A program made the translations under genes and the position numbers. DNA of 64,000 nucleotides from Vairimorpha necatrix (Eukaryota), in contig CP142734.1 in the NCBI GenBank assembly GCA_036630325.1, positions 558,001 to 622,000 on the forward strand, given 5' to 3'. The number at the start of each line of letters is the position of its first letter. The first letter of the stretch is position 1. Shown piece after piece: positions 1 to 64,000 of the stretch. The notes under the pieces are model-generated. The model ran no database searches and had not been told where the DNA came from. It worked only from the letters and a program-made list of their open reading frames with translations.

Positions 1-3000
1 GCAATATATTGAGACAGAAGACTGAAATTTACATCAAAAATTAATTTTTTTTTTGTTTACATGATTTGCAAAAGTTTTATTACAATAAAGTAATCAATTT
101 TATTACATATATTTTTTTTCATTAATCTTTTAATAATTAACAATTTTTATGTTGTCTATAATTGTTTGTTTTTATAATGCCTATTGAATATTTCTAGTAT
201 TTTATTGTGTCTTATAATATTATATGATAACTATGATACAGTCACGATTTGCAAAAAATAATAATTTTTTACATTTTAATGTCTTTTAAATTTTTAGTTT
301 TAATTACATAAAAAAAGATCAACCGTCAAAAATACAATCTAGAATATACGTAAGTAATTTACATTATCATTGATTCTTATATCATGGTACAACGTCGTTT
401 ATTATATTTAAAAAGATCAATATATTTTGCTTTTTCTAAGTTTTATGGTAAAAAATGTGGTATAAATGTTGAACATGCGTAGTCTTTAAACGCGCAAAAT
501 TTTTACATAAATTTTGTCCAAAACCTTGAAACAAATAGGTCTATTTTGTCAATATTGTTTATTAAAGATGTATAATTATAAGGATAAAAGTACAACCAAA
601 ATATTTTTTAATAGATGTAATTTTATACATTTATCACAAAAAGTGAGCCTTTTTTGTTATATTATTTATAAAAAACTCCACTACTATCATGTTAAATTGT
701 GATTTATCAAATACATAAAATATTTAATATGTAATAAAATTGAAAATGTACAAGCTATAGGATAAAGTTTTAAAATAATCATTTTTCTATGGCTTATAAT
801 TGTGGCTAAAAGCGATTATGTATTTTTTAGTAATAAAAAAATTTTATATTGTTGTTTAAGAAATTTTAGGAAAATAATTTAATCTTAATAAAAAATTTAC
901 GAATTTTCTCAATTTTTTCCTGTTTCTAACAAAAAGTTTATTGTTTTATTGTAAATTATTGAATCGAAAACTCGAAAGAAAACAAAATAATGTTATTTTT
1001 TAAGACTTATTTTTAAAAATTTTTAAAAGAGATCATGTAAATTTTTATTTAGAAAGTATAAATGACAAAGATATAAATGATATTAGAGTTCGATCAACGT
1101 CCTACTGTCTTTTTTTAAAAATTTAATCAAATTACGCTATGATTTTTTGAAGATTATATACATTATTTTAATTGTCACGTTTTGAAGAGACCTTAACAAT
1201 TCAATATAATCAAAAATGATTTTTAGAATTAACAACAACTGAAACCATGAATTTTTAAGAAGGTCATTGAATTAATCTTCTAACAATGCTCAAAATCTTG
1301 CAAAGAAATCAATGAAACGAAGAATTGTGTGGGAGTTTTTAAGTTATAATTATTCTATTAACTTTAGTATAAGACAAAGAATACTTGCGTCTAAATGTTT
1401 GTATCTAATGTTTCTATTTTATATTTTATGTGCTAGATACATTGACTTTTTCGTGTTGTATTTTTTTTAATATTCTATAATTAATTTGTTTTTTGAAATA
1501 TCAAGTTCAATCACAAAAAAAATTACTCAATAGGTTATTTTAATTAGACGTGCATTCAAGAGGCACAAAACATTTCAAGTATTATATATAACAAAACCGA
1601 GCATTAATCAACCTCAAGATAACCGTTCATTCATACTTTTTTCAAAAAACAAACTAAAATTATTACTTTAGCCAAATAGTTTTTTTAGTTTATAATGAAC
1701 TATCATAAAAAGTATATGGATAAATCTAAATTATTATATGTTTTGGCGAAAATTAAAATCTGGTATATTACAGATATTAGTTATAATTTTTAGTTAGAGC
1801 TTTTGTTTCTTGTAGGCAATTCCACGGCCTTCAAAATTATAATACACCCAATCATATACTATAATTGTCAATTTTGATCGAAAAAAGCTGATAATCGCAT
1901 ATACTCTGTAGTTTACACAAGAAAAACATTAGTTGATGATTGTAAAGATGTCAACAATTTCATTTAAAAAATGCTATTTAATAAAAACATACCTCTAATT
2001 TTAACGACGAACGGGGTGGTTTAATTATAAAATTCGTCTATAAAGATAAAAAGATATTTTTGAAAACATCTTTACTTTTTTAACATTTATATAATAGAAT
2101 TTATATTTACTTGAAAAAAAAACCTAAAAAGTCTATTATATAAGAACCTTATGGTTTTATTGAATGTTTCGAGTTTTTTTTCACACGCTTTTTATATTTT
2201 AAAATTATAATGATCTTTGCTTTTATTGTACGCATAAGCCGTCTTTTGACGTTTTTAAAGTGTATTATATCTATTTAACGCGATAATAAGATAAAATATA
2301 AGTATCAAATAATGGTCTTTCCAGTATCATTAAAATGTTACAAAAGCACTCATGCATTTTTTATAAGCTAATTCTAATTTTCATTGCTTTATTTAGAATA
2401 TTCGATGTAAACTGAATATGATTTCCTGAAAACTTTGAACCTTACTTTATTATTTTTTGTTTTTGAGAATCCCTAATGTAGATCATTTTTACAATTTACA
2501 ATATCTTGATTTGAATATTTGATTATATAAACGCATTGGCTAGTTTTTAATTGATTTTTTTAGCTTTTCAACTAACATTTGTTCTTTTTCAAATATCAAC
2601 TACAAATATTAAGTATAAATTAAAAAGCATAAGATTTTTACACGTGGTGAAATTTTCAATATTACAATAAAAATTGTCAAAAAGAATATAACATTTTAAT
2701 ATAAATTTTTCTTTGTGATGTAAGCGCAAACAATAAATTTAATTACTTATGTCACATTCAAGACATATAAGTGATTTCAACGGGCAATTCTAATTCGTGT
2801 TTTAACCTTTTATCTTTGTGTGGAGATATAATTGCTTTATCATAAAGCAAAATGGCGATGGCGAAGCCGAGGATTTACACAGTTATAAAAATTTCATGAA
2901 TAATAGCCATAGAACGACCCTCAAATTAAATAATTATATTAATACTAAAACAGTATCTTATATGAATTTATGGCGAGGCGCCGCATGACACCAAAAAGGT

Positions 3001-3045
3001 AAAAAAATTAGAAATAAAAATGGCACAAATACATTTTAAAAAATA

Positions 3046-4985
3046 TGTTGGAATGAAAACATGGTGTGTATTATAATAAAATTTTTAAAGAACGACATCA
3101 TTAATGACTCAAACAAGGTATTGCCGAATTTGAGATGCGTTACACTCCCTTCACTATCCTTTTTGAAGCCTTGTGGTTTAGACTTGCCAAGCCCACCCTT
3201 TTCCATTATCTACAAAATCTTAAAATGAATTGACCCGCATTTGCAACCGTTCCCTTTTCTTTCATTTTAAAATATGTTTTCCTTTAACCGATAACAAATA
3301 ATATCAAACTCTATCTCTGTCCATAATGGCAATCTTATTATCAGAATTCGCTTTTTTGATCATCTTCTATTCGCGTCTCTAAACTTTCAATCTCTTACCG
3401 CCTGTTCTTAACACTCTTCCTTATCTTTTGTAAAACACATTTCTTCTTGTATTTCTATCTTATTCGGACTAATCCTGTTAAGAGATCTATTAAAGCACAA
3501 CATTAGGCCCCATGATATGATTGCATATGAGGAGTGAATACTTTAGGTACACATTTTGCCCAATCAAATTTCTAAAATATGAAGATATTCCTTACTTTTA
3601 TGACCATAATATATTAAGACTCTCAACAAACACGATATTTGTGGTTTAAAAGAGGAGCCATCTTTTGAAGTGGAATTTTCCCGTCTTCTAAAATCCCTTA
3701 CGACATTATTTTAAACTATTTAACATTAGCAGATAAAATGGCCCTTGAAATGCCAAATTTCCTGATTAAATATTAATCTACCAAATAAATAACCATTCTA
3801 ATCTTTTGTGTAAACTATCCCAATTCTGCAATTTTTAAAAAAATGGTCAAGCATTGTCAGTAAAATTTTATATCCTTGCTCGCTTTTTCTCAACGGTCCT
3901 ACTATGTCCTCTTCCCAAAATCTCCGTTAGTATTTGCTACAATGTTACGAAATCCCTAAATGTTTGAGGTTTTTCTTTTATGCAAATTCCACAGTTTTCT
4001 ATGTAATTTTTAAAATCTCTTTATATCCTTCCAAGTATTTTTCGGCCAATATTATAATTCACATTTTTGTTATGATCCATGCCCTATTAAATCATTGTCA
4101 AACTTTAATAGCACTAACAGATTCTCTCGTTTATTTTTTTTCTTTCCCCTCATTTCATTTCTAGACATTAATCTTAATACTTTTACTTCTCTTCCTTATG
4201 GTCTGTGTAGTTTGATCGGTCTTTTATATATTCAGATCAAAATCATATTCTTTAGTAAAAATGACCGTCTACCCAACTTAGCTTTAATTTTTAGATTTAA
4301 GCAAATTTTTTGGGGATTGATGATCCTTTAGGTACAAATCTTCATAATAATAAAAATTCTTCAAAGTATTGATTCGATTTTATTAATGCTAGCAATTCTT
4401 GCTCAGTAGTGAAAAGGTTTTTTTCTATCTTGAGTGTAAAGAATTGCTTTAAGAAACAATTTTTTCTTTGTCTCTAAACATTTGTGCCAATGTGGGGTTC
4501 GAATTCCCTTTTAACTGAATTTGTAGTCGAAATAAAGCCTTCCTTAAAATTTGATATATTCAATAAGGTCATTCTATTCGTACCCTTTTACCTCTTCGAT
4601 TGCTTAAAATATTTTTATAATTATCTGCTTTTTTCAAAAGCTATCCGCTTCCTCGTTCTTGTGCCTTATTATGCCGTATGGTAAATTAACCACTTTATTT
4701 CTGTTTTTTAAAAGATCTAGATCAATAATTGTACAAAACCAACAAAGATTATATTTCATTTAATTTTGTAAACTTAAAATTGTTAAATGCTATTATTTTC
4801 TTCTTCTCTACACTTATCTTCTCCTATAATATTACATGACCTAAAATTTTAAGTGGATCTTAGTAATTTTGCATTACTTTTTAATAGTTTTAGATCTATA
4901 AACTTGATTTTTAATGCCCCTTATTCGTCTCTCTTAAAATCTTAATCATTTTTATCATAAAATAGTATTTCATCCATATATATAC
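3046..4985 (-). mobile_element. Degenerate Ty3/gypsy remnant (RT end, RNase H, integrase, putative 3' LTR ~3046-3144)
   Basis: Minus strand reads V-Y-M-D-E-I-L (YMDD-like) at ~4965-4985 and TTEQELLAL (RNase H) at ~4390-4410. The integrase-like segment at ~3550-3860 resembles 63460-63780. A TG...CA block is followed by a PPT-like tract (ctcccttc on +). Many stops. Confidence 0.65.
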
Positions 4986-6894
4986 TGTCCCCGTTTTATG
5001 CGATATCCCTAAAAAAATGCTTACTTAAAGAGGGTAAAAAAATATTCGTTTGGAACAATATCTGTTAAAATTGCTTACTTAATATGATCAAAAAAATATT
5101 TGTTCAAAGCGATATCCCTAAAAAATGCTTACTATATATGATTAAAAAAATCGTTGGTGTTTCTTTGAAATTAGTATGTTAAAGATTTTATTATTAGAAT
5201 ATGCAAATAAATTGACGTAGGTGCCTTTGGGCTTCTACATGTTTGATTTTTCTTAATATTTAAAACATTTATATTTATTTCCCAAGCAACACGGAAGGAA
5301 AGGAATTAAAAAAATAAACTATAATATATCGACAATAATATATTGGCGAAGAACGACAAGAAGCTTTATTTTTTTCAAACAATGTTGGTAGAAAACCAAG
5401 ATAGAGTTGCACTTTGGGCAAAGGCAATAAAGTTTATCCTATTTATGGATCAGGTTAATGGGCTCACAGAACTCACACGAGAATTAAAGTGAGTGTGTAA
5501 AGATCATTTATTCTTTGCCAATAACAATCAACGCTTCATTTTAGTACATAAAATTTATCTACGTTTTAAATGGGCATGCGAACGGGGTAGATTTTTCCCT
5601 TATTGCAAACAAATGTCCACGAAGCAACTTTAATAGATATGCATAGAGTTTCTGAAGCTGTAATATATGTTTATTAAAAAGAAATCTAATAACTAGACCA
5701 GTTTTTAGGCCAAATGTTGCAAACTATCCAAAGGAAAGGGATGCTGCTGACTTGATTAATCACCGACTAGTTCACAAACACAATGAAAGATATAAATAGT
5801 TTTTATATATTGTAAATTTTTCAACCAAATTTTGTTATTCGGCACCAATGCTTGGTAAAACAGACATTAAAATAGGGAATGCCTATGAAACTATTGTATA
5901 GAACGGTTAAATCTTCTTATATACTTTAAAATGAATTCGGCAAAAATTTGTAAATCAAGTACTTAACGATTTATGTCAGAAACATAATAAAGACACGGAA
6001 ATGGAGAACTAGATGTCCATGAATGCAAGGACAGGTAGAACGATGCAATCAAGCAATAAATTTGATGGTTGGATCAAATCCGGGACAAAAAATATTTTGG
6101 GTCAATGAACAGGGTACGGAAGAAGTTACCTGGTCATATGACAATTTAAGACACTCTACTACGATTAACGTTCATTCTCTCTAATGTTTGGTAGGCTCTT
6201 TGAGAAATAATGGGCGAGTCTTAATCAATGAAATTAGAATCGATCTATGGCGAAAATCATGAACAAGAATGTGAGGACGAATAACGAGCCGAATAAAGTT
6301 TATTTGATGTTCTATATTCAAATACTAATGAAGTAATTCCGCAACCCTATGCTTTAAACAACAGAATCTTTTTTTTATTGAGAATTATCATGATGCTAAT
6401 ATAAATCCGCGCACAAACTGCTGCAGATAGAATAATATAAAGAAGTATCTATTGAAATGATTTTTTAGAGTGAAAAAAAGAAGATATAGTCCTCATAGGA
6501 CCATATTTGGACAAAATCCTTAATACAAAAAACATTATCTTTATGGACGTTTAGATGCAGAATTCCTTGTTGTAACGGGCATAATACAATTTAATACAGA
6601 TGATCATGCAGAGAAGATGATAATAAAATTATTATAGAGGCAATGTGTACTTGAGATTTAAGGTTTATCGGTAACGAATAAAGTACTAAAAATTTTATTT
6701 ATGTTATTTTTCTATTTTTTTTCATTTTTCTCGCCCAAAATTATAGAAATAAAGCAAAATTATAACTCTAAAAAATCGAATCGAAATTTGGGCAGCCATT
6801 AAAGACGAACATTTATTTGTTCTTATTTTCTGTTCGCCGATCACCCAGGAGAATTTATAATATTTACCCCGGGTTATCGCTCCAAACTGTGACA
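4986..6894 (+). mobile_element. Degenerate Ginger-like (KRBA2/SCAND3-type integrase) DNA transposon
   Basis: Broken + frames read LITRPVFRP (~5685), ADLI (~5746), FVNQVLNDLCQKHN (~5947) and RCP*MQGQVERCNQ (~6010-6052). Imperfect TIRs: tgtccccgttttatgcgatatccc versus the reverse complement of 6871-6894 (18/24). No TSD seen. Confidence 0.6.
5000..5155. repeat. About three imperfect ~54-bp tandem subterminal repeats
   Basis: gcgatatccctaaaaaa(a)tgcttact at 5000 and 5109, with a diverged unit between them. Confidence 0.7.
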
Positions 6895-9800
6895 TTATCA
6901 ATACCACAAAATTATTATTTTTATTGGATTTACTAAATGAGGGTCAAGAAAGAGCAGCAGGAAAAAACAACAAAACAACAAAACAACCCCTTTAAGCGGA
7001 AAGGGAAGAGTTGCCACAGAGAAAAAGAACAGGGGCCAGAACACATAGTGTGCCCACCAAACCCACCTCTGAGAATGTTGCAGCAGTACTTGTGAGTACC
7101 GAAGCGAGTGAAGTAGAACGGCTCAAAGAGTATTTCTAACAGTCATAAATAGATTTGGTAGTGTGTTTAGACACGATGTCTAATCCGAAATAGAAGATAG
7201 AGTATTAAAAATAGATTTATTGAGTTATGGTTTAGACTCATGATGAAGGGTAGGGGCTGGAAAATTAATAGAAAATATTTGGATAAGACCATTCGAAGGT
7301 CTTATCCGAAAAGAGTAGGTTCTTAAACTAAAAGTAACTCTTCAAATGCTCACATCCGATAATAATCAATACCTGTCACTTACATTATCCTTCACATTAA
7401 TATTAAATAAGAATCTCTTTTATTTAGGAATGTTTATGGTAGGCGTTGGTTCGTAGCCTAACACTGTCTCCTTCTCAGAAGATATCGATTTAATTGATCT
7501 GAATCCTCTATCTTCAAGATATCTTTTTTATTGACTGTAATAATTTTCCATAAAGAGCCTCTATTTCGTAGATCCTTTTCAGACTTTCTTTATAACTTTA
7601 TAGATACTTTAAGAATCGTAGCCAAGTTTGTTCATTTATTCTGTTGGTAATAATTCTTCTGACATATTCGTTCACGTTGATATCCTTTGCGTCTCAACTT
7701 TTTTTTCATTATTTTAAGCTCCTTCTCTCTAATCTGCTCTCTTTCGCAATCAGCATCTTTCTGAATTCATTAAGCCTCTCAGCAATTAATCTGTTTTCTT
7801 CCAAGATTTCTAATTCCTCCTGATTATAACTGTCTGTTTTTTACGTAGATCCCCTCGAACAGTGAATTATGTGTGCTTCTTCTTTTGAAAATTCAGTATG
7901 CATAGACTGCATATACAAGGAACTCGTCCCACATCTTCCATCTACAAGTTTAGCAATCTTTCCAACCAGTGTTTTGTTTGTACTCTCGGCCAACCCGTTG
8001 CATTATGGGTTATAGCTTGATGTGGATGATTTTTTGGTTTTGATCATTTCACAGATCTTCTCAACTAACTTGTTGGTAAATTCTTTATCTTGGTCAGATA
8101 AAATCTTCTCGTGGATCCATGGGTCAAAATTTTTTTCTTCAACTAAGAATTTTGCTATCATGTTAGACGATTTAGTTTTGATTGCATCGGCTTCGCACGA
8201 TCCTGTGACGTAATCTGTCGCCATCACAATGTATCTGTTACCATAAAAGCTTTTCGTTGGGGTACTACTAAGTCTATTCCTATTATATCAAGGGATATTG
8301 TCAGAGGCGAACTTTATTCTGCAATATGTTGGTCACCTGCTGTGTCTATTACATGTACTACATCTTTAAGTATCCTTAAATGTTTTTAAACATCCCCTTC
8401 CAACTGATTTCACGTGATGTTAGAACATAAAGACATCTTCTCCTCCATGCCCGCATTCTAGGTTGTTTCTCAATACAACCTCGGGGTTTGTTTTCAGCTG
8501 TGAACTCCCTGTCCTTCTTCATACCTTTCGATGGCATTACAATTACTTAATGCATTTGCCAACATATTATTGGTTCCTGGGATGTGTTTGGTTTTATAAT
8601 TATACTTCTGTAAGGCCAGTATCCACCTCATTGGTCTCCCCTATTATCTTTTAAGCTTAAGAGCCATTTAAGAGCTTGATGATCGGTCCGTATTGTAAAT
8701 TCTCTCGTTAGATAGATTCTGTGTTTTTTAAACGCCCATACAATCGCTAAACATTTCTTTTCATTAACGATATATTTTATTTCTGCAGCTTGAAGTCTTC
8801 TCGATATACAGTCGATTGGTTCTATTTAGCCATCCTCATCCTCTTGAGATAACCCGCCCCTATCGCTAGGTTTAACGCGTCGTTATAAGGTAAATTCTTT
8901 CCTCAAAGTTTGGTAACTTAGCCCAGATGCATCTCTTAAGTCCTGTTTATTTTCTCAAATTGCACATTGGCTGCCTTTGTCATTTCTTACTTACAATGTT
9001 TTTTCTCGAATTGTAATGTATAATAGAGTCGTCTTTTCCGCATAGTTTTTGAGATTTTGCTAAAAAATGCAAGAATCTATTAAAGGCTCTGACGGCCTTA
9101 TTTTATCTTGGAGTTATTTATTCCATAGTTTTCAACTAATGTTGTAACGGTATTGTCACCAATCAGTCTACCACTGTAAATTTTAAAAATTCTACCTTGC
9201 TCTGCACGAATTTGCATTTATCTTTCTTTAATATAAATACTATGTTCTTGATTATCTTTAATACAAGTTTCCAATGTTCCATATGTGATTCGTGGTCTTT
9301 CAAGTAGACAAATATATCGTATAAGTATATCATAACGAATTTGTACATATACTTAAATTTTTTTTTTCATAATTTTTGAAACGTAAATAACGCGTTAATT
9401 AGTCTAAACAGCATCTTTTTTTTGATAAATTCCAGTTCTCGTATAAAAATCCGTCTTTTATTTATCCTCTTCCTCTACGCGTACACTACTTGGTTATAGG
9501 CTGCTTAAACCTCCATGGCACTAAAGATTTTAGCCACTTGCAACTGGTCTAAGGTATCATCGATTCATTATACTGGATGCTCTAAAAAAATTGTTACCTT
9601 GTTTATTCTTCTAAAACCACTGCAAAATCTTATCCCACTATTCTTCTTCTTATACAAGACCACTGGTGAGACGTATTTGCTTTCACTTCTTCTATAACAC
9701 CTTGTCTTAAAATTTTTTACTTGTTCTTGATAACTTTGAGTTCTTCAGAATCTTTTATGTTTCGGGCGTGTTGTGATTTTACCGTAACAATCAAGTCTAT

Positions 9801-10753
9801 TGCTGCTCAATGTCAATGCTTATAGGCCTACCCCATCTGTGAATACCTCAGAGTAATCTTGTAGATCTTCTTGTAATCTTTTTTTTAAGTTCGAATCTCT
9901 GCAGTCCATGTCAATAACTAACCCGGTAGTATCATCTCGTGGCAATTTTTCTTATACGCAACTCTCGCTTCCATAATAACTTCCATTTTTGTCTAGGTTT
10001 TTTTCTTTGCCGTTATAAATGGAACTAACTTCGAGTAACATCGTCGATGCTAAAATTAATGACTTTTCCATATCTTCGATCACTAGCACATTTGTTACAT
10101 CTTCTTGTAGTGTATCCTCTCTTCTTATTCGGAGATTGCCAAATCCTAACACTTTTCGATTACCAGATAATTTTCTTATTTGACCCGCTGTTTGGTATTT
10201 TTCATTCCTATGCTTTGAGCTTTCTTTCGTCCTCTAACTGTCACTGTAGTTTCTTTATCTATCAACTCTTCTACAAAATGTTCGCTGTCAGTGAGCTATA
10301 GTCTTGGCCTATTGTCATTTTCTTTTCTGACTGTAGCGATATGTTTAACACTCCTCTCCTGGGGTCACATTTAGGTTTCTCATCTTCGGTTGTCTTAATC
10401 TTCACGGGATCCATATTTCCTTCATTATTTTTTTTGTTTCAAAGGGGTTTTTCTTGCGGAATGGTCTTAACTTCTTATTTAGAACTTTTTCTTTCACTCT
10501 AACATTCTTCAAGATCATAAGTCATTACACCTTTCTGTATAATCTCAATTATATATCTTCAGATAATTCCATTAGCCGTCTCTACTTCTAATTAATAGTG
10601 TTTCCACTTTTAAGCGTATATTTTTAAGTTGTGAGCGTATGAAAGTACGTTTGGGTATTTGGAGCCTTCTTTTATGCAATTACAAAACATTTCCGCTTTC
10701 TGAGTACTTGTCTCTTTTTTATGTACTTATTCTTAAATCTCTCTAAGAAAGCC

Positions 10754-11765
10754 GGCTAAAGTGAGCTTTAGGTAACAAAAATCGATATAAGGGTTTTTTG
10801 TTTTTTTTGCCCCTTTTTTTAAAATGGAGGAAAGAATTCTGACAAGATAAGAAATCGAAACTATATATAATAATTTGTTTAATAAAAAAAAAGATTAAAT
10901 CTATACTGTGTGTCATGATAGGATGAGGTTGGTTAGTAAACGGGATTACCTCATTAAATGTACTTGGAAGGACTGTAAGGAGACAGTGTCTATATGGAAA
11001 GACACTTTCTTTGAAAACAGTAGACTTGATCATATCACAATTTTACAGGTATTTAATTTGTGGGTTCTTGGCTATCCTCGTAAGAATATTTGTCAAATTT
11101 TAGGTTGTTCTAAACGTTCTATATCCTTCATTTAAAAAAATTAAAAGAAATAAACATTTATGATAAATATTTATCATCTTTGAACAAGATAGGAGAGAAG
11201 AAGTTATAGTAGAAATAGATGAAACTAAAATTGGAAAAAACAAATATCATAGAGGTAATTAGTAAAGGAGTTTTGGTGTTTTGGTATGATAGAACGTTCT
11301 CCAGAACGCAAAATTATACTTATATATATTAAAAAAAGAGATAAAGAAACGTTAACAGCTCTTTTATTGAAATTTGTAAGTTCGAAAGTACTATATATAG
11401 TGATATGTGAAGGGCTTCCCATTTTTCGAATACGATATTCAATGAATACCACATGGTTAACCACTCATTACACTTTCGAGATCCCAGTACTGGGGTTCAT
11501 ACCAATACCATAGAAGGTAATTAACGTCCCCTCAAAAATTCTATACCTAATAGAAAAAGGTCAACAAATAGTGCTAAACTTTATTTATTTGGGTACATGC
11601 TTCAAAGAAATTCCACTAATTCTGTTTTTGATGCATTATTAAATTCATTGTTCTAATTTTTATTTTTGTTACTTTCTTCAAATTTTCTCTCCATTTTTGA
11701 AAAAAGCGGCAAAAAAAACAAAAACCCCCTATATAGATTTTTGTTACCTAAAGCTCACTTTAGCC
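10754..11765 (+). mobile_element. Merlin (IS1595-like) DNA transposon with pseudogenised transposase
   Basis: TIRs ggctaaagtgagctttaggtaacaaaaatc; perfect 8-bp TSD agaaagcc (10746-10753, 11766-11773). Broken frames read VEIDETK, VFGMIER, VNH and HTNTIEG. Confidence 0.93.
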
Positions 11766-12207
11766 AGAAAGCCCGAAAGTTGGCATGTCTTCTTGGTTTT
11801 TCTTAACCACAGTTCAGCCTTGCATTTTAGCTTCGCAGTTACCTTTTGATATAGTGCACTTTGCGTTCTTTATTTCTCATATTCAATAAATTGGCTAATA
11901 AAGCTTTCGATCCTCTCTCTTTAGTCCTTTATATTCCAACCACTTATCAACCACCAGCGGTTCTCTCGACCTGTTTAACGCCAAATCCATTATTTCATCT
12001 TCTATAATCGCTTCGTTGCCGCCATTTGTGATCAGGCACAAGGTCTAATCTGAAATAGAAGACGGAATGTTACAAAAAGATTTATTTGAGTTATGTTTAG
12101 ACCCAAGTTGAAGGGTAAGGCTGAAAAATATTTAAATAGAAAATATTAAGTGTCGTAAGAGCCCAAGGGCTACTACATGTTTAAAAAGTTTACACTTCTC
12201 AATATTT

Positions 12208-12935
12208 GGTACATGGCCGTTTGGAACCCGCATTGGGAAAATGAACCCGCATTGGGAAAATGAACCCGCTTTGGGAAAATGAACCCGCTTTGGGAAAATA
12301 AACCCGCATTGAAATTTTAAAGGACCCCCCTTTAAAAAAAAGGCAAAATTGGCAAAAACAATGTATGTTAAAGCAGATGAGGTTTTTAGTGATGTAATGT
12401 ATTTATACGTGGAATATAAAGAAAAGTCTATTTTGGAAACATTTGATGCCGAATCGGCGTGCGCCTTGCTCGTTTCTGTAACTAGTAGAAATACTGCTTT
12501 TTCCTTGAGGTATAACAAGAAAATGTATAACCTGTTTCTATTTTGATCTCTAATCAATGAGTAGCATATGATGCCACATTAGCTAAGCAAAGGGATGGAG
12601 CACAGTACTAAGAATCACTCCATAAATGCTGATACCTCTAGCGATTCTGAGTCACAACACCATATAATTTTGTTGGTTTTGGCTCATTTCTATAAAAGAT
12701 ATTCGATCTTAACATAAACAAAGAAGAACACTATGAGTACCTTTTACAGTTTCATTGGGCTTTCCAAATTCCCAAAAATCGCCGGATAAATTGTCTTCTG
12801 TCATTATTTAAAATAAATCGTTAAGTCCTTTTTTTATGATTTTTTTATTTTTCCTTTTTTTGAATTTTTCAATGCGGGTTCATTTTCCCAATGCGGGTTC
12901 ATTTTCCCAATGCGGGTTCCAAACGGTCATGTACC
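12208..12935 (+). mobile_element. Internally deleted Merlin element with 19-bp subterminal tandem repeats
   Basis: TIRs ggtacatg(g/a)ccgtttggaacccgcattggg; perfect 8-bp TSD caatattt. Unit gaacccgcattgggaaaat occurs ~5x left and ~3x right (inverted). Remnant GMEHSTKNHS motif at ~12592. Confidence 0.88.
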
Positions 12936-13199
12936 CAATATTTTAATTTTTATATTTTACCCCCAAGCAAGATGGAAGGAAAAGATGAAAAAACTAATAA
13001 ACACTCTAATATCGACATTTAGAGTAGGTTATATTGATGTTCTCTTTTGAAATGAGTAAATTGACAAACAGTACAATGTAAATGCTCATACCTAATATTT
13101 TTTAATCATCTATCTCTTATATCATCCTTCACATTTTTTTAAATGAAAATCTCTCACATTTAGGGATTCATATGGTCGGCGTTGGTTCGATGTCTGACA

Positions 13200-26523: not shown

Positions 26524-28401
26524 CTAATATAAATGTGAATTTTCGAGAAATTTCTCATAACTATTATAAACTATTATTTCCTTATCGTAAATCCCAACAA
26601 TTTTGTCAAATTTTTTTAAAAGATGATGTTTATGGATTATTGCAAAAATTGTCTTATCAAGTAAAAAATTATGCATCATATCGATAAGATTTTTCTCTGA
26701 TTTCGGATCCATGTTAGCAGTAGGTTCATCTAAAATAAATATATCTCCATTTTTGATTACGCCTCTTAAAAAAGAAATTCTTTGTTTTTCGCCACCACTT
26801 AAAAATTTACCATTGTCGCCTACGTCCATTTTATAATCTTTAAAGTTCATATTGTACATAGTACAAAGTTTAGGAATGTCGGGCACACTCATATTTTGAC
26901 TGTTATACAATAAATTATCCGCTATAGTACCATATAAAATTCCAGGTTCCTGAGGAATGAAGGAAACTTTATCCCTTTGGTCGATCTTATAAATATTTCT
27001 CATTTCTACGTTATCAATGTAAATTGATCCTTTATAATCTTTAAATCTTAAAAAGACATTAACTAAGGTAGATTTCCCAACTCCGTTTTTGCCAACTATT
27101 CCAACTTTTTCTCCCTTTTTAATTCTAAAATTAGCGGGTGTTGTCAAAATTTTATCTTCAATAGTCAACACAAAATCTTGAAAAGAGATATTATCATTAA
27201 AAATAAATTTCTTAGTTCCATCTCGTATTAAATCACCCTTTTGTGTCTCTATTATTGTACTTTTGATTATCTCAAAATCCATATAATCACTTATTTCTTT
27301 ATTTTTATCGACCTGAAACATTTTTTGATCTTTTAATTTGTCATTTTCAACTTTAATTTTTATTTCTTTGTCTTTATTATCAAAATTTTTATATTCATAA
27401 TATAGTTTCAAATTTTCAATATCATAACGTATTTCATCCCAATCATTATTTATAATGTCAGTATAATATTGTAAAAGAGTGTTGTATTCATTTCTAAATC
27501 TGTTAAATTGAAATCTCAAACCACAAAATAACTTGTTAAAAAGTATAAATCCTGCTACAGTGTGTACATTAAAATACTTGTTTTTATTCAAAATTAGATA
27601 AAAAACTAAGGAATGGTGTAATGTCACCATACTTTTTGAGAGAAATCCTGTAAATGCTGATAAAATTGCGGAGCGAATACCATAATATTTTATATTTCTG
27701 CATTGTGAAGCAAGAGTCACCAATTCGAGATCTTCATTTTTACTAGATTTAATAATATCATAATTATATGTAATTCTGTATAAATTATTAATAACTAAAT
27801 CATACTGGCTTGTATATCTATTTCTAATAATAGTTCTGACCTTGGCAATTGGCACAACCAAAATTAATACTAAAAACATAATACCTATAGAAAAAAGTGT
27901 AAGATATATATTAAAATAAATATACATCACAATAATAATTGAAATAATAGAAGTAATACTGTATGAAAATTCAAATAAAAAACGATGCAAACCATTAACA
28001 GTTTGAAACACTTTTCTGTCTAATATACTTCTAATTGAATTTGGTCCAATTTTAAAATAAGTCAATTGATTCAGATTCAATGCTTTTAGAATATAAAAAC
28101 AAATACAAATTCTGTAAGCTTTTGTCAAAAAATAAAGAGAAATTATTGGTAATAAGTGCATTACAACGTAAACTCCTAACTTCTTGAGAAAAATTATTAT
28201 CATGAGTGTAATACATTTATCCAGCTTTGATTTATTTCCAATATTTTTCAACAATTCAATCTCATCAAAGCAAACTGTAACTTCAATGTATGCGAAAATA
28301 AAAATTAAAGTCAAAACAATAAATATAAAAATTTTATATAATTTGTAGTCATTTAGGAAATTAAATAATATCTTTGTATCTTTGTTCATTGAGGGCGTCA
28401 T
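26524..28401 (-). CDS. Half-size ABC transporter, ABCB/ATM1-like (TMD + NBD, 625 aa)
   Basis: Several hydrophobic helices; Walker A GKNGVGKST; Q-loop FIPQE; signature LSGGEKQR; Walker B FILDEP; H-loop IIH. Confidence 0.93.
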   Translation of the reverse strand: MTPSMNKDTKILFNFLNDYKLYKIFIFIVLTLIFIFAYIEVTVCFDEIELLKNIGNKSKLDKCITLMIIIFLKKLGVYVVMHLLPIISLYFLTKAYRICICFYILKALNLNQLTYFKIGPNSIRSILDRKVFQTVNGLHRFLFEFSYSITSIISIIIVMYIYFNIYLTLFSIGIMFLVLILVVPIAKVRTIIRNRYTSQYDLVINNLYRITYNYDIIKSSKNEDLELVTLASQCRNIKYYGIRSAILSAFTGFLSKSMVTLHHSLVFYLILNKNKYFNVHTVAGFILFNKLFCGLRFQFNRFRNEYNTLLQYYTDIINNDWDEIRYDIENLKLYYEYKNFDNKDKEIKIKVENDKLKDQKMFQVDKNKEISDYMDFEIIKSTIIETQKGDLIRDGTKKFIFNDNISFQDFVLTIEDKILTTPANFRIKKGEKVGIVGKNGVGKSTLVNVFLRFKDYKGSIYIDNVEMRNIYKIDQRDKVSFIPQEPGILYGTIADNLLYNSQNMSVPDIPKLCTMYNMNFKDYKMDVGDNGKFLSGGEKQRISFLRGVIKNGDIFILDEPTANMDPKSEKNLIDMMHNFLLDKTIFAIIHKHHLLKKFDKIVGIYDKEIIVYNSYEKFLENSHLY

Positions 28402-29257
28402 ATAAAATCTTTATTTCAAAAAAAACGGAGAAATGAACTGGCATTCAGAAAAGTTATAGGAGATTCGAGAATATTATTTTTTAAAAATAAAAAACATTTT
28501 AATTGATAAATATAATTTTAAGATGCCAGAGCTAAGATACTAATGGTTAAAATAAAATCCGAATGAATTATTAATTGACAGGCGAGTTGATTGATGCATT
28601 TCGAAATTTGACAGGAGGGCAAGAAATTTGAGATTATAATAAGCTAATACCCGTTATTTAAAAATATGCAATATTTTATCTTTTTAATGATGTTTTCTAT
28701 AAAAAGTATGGTTAAAGAACACGATAGGTTATAAATTTGGGGTCATGTCGGCTTTGGCAGAAAAATTTCGATATCGGGGTTTTTTGTATTTTGTCCTCTT
28801 TTTTCCAAAACGTCGAAAATAAATTTAAGGAAGAGACAAAAAAATTTAATGCAACAAAATACTAATTAAATCATATCCATAAAAATTTGATACTTTCTAA
28901 ACGTTCTGATTTATATTGTACTTATGATAGTAGGTGTCTTTGTTCAATTTTTAACGTTTAGTAAAATAGCTAATTTGATTACAGAGAAGAATGAACATGA
29001 AATATTTTAAAATAAGAATTCTACATATTTCGCAACTGCATATAAAACAGTCAAAATTTCGGTTACTTGTTAATTCTGTTTAAAAGAACTTAAACCTTTT
29101 TAGAACGTGTAATTATTTAATTTTAATTAAAATTGTACATTTTTATTAGTTTATAGTTTGGAAAAAAAAATTGTAGAATGTTGACATTAGACAAAATATG
29201 AGGTTAAACAGTATTCTTTAATTATTGCCCATCTTCATGAATTCGAAGATGTTTTTA

Positions 29258-30838
29258 CAGGGTTTTGCATTTTTTTAGTCCAACTTTTGCATTTTTAAAG
29301 TCCAACTTTTGCATTTTTTATAGTCCAACTTTTGCATTTTTTATAGTCCAACTTTTGCATTTTTATAGTCCAACTTTTGCATTTTTATAGTCCAACTTTT
29401 GCATTTTTATAGTCCAACTTTTGCATTTTTATAGTCCAACTTTTGCATTTTTATAGTCCAACTTTTGCATTTTTATAGTCCATTTTTTGAAAAAAAACCA
29501 AGATTTGATAAAAAATCAAAAATCAATAGAATTATGCAAAAAATATATACAAACTCATTTAATTAGATAAACTCGTTTTTCTGCCTTGCCATTTCTAACC
29601 ATCTTAACATATTAGTGTAGAATCCATTACACGAAAGGCTGAAATCATCGTTCAGCACTTGTTCCAAATCCGTTTCAACAGCATTATTTGAGTTCCTTAT
29701 AGCACAAAACCTTGATTTTATCATAGAAAAAAACTCTTTAATTGGATTAAGCTGTGGGGAATACGGAGGCAAAAAAACATAAGATATGCCTAATTCTCTT
29801 AGCTTTCCTAAAACTTCTCTTGAATGATGAAATTTAGCATTATCCATGATTAAAATCTTTTGAGGATTTCTTTGGAAAAATTCTACAAGATGTCCTTCAA
29901 TAAATTCGACAAATAGAGCAGAATTATATGCGCCCCTTTTCATTTCGTATGCTATAATATTCGATTTTGAAATTACGCAAAGACAACTTAAATTTTTGCC
30001 TCGATTTGCAGGGACTGTTTTAAATGCTTTTTTATTTTTATATGAAAACCCATAATGCCTTGTGGTATGAGCATTAAATCCAGTTTCATCCAAAAAAATC
30101 AAATTTTCTAGTGAATATCCTGATATTTCCATAGCATATTCTGCTCTTTTATCAATTTTGTCCTGCGAATTACGCTCTGCAGGAATTAGAGACAGTCTTT
30201 TTCTTGTAATATTTAGATATTTCAACTTTCTCGAAATAGTTGACAAAGACATTGAAACATTTGCTATTGTATAAAGTTCTTCTTTGATTTCACTTAGAGT
30301 CTTGTCATTACTACGTGCAATGACGTTTTTAAGCACAATGTCGATAGGCTTTAAAACTCTATGAGCTTAAACTTTAGAACGATTTGTTGTTATTGTAGAA
30401 ACAATGGATTCTTCCTCTAACATTTTCCTATGGATCCTCCAAATTGTTTTATAACTTAAATCTAATGTTGTAGCAATATCTTTTAGGGTCAAGTTTTCGT
30501 TTTTTATATGTCTTTCAATGAGCTTTAAGACATCAGGAGTGACCGAAGATCTCGCTTTTCTAGGCATTAGGGGGTTTTTTTTTTCAAAAAAAAGGCCATT
30601 GAAATGCAAAAGTTGGACTATAAAAATGCAAAAGTTGGACTATAAAAATGCAAAAGTTGGACTATAAAAATGCAAAAGTTGGACTATAAAAATGCAAAAG
30701 TTGGACTATAAAAATGCAAAAGTTGGACTATAAAAATGCAAAAGTTGGACTATAAAAATGCAAAAGTTGGACTATAAAAAATGCAAAAGTTGGACTATAA
30801 AAAATGCAAAAGTTGGACTAAAAAAATGCAAAACCCTG
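29258..30838 (-). mobile_element. Tc1/IS630-like (DD34E) DNA transposon with long repeat-built TIRs
   Basis: Termini cagggttttgc / gcaaaaccctg flanked by TA. TIRs are built from a 22-23 bp unit tagtccaacttttgcattttta (9 copies left, 10 right). Confidence 0.95.
29563..30567 (-). pseudogene. Tc1/IS630 transposase with one in-frame stop and a catalytic E-to-K change
   Basis: HTH ORF (MPRK.. from 30567) and DDE ORF are in the same frame, separated by TAA at 30367-30369. Motifs FLDETG, IMDNAKFH and PYSPQLNPIKE, with K at the position of the DD34E glutamate. Confidence 0.88.
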
Positions 30839-30847
30839 TAAATTTAA

Positions 30848-32926
30848 TGTTATATATTTAGATATTTTGACCCCTCATTACGATAAATAAATACATGGGG
30901 GCCCAACCTAATGATGAGTTGACAAGAGTTGACTGTGGACAAGAGTTCAGAAATCATAGTGAGTTTGAGAGGATAATGTATGATTTAAGATTAGAGGAAA
31001 TGGAAGAGAGAAGTCTGCAGAAGAGGAAGTGAAGATTTGAAAAATTTTATTGTTTTGAATGTTCCGATTGAAGGAGGAGTCGAAGAAATAAGAAAAAAGT
31101 TGATTGAAGAGAAAGAAAGGAAGAAAATGGAAGTGAGAAGAGAAGTAGAGATAAGGAACATGATATTGATGATTACGGAAACAGTTAAGAAAGCTATGGA
31201 AGCGAAATGTGCAGAAAGAACTGGATTTAAGAGAAGGCTTTTTAGATGTTATGAGTGTGGCCGAACAGGACATATTTTTAGAAATTGCCAATATAATAGG
31301 TTTAATAAAAGTGATTCCAAGTATTTAGTTTCTAAAAGGTCAGCGATAGATCATGAAGAATGTTTAAGTGAGGATAATTATAAGAAGGGTAAAAAAGAGC
31401 AGGAATAGACGAGAAGCAGGGAGATTATAGATGAGAGAGTTGAATATATGGGATTAGATGGATTGAGACGGAAGTATTATGAGGTATTTTCGGACGAAGA
31501 GGAGGAAATTAAATATTTTAAGTTGGAAAAATGCCGAATTAAAACCGAAGAGGGAAAGGTCGTAAAGAAGAAAGGACAAATGGTTGAACAAGCGCTTATT
31601 GCGGACACAGTAGAACACATTAAGAGTTTAGAAAGAGGATAAATAATTAGAAGATCAGTGTCGGAATGGCGGAACCCAGTAAGGGCGCTTAGGAAGCCAA
31701 ATGGAAAGATAAGACTGGTAAGGAACTTAATGGCTTTAAATGATATAGTTGATAAGGATCCGTATGAATTGGCACCAATTAGAGGTGTAATCGAGGAAGG
31801 CAGAGATCAAGGTTTTTTACTGTGATAGATATTAAAGACAGTTTTTACCACATTGAGATTTGCGAAGAGGATAAACATAAAACAGCATTTGAATTCAATG
31901 GGAGAGTTTACGAGTGGAATAGTATGGTAATGGGGTTTAAGAACTCGCCCCAAATATTACAAAGAACAATGAATACGATTTTTGACGACCTGTTAGGAGA
32001 AGGAATAGAGGTGTATATGGATGATGTAGTAATTCACGCAAAAACGAAAAGAAAGCACGATGAGCTGCTAAAAGAAGTTTTAAAACGATTTAAGAAAAAT
32101 AACATGAAAATAAATATTAGCAGATACAATTCTGTAAAAAGGAAGTAAAGCTATTAGGGGCGACACTAAATGGAGAGGGTTCTCGGGCGTGCGAAATTAA
32201 AAAGAATGAAGCGAAAGAATACCCAGCGCCAGCAAATGTATCAGAATTAAAAAGATTTTTGGGATAAACTGGATGGTTTAGAAGTTTTATTAAAGATTAC
32301 GCTAAGTTGACATACCATTTAACAAATGCGCTTAAGGGAAATGGGAATAACTTCAAGTGGACGGAGGAAATGCAAAAAGAGTTTGAAAGTTTGAAAGAAT
32401 GTTTAAGAAATTTGAAAAGTCTAAAGATAGCTGATTATAGTAAAGGATTTTTGCTGCGAACAGATGCGAGCAACGTTGGCATGGGAGCCGTGTTATTGCA
32501 GAGAAACGGATTGAATGAGCGGGTTCCGGTACAGTGGGCTTCAAAAAAGTTTACTCCAACGGAAAGTAGATACTCGATATCAGAAAAAGGAATGTACGCA
32601 GTACTCTGGGGAATTAAAAAGTTTGAATACGAACTCAGAGGAAGAAAATTTAAGATTGAGACAGACCACAAGGCCTTGAGTAAAATTAGGAATAGGGCAA
32701 ATTTTAGTAATATTAGGATTAATAGGTGGATAGGGGAGATATAAAATTTGACTTTACTATAGAATACAGAAACCCGAAGATAATGGTTGTTGCAGATTCC
32801 TTGAGCCGCATATATACGGAAGAAGTTAGTAAGATGAAACAGATGGAAGATTGTGCAATTAAGCAACAGTAAGGTAAGTGGAAGAAACATGTAATCGTAG
32901 AGAATGGTTTGAATTATTGGAAATTT
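30848..32926 (+). mobile_element. Element H: 3'-truncated degenerate gypsy with a putative 48-bp 5' LTR (30848-30895) and no protease
   Basis: TG...CA block followed by PBS-like tgggggc. CCHC knuckle CYECGRTGHIFRNC, RT YMDD (31822-32148), RNase H TDAS (32307-32744). Cut at the Merlin boundary. Confidence 0.85.
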
Positions 32927-34135
32927 TGCGCTACTTCAATTCCTTGCCCCCCCTAAAAAAAACTATTTAGAAGAAATTTTATTTATTTCTACTTACAAAG
33001 TTCTAAAATTTTTATATAAGCACAACTATGATCATCATTATTAGAATGATTGATATTTCTTTTTTTCCAAGTAAATTCATTTAGAAATAAATTAATCCTA
33101 TGCCTTTTGAGCCCACTTCTCGATCTATATTCATTCTTCAAATGGGACCACAAATTTACTATATTATTTGTGTGGTCTCCTTCTGCATTTTTAAATCCAA
33201 GCGAATGATTTATTATGTAATGTTCACTCCCAAAATTTCTAGAGGCTGGAGGGTATGAAGGGTATCCATCAGTAATTACAATAGAGCCACGTTTTACTCT
33301 GCGTCTAAAAAGGTCTTCAATAGTACTAGATTGTCGATTAGGTAGCAATTCAAGAACAAATTCTCTACAATTACCTTCTACTATGCCGCCTATAATCCAT
33401 TGAATTCCAGGCATGGAATCCAAAGTTGAAGAAGGATCAGATACAATTACACCGTTGCATATGGAGGTTTCATCAAATTGTACACAAACAGAAGTTCCTC
33501 CAATTTGGTAGCTATCATCGCTTTTAGAAGCAATGATTTCCATCACTGTATCCTTGATTTTAATATATGAATTTTTTACATATTTTGCAAAGAACTATTG
33601 CTTGGTAAGTAGTATAATTAAATACCCAGTAATAGAAAGCTCTAAGGATTTTGTGAAATAGAACGCTTATTCCTTTAAACATCGTACCATTTTTAAGTGA
33701 GCTCTTCGAACTACACTTTTTATTAACACAACGATAAGCTTTACCGTCAATGTAGCCGGAACATCCACTATTGTTCATAAGAACAGTTCGTTCTGATGTC
33801 TTACAATGTCTGCAAGCAATCGATCTTTTTAGAAGACCATTATCTAAAAAAAAATTGCTGCAACATAGTTCCTAAAGCACGCATCTTCGCAGATATTTAG
33901 CTCTCGAATAGCTTCCTGCAGATTCCTAATTAAGGGGTAAAAAAATTAAAATTTTTTAACCCCTTAATGAGGAATCTGAAGGAGGCATAAAAAAATTAAA
34001 TCGACAAAAAATACCTTAACTTCATTTTCTTGCCCCCCTCAAAAAAAAAATGTTTAGATTTGAAAAAAAACACGATTTTGTATCTTTTCATTGACGTTTT
34101 TTTTAGGGGGGGGGGTAAGAAAATGAAGTAGCGCC
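32927..34135 (-). mobile_element. Merlin transposon with disrupted transposase and no TSD
   Basis: TIRs (g)gcgctacttca.tt..tt.ccccccc. ORF 32989-33546 has QFDET, VITDGYPSY, INHS and HTNNI..LW. N-terminal cysteine-rich fragment at 33560-33778. Confidence 0.92.
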
Positions 34136-34672
34136 CATAAAAGTATCTAATGGGTACGGCAAAGTTGGAGCCCATGGCTGGTGCACTCTAGAGAGGGATC
34201 CTAGAGCTAGCCAAGAGACTAGACGAAGTATGACAATAGAAGGCCTCGTGGACCCTATTCTTTAAGATTCTGTAACACGGTGGCCGAACTAGTGCAAGAG
34301 TGGTGGTCAACGCAGCCCAATAAAAATGCTAGGCTGGTGATGTGGTCGTGTAAGGAGCCGTGTGGGCAATACAGATGATTGTAGGGACCTTTGAGTCAGT
34401 ACGATGATGCCTCTCCTCGGGTTATAGATAACCATGCTCGTTAAGTATATCCGCTGTGAGGTCACTCTTGACGCGATTTGAGGTATAAATGGAAAGTGTT
34501 CTCCTGGAGCCAAAGTCCAATGGATACGGCGAAGCTCGCTGCACCGGCAAGTTGTATAGGGGAGTTTTAGTGAGAAAGAATCTCACAGTACCAATTGGAT
34601 GAGGATCACACCCAAATCCAACTGGTCCCTATGTAAGGTTTCTCCCTAGCTCTTACTTGCAAGGAAAAAAAA
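34136..34672 (+). repeat. Dispersed poly(A)-ended repeat, copy 3 (5' end cut at the Merlin TIR)
   Basis: Homology to copy 1 starts at cataaaagtatc, immediately after the TIR. Confidence 0.82.
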
Positions 34673-35400
34673 TCTCTAACATGGTGGAGAATAAAAAAAA
34701 TTAAACCCAAACAAAAAACAAAATAAGAGGTTGGAAGTTTTAGCGAGGCATGAACGTAAAAAACGCAGTATAGGTTAGAATGGGATCGTTAGTTGTCGAC
34801 AGAAGCAAGTTGAAGATTCGCATCAGCATGGACACGGATTTCGAGACGTAGAGGAGCTATGAAGAGCAATAAAAAAACAACATTGGCTGTAATAAAATCT
34901 AGATTAAAGAAAGCTTAGATTGAGTGCAGTGGTATGCACCAACAATTAGATTTGAAACTATTGTAGCGAGGTAGCTGATCCACTAGTGATAAAAATTTCA
35001 GAGAAATTGTAAAAGAGAAGAAAATCGAAGGAAATTGTATTGTAGTTGCAGAACTAATTCGACGAATTAATCCAATTTTATTGTTAAGAAGACAAATCTA
35101 AAGAAAAATCTTATTTTTAGACTTACTGTATTATAACAGGGAAGAAAGTGCCGTAAATACCAATACAAGAAGCGTTGGTAAGATGCAAAGAGTGGAACGC
35201 ACCACGGGCCAGTTGACCTGCATATTCACTTTCATTTTACAAGCCTTGTTGTAGGCGTACAAAGTTGTAAAGTTTATTAAATCGCTCAGTTCCAAATTTA
35301 GAGCAAAGATGTTGAGTATATGTATAAAATAAAAATTTACCTAAATTTTATAATTATGTCTAACAGTAAGAAAGAGTGATCTGGCAGAAAAACAGACTTA
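34673..35400 (+). mobile_element. Decayed gag remnant related to elements D/E
   Basis: aaca|tggtggagaat junction at 34678-34692 is identical to the LTR/PBS junction of element E. Downstream similarity is weak. Confidence 0.45.
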
Positions 35401-35426
35401 AATTTGAACCCCCTCCTTTTAGTATG

Positions 35427-36904
35427 TGGCGTGTTTACCGAGAAGCTTGCCTATGGCGAGGAAGCATTCAATGATGCTACGGTCTAGATTGCCGCGAAAA
35501 CCGGAGTTTAGATAACTTGAAGGAAAAGATTGTTCATTGTTATAAAAAGAATTTTGTTTATCTGTTTTGTAAAAGGAAGAGTGTTTGTTATTGTTCGGAT
35601 GTTGTACCATGTTGTTCATGGAATTTCTCTTTTATATTACATAGTAACCAATAGAAAGAAATAAGGATCCTAGTTTGCTACGCGCCCGGAGGGAAACCTA
35701 GTTTGTTATACGCCCGGAATAAAAAATTACACATTTTTAAGAGAAAAACTTTTCTAGCATGATAATAAAAAAGCAGCATTGTAAAAAAACAGGCTTGTTT
35801 TAGAATTAATTAATTTTATTGCTTATGGCTAGTAAAGATAGAATTCTGATGAACACAGTCTGCTTTACTCATCTCTGAACATCAGTTCAGCTAGAAGACC
35901 AGGAAGTTGTGCTTTTTTAACACCATACATTTTCTTAATCACAATCTTCATCTAATTCCAGAATGACTCTATGTTCTGGGTATGGGCTCCAGTTATCGGA
36001 TCAACGAAATTTGTCTTGTGGTTTACAACCAGATGACGGAACCCGAGACATCTTTCGATATTCACATATGATCCCCAGCCATCAGAGTGAATGATTGTGC
36101 CAGGTCTACATATCCTTGCAATGATCGGAAGCAAAACAGCAGCTGTTCGATTGGGAACAATTCCCATATAGCACTTCGCAGGAGAGAAAGAGGTGTCTGC
36201 GATCCCCAAAACCCACACATCACTTGATGGTGCTCTACCATGATGATGTTTGATCTTGTGGACGAACTGGCTTTCGTCGATCTGGAAAACAATACCTGGA
36301 CCTCCCAATCTCATAGAATCAGCCTCGAAGTATCCTTTAAGAATAGTTCTCAGCTTGTTTATAATTGCCACGATGCTGTTTCTTCTAAATCCATGCTCGA
36401 AAATGATCTCTTTAATTTGTTTTCCCTTGCTCCAAAGCATAATCATAGCGTAGATCTCGGACAATGGCAATTTAAATCCCTCAAAAAATGATCCAGTTCT
36501 AATGCTCTTTGTGCTTCTGTAGAGCCTGCACACTTTATTATCACATGTCCAGCATATAAGGTCCGGGCCTTTCTTTGATCTCTCAACCATGCCAGATGAA
36601 CACTCAGAACAGGACATACTGGTCAAAAGAAGGTTTTGTTCTCGCAGAACAGAAATCATCTCTCTTGGTGGCATTCTGCGGATTTGTACGTAACTTTCAA
36701 ACTGCGACACACCCGTTCTCACAAGGGTAAATTTTTAAAAACCTAGTTTGTTATACGCCCGGATAGGGCGTATAACAAACTAGATCCGAAATAAGATTTG
36801 GCTGGCCAATAATAGTCGACCATAACTGATCGTTCCGAAGAAAAATAAGCGTTTTAGTATTAATTGGTCTTTATAAATCATGTGATATGGTCCATTATAC
36901 CACA
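35427..36904 (-). mobile_element. Solo LTR of the B/F-type lineage, interrupted by a Merlin
   Basis: Minus-strand termini tgtggtataa...acgcca as in element F. Perfect TSD gtatg (35422-35426, 36905-36909). Encodes RSIIECFLA like the F LTR. Confidence 0.88.
35665..36787 (-). mobile_element. Merlin transposon with a 256-aa transposase ORF (35952-36722) truncated near the C-terminus
   Basis: TIRs ggatc(c)tagtttg; 7-8 bp TSD gaaataa(g). Zinc ribbon CSEC..C..C, QIDES, IHSDGW, VNH and HTQNIESFWN. Confidence 0.94.
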
Positions 36905-37384
36905 GTATGCTTACTAAAGTATTGACAACACTATATTGTGATATTAATGGCCACATTTTTGATTTATTTTTGTTTTCCCTCCAAGTGAATTTTCTAGAAA
37001 AATATTTTCGATTTTTTTTTACCCCACATAAAAGGATGAAATATCAAAAGAACAACATAAAGAACTACTTGAGGTCTCAAAGAGACTTACCCCCTCACAA
37101 GAGGACGGACTATCGCCCACACGGGATACCAATAAAAATAACATAATTAAAACTAATTTGAATGTAGAAATAAGCATTCTTGGATGCTATTTACAGTAAG
37201 ACCAACTCTTCGGCGGCAAGATCACATATAAAATTGTATAATTTTAATCTAATCTTTCATTTATATTTTCGGTATCGAATAACTTTTGGAGTTTTGATAA
37301 TTAGAGATGATATAGTTTATAAAAGAAAGCGGAACAACTTGCCTCGGTACAAAAAATATCACAAAAGTAAATTCTACGAAAAAA

Positions 37385-37722
37385 TTATTTTTTTAGAATT
37401 CATTATATTTGCCCACTTGTATAAGTGCAGCAAATATTTGCGATCTACATCGTCGCAGTTTTTATTTTTTCTAGCTTCAGGTGCCAAATTTATTCTTTTC
37501 TTTTAGAACCACTTCTTAATTGAATTTATATTAAAATCGAGAAGCACGCTCAAGTCTTCTACTAAATTCAATGATGGCCATTGAACTCTTTCAAAGTTTT
37601 GAAGAGCACATAATCTTTAACTGGCGTATAGCTTCTTGGTTTGTATCTTTTGTTTTCTTTTTTTAATTTATTGGTCCAAATAGAGCCTCCGCCAAAGTAT
37701 AGTCGTCTAGGACGTTATTCAT
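37385..37722 (-). pseudogene. Homeobox gene remnant
   Basis: With two frameshifts, minus strand reads MNNVLDDYTLAEALFG / KRYKPRSYTPVKDYVLFKT / FERVQWPSLNLVEDLSVLLDFNINSIKKWF*KKR, matching homeodomain spacing (F...P...L...L.....I..WFQxxR; TAA where CAA is expected). Confidence 0.65.
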
Positions 37723-40066
37723 ACCCCGTAGAGAAATAAATAATTAAATACTTAGACATTAAAAAAAAATTTATTTAATGTCGTAGCCGATCAAATACTG
37801 ACCAATCATATTCGTACAAATGGACAGATTTGATTGGCTACAAAAAGTATTTAAAAACATTTCCAAAAGGAGGTGGAAAATAAGAATAAAGTTATTGACA
37901 TGGCGACAACGATAAACAATGTCAGCTATTACACAGGAGAGACCGAGGAGGACATTGACGCCTGGTTAAGAGACATCATGCTGCTAGGTAAAGTATCCAG
38001 CTGGGCCGAAAAGCAGTACAAAATAGCCATCATTAGTAAACTTATAGGAAAGGGTTTATCTTGGGCTATCCAAACATTAGGAGGGAAAACAGAATCAATG
38101 AAATGAAAGAGATAATTACTGGTTTGAAGAAGAGATTTAGCTCATCCAGGAATAATGACATAACTTTAACCAGATTCTTAGCATTAACAGTCCCAGAGAC
38201 TAGAGAAGATTATTCACAGATGTTGCAGGAAGCAACGTGATATTTGAGCAGGCGCTTATCAACCTTGATGCGTTATGCCAAATGATAATCAATAAATCGC
38301 CTATAGAGATCAAAGCTCTATTATATCAGACCGCCACTATAGTTTAGACTTGGCAGGAATTCATACAAAAGGCCGAAGAAATACCTTGGATTCCATATTC
38401 GGATAAGATGCAAGCTAGGACTGGGATCCACAGCAACACGGGCAAAGGGCCTTACTTTACAAATAGTCACGAGAGAAGACGCAAAGAAAACAGAACTTAC
38501 GAAAAATCACCGAGATATAACAATAAACATTGCACACTTCATGGAGAATGCAATCACTACTCAAGGGATTGCAAAGTGCTAACCGATATCATCGCTATGG
38601 AGAGAAACAATCTAAAAAGAAAAGGTATTAACGCGCTAGAGGATTATAAAGCGAAGAAGAAACGACTATAAATAAAGAAAATGAATTTTACTTGCACCGT
38701 TTAAAAAATAATTCTAATCCGTTTTTTGTTCAAAGCCGTATGTTTAATAAAAATATAAAAGCTTTATTGGATACTGGTGCCGATGTTTCTGCTATAGATT
38801 ACAATGAAATCCCACTGGAAGAACGGGATAAGATCATAAAATATAACGGGGTAGTAAGAGGCATAGGTAAAGAAATTTTAAAAGCAGAAGGATACTTAAA
38901 AGACTGTACAATCGAAATTCCCGGCAAACGCGTGAACTTCTCCCATAATAATTAGAGACAATAAGTCGTTATAATAGAAGCAAACGTAATATGTAGAACT
39001 TAAAACTAATTCTAGACATTTTAAACGCTCCAAATCGTAGAATAAATCAAAAATCTAATTTATCGGAACACTCAGAAGAAAATAGAGTCTTAAAAAGTTT
39101 GAAGACGTATTTAAATCCGAAATTGGAGACTATAATCTCTTCACTGCGAGAAAACATCGAATACTGACAAACAGTACTAAGATCATTTGTCAAAGAAATG
39201 GAAGAATCCCAATAGCACAAGAGGAAGCTGTCAACGACGAAATAAGCAAACTATTAAAGCTTGGCATACTAAATGTTGTATAACCACATGTTTCTAGAGT
39301 GACCAATCAATAAGGAAACGTCAAGCAGTTTCAAAACACGCCGATATATAACAAAGGCTAATGGTCCATTATGAAACATTCAAAGGTGGTTGGTGGACCA
39401 CAACTATAAATAGCAAAATTATGACGTAGACACGCATCCATGAACAGAAAATCAAACAGACATTTTTTGCCTAACAATAAACAAACAAAAACACCTAACA
39501 ATAAAACAATTAAAAATACTAAAACTAATTCTATAAGCGTGCTGGAACATTTTTACCAGCACGGATACGTCAGATTGAATTCAATAGACAAAGAAGTATC
39601 CACAAGAACGAAAAATATTGACAAAAATAAAAACCCCACAATCACTGACCTTTGAAGTAAATATAGAAGGATTATCAAATACATTAAAACAGCATATACC
39701 CACCATAGACGATGTCACGGGCGTTGACATGTGCAGCTGGCTAAAACAATTTGAAGAACTAAAACAAAATAACAAATGGACAAAAAACATAACAACACTT
39801 ATGCTCAAATAGCTATTAAAGGATGCAAGAATACCTAGTGAAGAAAATACAAAGGAATGGAAAGATCTAAAAGGATTTTTATTAAAACTTGTTTGATTAC
39901 CAACAGAGGAGAGATTGTATCTCAGGAGAATAGAAAAAACCTATCAAATCAATTTTAAAATTATTAAGGAATATTATACATCAATTAAGAAAAACCTCGA
40001 TATCTACAAAATCATAGCCAATCTAACAGAGCAAGAATATCAACGGAAGTTTGATTCGGTATTTTA

Positions 40067-43000
40067 TGTAGGGTTTAGAACCCTTAATAAATAAATGGTT
40101 AACATGGCGAACATAAGGATGAACAGGGAAACAAGAGAGTCCCGTAGTCAAGAGGCTAGAACATTAGAGAAAGAGGCAATTAGGATAGATAAGAGACTAA
40201 AGTTAATATTGAAAGTTGAGAAAGTTGAGTGGAAAGATGTTATGGATTTGGCATCTGCGATTTTGCAGGATTATATTTTTGAAAATTTTTGTGACGGAAG
40301 GAGCAGTTGGGAGGAAATTTATAAAGGCTTACAAAAAGGAGCAGAATTTGAGAGAGAGTCAGAAGAAAGACAAGAAATGATTAAAGAGATTATGGATAAA
40401 GTGTTGAAAGAGTTTAGGGAAGAAAGAAAAGAAAATCTTAGGATGTATAGGAAAAGAAGAGAAATCAGAGAAACTACAAAATGTTTTATATGTAAGAAAG
40501 AAGGGCATTACGCTAGAGAATGTCATGAAAGTGTAGCTGGTAGGGAAAAATATAAAATTAAAAAGGAACAAGTTTTACAGAAAGAACCAATTATCAACAA
40601 TGAAGGGAAAAGATGTAAAACAGTAAATAAGTTAGAAAATTTAATTGAAAAGTATCCGGAAGTATTTAAAGAATCAGAAGAAAAGATAAAATATCTCACA
40701 GGAGAGAAGTGTCCAATAAATACTAAGCAAGGTGAAAAGGTTGTGAAAAGAGGGCAGAATGTGCCATACTACCTTAGGGTGAAATTTGAGGAGTACTTGA
40801 ATAAGTTGGAAAATAGAGGGGTTATAAGACGTTCCAAAAGTGAGTGGAGGAGTCCAATAAGAGCACTTGAAAAACCAAATGGGGACGTAAGATTGGTAAG
40901 CAATTTGATGGCGTTAAACGATTTGGTTGACAAGGACCCGTACTCATTACCGTTAATTAAGGATATTATGAGAGCCACACAGGGGTCAAAAGTATTTACG
41001 GCAATCGACTTAAAAGAAGGGTTTTATCATATTGAGATTGAGGAGCACCATAAGCACAAAACAGCATTTGAAGTGAATGGTCGAGTATACGAATGGAATA
41101 GTATGGTTATGGGGTTTAAGAATTCGCCCCATATAATGCAGAGAGTAATGAACAGAGTTTTAGATGAATTCAGAGGTAAAGGCGTGGAAGTATATATGGA
41201 TGATATAGTTATTCATGGTAAAGACGTAAGAGTGCATGACGAGTTACTAGAGAGGGTAATTAAAAAGTTTAAAGAGTGTGGGTTGAGAATAAACCAAACA
41301 AAGATACAATACAAAAAAGATGAGGTGATGTTGCTGGGAGTAACAATTAATGGGGAGGTCATGGGACCGAATGAGATTAAAAAGCAGGAGACATTGGAAT
41401 ATAGAAAACCTGAGAATGTTAGAGAGTTAAGAAGATTTTTAGGACTAACTGGTTGGTTTAGAGACTTTATTCCCAACTATGCGTATAGAACAGTAAGGCT
41501 TACTGAGGCTTTAAAGAAAGATGTTAAGTGGAATTGGACGGAGGATATGGAAAGAGCTTTTGAGGATATGAAGCAAGGCTTGAGAGATATGAAAAAGTTG
41601 AAGATTCCGGACGGAAAAAAGCTATTTAGAGTAAGAACTGATGCGTGTGATACGGGGATCGGAGCAATTCTATTACAAGAAAATAAAGAGGGTGAGTGGA
41701 TTCCGATACAATGGGCATCGAAAATGTTGACTCCTACCGAGCGAAGATATACGATAAGTGAGAAGGAGATGTTGGCGGTGTTTTTTGGAATAAAGAAGTT
41801 TGAAAGTGATTTGAGAGGAAGGAAATTTCATTTGATGACGGATCATAAAGCATTAGCAGAGATCAGAAATAAGCCATACTTCAATAATAACAGAATAAAC
41901 AGATGGGTAGAACAGATACAAGAGTTTGACTTTACAATAGAGTATGTGAAAGGGGAGTTGATGACAGATGCAGATGCGTTAAGCAGGCAGTATGATCAGG
42001 TAGAAGTTTCGGATGAACAAAAAGAAAAGGACAACAAGAGAAAAGAAGTGATCGAAAAACAAATTTTGGGAAAAAAGCAGAAACATATTAAAGAAAAGGA
42101 CGGTAAACAGTATTGGGAATTTTCCACAGGTGAGGTGAAAGAGATATTGAGCCTAGATAGTAGAGAACATGAAATAACAAGAGTACATGAGGAGTTAAAC
42201 CATAGAGGTGTCAAAGGCACTAATTATAACATTAAACAAAGATGGTATTGGCCTGGTATGAAAGATCATATTAATAAGGTAATTAAGAATTGTGAAATAT
42301 GTGGGATTAACAATAGGAAAAACACAGGAGGATGTGATTTCGTAGTAACTAGAAAGAAATTGGAGAAAGTGGCGTTGGATTTAATGGACATAGGTGGAGA
42401 GAATAGGTATGTGTTACTGGGTATTGATTACTTTACTAGAAGGTTGTGGGTTCGAATTTGAGATGTAAAGAGAGTAGTGAAGTTATAGAGGTATTACAAA
42501 AGTGGATAAGGGAAGATGGATTTCCAGAGGAATATGTGACAGACAACGGAAAAGAGTTTGTAAGTAATAGATTTAAAGAATGGTGTAGTATTAATGATAT
42601 TAAACATAGGAAAGTGGGCTTAGAAGCTCATAGGAGTAATGGTAGAATCGAGAGATGCATCAGAACTATAAGAGAGACATTGATAAAGCAAAATGATGGG
42701 AATATTTCTGAAAAGATAGAAAGAGCAATCAAAGGATATAATAATACACTACATACAGCAATAAAATGTACGCCGATGGAAGCGTGGAGAGATCAAACTG
42801 CTGAAGTTATAATTGAAAATGATGAAAATGGAAAATATGCTGATCGGTTCAAGAGAAGACACAGAGAGACATTTACAGTAGGCCAAGAGGTAAGAATCGC
42901 TAGGAGAGAAAATTTAGGTACACGTGCGAAAACAGACAAGGGAAGATTCACGGGTCGCGGAAGGATCGTAGCTATAAGTGAAAATGATTCATATATTGTG

Positions 43001-43140
43001 AGACTACTGGATGGTAAAATTGTTAAAAAAAGGCATTATGATTTGAAAGAGATAAGGAAGAGTTGTTTAGAAGATGGAGAGACTACCCGTCTGGAGGGGG
43101 GATGTAGGGTTTAGAACCCTTAATAAATAAATGGTTAACA
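40067..43140 (+). mobile_element. Element C: 3074-bp gypsy with identical 38-bp LTRs and no protease
   Basis: tgtagggtttagaacccttaataaataaatggttaaca at 40067-40104 and 43103-43140; TSD tttta; PBS-like tggcgaac; PPT ggagggggga. Confidence 0.96.
40095..43114 (+). CDS. Element C Gag-RT-RNaseH-integrase polyprotein with one frameshift at ~42450
   Basis: ORFs 40095-42461 and 42446-43114: CFICKKEGHYAREC, YMDD, TDAC, HHCC, DLMD / TDNG / GRIER. Confidence 0.93.
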
Positions 43141-45208
43141 TTTTATAACGGATTAGGTAGATATTCTTACGGAAAAATCGTCGAAATAGCCTTTGACACC
43201 TTTTATGGATGCTATGAGTTTTTAAACGACGTAGAGCAAAAACTGACAGCTAGATTTCAAGAACTAAAGAATAAGCCCAAGGAATCTCAAATACATACAA
43301 GATCATATGAAAACAAATTTTGCAGATTTCATAAATGGGGACTCCATTCGACAGAAGAATGCAAGAAGTACGATAAGGATTTTTACATTCAACAGAAAGA
43401 TAAAGAGCAACACTTAAATATAATAAAAGAACCTCAAACAGAATTGTCAAAAATTGCAATAACGAGAACTATTCAAGAATAAAAAATCGAATTCTTACTC
43501 GACACGGGAGCAAAGAAAAATTATATTAGTCAAGCCAAAGCAAAAAGCTTAAATTTACAACCCATTCAAGGCAAGGGAATAACAAATATATACGGGAACT
43601 GAAGTAAAGAAACAATCAGTCAAGTTGTAAATATCAAATTTAAAATTAGGAACATTAAACAAGATTTCAATGAGGAAGTATACATAGTAGAACCCCTCCC
43701 TGAAGACATAATACTGGGAGCAAGATTCATCATCAATAATGACATGATTTTAGACTTCAAGAACAAAGCCATAATACTTAACAACCAAATTACATCAGTG
43801 GCAAATAACCAGGAATTGGAACCAATAGAAATGGAAAGCATTTTATATTCTAGACTCTGTTGCATAAGAGAAATCGACCAGCTTGAGGAAACAACACTTA
43901 AAAACAATATAACAAGATACATAAAAGAAAACGGGTTTAACCAGATTAGTATCGACGAGAAAAGCAGAAAGTTAACATCATTTACAATTTTAGGACAGCA
44001 GTACAGATATACAAGAATACCGTTCGGTTTAAAGTCAGGCCCCGAGATTTTTCAAATGACGATAAACAAGAAATTATAAGGGGTAAGGAATTGTGCAGTT
44101 TATATTTACGACATAGTAGTTTACACAAATACCTTAGAGGAGCTTATACGCACAGTGAATGAGGTATTGAACGCACTAAGGGGATTTAACGTAAAAATCA
44201 ATTTTGAGAAAAGCACATTTTTAACGCAAAAACTAAAATTACTAGGCAACGTTATTGAAAACGGACAAATAAAAATTGACAACAAAAACATTGAAAAAAT
44301 ACTAAATTCAAATTCTGTACCAAAAAACAAAAGATATTCAGAAATTATTAGGAATTATAGCATGTATAGAAACTTTATACAAGATGTCAGAAGAAAACTA
44401 TCATGTATCACCAAATTATTATGAAAAGAAACAACTATAAATTGGGAACAAAAACATATCGAAGCATTAGAACAAATAAAATAAGAAATCGCAACTAAAG
44501 CGACACTAAAACTACAAGATTTTAAAAAAGCATTTCACATAGAGTTCGATGCATCAATGGAAGGAATGGGGACGGTTCTATTCCAGGACCATGGAGTAAT
44601 AAATTACTACAGTAAAAAATTTAACGAAACAGACAAAACTATTCAATCATGGAAAAAGAAATGTACGCGATCGTAAAAATCCTAGATTTTTATAGAAACA
44701 TCATGCTTGGTTTCCACGTAATTGTACATACCGACAGCCAGAATTGTATTTTTGAGAATAAACAGGTTTCGAAAAGGTTGGAGAGATGGAAGATGATTCT
44801 AAATGAATTCAACATTACTATTAAAAATCCCCGGAGACGAAAATAAGATCGCAGACAGCTTATCAAGATGCTCAGAATAATTCAAACAGAATGAACTACG
44901 GGCAACGAAAATCACCAGAGAGAACTGAAAAAAAAATAACATAATAAATAAGTACATGCAGGCATATCTACACTATATTATAACATAAAAGACTATTACA
45001 AGATACCCTATCTCTCAAGAATAATAAAAGAGACAATAAATAAGTGCGAAAAATGCATAAGATGCAAAAACAACAAAAAATCCGATAAAACAAAATCTAA
45101 TATACAGGCACGCAGTTCATTTCAAATCTTGTGTACAGATATTTTCGGCCCATTCGAGTTAACAGACTACGTACATAATGAGATACAAAACAAAGGATTT
45201 TTTCTAAC

Positions 45209-48200
45209 TGTTGAGTGAAATAATAATTATTTATAGCCCCTATTCTAGAATAAATGTTTATGGTGGAGAATATGAAAACAGAGATTAGTAGTGAAAATAT
45301 CTTGCAGGAGCTACAAAGAGCTTCTTTACTTTCCAGTTTTAATAAATTATCAAATGAGGAAAAAATTGATTATTTTATTCATAAAGCCAACATTGAGATA
45401 CTAGATTGGCATAGTAAGTTAATGAAGGAGAAACGGAAATGTTCCTTAACATTTGAAATGTGGAAAGAGTTGGCAGAAACGGAATTTGACTGCGGTACTG
45501 GATTGTACGAATTATATACTTTAAAACAAAAAGAAAACCAAAGTATTGTGGAATTTATCAAAGATGTAGAAAAGAAATGTCTAAAGGAAAATATCAGAAA
45601 TACGGATAAAAGGAAGATAATAAGAAATGGAATCCTATCAAGATATAAGGCTATAAAAATGGTATTAACGGGGCAATATGAAATTAATAAAGAATTCCTT
45701 GAAATAATTGATGAAATGGAAAAGGAAAATAACGATATAACAAAAATAAGACAACCTGCCTCCAATAACATCAACAAAAGATATTCATGTTATTTTTGCC
45801 ACAAGGATGGGCATATCGCTAAAGACTGTTTTGCGAAGAAGAAAATAACTGATGGTAAACAACTACAGTATAAAAGGATAAATGAGATCCACCAAGAAGG
45901 CGGAATGTTGGATGCAAACTTTATTAACAATAAAGAAGATTTAATATATGTTTATAATGAAAAAATTAATGTAACTTTTGACTCGGGTTCTTACTATAAT
46001 TTTATAAGTAAAAAGGCTGCTTCTGAACTAACTTTAAAAATTTATAGAAGTACAGAGGAAATATATTTTTTAACATGTTTAGAAGAAAGATTCGGGATTA
46101 CAGAATATGTGATATTAGATTTCTCTTATGGTGGTAAAAGTTATCGTTCTAAATTTTTTATATTCCCTAAGGTGGAAAAATTTAAAATACTTGTAGGAAA
46201 AAAGACATTACAAGAAATATTGAAAAGGGTGTCTAGCAATAGAATTTGTGAAATAAATACGATAAAAGGAGAAAAAATTGTTGAAAAGGTCTATACACTA
46301 CCAAAAAAGTTAGAAGAAGGAGTGGAAAAATCTATCAAAGAACTACTAAGGAAAAATTACATAAGAAAATCAAAATCAACGTGGTTGAATAATTTAAGAC
46401 CAGTAATTAAACCAGATGGTTCTATAAGAGTTACTACAAATTTAGTTTCGTTAAACAAATTGGTAGAGCTAGATAATTACTCCTTACCACACATTGATAA
46501 GCTTTTATACGGGCTTCGTGGAAAAAAATATTTTAGTAAATTGGATTTAAAAGATGCATTTTTTTGTATAGAATTAGCGGAAAAGGATAGATATAAGACC
46601 GCTTTTAGATTTAAGCACCTATTATATGAATGGAACGTTATGCCAATGGGGTTTAAAAATGCTCCGGCAATTTTTCAAAGATTTATAGATGATGTTTTAC
46701 AAGAAGAAATAGGGAAAAGTTGCTTCGTGTATGTGGATGACATACTGGTTTTTGGAGAAAACGAGGAAGAACATGATTTTAATTATGAGAAGATCATAAC
46801 AAAGCTTAAAAGCTATAACTTAGGTATTAATGAGGATAAAACAATATATAAGGTTAAAGAACTTACCTTTTTGGGACATTTAATAGCATATAACGAAATT
46901 AAGCCAAAAATTACACGGGACCAAGCAATTAACGATATGAAAAGACCAATCAATAAAAAATCACTGCAAGAATTTCTGGGACTTATTAATTATTATAGAA
47001 AATTTATTTCTAATTGTTCAAAAATCGGAGGATGTTTATATGATCTTACAAAAAATGATATTCAATTTAATTGGGGGAAGGAACAGGATGCTGCTTTTAA
47101 TACATTAAAGAAAATTGTATTGTCGAGCAGTGTGCTTAAACAGCCAGATTTTAGTAAACCTTACATATTAGAAACGGATGCATGTGACTCTGGTCTGGGA
47201 GCGATCTTGTCACAAGAAAATGAAGGGCATGTGTACCCAATCGCGTACGCTTCTAGAAGATTGGTTCCAGCGGAAAGAAATTACAGTATCAGCGAGAAAG
47301 AATGCTTGGGTGTCCTATGGGGAATGGAAAATTTTAGATATTTTTTATATGGAAATGAGTTTAAAGTAATAACTGATCACAAAGCTCTAGAGGTCCTAAA
47401 TAAAGGCGAAATAAAATCGTTACGTATACAAAGGTGGCTTGATAAATTGAGTGAGTATAATTACACGATCGAGTACAAAAGGGGGACAGATATTCCTCAC
47501 GTCGATTGTTTGTCAAGATCTTATCTTAATGAGTTAAATACGGATGAAATAAATATGATTGAATTTAGCGAAGAAGAAAAAAGGTCTATCATAAGGAATA
47601 AACATATAGAATTAGTTCACAGAGGATCAAAAGTTATTGAAAATGAATTAAGGAAAAAATATCATTGGAAAGATATGTCGCATATGGTAAAAACGGAAAT
47701 TAATAAATGTCTAAGATGTAAGATGTACAATCCACAAAGAGGAAAAAAATTTATATTTGTGAAAGCATACGAACCTGGCGAAAAGGTAGCTGCCGATATT
47801 ATAGGACCAATCAATGGAAGCTATATAATTACGGCGATCGACTATTTTACAAGGAAAGCATGGGCTAAAGTCATTACTACTAGAGAGAGTAATAAGCTAG
47901 TGAAATTTTTTGATGAAGTTTATAATGACATAAAGATTAAAATACTAATTCTTGATCAGTCAAAAGAAAATTTGAGTATTGAGGTAAAACAATGGGCAAC
48001 GAGAAATAATGTTCAAATTCATTATATTTCCCCTTTTCATCACCAATCAAACGGAAGAATAGAAAGATTTAATAGGACAATACAGGAAGGTATATATAAA
48101 GATAATAGTTTTGGAAATTTGAAGACAAAAACTAAGCGTGTACTAGATGTATACAATAATGTTAGACACTCCGCTCTTGGCATGTCGCCAGACGAAGCAT

Positions 48201-48542
48201 GTAATCCTAAGAGAGCTCAGGAGATTAAACTAAAACAATTCGAAGAAATCGTAAAATTCAACCAACGACAGAAGAAAAGAGGAGCTGAATTTATTTTTAA
48301 AGAGGGAGATAGAGTTATAATTAGAAGAGAAACCGATTTAACAAAGGGAAAACCTAGATTTGAATCGCAAGGTATAATTATTAATATTTTAGGAAATAAT
48401 TCTTATAACGTTAAGGTCCATAATAAAACTATAAAGCGACATGGCTCGCAACTTAAGCTAATAGTAGAGGATTATTTTGAATGAGGGGGATGTTGAGTGA
48501 AATAATAATTATTTATAGCCCCTATTCTAGAATAAATGTTTA
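45209..48542 (+). mobile_element. Element D: intact 3334-bp gypsy with identical 52-bp TG...TA LTRs
   Basis: LTRs 45209-45260 and 48491-48542; TSD ctaac; PBS tggtggagaa (tRNA-Ala-like 3' complement); G-rich PPT. Confidence 0.96.
45254..48484 (+). CDS. Element D Gag-PR-RT-RNaseH-IN polyprotein (1076 aa, uninterrupted)
   Basis: CYFCHKDGHIAKDC, FDSGS, YVDD, ETDAC, HHCC, ADIIGP / LDQ / GRIER. Confidence 0.97.
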   Translation: MFMVENMKTEISSENILQELQRASLLSSFNKLSNEEKIDYFIHKANIEILDWHSKLMKEKRKCSLTFEMWKELAETEFDCGTGLYELYTLKQKENQSIVEFIKDVEKKCLKENIRNTDKRKIIRNGILSRYKAIKMVLTGQYEINKEFLEIIDEMEKENNDITKIRQPASNNINKRYSCYFCHKDGHIAKDCFAKKKITDGKQLQYKRINEIHQEGGMLDANFINNKEDLIYVYNEKINVTFDSGSYYNFISKKAASELTLKIYRSTEEIYFLTCLEERFGITEYVILDFSYGGKSYRSKFFIFPKVEKFKILVGKKTLQEILKRVSSNRICEINTIKGEKIVEKVYTLPKKLEEGVEKSIKELLRKNYIRKSKSTWLNNLRPVIKPDGSIRVTTNLVSLNKLVELDNYSLPHIDKLLYGLRGKKYFSKLDLKDAFFCIELAEKDRYKTAFRFKHLLYEWNVMPMGFKNAPAIFQRFIDDVLQEEIGKSCFVYVDDILVFGENEEEHDFNYEKIITKLKSYNLGINEDKTIYKVKELTFLGHLIAYNEIKPKITRDQAINDMKRPINKKSLQEFLGLINYYRKFISNCSKIGGCLYDLTKNDIQFNWGKEQDAAFNTLKKIVLSSSVLKQPDFSKPYILETDACDSGLGAILSQENEGHVYPIAYASRRLVPAERNYSISEKECLGVLWGMENFRYFLYGNEFKVITDHKALEVLNKGEIKSLRIQRWLDKLSEYNYTIEYKRGTDIPHVDCLSRSYLNELNTDEINMIEFSEEEKRSIIRNKHIELVHRGSKVIENELRKKYHWKDMSHMVKTEINKCLRCKMYNPQRGKKFIFVKAYEPGEKVAADIIGPINGSYIITAIDYFTRKAWAKVITTRESNKLVKFFDEVYNDIKIKILILDQSKENLSIEVKQWATRNNVQIHYISPFHHQSNGRIERFNRTIQEGIYKDNSFGNLKTKTKRVLDVYNNVRHSALGMSPDEACNPKRAQEIKLKQFEEIVKFNQRQKKRGAEFIFKEGDRVIIRRETDLTKGKPRFESQGIIINILGNNSYNVKVHNKTIKRHGSQLKLIVEDYFE

Positions 48543-51500
48543 CTAACAATTACTGATGTGTACAGCAGATACACAGAGGCAATATTAATGACAGCAATAA
48601 AGCAAAAAGAACAAATAAAAACATTCAAAGATTGGTTTAACAAATATAAAGTATCAACAAAAATTATCTCGGACAATGGTAAGCAATATATGGGCAAAGA
48701 TTTTTCAAGATTTTTAGCAGAACACCAAATAACTCACGAATGTACACCATTGTACCATCCAGCCCCGAACGGCATTAGTAAAAGACTGAACAAGATATTA
48801 GCGGAAGTTTTAAGGATTTATAAAAATGTGAAGATTAAGAAGGTCGCAGTATTATTCAACAAGAGATTAAATATAAATTATCATAGGACACTGGGAATGT
48901 TTCCAAACGCCATTGTATATGGCTGTTCATACTTCGATAAAAAGAAAAGGAAAATCATATACATACCGAAAACACAGGTAAATAAGATTGATGAGGCAGC
49001 ATTAGAAAAGCGAAACGAAAAGCTAGGAGATAGTATTTATATAAGAAATTTTACACAGAATAAACTTCAAGACAAGTTTATTGTACTATATAAAATTGTA
49101 GAAATAAGTAAGTAAAATATGTGTTTCCGAATAAATGAGAAAGATGAGTGGATAAACAGGAATGACATAAAATTCATTTCGTCTTGCTTGGAGGGGTAGT
49201 CTGTGGTATAACCACATGTTTCTAGAGTGACCAATCAATACGAAAACGTCAAGCAGTTTAAAACAAACCAATATTTAGAAAAGTTATGGTTCATTATGAA
49301 ACATTCAAAAGTGATTGGTGAGCCACAACTATAAATAGCAAAATTATGTCGTAGGCACGAATCCATGAACAGAAACTCAAACACACATTTTACAGCTAAC
49401 AATAAACAAACAAAAACACCTAACAATAAAACTATTAAAAATGCTAACATTAATTTTATAAGCACGCTGGAACATTTTTACCAGCATGGATACGTCACTA
49501 AAAAAAGAAGAAGTCCTTGGCGCAGTAGAATACTTATGGTACCAACCCCCGATAAAACATGGAGAATGTGCGTCGACTATAGAGGGCTTAACAGTATAAC
49601 TATAAAATATGCATATATGACTCCAAGAATAGACGAAATATTTGAAAGTTTATCAAATGTGACTATTTTTACAGTATTGGACGCCACGAGCGGGGTTCAC
49701 CAAATACCCCTACAATAAGAAGATAGAGAAAAAACTGCATTTTCATATAAGGGACAACTATACGAATTTAATCGTATGCCTTTCGGTCTTTGAAACGCCA
49801 TAACAACTTTTCAAAGAGCAATGGACAACATATTTAGAAAAGAAATTCATAATTTCGTGATACCATATGAAGACTACACTATAGTATATTCAAAAAACAG
49901 AGAAGATCATATGAAACACGTGATGATAGTACTAGGAAAAATTAGAGCTGCAGATCTACCGCTGAATAAAATAAGTTTAAGTGCATTAGATCTGAGATAA
50001 AAATTTTGGGAAATGTAATGGGACACGGAATTATAAAGATAGATGAAACGCGTATCAAAGATATATAAGCGTATCCGATTCCTTCTACTATAAAGGAATT
50101 GAGAATTTTTTTAGGAATAGCAAATTATTGTAGAGATTTAGTGGAAAAAATGGCGGGAATCGCGGTTCCTTTGTATGACATACTCAAAGGCGAAAAGCAG
50201 ACGTCGAATGAAAAAATAAACCTTATTGATGAGCAACTAGTTACATTTAAAACTGTAAAAAAAGATTAAAGTAGGAATATCATACGTACACAGCAAAAAT
50301 TCCATGCTCCCTTTATATTAGTGACAGACGCGTCGGAAACGGGGATTGGAGCAGTACTTTTACAAAAGAAAGAAGGAGGAAATGAAAAGATGATAACTGC
50401 ATTCAGCAAGAGACTAGATAATTGCCAAAAAACTATTCGGTAACCGATAATGCACTCCTTGGTTTAGTAAAAGGCAATGAACATTTTAGGCATTATCTTT
50501 GGGGAAATAAGTTTACACTAAGAACAGATCATATAGCTTTGATCTACCTATGGGCAGTAAAGGATCCGACAAGTAGGATTCTCAGGTGAGCTTTTAAACT
50601 AGCAGAGTACAACTTTGAACTTGAATATATAAAGGGAGAACATAACAATCGGATGGTTTTAGTAGAACCTATCAAGAGCATGAAACGTGCAACATCGAGG
50701 TACACCAGTTAGCGAATAATACCAAAAATATACTAGAATAGTACCACAAGATTTCAGGGCATGGATCGTCAAATACCATAAAATTTATGATTTCACAGAC
50801 ACATAAATGAAGAAACATGAACCGAAATATATCACAATTCGTAAGAAATTGTGAAATGTGTTTACGCCCAGGCTATAAATGCGTGAAAACGAAAAATAAA
50901 GTAATACTCTCTGAAAGACCCAACTAGCTTTATGAGTTCGATCTTTTAGGTAAACTCTCTGACAGCATTGGAAGTAGATATATATTTGTTGCAATCGATC
51001 ATTACTCTAAGTGGATAGAGACCAAGATTTTACAAAGTAAAAAATGATCTGAAATATATGATGCGATCGAAGAACTAATCATTAGTAAACACGGATACCT
51101 GAGAGAGTCCTGATAGATAACGGGTTGGAGTTTGACAATTTAGAAGTACAATCACTAGCGAATAAATATAATATATCATGGGAATTTTGTTCTCCATACC
51201 ATGATCAGACCACGGGCGCCGTCGAAAGGGTCATATAGACACTGGCGAACAAAATAAGAAAATTACCAAATTATGGCGATTTAGTTGGAGAAAAGTCGTT
51301 AAAGAAGCTACCTTGGCAGTTAATCTGTCTTTTAATCGATCAATAGGAACTTCTCCGTATATCTTAAGATTCGGCCAGCAAATAAAACTGCCGTAGACGA
51401 GGAATGGGCGTCATTCCTAAGACTTATACTAAGCAAGAGTTATTAAGAAAGTGAGACCTAACCCTCAAAAAATACAGTAAGGCTATAGTCAAAGGGTTAA

Positions 51501-54500
51501 TAGAGATAAAAGAAAAGCTTAAGGTTGAAGAAAACGTTTTAATATATAGAGATTATCCGGGGGGTGGTAAATTGGAAGCTAAATGGATACCAGGCTACAT
51601 CATAATTCAAATTTTAAACGAAGATGCGTTTCTAGTAAAAAGAAAAAATACTTTGGGGGAACTGAGAGTCAATAAAAGTCATATTAAAAAGGATACGTCA
51701 AAGACTAATTAAGGGGGTGTCGTAGCCGATCAAAAAATGATTAATCATATTCGTACTGTTGAATATTTATAAATTTCTAATTTATGACCCCTAAGATATC
51801 TTTAATAAACATGGTGGAGAATATGAACAATAAAATAACAAAAAACAACATAACTCATGAGATAAAAAGAGCAGAGGCTCTTAGTAGATGGAAAAAAAGA
51901 CTGACGAAGACAAAATGGATGACTTTATCAGTAGGTTTGACGAAACCGTTTTAGACGGGCATCTAGAGAAATTTGGGAATAAAAGGAAAACAAGTTTTAG
52001 CTATGAAGATTGGAGAAGAGCAGCACTGGAGTATTTTTGTACGAAAATTTCTATAGTGGACCTGTGCTCCAAGAAACAAAAGGATAATGAGTCTGTTTCT
52101 GTATTTATAAAAGAAACGATTAAATTGTGTGAAGATTTAAATGTTGAAGAAAAGGATAGAAGGAAAATTTTAAAAAACGGCATCAACCCCCGATATAAAC
52201 TCATAAAAATGTTTTTATCCACTAAATATGAGACGGATGAGGAATTCTACGGAACTATTATAGAAATGAAGAAAGAAGCCGATTTGGCCTTTTCTTTCAA
52301 AAACTTAAGCTTAAAAGAAACTCCAAGAAAAACTTTAACCTGCTTCATATGTAAAAAGCCAGACATGTTTCTACAAATTGCTATTTTCGGAATAGAAACA
52401 AAGACACTGGTGCAAGTAAGCAGGTACATGAGGTAGTAGCCAATACTGAAGAGAAATTAGAAGAAAAGTCTGCATTTTACGAAAATTAAAATAACCACGT
52501 CTATGTTAAAAGTAATAAGGTGCCTGTTATTTTCTATATCGGTTCTAGTTATAATTTCATTTCACATTGTGCAGTTGGAGAATTAAAATTACAGATATTA
52601 AGGAGGAAAATGCCATTGAGCTTTTTTACGTGTTTAGATGAAAAGTTTCAAATAAGAGAGATAGTAGAGTTAGAATTTAAATATATGGACAAGATATATA
52701 AAACAAAACTCTTTATTTTGCCTAGGGTCGCCAAATTTAAAATATTATTCGGAAAACAGGAGCTGATAAAAATTTTTGCAAAACCAAAAAACAGAATATG
52801 TCAAATTAAAACTAAACCAGGCGAAAAGGTCGTAGAAAGGACGTATGGACTGCCACAAAAATTAACAGTGGGCATAGATGCTGAAATAGAAAAGTTATTA
52901 GAGAAAAAATATATTCGGAAATCCAGTCCTATGTGGTTAAACAATCTTAGACCAGTTAAGAAGCCAGATGGATCGGTTTGGGTGGCAACCAATTTGATTG
53001 CACTCAATAAGTTAGTAGATTTGTACAGATACTTGCTTCCGAGCATAGAAAGAATCTTACATAATTTAAAAGATCAAAAATATTTTTCTAAGTTGGATTT
53101 AAAAGATGGGGGTTTCAGATAGAATTAGCAGAAGATGACAGACACAAAACAGCTTTTAGACATAAGCATCTTTTATATGAATGGAATGTAATGCCAATGG
53201 GCTTTAAAAATTCGCCGGCCATATTTCAACGGGTTATGGATGATGTTTTACAAGATGATATTGGGAAAAGGTGTTTCATTTATGTTGACGATATTTTAGT
53301 TTTTGGAACAACTGAAGAAATCCATGACAACAATTTTAGGATTATAAAAGAACGATTAAAGAAGAATGCTTTACAATTAAATGAAGATAAAACTATTTAT
53401 AAAAAGAAATCAGTTGAATTTTTAGGACATACGATAGAATACAATAAAATTAAACCCAAAAGGGAACCTAGCCAAGGTATTGATGAAATCAACCCGCCAC
53501 ATGATATTAGATCATTGCAAGAATTTCTTGGTTTTATCAATTTTAACAGGAAATTTATTCCCGGGTGTTCAAGTATTGCAGGATGCTTGTATGATTTACT
53601 TAAAAAGAATAGAAAGTTCAGTTGGGGCGAACATGAAGATAAGCCTTTCAATAAGCTTAAAACCATCATAAAATCAAATATAGAATTATACCAACCTGAA
53701 TATACTAAACCTTTTATACTAGAAACAGACGCGTGCAATTCGGGAGTTGGTGCAATTCTCTCACAAAAACAAGGCGAAACAATTTATCCTATTTCGTATG
53801 CTTCAAGAAGACTTTTACCGGCTAAGATAAATTAATATTTTAGTGAAAAGGAATGCTTAGCAGTGTTATGGGGAATGGAAAATTTTAAATATTTCTTATA
53901 CGGGAATGTATTTGGAGTAATAACGGACCATAAAGCTTTGGAAGTGTTGAACAAAGAAAAAATAGGCTCTCAACGAATACAAAGATGGCTTGACAGACTT
54001 AGCCAATATAATTTCACAGTAAAATATAAAAGGGGTGTCGAGATGGCACATGTGGACTACATATCTCGTCTATACCAAAAGGAAGAGCAAGTCGTTAATG
54101 AAATTCAAGACTTAAATGATGACACAAAAAGGAAACTTATTAAAGATAAACACGAAAATTTAGTTCATCGTGGAGCAAAAATAGTAGCCAAAGAGCTTAA
54201 AAGGGAATATACGTGGGATATTATTGATAAATTAGTTAAAGAAGAGTTGAAAAAGTGTATAAGATGTAAAATGTATAATCCAAAAAGAGGAAAAGCCTTT
54301 TTGTTCGTTAAATCGTTTTATACAGGAGAAAAGGTCGCTATAGATATTATAGGACCAATAAATAAACAATATATAATAACAGGAATTGATTAATTAGTAG
54401 AAAGGGGTTTGGAAAAGTTATTACCACTAGAGATAGTCAGAAAATTGTAGATTTTATAAGGAAATTAACAAACAAATAACAATAAAAGAGTTGATAATGG

Positions 54501-54786
54501 ATTCATCAAAAGAGAATCAAAGTAGTAAAGTATAAACTGGGCCATAGAGAATAAAGTGAAGGTACATTATACAACACCCTTTCATCATCAGTCGAATGGA
54601 CGAGTAGAAAGGTTTAATAGAACTGTCCAGGAAGGAATTTACAAACAGGGGGGAGATCTAAATCTAAAATCAAAACTATTGGAAATGTTAGAGGCTTACA
54701 ATAATATCAGCCACTCAAAACTAGGAATGTCTCCAAATGAAGCTTGCAAAAAGTAAAATGAAACAAAAATAAAAGAGAAACAGTAC

Positions 54787-57700
54787 TGGCGTATTTACCT
54801 GGAATTGTGCCAGTGGCAAGAAAGCATTCAATAATGCTACGGTTATGTGCACCGTGAATTCCCAAGGTAGGTGTAAATGTATTTGAATAGTGTTTATTGT
54901 TATTGGCGTCATGGGCCTGAGCTGAAGTGCGGCTGTTGTTGTTCTTAGGCATTCTCATTCTTTTTAAGTGATGAATTTCGTTATTTATATTTGTGTGTAA
55001 CCAATTAGAAATTAGTGTTTCAGATCTGTCCACTAACAATTAGAGATGCTTGACGTGTATCAAAGCACATTAGCGTTTCATCGTCTATTGGTCACCATAA
55101 ACATGTGGTATGAGATATTATACCACATACTGCCAACTCCAACTAAAATTTCAAGTTTCGGACATGCGTCCATGATTCGTCATCTTTTAAGCGAACCCAT
55201 TTACCTATGCTTCCCACTTCTTCAACTATTTGTCTTGTTCCATATTTCCGATCGAGTTTTCCTGCTTTTAAATTTCTTTTGTAGACAATGTCTCCCATGT
55301 TGAACTTAGAAGTATACGCTACAGCGTTTGGGGTTTTCGTTATTGTTTGCTGTTTGGCGTCTAAATCGTAGAAGTCCCTGCCATATGCTATAAGATAAGG
55401 CGAGGCTTTAATCCCTCGATTAAAGTTGATATTTAATATATTTTCTGCTTCTTTAACAGTCTCGTAGATGTCTCGGAATTTATTTATGGAAAGCGTGAAG
55501 GCAATAGTTTGGTTCAAGCGTTCGGATATCCCATTTGATTTGGGTGTGTATGTCGGTATTAGAATGTGATTTATTCCAGTATTAGCTAGATACTCTTTGA
55601 AACCTGCGGAGATGTATTGTCGTCCGTTATCCGATATTAAATGCTTAGGCCTGTCTCTCGTCTTAATCCATGCTTCTATAGAATCGATTAATTCTTGAGT
55701 TTTAATCGTCTTAAAGAATATTAACATTACTTCTCTAGAATATATATCTGATATCGTAAGTATATATCCTATCTTCTCCTCAGAGTTCGGGGAAGGAGTA
55801 TGATACTTGAATGGTCCGAAGATATCTGATGATATGCGCTCGTATAATCTAGATGAATCCATCTTCACCGTATTTTGATGACTATTGTTAATTATCTTGA
55901 ATTTTCTGCATACAGAACAACTTTTTACTACCCAAGATATCCTTTGTAGGGCGTTTTTTACGTAAATGTATTTTTTAATGTTGTTGTAGAGTGTAGTGAC
56001 TCCTCGGTGACCTGATATGTCATGTATGCTTTTTAGGAAAGATTTGATTTTGTCATTCCTGATAACCAGTTGGCCTCTATCGTTCCTGAGTAATACGCCG
56101 TTGTTTGACGTGCATGAAGTTTTAACGACATTGTCGTACTGTATCTTGAGAGGCATGATCTGTAAAAGTAGACAACGCGATAATGTGTCTGCTACTGTGT
56201 TATCCTTTCCTTTGATATGGAAGATCTTATGATTAAATTTATTCATGATCAGTTTCCATCTGTTAATCCTCGTGGTTAGGCTTTTATTTTCAAACGAACA
56301 GTTGTTACTGTCAGTATGTATCTCTACATAACATCCCCGAATGATGCTTTCAAAATGAATTGCGGAGAGAAGAATGGCTAGATACTCTTTTTCGACTATA
56401 GTGTAATTAAGTTCAGAACCTGCCAGTTTCTTGCTATAATAACCTATGATTATGTCTTCTTGTAGAAGTACGCTACCTATTCCTTTTTCTGAAGCGTCTG
56501 TTTGAAGTGTAAATTTCCTTCTATAATCTGGGAATCCTAGCTTGACTACTTTAAGCTCTTCAATAATAGGGTTAATCTCTGTTTTTGTAGCTTCTGGTAA
56601 CTTATAATGTTTTTTATCTTCCATGAGTATGGGTAAGCAAGTGCTTTCAGCTAATATTTCATCAAGAATTTCCTCAGATGTAACTTCAACCCCAATAAAT
56701 GGGATAGTATGTCCATTTCCTAAGGTAATAATTTTCTTTCTTAAGTTTACTACTGCTTCGTTAGCATATAAAAATTCATATCCCAAGATAATATCTTCTG
56801 GTAAACGCTGTAAAACATAAAATGTGATATCATAGTCTTTATCCTTAATACGTATTTTAGTTTCGACGGCTCGACTAGTGGTTTCTTTAGTACCACATCC
56901 AAATATCATAGTTAGAGGTTTAGTTTCAATTGTGTTCAGCTTTAAGGACTTTAACAGTTTTTCGTGAATATAATTGCAAGATGCACCCGTGTCAACAAAT
57001 AACTGTAGGTTAGTCCCATTTAATTCTCCTTGAATTTTTATCCCTTCATGATTGTCGACTTTAAGTTCAGTGATAATCATGTTTTTGACATCTTCTGATT
57101 GTGAGGTTTTATGAAGGGAACAATCTTTAGTGTTGTGAAACTTCGAGTGATGGTATTTACACCACTTCTTATTAGTAAAGGCGTATTTAGTCTTGTTCGC
57201 ACCCGTTGTCTGGGTTATTAAGCCTTGTTTGGTCTCTGCGGACTGGGATAATATGCTTTCTTCCAGTTCTATTAAAAATTGGATAATTTCTTGAAATGGA
57301 GCCGTTTTGAGTCTTTGATCGGTAATCTTGATAGTGGTATATCTTCCCAAACCTTTGAAAAATATTTCTTCTTGTTTTCTTTCCACTTCCATTCTTGAAA
57401 GATCGTTGACATGAATGTAGCCTTCTAATCCTTTAGAAATTGTTTCCATATACTCGTTAATGGAAAAATGATCAGTTTGCCTGATATTGTCAATTTTTTG
57501 CGAGAGAATCCTGTGTTGGGTCTTTGGATACAGTATGTCTAGAAGTTCTTTTCTCAGTGCCTTGTAACTGTTCCTAGTAAGTTTATCCTTATAAGTAGAA
57601 TCATAGATTAGACTATGGTAAATTTGACCGCTTTGTGTGTCATTTTACTTGTTATACTCAGAAAGAGTTTCAAACTCTTTGAGACCTGCTGTAGTGAGAT

Positions 57701-58182
57701 CTGATTTGATATTAAATATCTTGAGTATATAGTCTTGGATTGGCACGTCTGTACCTTCAACAGTTCTTTTAAATTCCGCGTGATGATGTTTATCTCCAGA
57801 TGTAACTGACTTTGTACCTTTATTGCCATTTGAGCTCAAAATGGCGTATTTACCTGGAATTGTGCCAGTGGCAAGAAAGCATTCAATAATGCTACGGTTA
57901 TGTGCACCGTGAATTCCCAAGGTAGGTGTAAATGTATTTGAATAGTGTTTATTGTTATTGGCGTCATGGGCCTGAGCTGAAGTGCGGCTGTTGTTGTTCT
58001 TAGGCATTCTCATTCTTTTTAAGTGATGAATTTCGTTATTTATATTTGTGTGTAACCAATTAGAAATTAGTGTTTCAGAACTGTCCACTAACAATTAGAG
58101 ATGCTTGACGTGTATCAAAGCACATTAGCGTTTCATCGTCTATTGGTCACCATAAACATGTGGTATGAGATATTATACCACA
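54787..58182 (-). mobile_element. Element F: 3396-bp RT-less LTR element with 341-bp LTRs
   Basis: LTRs 54787-55127 and 57842-58182 (one mismatch seen); TSD agtac; PPT-like gttggagttggcagta. Confidence 0.95.
55143..58013 (-). CDS. Element F Gag-PR-RNaseH-IN reading frame (no RT; one in-frame TAA at 57645-57647; 768-aa ORF 55143-57449)
   Basis: WCKYHHSKFHNTKDC knuckle, FVDTGA protease, then LQTDAS RNase H, HHCC and DIFGP / SDNG / GISER integrase. No YxDD. Confidence 0.88.
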
Positions 58183-58885
58183 AGTACGAAGAAATTATAA
58201 TGTTTTATTGGGCAAACGAGCATAAAGAGGTCGAAGAAGTGTTTAAGGAAAACGATCAAGTAATAATAAAGAATGAATTTGCAGTGGCCAAAGGACAGCC
58301 CAAGTTTAAAGATAGAGGACAGATTGTAGAACGGCCAGAAAACAATACTTACATTGTACTATCAAAAGAAAAGGACTTAAGAGACATGCATCTCAACTCA
58401 AAATACTTGTATACTGGCCTATAAAAGAGGAGGGATGTTGAATATTTATAAATTTCTATTTTTATGACCCCTAAGATATCTTAAATAAACACGTACAATT
58501 GGACAGATTTGACTGGCTACAAATTGTATTTAAAAACATTTCCAAAAGAGGGATGAAAAATAAGAATAAAGTTATTGACAATAACAAAACACAAAATATA
58601 CTTTTTTATTGAGCATATAAAGATTATATAAAAAGTTAAAATTAGATAAATTTATATTAGACTCCTCTTTTATTGCAATACGTTCTTTATTATATAAACT
58701 TCTAAATTGTCTTATATATCGTCAAATAATATCTCAATTAAATATCCATTTTTTGAAAAATCTAAGAGATTTATCTTCACTTTATAGTTGATAACAAGAT
58801 TTGAATATTCTTTTTCATACTCTTAAAATATATATTGTGGCGCGCAGCGTTGACCCCTCCCAACTCAAATTAAAAAAAAAAGAAA

Positions 58886-61800
58886 TTTAAACCATTTATT
58901 TATTAGGGGTTATAAATCCCACATCCCCTCCTCAAGGCGGTTAGTCTCATTAACATCAACCTTACGAACCTTTCCCACTTTAGCACAGACTTTTAAATCG
59001 AAATTTCTCTTCTTTCTTATAGTACCATCCTTATATATTGCTAAGTACAAATCACTCTCACATACTTCGATTATTTATACCTCATTTACGTATCTTCCTT
59101 TATCATCTTTCATTCGCCTTGCTAAATTTTCTCTATTAGCTACGAGAACCTTATCTATCAGTTTAAATTATTCTCTTAATCTCTTCTTAAACTTCTTTGA
59201 ATACTCACCATCTTTCTCATTTAGCGTTCTTAACTTTTCGCAACTAGACATTTCACCTTTTGCTTCGATTGGACTACATTTTATTCCACTGTGACACGTT
59301 CTGTTATATACATCAATTGCGTTCTTCACTTTCTCTTCTAAATTACCTTCACTTTGCTGTAATACAGATTCTCTCAAAGTTCTAATTAATCTTTTCCTCC
59401 TTCCATTACTACCATGGCTTTCAACACTTACCTTATGATGTAATATCTCATTATCACTACACCATCGTCCAAATTATTCACTCACAAATTCTTTTGCATT
59501 GTCACTAATTATCTCTTCTGGTACACACTCTTCTTTAAACCAGTTTTCCCTTGTCTTATAGCATTATTGCTAGTTCTTATATCCAATACTGCACTATTCG
59601 CATATCTCGTATAAAAGATAATTCCTACAAGAACGTTGCATTTTGGATTTCCTTTTTTTATGATATTAAGACCAAACTTCTTTCCTGTTCTCATGGTGGA
59701 AATAAATTCCACCCCGCCTCTGTTTACCCGTTAATACTTCTGCACGTTTCGCATTCTCTCAATATGTTACTTATGTTTTCTTTCATACCTAACCAATACC
59801 ATTTCTTTTTCAACTCATAATATTAATTTTTATTCCTTTGTGATTGAGCTCCAAATGTTTTCTTTACTAACTTATCTCTTATTTCCAAATCTGATACTAT
59901 AGCTGTTTGTCAGATAAAAACTCCCAGATCTTTTTTCCATTTACTTCTTTAATATGTTTCACTCCTTTTCCTAAAATTTGTTTTCTTATAATCTCTTTTC
60001 TTTATTTGCGTCATCCTGAAACTGTCTGCTTAAAGCATCTTCATCTGTCATTATTTCCCCTCTATTATATTTAACTGTAAAGTCGACCTCTTGAATTTTT
60101 TCGATCTACCGATTTATTCTATTATTATTAATGCAATCTTTAGATCTCATTACCTCTAAAGCTTTATGGTCTGTCTGTAATTCAAATTTCTACCTCTTAA
60201 TTCATATTTAAACTTTTTTATACCCCAAAACACTGCTAACATTTCTTTTTCTGCAAGCCATATTTTCTTTCTGCTGGTATAGCTTTTTTGAAGCCCATTA
60301 AATAGGAACCAACTTGCCTTCCTTATTTGTTTGTAACAATATAGCTCCGATTCCTGTGTCTTAAGCATCGGTTCTCAATTAAAATATTTTTGTATAATCT
60401 GGAATTTTAGACTCTTTTGTATATCTCAATTCATCTTTCAATGCATCAAATTCACATTCCATTTCATCGATCCAACCCCATTTCTTATTTTTCTTTAACG
60501 CATCCGTAGGTGCTATTGCCATCATAGCATAATTCCCCATAATTTCTCTGAACCATCCTGTCAATCCAAAAAAACCTACGGAACTTACTAACATTCGTCG
60601 GTATTTTATATATTAATGCTTCATTATGCTTAATTCAGATGTTTTCTACAATCACAATTCACACTAACTCCTAATAAAATAAAATATCGGCCTATATTGT
60701 ACCTTACTGCTATTTACTTTTTAACCCATGGATTTAAATTTTTCGCAACACCTCATTTAATATCTCATCATGCTCTTTTTACGTCCTCGAATAAACAACA
60801 ATGTCATCCATTTAAACTTCTACTCCTTTTCCTCTCAAATTGTTTAAAATGTTATTCATTGTCCTCTGCATAATCTGAAGTGCATTTTTATGTCCCATAA
60901 CCATTCTATTCCATACGTATACATTCCCTAAAAATTCAAACGCAGTTTTTAATTTATGCGCTTCTTCAATTTCTACATAATAATTTGCTTCTTTAATTTC
61001 AAGCACTGTAAAAACTCTAGAGCCCTGTGTTGCTCTTATAATATCTCTGATTTTTGGCAGCTCACATGGATCTCTATCAACCAAATCATTTAATTTCATT
61101 AAATTACTAACAATTCTTACATCTCCATTAGGTTTCTCAATGGCCCTAATATGGGTTTGCCACTTAGATTTCGACTCCTAACAATCCCTCTTTTTCTCAA
61201 ATCTTACAAATACATAATTAACTTTGATTTATGACTCTGTCTAACAACTTGCCCTTTTCTCACTATTTTCCCCCCTTGTTTTGTCTTTAATAAACATTTT
61301 CCTTTTGTTAAGTATTTTATCTTTTCATCTGGTCTTATTTTAAATATTTCAGGATATCTTTTTTCCAACTATTCTATAGTCGGAGCATTTTCACTTTATC
61401 CCCCCCCCTTACCAATATAAATTAAGAATTTTTTAAAAATATCCCTTTTTTTGAAATTTGAAGCGGAAAAAATGTGAAGGAGCAAAAGTCAAAAAAATAA
61501 AGTTGTAATAAAATAGCATATTTACCAAAAATAAACAATTATTTTTTCGTTTTTTTCAATTTTTTAAAAATTTCCTTCTTCCACTTTCTGATCAAAATTT
61601 ATCTTTATTGTACATTGCAATGTATAACAACGAAAATCTCTAAAAAAAATATTATATAATATTCATTTGCTGTTATAAATGAATATTTTTCAAGAATTAG
61701 AGAATTTTCCAAACATGTAATATTTTACTTTGGGGGCTAAAATATAACATATCTTATTAAATTGGCATTATATACGATTCAATAATTCTTTAAAGAGCAT

Positions 61801-62808
61801 AAATATAACAAAATTATTCTCTGTTTGTCTAAAAAACCATTGAAAACCTAAAAAACAAGACTAATAAATATACCACCAAACCTAGAATCTGTTTTAAACA
61901 ACATAAACTATGTATAAACATGTTTATCTTTGGCAAAAATTAAATATAATGACAAAAGAAAGCAATAGGTTAAAACATATCTTTACAAAATTAGACTTCT
62001 ATTTAACTCATAGTTTATTAGAAAACAATTAAATTGGTTCAAATAATATATTTTTTTATAAACTATGTTTAAATTAGATATTTCTATGACTATTTTTTTA
62101 CGCATGTAAATTTTTTTCTTTTCCTTTTAGCTCTGGACGCTTCGACTTTTAAAAAACAGGGCTAAAAATAAAAAATTCTGTATTTATATTGATAAGGGGG
62201 GATAAAGTGAAAATTGGCCCCATAGTCAAATTGCTTTTACTTCTTTTACATTGATTTCCACTTTTAGCATGCAAATAGTCCAAACTTTTATTTTCTTTAT
62301 TAACTTGATCTTTTTCATTTCCTTTAGGTTGAGAACACTTCCTAGCTATGAGTCCCATTTTACCACATACAAAACAATGTTGTTCTCGTCTTTTTTTTTT
62401 GAAAATGTCTTCCTGGCACTGCTACTTTCATGGCCAATTCTCCTTAAATCGCTCTTCTTAATTTTTCTTTCAAAACCTCCACCACATCTTCCAGTTATCT
62501 TCTCCTTGTTCTCATTCTCTTCCTCTTCAACAACTAATTTTCCGACTTCATCAATAATATCAGTCTAATTTATCATACTGAATAATTTTTTTATCAAAAA
62601 TAAAATCCTGAAGTTCAATACTTGATTGTATTATCTCCTGTTTCAGTGTCATTTATTTTACTTCTTCTACATTCTAATAATCGCTTCTACTCTCTTAGCT
62701 TCTTTGAATAATTTTTTGTTCTCTTAGACACGGGTCTCACTTTTTACCTTTTTTTAGCTTTTGTTTGCCATGTAAACCATCTATTTATTAGGGGTTATAA
62801 ATACCACA
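58886..62808 (-). mobile_element. Element G: degenerate relative of C with 38-bp LTRs
   Basis: LTRs 58886-58923 and 62771-62808; TSD agaaa; PBS-like tggcaaac. RT, RNase H and IN fragments at 59168-61099. Length is 3077 bp after removing the Merlin insert. Confidence 0.92.
61382..62219. mobile_element. Non-autonomous Merlin-like element (838 bp)
   Basis: TIRs gg...attttcactttatcccccc; 8-bp TSD ctatagtc / ccatagtc (7/8). No transposase motif recognised. Confidence 0.78.
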
Positions 62809-62950
62809 AGAAATAAAAAGAAAACAAAAATTTTTTAAAATCGATTGTTTAATAATAAAGTTTTTTAGCCTAGACATAGGGAAAATCTGTTTATCTTCTT
62901 CAATTTCATATTTCACTCTGCTGTTTTAGAGAATTTCTGGAAAAAGATAC

Positions 62951-63830
62951 TGTTAGAATAAAATATAGGGTTTATTTATTGCAAAATATTTAAAGAGCGC
63001 AATGTCAAATATATCAAAACAATGGCACGATATATTTGACACATGTAGCACTTTCCACACCACCCCTCCTTTAAAAGCTTGACATGATATCGACTCGTCG
63101 TAGCTGTTTTTCCACTGTCCAATAAAAACTTTAAATGAATGAAATTTTTGTTCTTCAACCACTCTTTTTTCTTCCCATTTAGGTTCAAGTTTTCTTCTTA
63201 TCGGGAGAATTGAGTAGTACCAGACTCTATCTCCTACATTTATGGTGTCCTTAATATCAGCATTCTTCTTTCCACTCGTGTTATATTCGAGCCTATAGGC
63301 TTCTTAATTCTTAATGGCCTGTTCCTGATACTTTTCTTATCTTTTGATGTCTTAATTCCTTCCTGTAAGTCCATATCGTTAAGTGTCATTCCTGTGATGA
63401 GTTCGACTAGGGCGCAGCCTATATCTCTATGTAAGACTGCAAATAGGCCTTGACCATTTTAGGAACGCATCTTGCCCAATCAAATTTCCCGAATTCTGTG
63501 ATTTTTCTTAACTTTGAGCCTATTGTTATATTCAATCACTCCACAAGCCCCGTCATCGCCGGTTTATAGGGGGAACCATATTTCCAGTAAATTTTTTATT
63601 CCTTGCATTTCATCACAGATTTTATTTTTAACTCTTTCCCATTAAAAGTTAGTATGGCTTTCGGAACTCCATGTTTTCTCACTATACGTTTATCGATCAA
63701 ATAAACAACGTATTCATGTCCTTTGTATAAACCGAGACAACCTCTGCAATTTTTGAGAAATGGTCAATCATTGTTAATAAATGTCGCGAGCCCAACTGAT
63801 TACCCGATCCGGAATGGTTACCAGATTATT
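62951..63830 (-). mobile_element. Gypsy integrase remnant with PPT and putative 109-bp 3' LTR (62951-63059)
   Basis: Minus strand reads IDHFSK and WKYGSPYKPAMTGLVE. PPT aaaggaggggtgg directly precedes a TG...CA block. Confidence 0.72.
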
Positions 63831-64000
63831 TTCTTGCATTTTTTTAATTTTTATTTATGATCTGTGTTTTCATAATTTATGCCAAGTTTCCGTTAGTTTT
63901 ATCACGTGAAACATTTTTAATTTTTTACTAAATTTTTTACCCATATGAGACTAAAACCAAATATACCGAAGTCAAAGACGCAATAGTAACAACTGAGCCA

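Follow-up and report, generated by a model that had tools for sequence, protein, structure and literature searches.

Two LTR retrotransposons of the microsporidian Vairimorpha necatrix, named here elements B and F, carry a perfect 12-nt palindrome just past the 5' LTR, in the slot normally occupied by the primer binding site (PBS) for a tRNA, and this arrangement suggests that their copying starts without a tRNA. In nearly all LTR retrotransposons and retroviruses reverse transcription is started by a host tRNA, and Tf1-type self-priming is, to our knowledge, the sole worked-out exception. The idea is not wholly new, since one earlier report exists of a palindrome taking the place of the PBS, in fungal Copia elements of the GalEa clade (PMC5445492). 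Both elements lie in the analyzed window, the whole stretch of 64,000 nucleotides to which all coordinates refer.

Elements B and F and their LTR junctions

Elements B and F are real Ty3/gypsy LTR retrotransposons, as seen from the TG..CA ends of their LTRs, their 5-bp target duplications, their polypurine tracts, and the order of their protein domains.

Element B:
39274-39572, plus strand: 5' LTR, 299 nt, TG..CA ends
LTR position 132: TATAAATA
LTR positions 203 and 227: AATAAA
39440, plus strand: ATG of the frame running into gag (LTR position 167)
39539-39562, plus strand: U5 stem-loop (GTGCTGG, 10 nt, CCAGCAC)
39563-39601, plus strand: predicted hairpin across the LTR end (palindrome at its apex, above GGAUAC/GUAUCC and GUC/GAC)
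39573, plus strand: spacer G, the single nucleotide between the LTR CA and the palindrome
39574-39585, plus strand: perfect 12-nt palindrome ATTGAATTCAAT at the PBS position
43603-44079: ORF with the reverse transcriptase (RT) domain RVT_1
48531-49115: ORF with the integrase domain rve
49190-49199, plus strand: polypurine tract GGAGGGGTAG, 2 nt upstream of the 3' LTR
49202-49497, plus strand: 3' LTR, ending at CA, with the 5-bp target duplication CTAAA directly after it

Element F:
58182-57842, minus strand: 5' LTR, 341 nt, TG..CA ends
LTR position 139: TATAAATA
LTR position 230: AATAAA
58013, minus strand: ATG of gag (LTR position 170)
57841, minus strand: spacer T, the single nucleotide after the LTR CA
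57840-57829, minus strand: perfect 12-nt palindrome TTTGAGCTCAAA at the PBS position
57828-57822, minus strand: TGGCAAT, immediately after the palindrome
57818-57828, minus strand: TGGCAATAAAG, abutting the palindrome and complementary at 10 of 11 positions to CTTTCTTGCCA of U5 (57879-57869)
57645-57647, minus strand: in-frame TAA within gag, in place of the W found in B and in a Vairimorpha necatrix homologue
55130-55140, minus strand: polypurine-rich tract GGAGTTGGCAG, 2 nt upstream of the 3' LTR
55127-54787, minus strand: 3' LTR, ending at CA, followed by the 5-bp target duplication GTACT

According to the Pfam assignments, element F encodes gag, aspartyl protease, RNase H, and the zinc finger and core of integrase, and its RT is deleted. 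The pieces that belong to element B itself match the gag-protease part of F and then RT, RNase H, and integrase in this order; the ORF at 40095-42461 inside B was set aside as a part of the nested element H (40067-43140). Both the domain order and the Pfam families are of the Ty3/gypsy type and not those of the fungal GalEa clade of Ty1/copia, and the proteins closest to those of B and F are microsporidian gypsy polyproteins. Element B is old and decayed, with an LTR pair that is 88% identical over 299 nt, a frameshift, and stop codons. The LTRs of F are 99.7% identical over 341 nt; thus its LTR boundary was functional in a recent copying cycle, and the F family has been active recently.

The original prediction placed a perfect 12-bp palindrome one nucleotide past the terminal CA of both elements, and the coordinates were confirmed together with the exact LTR boundaries, both palindromes being located at +2 to +13 from the LTR end. 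It also held that no TGG-type PBS abuts the 5' LTR of either element, and indeed the first TGG is found at +166 in B and at +14 in F. Because gag begins within the LTR, the palindrome is inside the gag coding sequence. In B it belongs to an open frame begun inside the LTR and encodes ..R-L-N-S-I.., and in F it encodes ..I-L-S-S-N.. within gag. The 3' LTRs of both elements stop at CA and the palindrome is copied into neither of them, so the primer must begin copying 5' of the palindrome.

Seven of the nine 5' LTR junctions in the window have a TGG 0-2 nt past the LTR (those of elements H, H', N, E, and C, of the element at 7177-13199, and the junction at 34682), and the only two without it are those of B and F. 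For the element at 7177-13199, which is on the minus strand, a weaker stem at 12026-12041 had been put forward as a PBS substitute. [quoted passage not shown]
12024-12013, minus strand: ordinary PBS TGGCGGCAACGA, 2 nt past the 5' LTR CA

The sister lineage represented by elements N and E has a covarying 12-nt palindrome of its own (TATTCTAGAATA / TAAGATATCTTA), with six differences that are all compensatory. It is located between a TATA-like/CCCC stretch and AATAAA inside an LTR of 52-56 nt, 8 nt upstream of a conserved normal TGG PBS, and it is copied into the 3' LTR.

Among the sequencing runs listed, part of F is present in two of four, and none of those listed as carrying it is an RNA run. 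Over positions 39000-58300 in the four runs, two contigs, both in X1, contain the joint 54781>58183, which corresponds to an E element without F; other E copies may simply be its source. Three contigs have a B-type LTR end that is followed by different sequence. At least 1740 differences were counted in the four runs over this region, and among those listed none falls on either palindrome, a count that has no bearing on conservation.

Covariation and predicted pairing of the palindrome

All four differences between the core palindromes of B and F are compensatory, as had been predicted: pairs 1/12 and 6/7 are changed on both sides. The prediction that the F pairing extends into the LTR end was likewise borne out (GCCA/UGGC, with a 1-nt bulge). 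The flank of B pairs with its LTR end as GUC/GAC with an A.A mismatch and a 1-nt bulge, and the flanks provide a third compensatory pair, U-A to C-G. Altogether, three of the ten pairs are changed on both sides and none on one side only, and 19 of the 20 cells are paired. The junctions are identical in 15 of 23 columns, despite an amino acid identity of 28-31% between the two elements (four tblastn segments).

We consider it very improbable that this pattern arose by chance, or as a by-product of the coding sequence and shared descent. Although perfect 12-nt palindromes are not rare in the window (43 versus about 31 expected), the offset from the LTR end is identical in both elements, and the probability that a 12-nt palindrome survives four random substitutions is 0.0034 to 0.0046. 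B and F are homologous at this site, which belongs to coding sequence; however, given the encoded amino acids and the codon usage of the window, a palindrome has a probability of 0.022 in B and 0.0025 in F, which argues that the palindrome is no by-product of coding. In F, the central pair is kept by AGC, a codon rarely used for Ser (11% of the Ser codons among the window ORFs). The palindrome at the PBS slot is known from these two elements only, and with two sequences a shuffle control of the covariation cannot reach significance (a value at least as high as the observed one in 67 of 500 shuffles, n = 2 sequences).

Covariation of the central pair 6/7 is not possible in a hairpin loop, and the compensatory changes including this pair fit pairing between two strands. 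The palindrome alone is predicted to form no hairpin (0 kcal/mol), and its predicted homodimer has an energy of -10.8 kcal/mol for B and -15.3 kcal/mol for F. For segments of 93 nt, the predicted dimer beats two monomers by -11.8 (B) and -16.5 (F) kcal/mol. Larger hairpins that include the palindrome were also predicted. The one in B (MFE of -10.1 kcal/mol, z of -3.4 with mononucleotide shuffles) consists of GUC, an internal loop, the palindrome, and GAC, enclosed by GGAUAC/GUAUCC, and the one in F consists of GCCA, a bulged U, the palindrome, and UGGC (z of -3.2). In the U5 region a 7-bp stem is predicted for B (39539-39562), and only short hairpins, unlike those of a related solo LTR, for F.

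The same symmetry could in principle belong to a DNA site for a dimeric protein of the host or of the element, acting on the DNA copy and having no role in priming. A homodimer would select for mirror-image changes in two half-sites, GAATTC and GAGCTC at the palindrome cores are symmetric 6-bp sites of the classical kind, and the N/E palindrome is inside its short LTR, where a promoter element could sit. We nevertheless hold this explanation to be unlikely. The B/F palindrome is inside coding sequence about 170-200 nt downstream of the TATA box, the missing PBS would be left unexplained, and the flanking pair into the LTR end covaries with a bulge, which suits RNA pairing better than a rigid DNA site.

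Relatives of B and F were searched for in several sequence collections. A profile search of genome contigs gave 134 pattern matches and no relatives. The corresponding search of metagenome contigs gave 17 loci with 22-54% identity, all of which were self-compared; three of them (L002, L007, and L011) carry terminal repeats where the contig ends, and the 17 loci yielded no usable B/F-lineage LTR-PBS junction (palindromes listed for 8 of the 17, first 800 nt of L001 inspected). The pattern CTGGN{7,10}CCAGN{4,5}ATACGYCA matched at least 120 stretches of genome contigs and at least 118 stretches of viral contigs, and was rejected as too loose, its matches being judged to be due to chance; the matches listed were bacterial or archaeal for the genome contigs and came from contigs of a viral collection for the others. 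Comparison of the Gag N-terminus (122 aa) with 1.84 billion representatives yielded seven matches, of which three were judged to be real relatives (P0001, P0125, and P0126). Among these three, the palindrome site is spanned by P0126 only. This Gag homologue from Nosema granulosis has L-S-S at the aligned place of the palindrome, as in F, and lends weak support to the self-priming reading presented below; a search with its residues 1-110 returned only itself. Literature searches on the PBS of LTR retrotransposons from microsporidia and Nosema bombycis gave nothing related, and those on hairpins where the PBS is missing ('no primer binding site') gave no match. An older paper on LTR elements of Nosema bombycis reportedly may describe their PBS.

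Proposed priming by element RNA and other possible roles

We tentatively favor, at somewhat under even chances, the reading that the palindrome of B and F is the start site of minus-strand synthesis and that the primer is the element's own RNA and not a tRNA, with self-priming through a dimer or through fold-back. In its general form, tRNA-independent priming or dimerization was already part of the original prediction, and this part is retained: the palindrome is located exactly in the PBS slot, it is uncopied in the 3' LTRs, the other seven of nine junctions have a TGG, and the changes are compensatory. A Tf1-type mechanism, cited there as an established case of self-priming, is not supported. 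For the first 25 nt past the LTR, the longest exact complement within the element's own LTR is 6 nt in both elements, and this rules out classical Tf1 priming for B and F.

The steps that follow, including the RNA pairing, the nicking, and which molecule serves as primer, are what we infer for this process. The palindromes of two genomic RNA copies would pair to form a 12-bp duplex; alternatively, and less likely, the palindrome and its flanks would fold back within a single RNA. One strand would then be nicked at the palindrome's 3' edge by a nuclease, for which the RNase H of the element RT, as in Tf1, is the most likely candidate. The 3' OH set free in this way, base-paired with the first nucleotide of the partner palindrome, would be extended over the 1-nt spacer, U5, and R to give the strong-stop DNA. 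If both RNAs were nicked and primed each other, RNase H would remove the copied R-U5 of each, which would leave RNA primers of about 12 nt, and integrase would finally trim the product back to CA. The proposed mechanism requires a means of stopping plus-strand copying of a long RNA primer.

It is possible, if doubtful, that the palindrome is a signal for dimer linkage or packaging only, similar to the retroviral DIS and PAL, and that the minus-strand primer is something else, either a tRNA annealed to the TGGCAAT of F, in which case integrase would remove 13 nt to reach the CA, or another RNA. The covarying palindrome of N/E, which adjoins a conserved TGG PBS, indicates that such palindromes have a function without being a PBS, and this layout leaves room for a pure dimerization or packaging role in B and F as well. 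The stable homodimer duplex predicted above would also fit such a role. The TGGCAAT of F, directly past the palindrome, resembles the PBS of H' (TGGCAAAC); B, in contrast, is without a TGG for 165 nt, and the acceptor stem implied by TGGCAATAAAG of F would be nearly pure A/T, unlike that of a nuclear tRNA. This stretch of F could be what remains of a TGG-type PBS, or it could form the 3' arm of a stem between U5 and the leader. Moreover, priming at a TGG would copy the palindrome into the 3' LTR, as in N/E, and the palindrome is absent from the 3' LTRs of B and F, unless integrase removes 13 nt; the usual trimming by integrase is about 2 nt.

Priming by a fragment or an internal part of a host tRNA, of the half-tRNA type of copia and Ty5, or by another host RNA matching the palindrome, seems quite unlikely to us. 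The left half of the F site agrees at about 8 of 10 positions with what we take to be the complement of the anticodon arm of the initiator tRNA, a resemblance that is not common to B. Since 4 of the 12 positions are not the same in B and F, two different primers would be needed, each containing a perfect 12-nt palindrome, and a loopless palindrome of 12 nt would probably fit no tRNA arm. No tRNA genes were found by ARAGORN in the 64-kb window, and Rfam gave no matches there at gathering thresholds. Half-tRNA priming is nevertheless known elsewhere, half-molecule tRNA being used by about 2% of plant elements according to PMC6317226.

Returning to self-priming by element RNA, we suggest reciprocal dimer priming as a more specific conjecture, which may well prove wrong. 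The two packaged RNAs would pair via the palindrome, both would be nicked by RNase H where the duplex ends on the 3' side, and they would prime strong-stop synthesis on each other, the dimer linkage thereby being the primer. The B/F lineage would descend from an N/E-like ancestor with a palindrome beside a tRNA PBS, its LTR boundary having moved 5' of the palindrome; the TGGCAAT of F would be a relic, and the GalEa hairpin site an independent invention of the same principle. A palindrome that takes the place of the PBS in Ty3/gypsy elements of a microsporidian, as in GalEa, would point to a second, general route of tRNA-independent priming. Sister elements with a similar palindrome and a normal PBS sit nearby in the same window, and the recently active F family, with its near-identical LTRs, offers a testable system. 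LTR finders based on the PBS would miss or misjudge elements such as B and F.

Comparison with known priming and dimerization systems

Ty1 of Saccharomyces cerevisiae, in which gag begins inside the 5' LTR, resembles B and F in having the primer site within the gag coding sequence and differs from them in its canonical PBS for the initiator tRNA. The HIV-1 DIS and MLV PAL are, like the B/F palindrome, self-complementary regions at the 5' end whose variants stay so by paired changes (see also PMC5445492). These retroviral sites mediate pairing of two genomic RNAs, whereas the dimer of B and F is predicted. The retroviral DIS is about 6 nt long and occupies the loop of a hairpin next to a separate tRNA PBS, whereas the 12 nt of B and F fill the PBS slot. 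The N/E elements, with both a palindrome and a TGG PBS, suit the DIS layout better than B and F do.

The Tf1/sushi group (Tf1 and Tf2 of Schizosaccharomyces pombe) shares with our proposal a tRNA-independent start and a primer made from the element's own RNA. According to PMC7175516, RNase H makes the Tf1 primer by cutting the element's own RNA at the border of the RNA-RNA duplex that forms at the PBS. A U5 stem-loop adjoins the PBS of Tf1; B has its 7-bp stem in U5, and F only short hairpins. The Tf1 PBS is not palindromic and is complementary to the initial 11 nt of the transcript, whereas B and F have no such complement. No chromodomain was found among the Pfam hits of the 833-aa ORF of F.

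In the GalEa Copia elements of fungi (Pezizomycotina), PMC5445492 describes the lack of a tRNA PBS and a palindromic 'Conserved Hairpin Site' (CHS) that abuts the 5' LTR. The CHS variants CTGATCAGT / CTAATTAGT are compensatory, the site belongs to a larger predicted hairpin that is interrupted by a bulge or an internal loop where the LTR ends, and the authors propose that it acts as the PBS. All these features have counterparts in B and F, namely the lack of a tRNA PBS, the palindrome abutting the LTR, the paired changes, and the predicted junction hairpin with a bulge or internal loop. A second, inverse-complementary copy of the CHS (CHSeq2), located 12-41 bp downstream in GalEa according to the same paper, is absent from B and F; the best candidates agreed with it at 8 (+32) and 9 (+66) of 12 positions in B, and at 9 of 12 (+113) in F (offsets from the first base past the palindrome), and were rejected. 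As described there, the CHS has 9 bp and is palindromic only together with the last A of the LTR, while the palindrome of B and F has 12 nt and starts 1 nt past the CA. The CHS is described as non-coding and belongs to Copia elements, whereas the palindromes described here are perfect and covarying and are embedded in the gag coding sequence of Ty3/gypsy elements from a microsporidian.

Element map of the window

The window is AT-rich DNA with transposable elements nested in one another, and Microsporidia are the source of the closest named proteins to its ORFs. A host ABC transporter lies at 26524-28410 (67% identity to a V. necatrix ATM1-type transporter), and neither tRNA genes nor Rfam families were found in the 64 kb. 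The two elements of interest, B and F, are Ty3/gypsy LTR elements; C, E, H, N, H' and the element at 7177-13199 have a primer-binding site (PBS) starting with TGG.

Elements, palindromes and repeats in the window
From 37779: C-family element, 122-nt LTR, contains B, 3' LTR split by E
39274-49497, plus strand: B, within the C-family element, holds complete nested elements H and N
40067-43140: H, nested in B, 38-nt LTRs (40067-40104 / 43103-43140), target duplication TTTTA
45209-48542: N, nested in B, 52-nt LTRs (45209-45260 / 48491-48542), target duplication CTAAC
51757-58491: E, splits the 3' LTR of the C-family element, contains F, LTRs 51757-51811 / 58436-58491
54787-58182, minus strand: F, nested in E
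45241-45252, 48523-48534: palindrome copies of N
58472-58483, 51792-51803: palindrome copies of E
40104-40106, 45260-45262, 51811-51813, 37900-37902, 62771-62769 (minus): ATGs made of LTR A and PBS TG
39274-39290, 49202-49218, 58182-58157 (minus), 36904-36881 (minus): inverted repeats at LTR starts
36904-35427, minus strand: solo LTR of the F family, target duplication CATAC
32989-33594: second IS1595/Merlin-like transposase ORF
29563-30366, minus strand: Tc1/mariner-like DDE_3 ORF, element region 29254-30842
17398-18155, 21807-22565, 34136-34671: repeat in three copies, ~540-770 bp, 75-86% identity, one inverted

Because H is nested within B, the large ORF at 40095-42461 is part of H and not of B. 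The coding parts of B itself (~39.6-40.07 kb, 43.15-45.2 kb and 48.55-49.18 kb) show 28-31% identity to the F protein in four tblastn segments spanning gag-PR, RH and IN. The F ORF is 62% identical to a V. necatrix protein and also matches proteins of Nosema granulosis and Dictyocoela. It has no RT domain (RNase H comes ~57 aa after PR) and its gag contains an in-frame TAA, despite which its LTRs are near-identical (~1/341 positions differ, 99.7% identity), so that F resembles a non-autonomous element that was copied in trans. The V. necatrix protein (P0001) has the order gag-PR-IN, without RT or RH.

H and N are complete gypsy elements of ~3.1-3.3 kb, and H, N and E have LTRs of just 38-56 nt, with AATAAA within the LTR and perfect 5-bp target duplications. 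The last A of the LTR and the TG of the PBS together make the first ATG of the following open frame in H, N, E, C and H', and thus PBS and start codon overlap. An inverted repeat stands at the start of B/F-type LTRs (in B, TGTGG..CCACA; in F, TGTGGTAT..ATACCACA), with one mismatch in the F-family solo LTR; an IS1595/Merlin-like transposase ORF (35952-36734) interrupts the latter. The DDE_3 ORF lies between inverted repeats of 237 bp (98% identical), each an array of a 22-bp tandem repeat.

Palindromes at the LTR junctions

TG..CA ends and perfect 5-bp target duplications fix the LTR boundaries of B and F exactly. The terminal CA is followed by G and ATTGAATTCAAT in B and, in the minus-strand reading, by T, TTTGAGCTCAAA and TGGCAAT in F, which confirms the original prediction of perfect 12-nt palindromes 1 nt past the LTR with no abutting TGG. 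In seven of the nine 5' LTR junctions definable in the window, TGG lies 0-2 nt past the LTR, B and F being the exceptions; in B it is absent for 165 nt. The 3' LTRs of both elements end at CA, without the palindrome. A third example proposed earlier did not hold up, since the element at 7177-13199 is an ordinary minus-strand element (5' LTR CA at 12028-12027, then AA, then TGGCGGCAACGA) and the supposed stem sits within its LTR end. The feature is known from two elements only; further palindrome-bearing copies were sought beyond the window, where none was obtained and the retrieved DNA was unrelated. In sequencing run X1, three contigs run from the B-type LTR end (39572) into TGTAACCAATTTAGAATG.. 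and not into the palindrome. This sequence resembles the start of an LTR that has diverged, and the join could come from two LTRs in tandem or from a nested copy at another place in the genome.

A gapless alignment of the two junctions (23 columns, two sequences) gives ten proposed pairs, including six invariant ones, three changed on both sides and none changed on one side, with one unpaired cell (A.A in B). The two-sided changes affect core positions 1/12 and 6/7 and the pair linking LTR end to flank, as expected from the earlier claims that all core differences are compensatory and that the pairing in F reaches into the LTR end. A shuffle control gave 67/500, where significance is unreachable with two sequences; the probability of a 12-nt palindrome surviving four random substitutions is 0.0034 (0.0046 in a composition-weighted simulation). 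Since perfect 12-nt palindromes are common in the window (43 observed vs ~31 expected), we give weight to the common offset and to the pairing of the changes, and not to the palindrome itself. The feature is genuine and not random; chance is a very improbable explanation.

In F, the gag start codon is inside the 5' LTR (ATG at LTR position 170, 31 nt past the start of TATAAATA), and the corresponding ATG of B is at position 167 (35 nt past that start). The palindromes therefore fall in this frame, their region being translated as ..GYVRLNSIDKE.. (B) and ..GKYAILSSNGNKG.. (F). The frame is continuous into gag in F; in B it stops ~70 nt beyond the LTR and gag homology picks up again in a different frame, which we take to be a frameshift of a decayed copy. 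Past the palindrome, the homology of B and F to each other and to the V. necatrix protein is clear. With the encoded residues and the codon usage of the window taken as fixed, the probability of a palindrome is 0.022 (B) and 0.0025 (F). The central pair of F is kept by a Ser codon that is rare, AGC; the symmetry is not explained by coding. One Nosema granulosis Gag homologue covers the site and has L-S-S there, like F, a faint hint that would be compatible with a palindrome.

N and E have a 12-nt palindrome of their own within their mini-LTRs (TATTCTAGAATA in N, TAAGATATCTTA in E, where the 5' copy is 11/12) at a common position, after CCCC and 8 nt ahead of the LTR end, directly at which lies the conserved PBS TGGTGGAGAATATG. 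The six differences between N and E fall in three pairs and are all compensatory (P ~0.0008-0.0012); this palindrome could be a dimer linkage or promoter element. N and E have the palindrome inside the LTR with TGG after it, whereas B and F have it outside.

A candidate priming mechanism

The LTR boundary depends on the start point of the minus strand and on a short integrase trim. As the palindrome is missing from the 3' LTRs in B and F, unlike in N and E, copying of the minus strand most likely starts at its 5' edge. A primer paired there must itself end in the palindrome sequence, which differs between B and F, and we know of no tRNA with such an end; a tRNA fragment in this role is decidedly unlikely. 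The position of the palindrome fits a primer site, and the alternative role of a symmetric DNA-binding site is unlikely.

Covariation of the central pair points to a duplex of two strands over the full length and not to a hairpin. By energy prediction, neither palindrome alone forms a hairpin, the homodimers reach -10.8 (B) and -15.3 kcal/mol (F), and 93-nt segments favor the dimer over two monomers by -11.8 (B) and -16.5 kcal/mol (F). In the predicted monomer folds, LTR-end and leader sequences pair around the palindrome (GGAUAC/GUAUCC and GUC/GAC in B; GCCA/UGGC, or alternatively CUUUCUUGCCA/UGGCAAUAAAG, in F). The most economical model, which we hold tentatively, has the element's own RNA as primer: element RNAs would pair palindrome to palindrome, the duplex edge would be nicked, as in Tf1, and the nicked RNA would serve as primer. 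The position, the LTR boundaries, the covariation and the lack of both TGG and a Tf1 complement are observed; we infer the duplex, the nick and the identity of the primer.

In Tf1, as summarised in PMC7175516, the initial 11 bases anneal to the PBS, and RNase H cleavage falls between bases 11 and 12. We rejected priming of the Tf1 type for B and F, as no complement of the first 25 post-LTR nt longer than 6 nt was found in either LTR. Of the tRNA-independent priming originally predicted, the fit to a primer site and the missing abutting TGG stand, and the Tf1-type complement is missing. The main rival to self-priming from the palindrome is a dimer or packaging signal only, as perhaps in N and E, with the primer elsewhere, for example a tRNA at TGGCAAT in F combined with an unusually long integrase trim. 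The lack of any TGG over 165 nt in B speaks against this possibility, which we consider doubtful.

Relation to known systems

No description of PBS types of microsporidian LTR elements was found in the literature searched, an older Nosema bombycis paper being outside that search. [quoted passage not shown]

The closest analogue of B and F, and the one earlier report of this kind in the literature searched, is the fungal GalEa group of Copia elements, described as having no tRNA PBS (Donnart et al. 2017, PMC5445492). In these elements, 9 bp form a palindrome when the last A of the LTR is included (CTGATCAGT or CTAATTAGT in 85% of families), and a second copy, complementary to it, follows 12-41 bp downstream; the authors of that study proposed the palindrome as a PBS replacement and stated that it fits no known model. 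In contrast, B and F belong to Ty3/gypsy, have no second complementary copy, and carry a palindrome that is longer, starts 1 nt past CA and is coding. The principle is common to both.

Follow-up and report, generated by a model that had tools for sequence, protein, structure and literature searches.

Ty3/gypsy retrotransposons with terminal repeats of 38 to 64 bp, including a protease-less lineage, in Vairimorpha necatrix

Elements with very short LTRs in the window

The window, a 64,000-nucleotide stretch of the Vairimorpha necatrix genome (contig CP142734.1, forward-strand positions 558,001 to 622,000), contains Ty3/gypsy elements with very short long terminal repeats (LTRs). On its forward strand, element C starts with a 38-bp 5′ LTR (40067 to 40104), identical to its 3′ LTR (43103 to 43140), and is flanked by target-site duplications at 40062 to 40066 and 43141 to 43145. 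The 5′ LTR carries a CCC run at its positions 15 to 17, AATAAA at positions 20 and 24, and an in-frame ATG at position 29. A second ATG is made up of the last LTR base and the first two bases of the primer-binding site (40105 to 40117), which abuts the LTR, is complementary to the 3′ end of host tRNA-Arg(TCG) and is also coding. A single polyprotein gene (40095 to 43114) begins within the 5′ LTR and ends within the 3′ LTR. In order, it encodes a reduced Gag of three short helices and one 55-residue helix (40134 to 40475), a nucleocapsid with one CCHC zinc knuckle (40482 to 40523), a charged linker of about 36 residues at the place expected for a protease (40524 to 40631), reverse transcriptase (RT) and RNase H (40632 to 41927), and an integrase with H2C2 finger, core and C-terminal barrel (42162 to 43040), ahead of which lies a clade-specific helix-and-hairpin insert; the polypurine tract (43093 to 43102) is likewise coding. 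Uninterrupted copies of C encode a 1006-residue polyprotein, and the copy in the window has a frameshift near 42440 to 42460, in the integrase.

Element D (45209 to 48542, forward strand, 3334 bp) has identical 52-bp LTRs (45209 to 45260 and 48491 to 48542) that end in TA, not CA, and a 14-nt primer site for tRNA-Ala(AGC). Its uninterrupted ORF of 1076 residues includes an apparently two-lobed Gag, a knuckle, a protease motif, RT, RNase H and integrase. E (51757 to 58491, forward strand), a decayed element of the D lineage with LTRs of 55 and 56 bp (51757 to 51811 and 58436 to 58491), is split by the nested element F (54787 to 58182, reverse strand), whose LTRs, in contrast, have an ordinary 341 bp. 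G (58886 to 62808, reverse strand) is a decayed relative of C with about 67% DNA identity to it across RT and RNase H; its 38-bp LTRs (62771 to 62808 and 58886 to 58923) mismatch at 3 of 38 positions, and it holds an inverted-repeat insertion of 838 bp plus its 8-bp duplication (61382 to 62219), a length read by eye where a cruder script boundary gave 824 bp. H (30848 to 32932, forward strand), a decayed protease-less element, has a degenerate tRNA-Pro-type primer site and breaks off, without a 3′ end, at the start of a Merlin transposon.

The original prediction of short terminal repeats in C, D, E and G (38, 52, 55/56 and 38 bp) was borne out, with perfect 5-bp target duplications around all four, and the 48-bp 5′ LTR proposed for H was seen at 30848 to 30895. 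Net lengths were also as claimed, at 3074 bp for C against 3077 bp for G and 3334 bp for both D and E, after removal of the insertion from G and of F from E. Primer sites and purine tracts were present, but the tRNA-Arg match is short in the window copies, 9 nt in C and only 6 nt in G; the common form in the C family matches over 13 nt. The prediction overlooked the loss of the protease and, apparently, of one capsid lobe in the lineage of C, G and H. Rfam and ARAGORN searches over the window returned no matches.

Copies in the genome and in other species

Of 41 matches to C in the whole genome, 37 cover the full length with ≥99% identity. A check for longer LTRs in other C copies found none: both LTRs measure 38 bp in 30 of 30 loci examined, with perfect target duplications in 26 of the 30. 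The 38-mer itself has 81 genomic matches at up to two mismatches, against none for a reversed control. Copies (n = 34) differ from each other by a mean of 14 substitutions, few of them common to several, and 14 of the 34 keep an uninterrupted ORF; the 22 synonymous and 38 non-synonymous variable codons among 11 open copies of the same length are too few and too recent to be read. LTRs of 48 to 49 bp were found in all 20 loci of five sister families of C (target duplications in 19), and LTRs of 52 to 64 bp in 20 of 30 loci of the D lineage, 10 not being called, with target duplications in 18 of the 20 called. Lengths of 38 to 64 bp, around an internal region of about 3.0 to 3.2 kb, are thus native to at least 12 families. 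Insertion sites of C are very AT-rich; by hand count, the first base of the target duplication is G or C in 2 of 26 cases for C and in 6 of 7 for D.

A change private to one copy was present in both of its LTRs at 2 of 30 C loci, and at 3 of 8 loci picked for being variant, which means that the LTR was regenerated by reverse transcription. Together with independent insertions bearing their own target duplications, these paired changes support the claim that at least two lineages replicate with near-minimal LTRs. C, D and their relatives are genuine, recently mobile Ty3/gypsy elements pared to about 3.1 to 3.3 kb. Solo LTRs are scarce, with none among 81 hits for C, none among 54 for a 49-bp family and 1 among 17 for D, and all three isolated hits checked for the 341-bp family were solo LTRs. 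From this we infer that LTRs so short seldom recombine to solo LTRs and that full-length copies therefore persist, which suggests a way in which short LTRs shield the element from deletion.

The best matches among solved structures are to Pol of Ty3 from Saccharomyces cerevisiae (E 1e-100 and 5e-83), and the RT is closest to Ty3/gypsy. The elements share with Ty3 and the Metaviridae the order RT, RNase H, integrase, tRNA priming, a purine tract, a 5-bp duplication and TG at the LTR start. However, their whole LTRs, which are partly coding, lie outside the canonical dimensions (U3 of 200 to 1200 nt and U5 of 75 to 250 nt, a description rather than a strict criterion; PMC7879559), the primer site has 12 to 14 nt instead of 18, and the C lineage has no protease and apparently a single capsid lobe.

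TRIM and SMART elements are non-autonomous miniature LTR elements that encode nothing; their short LTRs (roughly 85 to 250 bp) are accompanied by a primer site and a purine tract, and default searches miss them. The present elements, in contrast, have even shorter LTRs and code for RT, RNase H and integrase. In the same host group, compact single-ORF Ty3/gypsy elements, the Nbr elements of Nosema bombycis, were reportedly described by Xu et al. in 2006.

LTR length alone is less novel, since the part of the 2014 supplement of Parisot et al. that we consulted (Table S1, PMC4202319) lists LTRs of 45, 50, 73 and 90 bp for Anncaliia algerae, apparently without comment on their length. Most entries in that part of the table are 105 to 272 bp, and 38 bp is below every one. 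The consulted parts of PMC5012567 and PMC13174016 state no LTR length, and the words LTR, gypsy and protease do not occur in the main text of PMC7313128. In a metagenome scan, which gave five loci, four of them examined, locus L165 alone had both ends, a 39-bp LTR pair accompanied by a purine tract, a primer site and a duplication; a scan of IMG/VR gave no match. That longer LTRs were shortened by deletion or collapsed in assembly has a negligible chance of being true: one-base indels in many copies could be assembly errors and the sole run holding the element may come from the very sample that was assembled, but at dozens of distinct flanks the 38-bp repeat is immediately bordered by a target duplication peculiar to that insertion, primer site and purine tract adjoin it, a 39-bp pair occurs in a separate metagenome and 45- to 50-bp LTRs in another species, and in run X1 depth steps at the LTRs from 0.2 to 13 in the flanks to 60 to 116 over the element.

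It was also predicted that default LTR finders would overlook such elements. This agrees with the default minimum LTR of LTRharvest, 100 bp (PMC2253517 Table 1), at which families with LTRs of 38 to 64 bp would be missed. Therefore, microsporidia probably have more transposons, and more transposon activity, than is called; here the families counted amount to roughly 37, 27 and 8 elements of 3.1 to 3.3 kb, plus uncounted others, in a 15-Mb genome.

Host signals in a minimal LTR

A common layout recurs in these LTRs. In 11 of 12 families the CCC run ends 19 to 24 nt ahead of the LTR end, AATAAA or ATTAAA lies downstream of it in 10 (two have no hexamer there), and an in-frame ATG is found at the LTR end in all 12, in most of them 3 to 13 nt past the CCC run. 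Exceptions are the 64-bp family, with a CCC distance of 31, and L165, in which 16 nt separate the run from the LTR end and AATAAA is upstream of the run. A shuffle test of the CCC position gave P values of 0.000 to 0.025, which are not independent, since the families are related and the 18- to 25-nt window was picked after seeing the data. ORFs start within one LTR and stop either inside the other or no more than about 30 nt short of it. Primer sites match a host tRNA 3′ end over 12 to 14 nt in 11 of 12 families (comparison set of 50 distinct tRNA sequences from 63 loci), and these matches indicate that the elements are primed by host tRNA-Arg, -Pro or -Ala.

Host genes show a similar arrangement, with CCC at most 20 nt from the ATG in 19 of 34 host ORFs and in none of them in either of the next two 20-nt bins. 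Microsporidian 5′ UTRs shorter than 7 nt with a CCC-like motif are described in the consulted part of PMC2803860. We think it likely that the LTR can be so short because the minimal signals of the host serve it. U3, of 17 to 36 nt, would be AT-rich and close with the CCC motif of microsporidian promoters, and transcription is predicted to start a few bases past that motif. R and U5, within which AATAAA, the integrase end and the start codon would also lie, would together take up about 20 nt at most, and the strong-stop DNA used in the first strand jump would then not exceed about 20 nt. Such a jump appears workable on 10 to 20 nt of homology, given R regions of 10 bp in Sire, 11 bp in MMTV and 21 bp in RSV (listed in the part of PMC3601003 consulted); whole LTRs of those elements, however, run to hundreds of bases, whereas here U3 and U5 are nearly gone too. 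As 341-bp LTRs occur in the same genome, host signals allow short LTRs without forcing them. The elements may mark a natural lower bound on LTR content, and their small size makes the minimum length of strong-stop DNA and of R testable.

Alternatively, the LTR might not be a promoter at all, the element being transcribed by read-through from flanking AT-rich DNA and the short repeat serving strand transfer and integration only. Read-through is common in microsporidia, according to the consulted part of PMC2803860, and C integrates at very AT-rich sites; this reading is nevertheless improbable in view of the fixed distance of the CCC run from the LTR end and its place just before the in-frame ATG, as in host genes. 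A change at LTR position 19 affects just the 3′ LTR in L127 and both LTRs in L026, a pattern that would place this position in U3, with the caveats that L127 has 16 private changes and that L126 has the reverse pattern in a poor LTR. A conserved LTR hairpin was considered and dropped, as C and G folds were no better than shuffles (z 0.2, 0.3 and −0.3); the 3′ end of D, one of four folds tested, reached z −2.6.

The protease-less lineage and how it may work

The C/G/H lineage encodes a single protein of about 1,000 residues and about 118 kDa with no protease motif, profile match or predicted fold; open frames of 1003 to 1037 residues occur in many copies. In a tree, one clade (support 0.86) unites the 37 sequences that lack DxG and have the knuckle a short way before RT; it is nested in a larger clade (support 1.0) with D. 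A protease profile, with its own seeds as positive controls, found nothing in 35 of the 37 and reached E values of 6 and 11 in the other two, and a predicted structure of the C-type protein has neither room nor fold for a protease. D-lineage proteins carry a DSG/DTG motif, with Pfam protease hits in relatives; Pfam overlooks the protease of D too, so a Pfam blank alone proves nothing. Weak Peptidase_A17 hits, considered as a hidden protease, fall on RNase H (residues 483 to 590 and 496 to 615). The 38- to 49-bp lineage (C, G, H and five families) thus lacks a protease and is nested among protease-bearing relatives. The A. algerae element retro L (LTR 50 bp, ORF 32 to 3049, total 3127 bp, in the part of PMC4202319 consulted) very probably belongs to it, judging by features compared by eye, namely the opening CCC, the ATG within the LTR, the TGGCG of the primer site and an equally placed knuckle in a single polyprotein. 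Retro S, listed there with a 45-bp LTR, is comparably short, and the word protease does not occur in the main text of that paper.

In hhalign, the N-terminal lobe of the D-type capsid is matched by the first 70 or so residues of C Gag (E 4e-5, probability 69%); no alignment to the second lobe of D Gag was obtained, the remainder being one long helix. Other structural matches are weak (Atlas 0.89 to 0.90; an Arc C-lobe at Z 5.2, rank 17), and the lineage apparently keeps one capsid-like lobe only, a weak assignment. For the N-terminal 155 residues of the C-type protein, Foldseek gave no match at E 0.001 and VIA-align a best Z of 6.0, to generic helical bundles. Searching the representatives with the first 190 residues produced 69 hits, 9 of them at 1e-10, to unnamed fragments and knuckle matches, and a BFVD search with the full model gave RT-containing proteins only. 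For the D lineage, a two-lobe capsid is predicted with moderate support (an Atlas score of 0.93 to clusters of Retrotrans_gag, and a Pfam match of relative P0041 to Retrotrans_gag at E 3.5e-4), and a homology search with the first 330 residues of D gave one protein. In 25 of 25 sequences, the CCHC knuckle and the RT and RNase H aspartates are invariant.

All 5 protease-bearing relatives have, at each of the two domain borders, a word of the form [VI][NH]x[VIL], read here from its sequence as a putative cleavage site. Among protease-less rows, 0 of 21 have it between RNase H and integrase, and 3 of 25, which on inspection by eye are C and the two relatives nearest to it, have it in the linker from knuckle to RT. 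These words are gone along with the protease, which favours an uncut polyprotein. Taken as a whole, minimal-LTR Ty3/gypsy elements with a protease-less lineage acting uncut are the best explanation, to which we assign a probability of about 0.65. Its mechanistic part, that the single C-lineage protein works uncut in a non-canonical particle, is predicted at roughly even odds; one capsid lobe and the long helix would hold the RNA and, through the knuckle, the tRNA, and the uncut protein would supply its own RT, RNase H and integrase.

More tentatively, the lineage could be an old, microsporidia-wide branch, fully autonomous without protease or canonical capsid. One uncut protein of about 1,000 residues (single capsid lobe, coiled coil, knuckle, RT, RNase H and integrase) would copy a 3.1-kb RNA between 38- to 49-bp LTRs through strong-stop DNA of about 20 nt, the protease having been lost first, as in P0045 with its two lobes retained, and the second lobe afterwards. 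If true, this would be the most reduced LTR retroelement known, break two textbook requirements of the Ortervirales and show how little an LTR element may need for self-copying. So small an element makes it testable whether RT and integrase can act without release from Gag and whether a closed capsid is required.

A partial parasite is the strongest competing reading, though an unlikely one. RT, RNase H and integrase would act in cis, with capsid and protease borrowed from D-type or F-type elements by co-assembly through the remaining lobe. The C lineage is without two parts that Ty3 uses (PMC7879559), the second lobe forms dimer and trimer contacts (consulted part of PMC6525542), protease-bearing families in the same genome could help in trans, C retains the junction-like word just before RT, and the lobe it keeps is the one that aligns with D Gag. 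On the other hand, the RNase H/integrase border has a conserved structured insert instead of the word in all 21 rows, full-length copies number 37 for C against 7 for the putative helper D, and C and D differ in primer tRNA and target preference.

Clearly less probable than borrowing is an autonomous lineage whose polyprotein is cut by a host protease in two low-complexity linkers. Disorder is predicted for both linkers, the one following the knuckle (residues 151 to 177) and the one following RNase H (residues 626 to 638), and a host enzyme could cut there; yet neither has a conserved cleavage-like word among 25 sequences, and linker length is highly variable, with 217 to 266 residues from knuckle to YxDD in well-formed rows.

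Short LTRs as the native length

The contig of the window belongs to an assembly of 15.0 Mb in 12 contigs, and its host can be placed, on sequence grounds, among the microsporidia of the Nosema/Vairimorpha group. The protein of element C (40067-43140) has its nearest named relatives in Nosema granulosis (66-67%, first 420 residues), Vairimorpha necatrix, and Enteropsectra breve, and that of element D (45209-48542) has a 100% identical match labelled V. necatrix. A single ABC transporter gene (26524-28410, minus strand; intact, 628 aa), the sole clear host gene in the window, lies amid a nest of young and decayed transposons. Four paired Ty3/gypsy elements, C, D, E (51757-58491), and G, and the single LTR of element H have the places and lengths originally predicted. 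A structural scan requiring TG...CA ends recovers just C and F, an element with 341-bp LTRs; D, E, and G escape it because D ends in TA, the LTRs of E differ by an indel, and the 3′ LTR of G lacks CA. The TA end is found in all copies seen of the 52- and 56-bp families (45209-45260 in the window; loci L040-L050), whose integration still produces exact 5-bp duplications; one 49-bp family is likewise TA-ended.

The original prediction took the short LTRs to be native rather than truncated, and the other genomic copies bear this out. A search of the assembly with element C scored 38 candidates and found 41 matches, of which 37 are full length at ≥99%. At each of the best 30 loci the LTR pair measures 38/38 bp; the pair is identical at 26 and bounded by a perfect 5-bp duplication of its own at 26, and one of the other four has its duplication at a third LTR. 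The 38-mer matches the genome 81 times (reversed control, 0), as 39 pairs and three unpaired ends, all still joined to internal sequence. A private change is common to both LTRs of one copy at two C loci (L011 and L026) and at three of eight variant loci of a 49-bp family; therefore, both ends were copied from one template. Thirty-four C copies, on average 14 substitutions apart with few shared sites, represent a recent burst, and the frame is uninterrupted in 14.

Searching at the protein level with the RNase H-integrase region revealed further families at 52-57% identity. Twenty loci picked from these all have LTRs of 48 or 49 bp, 19 with perfect duplications, and the 54 LTR matches of one 49-bp family were paired by us, on coordinates, into 27 elements. 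D is present in seven full-length copies plus an eighth interrupted by an insertion, with one true solo LTR among 17 matches. At 20 of 30 D-lineage loci an LTR pair (52, 56, 57, or 64 bp) could be called, with perfect duplications flanking 18 of these pairs; the remaining 10 loci yielded no call. For F, the isolated LTRs checked are solos with duplications (three of three). Outside this assembly, metagenome locus L165 carries a 39-bp LTR pair, a duplication, a primer site, and a purine tract; one or both ends are absent at three other metagenome loci. In one sequencing run containing C (contigs only, possibly the assembly's own sample), depth is 60-116 over the element vs 0.2-13 outside it. 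The C- and D-type elements are real, recent, and unusual; they work like Ty3/gypsy elements and descend from them. Their short LTRs are permitted and not imposed, as the same genome carries the 341-bp family.

Three microsporidia-specific Ty3/gypsy groups with one polyprotein each have been described (Parisot et al. 2014, PMC4202319). In Table S1 of that paper most LTRs measure 105-272 bp, but lengths of 45, 50, 73, and 90 bp also appear, which lowers the novelty of LTR length by itself. In 12 of the paper's 15 passages on LTRs we found no discussion of their length. Its retro L (50-bp LTR, ORF 32-3049, 3127 bp) resembles the C lineage and looks like a member of it. The main text nowhere uses the word "protease". 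Literature searches of a library with few subscription papers listed no paper that presents LTRs below 60 bp as a feature or reports a protease-less microsporidian clade.

Contents of the short LTR

One LTR from each of 12 families was compared. A run of at least three C ends 19 to 24 nt before the LTR end in 11 families and 31 nt before it in the 64-bp family; therefore, length varies almost wholly upstream of CCC. In the CCC shuffle test, the window was set after the data had been seen. AATAAA or ATTAAA follows the run in 10 of the 12 families. In all 12, an in-frame ATG spans the junction of LTR and primer site, made up of one LTR base and two primer-site bases, and a second in-frame ATG lies within the LTR in 10 or 11. 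The primer site pairs over 12 to 14 nt with the end of a host tRNA in 11 families: Arg(TCG) for C, Pro(AGG) for the 48-49-bp families, and Ala(AGC) for the D lineage, with anticodons read from the tRNA sequences. L165 is an exception, with CCC 16 nt from the LTR end and the hexamer upstream of it.

In non-element ORFs of the assembly, CCC occurs within 20 nt of the first ATG in 19 of 34; in the two 20-nt bins that follow, no ORF has it. For Encephalitozoon cuniculi, 5′ UTRs shorter than 7 nt were determined by RACE, lying just downstream of a CCC-like motif that the same report describes as conserved in Nosema ceranae and others (PMC2803860). From the CCC in the 12 families, that in host ORFs, and these reported UTRs, we infer that U3 would extend from the LTR start to CCC (17-36 nt), leaving about 20 nt or less for R plus U5. 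Since R lengths of 10 to 21 bp are reported for Sire, MMTV, and RSV (PMC3601003), a strand jump on so short an R seems feasible.

A polyprotein with no recognizable protease

The first reading of C, G, and H was right about the LTRs and overlooked the lack of a protease and an apparently reduced Gag. The protein of uninterrupted C copies has 1006 residues and comprises some 125 residues, a CCHC knuckle, a charged linker of about 36 residues, reverse transcriptase (RT), RNase H, and integrase. Pfam at E 10 found no protease in the C protein; it also missed that of D, and therefore further tests were run. Among 114 sequences with alignable RT-RNase H, 37 (six from this assembly, 31 from the database) lack a DxG motif and carry the knuckle at most 150 residues from RT; another 29 possess the motif, and the other 48 are either truncated or unclassified. 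In a midpoint-rooted FastTree phylogeny (no formal test), these 37 group together with support 0.86, inside a larger clade (support 1.0) from which D and its protease-bearing relatives branch earlier. Scanned with a profile of 30 protease segments, whose controls were its own seeds, 35 of these 37 sequences gave no domain match and two gave partial ones (E 6 and 11). The AlphaFold model of the C protein has no beta-rich domain at the protease position. In terms of the ICTV profile (PMC7879559), which gives canonical dimensions and a domain list for the family, the D lineage has the Ty3/gypsy domains with non-canonical LTRs; the C lineage lacks the protease.

An N-terminal profile aligned weakly with D-type Gag over its first lobe (E 4e-5, probability 69%); the second lobe was not matched (E 0.16). 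The C N-terminus is modelled as three short helices and a 55-residue helix (pLDDT 83), with Retrotrans_gag and Ty3_capsid clusters as Atlas neighbours (0.88-0.90). Structure searches gave nothing clear for this region: Foldseek had no match at E 0.001, and the top VIA-align scores (Z 6.0) were to generic helical bundles. Dimer and trimer contacts in the Ty3 capsid shell are ascribed to the second lobe (PMC6525542); therefore, a canonical particle is doubtful for the C lineage. P0045, a 1022-aa protein sister to the protease-less clade, has by eye a two-lobe Gag without knuckle, protease, or integrase insert. This possible intermediate in the reduction, keeping both lobes without a protease, suggests stepwise loss.

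The C-lineage polyprotein may function uncut, to which we assign a probability of roughly one-half. A [VI][NH]x[VIL] word, which by our inference would mark cleavage sites, stands at the knuckle/protease and RNase H/integrase borders in five of five protease-bearing relatives. At the latter border it is found in 0 of 21 protease-less rows (four truncated rows left out) and in neither P0045 nor the protein P0040; most of the protease-less clade instead carries a conserved helix-and-hairpin insert at this border. Help in trans is a weaker candidate. Such a word directly before RT in 3 of 25 protease-less rows, C included by eye, counts against a clean uncut account. RT and RNase H catalytic aspartates are invariant in 25 sequences at 43-75% identity, and C and D differ in target preference (G or C at 12/130 duplication bases for C vs 15/35 for D, hand count), so each uses its own integrase. 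Cutting by a host protease is improbable.

Variants and neighboring elements

F (54787-58182, minus strand), nested in E, has one 833-aa frame that runs through Gag-protease-RNase H-integrase and lacks RT, the frame being kept. About 870 further bases are present at this gap in other close copies; therefore, this copy carries an internal deletion. Its LTRs differ at one base only. L023 (G000:C9:441249-445295) is a C copy with three LTRs, comprising a full element, internal positions 2100-3037 again, and a third LTR; one target duplication encloses the whole, and the joint, with short microhomology to the LTR end, appears as from wrong strand transfer. L170 and L171, of 1661 and 1115 bp, are 49-bp-LTR elements with internal deletions; in both, the LTRs are identical and the duplications perfect, and the two are possibly non-autonomous derivatives.

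The window also contains a decayed LINE-like RT remnant recognized by eye (15000-16800), whose single long frame has no Pfam match, and a GC-richer repeat of 540-770 bp in three copies 75-86% alike (17398-18155, 21808-22565, and 34136-34671), with no long frame or Rfam match. A Tc1/mariner element (29254-30842) carries arrays of a 22-bp unit in its inverted ends and has a 267-aa DDE frame. Inverted-repeat or Merlin-type DNA transposons or derivatives lie at 12201-12314 and 12867-12942, 10754-11765, 32933-34048, 35694-36763, and 61382-62219, one having ends with 19-bp tandem units. A family with LTRs of about 122 bp is found at 24575-24699, 37779-37900, and 51718-51756 plus 58492-58581. E sits within one such LTR, and decayed relatives surround C, D, and another element nested in them, giving five layers in total.

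Follow-up and report, generated by a model that had tools for sequence, protein, structure and literature searches.

The Nbr elements of Nosema bombycis are microsporidian Ty3/gypsy retrotransposons with a single polyprotein. Three groups of Ty3/gypsy elements specific to microsporidia, again with a single polyprotein, have been described (Parisot et al., 2014; PMC4202319), and the single-polyprotein point is repeated for microsporidian elements elsewhere (PMC13174016). The word 'protease' occurs neither in the main text nor in one supplement of PMC4202319, and the main text of PMC7313128 contains none of the terms protease, gypsy, LTR or gag. Tf1 and Tf2 of Schizosaccharomyces pombe (Metaviridae) also make one polypeptide for Gag and Pol; these elements are about 4.9 kb long with long terminal repeats (LTRs) of 349-358 bp, and their 1330-residue product is cut by their own protease. 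According to one source (PMC7175516), protease and reverse transcriptase (RT) are left fused in Tf2; the yeast elements used as models cleave Gag-Pol with their protease and are described as needing Gag in excess, which they obtain by frameshifting or, in single-frame Tf1 and Ty5, apparently by turnover of Pol. Ty3 of Saccharomyces cerevisiae uses a frameshift for Gag excess and has a two-lobe capsid and its own protease. At the other end of the range, TRIM, LARD, Morgane and BARE-2 are non-autonomous LTR elements in which Gag, Pol or both are missing or decayed. No description of a protease-less LTR clade was found in the literature searched, which included few subscription papers, and a prior mention is possible.

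Here we describe such an element, C, from the microsporidian Vairimorpha necatrix. It occupies positions 40067-43140 (3074 bp) of the window, that is, of the whole 64,000-nucleotide stretch of DNA that was analysed (contig CP142734.1, positions 558,001 to 622,000), and all of its features lie on the plus strand. As the initial annotation had noticed, its two LTRs (40067-40104 and 43103-43140; 38 bp, TG...CA ends) are identical and flanked by a 5-bp target site duplication (TSD), TTTTA (40062-40066 and 43141-43145). Packed into the 5' LTR are a 6-bp hairpin, a CCC that may act as the microsporidian promoter motif, AATAAA, and the ATG (40095) with which the frame opens; the 3' LTR carries the stop codon and AATAAA. 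Since the frame starts in one LTR and ends at 43114 in the other, the primer binding site (40105-40117) and the polypurine tract (43093-43102) are themselves coding. The primer binding site matches the 3' end of host tRNA-Arg(TCG) at 12 of 13 letters in the window copy and at 13 of 13 in copy L031, in a comparison set of 48 tRNA genes taken from 40 of 63 listed stretches. Folding of the 5' end of the element was no better than that of shuffled sequences (z -0.63).

The single frame encodes a miniature Gag (40095-40481), a CCHC zinc knuckle (residues 130-143; 40482-40523), a charged spacer of 42 residues (144-185; 40524-40649) at the position held by the protease in relatives, RT followed by RNase H (40650-41927; RT entry helix KYPEVF at residue 186, YMDD at residue 367), and a charged helical link leading to an integrase with an H2C2 finger and core (41928-43114). 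Pfam models recognize the knuckle (129-144), RT (259-418), RNase H (481-611) and the integrase zinc finger and core, and the RT fold matches that of Ty3 RT (4ol8, E 3e-32). In the window copy, a single frameshift disrupts the integrase near 42,450 and leaves 40095-42461 uninterrupted; as assembled, this copy therefore cannot make the full protein. Element C thus has the direct TG...CA LTRs, short TSD, tRNA primer site, polypurine tract and RT-RNase H-integrase order of Ty3/gypsy elements and lacks an aspartic protease between Gag and RT. It descends from Ty3/gypsy and departs from the canonical form by the absence of the protease.

Set against the described systems, C resembles the groups of Parisot et al. 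(2014; PMC4202319) in domain order, in its one frame for Gag and Pol, in its microsporidian host and in the presence of Merlin-type transposons alongside, whereas a protease-less branch, LTRs of 38-49 bp and a shortened Gag are absent from the accessible portion of their description. Like Ty3, it has the RT fold, tRNA priming, a polypurine tract and a 5-bp TSD, and unlike Ty3 it has no frameshift for Gag excess and no protease, and probably not the two-lobe capsid. Compared with Tf1 and Tf2 it is shorter (3.07 kb), has far shorter LTRs (38 bp), and encodes a smaller polyprotein (1006 residues) without a protease.

The initial annotation had drawn attention to the short gap between knuckle and KYPEVF and to the lack of a D(S/T)G motif within it. 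Both observations hold: 42 residues separate C143 from residue 186, and inspection of the sequence between knuckle and RT reveals no D(S/T)G. The gap had also been called low-complexity, about 40 residues long; the length is right, and the composition is better described as charged, D/E/K/R making up 44% of the 62 residues that lead to the next RT anchor. Among Pfam matches of the C polyprotein with E values as high as 1, none is a protease family. We then used 28 protease stretches from retroelements of the genome to build a protease profile of our own, which gave 49-91 bits on eight of eight non-seed protease-bearing open reading frames (ORFs) of the genome; upstream of RT, it reached at most 3.4 bits in any row of the C clade. 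Nor did six-frame translations of 38 lineage loci yield a protease at E < 1 on either strand. AlphaFold was used to model residues 4-202 (37 rows, pLDDT 77, pTM 0.45) and the complete protein (32 rows, pLDDT 79, pTM 0.49). Both models place four helices, the knuckle, a short helix and a disordered stretch (149-177, pLDDT under 50) ahead of the RT entry helix; the spacer is predicted to be mostly disordered, and neither model contains beta strands at the protease position. A cryptic protease fold in the spacer, which had been named as a result that would overturn the proposal, was not found in these models, and a cryptic protease in the C lineage was rejected by all four approaches.

Spacer length varies across the lineage. 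The stretch from the knuckle to a fixed RT anchor was measured in 38 of 39 protease-less rows, the other one having no regular knuckle; it is 56-195 residues long, with a median of 84.5 and 44% charged residues, against 130-157 residues and 26-35% charged in eight rows of the D type, the protease-bearing relatives named after element D (below). Three of the 38 spacers are of protease length and two contain a D(S/T)G triplet (P0014 and P0033); none scores with our protease profile.

Two further elements of the window are built in the same way, in agreement with the initial annotation. Element H (30995-32941, plus strand) is a decayed, diverged member of the C lineage (57-63% identity over RT and RNase H) in which the knuckle is followed by about 60 residues with one stop and then by KYYEVF, with no D(S/T)G (approximately 31246-31490). 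Element G (58925-62790, minus strand), also decayed, has a degenerate knuckle near 62370-62330 and continues with RYPEIF near 61360 beyond an insertion, the two sides of which together hold about 45 codons of spacer. The insertion is a non-coding element of about 840 bp with terminal inverted repeats (about 61380-62220) and a near-exact 8-bp flanking repeat; its end features suggest that it is Merlin-like. At least 32 other near-full-length copies of it, 89-92% identical, are present in the genome (40 of 99 candidates scored).

The neighbouring elements had been credited with a clear protease, and signals were indeed found: RVP at 38650-38955 (E 5.6e-6), Asp_protease_2 at 55143-57644 (E 9.5e-12) and RVP_2 at 52490-53122 (E 1.7e-4) by Pfam, and LLDTG read in the sequence of an element near 43495. 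In D (45199-48530, plus strand, approximate ends; frame 45254-48484), our short-LTR comparison element, the Pfam match is weak (E 0.026), though FDSG lies within a stretch of protease length. Between 38300 and 50700 lies a nested cluster, with C and D inside an older protease-bearing element whose Gag frame lies on both sides of C. Elsewhere in the window, a DDE-type transposase frame (29563-30366, minus strand) sits between long inverted arrays of a 22-bp unit (29226-30804), and two host-like frames that resemble each other by eye (18836-19312 and 20263-20877) have no Pfam match; from their look, they may be ricin-B-type lectin proteins of microsporidia.

The Gag of C is small, as had been claimed: about 125 residues precede the knuckle, and 143 are counted to its end. 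Four helices are predicted, the last of them very long (55 residues). The two capsid lobes are alike in fold. Language-model look-alikes of this Gag are retrotransposon Gags (0.87 and 0.90, to be taken as leads only), and its matches to the first part of sister Gags are weak (hhalign E 0.034 and 0.0085); residues 40-77 of P0031 and 40-77 of P0274, a pair picked by eye, align at E 8e-5. In structural comparison by VIA-align, all matches are helical bundles (best Z 6.1), and the C-lobe of Arc ranks 27th among unrelated ones with Z 5.1 (rmsd 3.1, 63 residues aligned); fold searches of PDB and BFVD with this Gag returned nothing at E < 0.001. These results establish neither a known fold nor a novel one. 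A second-lobe profile made from D-type Gag missed other Gags as well and is too insensitive to be informative. Taking these weak scores and the predicted fold together, the Gag of C probably keeps one capsid lobe, the N-terminal one. Basal protease-less rows have a longer Gag, and it is the crown group in which Gag is shortened.

Genome-wide, 81 sites match the LTR of family C when no more than two mismatches are allowed. Paired by eye, they make up 39 elements and leave three LTRs single; the distance within a pair is about 3.0 kb in 38 cases and 6.2 kb in one. Besides the window copy, the 20 copies with the best scores, a sample that favours young copies and was counted by eye, are all 3074-3076 bp long; 19 have an exact 5-bp TSD, 17 have identical LTRs, and ten encode a single 1006-residue frame, with one more encoding 1011 residues. 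No protease is present in any of the family copies fetched. These copies show that family C has spread recently by the ordinary LTR route, with tRNA primer site, polypurine tract, TG...CA ends and 5-bp TSD. The claim that C moved recently accordingly stands for the family, which has young copies in the genome, while the window copy itself is frameshifted. The insertion sites of L031-L050 are very A+T-rich, mostly with T-A beside the duplication on both sides (by eye), hinting at a symmetric target preference.

That intact copies have no stop or frameshift between Gag and RT bears on how a shell could be built. Pol might stay uncut while extra free Gag is supplied by a short or spliced transcript, early polyadenylation or recoding, and a shell might still form, much as single-frame Tf1 and Ty5 gain their Gag excess indirectly (PMC7175516); given the uninterrupted frames and the apparent lack of a second capsid lobe, we regard this as very unlikely.

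Family C is not alone. At least five other families of the genome (L051, L058, L063, L066 and L067) are built like it, with LTRs of 48-49 bp and lengths of about 3.1-3.2 kb. Their primer sites match tRNA-Pro(AGG) over 13-14 letters, while C uses tRNA-Arg(TCG) and D uses tRNA-Ala; the primer has thus switched within the clade, and the first Gag residues are dictated by the primer site. The LTRs of D-type elements, too, are short (52 to about 87 bp), so LTR shrinkage preceded loss of the protease; a Met codon lies where their LTR meets the primer site. Several protease-bearing families (L071-L077, L084-L087 and L090) carry a short palindrome after the 5' LTR, for example TTGAATTCAA or TTTGAGCTCAAA; the two tested have no match to a tRNA 3' end, and these families possibly prime themselves or use another primer.

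A protein search (8000 candidates) returned 136 matches, of which 120 were listed, and the top 44 of these have no protease domain. By their labels, protease-less matches come from Nosema granulosis, Enteropsectra breve and Vairimorpha necatrix, with a more distant member from Nematocida; one labelled Clostridium derives from a metagenome bin, and its label is probably wrong. Phylogenies were quick searches with SH-aLRT support, in which the reference elements are labelled database matches only. A first RT-RNase H tree was made with 112 rows, excluding the database rows past P0075 and 18 rows that were fragments or near-duplicates. In it, 51 rows, some of them N-terminally cut short and thus silent on the protease, form one branch (support 99) that is sister to the D-type branch (99), the two together having support 100. 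Searching 1.84 billion representatives with a profile brought in 146 further proteins, 16 of them nearest to the C clade by BLAST: seven lack a protease, six are too short to judge, and three (P0151, P0158 and P0211) have one. When 66 rows were analysed in a second tree, the three protease-bearing proteins grouped with P0206, which is truncated and has weak protease evidence, in a branch of their own (98) beside 32 protease-less rows; the latter need a single change of state (84), and the 29-row subgroup of C has support 99. The expectation that protease-less copies would fall into one clade is thus borne out, on one side of a branch supported at 99, or at 84 when the closer sister is included. 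A single loss of the protease is the simplest reading of these trees, and it was possibly lost twice. The protease-like domain of P0151 reads DPG where others have DTG or DSG and is possibly a dead protease en route to loss; two near-identical sequences are recorded for this protein. The 80 loci kept out of 540 from a metagenome scan are distant gypsy elements (24-36% identity), and no member of the C lineage was found in the viral contigs scanned.

On this sequence evidence, C is a member of an old microsporidian Ty3/gypsy lineage that has lost its protease and is still mobile; the lineage proposed from the window alone holds and extends to other microsporidia. Its nearest relatives on the RT tree, the D-type elements and the sister group P0151/P0158/P0211, differ from C in that the protease is kept and is preceded by INxI-like motifs, and in that Gag is longer and carries a major-homology-like motif. 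Among near-full-length rows of the lineage, YxDD is present in 32 of 33 and RNase H TDA and integrase H2C2 in 33 of 33, and the RT, RNase H and integrase motifs as a whole in 26-33 of 33. Their conservation across deep divergence shows that the element supplies these enzymes itself.

A close full-length relative with a protease, the other result named as able to overturn the proposal, was found neither in the genome and database searches nor in the trees. This bears on whether C could have arisen recently by deletion from a parent with a protease, or could be an artefact of assembly. Deletion derivatives do exist here: element F (54787-58141, minus strand; identical LTR stretches of 300 bp) has a longest frame of Gag-protease-RNase H-integrase from which RT is deleted in frame, and a full-length parent, L074, that is 97-98% identical. 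No such parent of C appears among 139 genome matches or the 120 listed database proteins, the nearest rows that have a protease fall outside a deep clade, coding capacity is kept with the catalytic motifs largely conserved, and a contig from a public run, possibly the window's own source, spans 40087-41497 with no gap. Both forms of this explanation are extremely improbable. C shares small size, a missing gene and, with TRIMs, short LTRs with the TRIM, LARD, Morgane and BARE-2 elements, but its clade has kept RT, RNase H and integrase open across deep divergence. A TRIM-like or deletion-type non-autonomous element was ruled out by these retained enzymes and by the lack of a near-identical parent.

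How the polyprotein works without a protease of its own was addressed through its junctions. INxI-like motifs mark cleavage sites in gypsy elements. In D-type rows, [IV][NH]x[IV] occurs just before the protease in seven of eight and just after RNase H in seven of eight; in protease-less rows it is found in none of 38 knuckle-to-RT stretches and, between RNase H and integrase, in one of 41. Since D-type rows served to pick the motif by eye and the rows are related, Fisher's P (7e-7) overstates the contrast, and the motif is no proven site. A looser motif would count VN[KR]L, which the C subgroup has just before RT. In the closest protease-bearing sister, INQI before the protease is kept and no such motif follows RNase H; together with DPG in one of its members, this suggests that the cuts were abandoned stepwise. 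In C, AlphaFold predicts a single helix (residues 633-664) running from RNase H into the integrase.

Three routes had been offered for such an element: an uncleaved polyprotein, a host protease, or protease borrowed from D-type elements. Our evidence is indirect; it favours the first, and the missing D-type junction motif disfavours the last. We lean towards a polyprotein that stays uncut and acts on its own RNA as a small ribonucleoprotein or loose assembly. One transcript would give one protein of about 1000 residues; its knuckle would bind the element's RNA and anneal the tRNA primer, the tethered RT-RNase H would make the DNA copy, and the tethered integrase would insert it, and the charged, disordered spacer would serve as a flexible tether. 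Because Gag and Pol would be made at a fixed 1:1 ratio and apparently one capsid lobe is left, a standard virus-like particle would be less likely than a small ribonucleoprotein or a loose assembly. The route to this state may have been stepwise, the sister group losing the RNase H/integrase motif, the basal rows still having a long Gag, and the crown group shortening it. Several points speak against an uncut product: VN[KR]L before RT in the C subgroup could be a cleavage site; yeast elements cleave Gag-Pol and are described as needing surplus Gag (PMC7175516); support for a single loss is limited to 84 and the assignment of the capsid lobe is weak; and each genomic copy has many intact protease-bearing elements around it (at least 146 matches over the cut-off), so that supply of a protease in trans is physically possible.

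Supply in trans raises the possibility that C is a partial parasite, with its own RT, RNase H and integrase, that relies on a protease-bearing element active in the same cell, of D type or another kind, to cut it or to package it alongside. Many intact protease-bearing ORFs share its genome, it is nested among protease-bearing elements in the window, its one-lobe Gag could join a helper's shell, and it outnumbers D (39 pairs against about eight close D matches), as helper parasites often do. We nevertheless consider this unlikely: the D-type junction motif is almost absent, the junction is poorly conserved in length and sequence across the clade, and the primer tRNA is unlike that of D (Arg or Pro versus Ala). 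Moreover, retroelement proteases mostly act inside their own particle, which also counts against dependence on a helper.

A host protease, or limited trimming by the proteasome, could instead cut the exposed charged spacer and free Gag from Pol. The spacer is predicted to be disordered and is rich in basic residues, and an enzyme of loose specificity would leave no conserved motif. As no Ddi1-like protease stands out (the best PF09668 match scores 38 bits among 115 candidates, and the top matches are retroelement frames), and as the RNase H/integrase link is predicted to be helical rather than open, host cleavage seems distinctly unlikely.

Returning to the uncut polyprotein, we tentatively extend the proposal, as a possibility short of an even one, to a self-sufficient LTR element that does without both proteolytic maturation and a standard capsid and whose LTRs of 38-49 bp would hold promoter, start, stop and poly(A) signal. 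If this is true, C would be a retrovirus-like element that works like the ribonucleoprotein of a LINE and has been kept across much of the microsporidian tree.

The consequences reach beyond this locus. LTR finders commonly work with a minimum LTR length of about 100 bp, and at such usual minimum lengths families like C will be missed. As a compact natural fusion of RT, RNase H and integrase, C would also be of use for structural work. The element protease and the Gag shell are regarded as core parts of LTR retrotransposons and retroviruses, and a lineage that lost the protease long ago, reduced its Gag and LTRs, and spreads even so makes the need for maturation and for a capsid in LTR-type reverse transcription and integration testable. 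For the microsporidia themselves, the C lineage shows that the parasite's mobile elements, too, have been subject to genome reduction.
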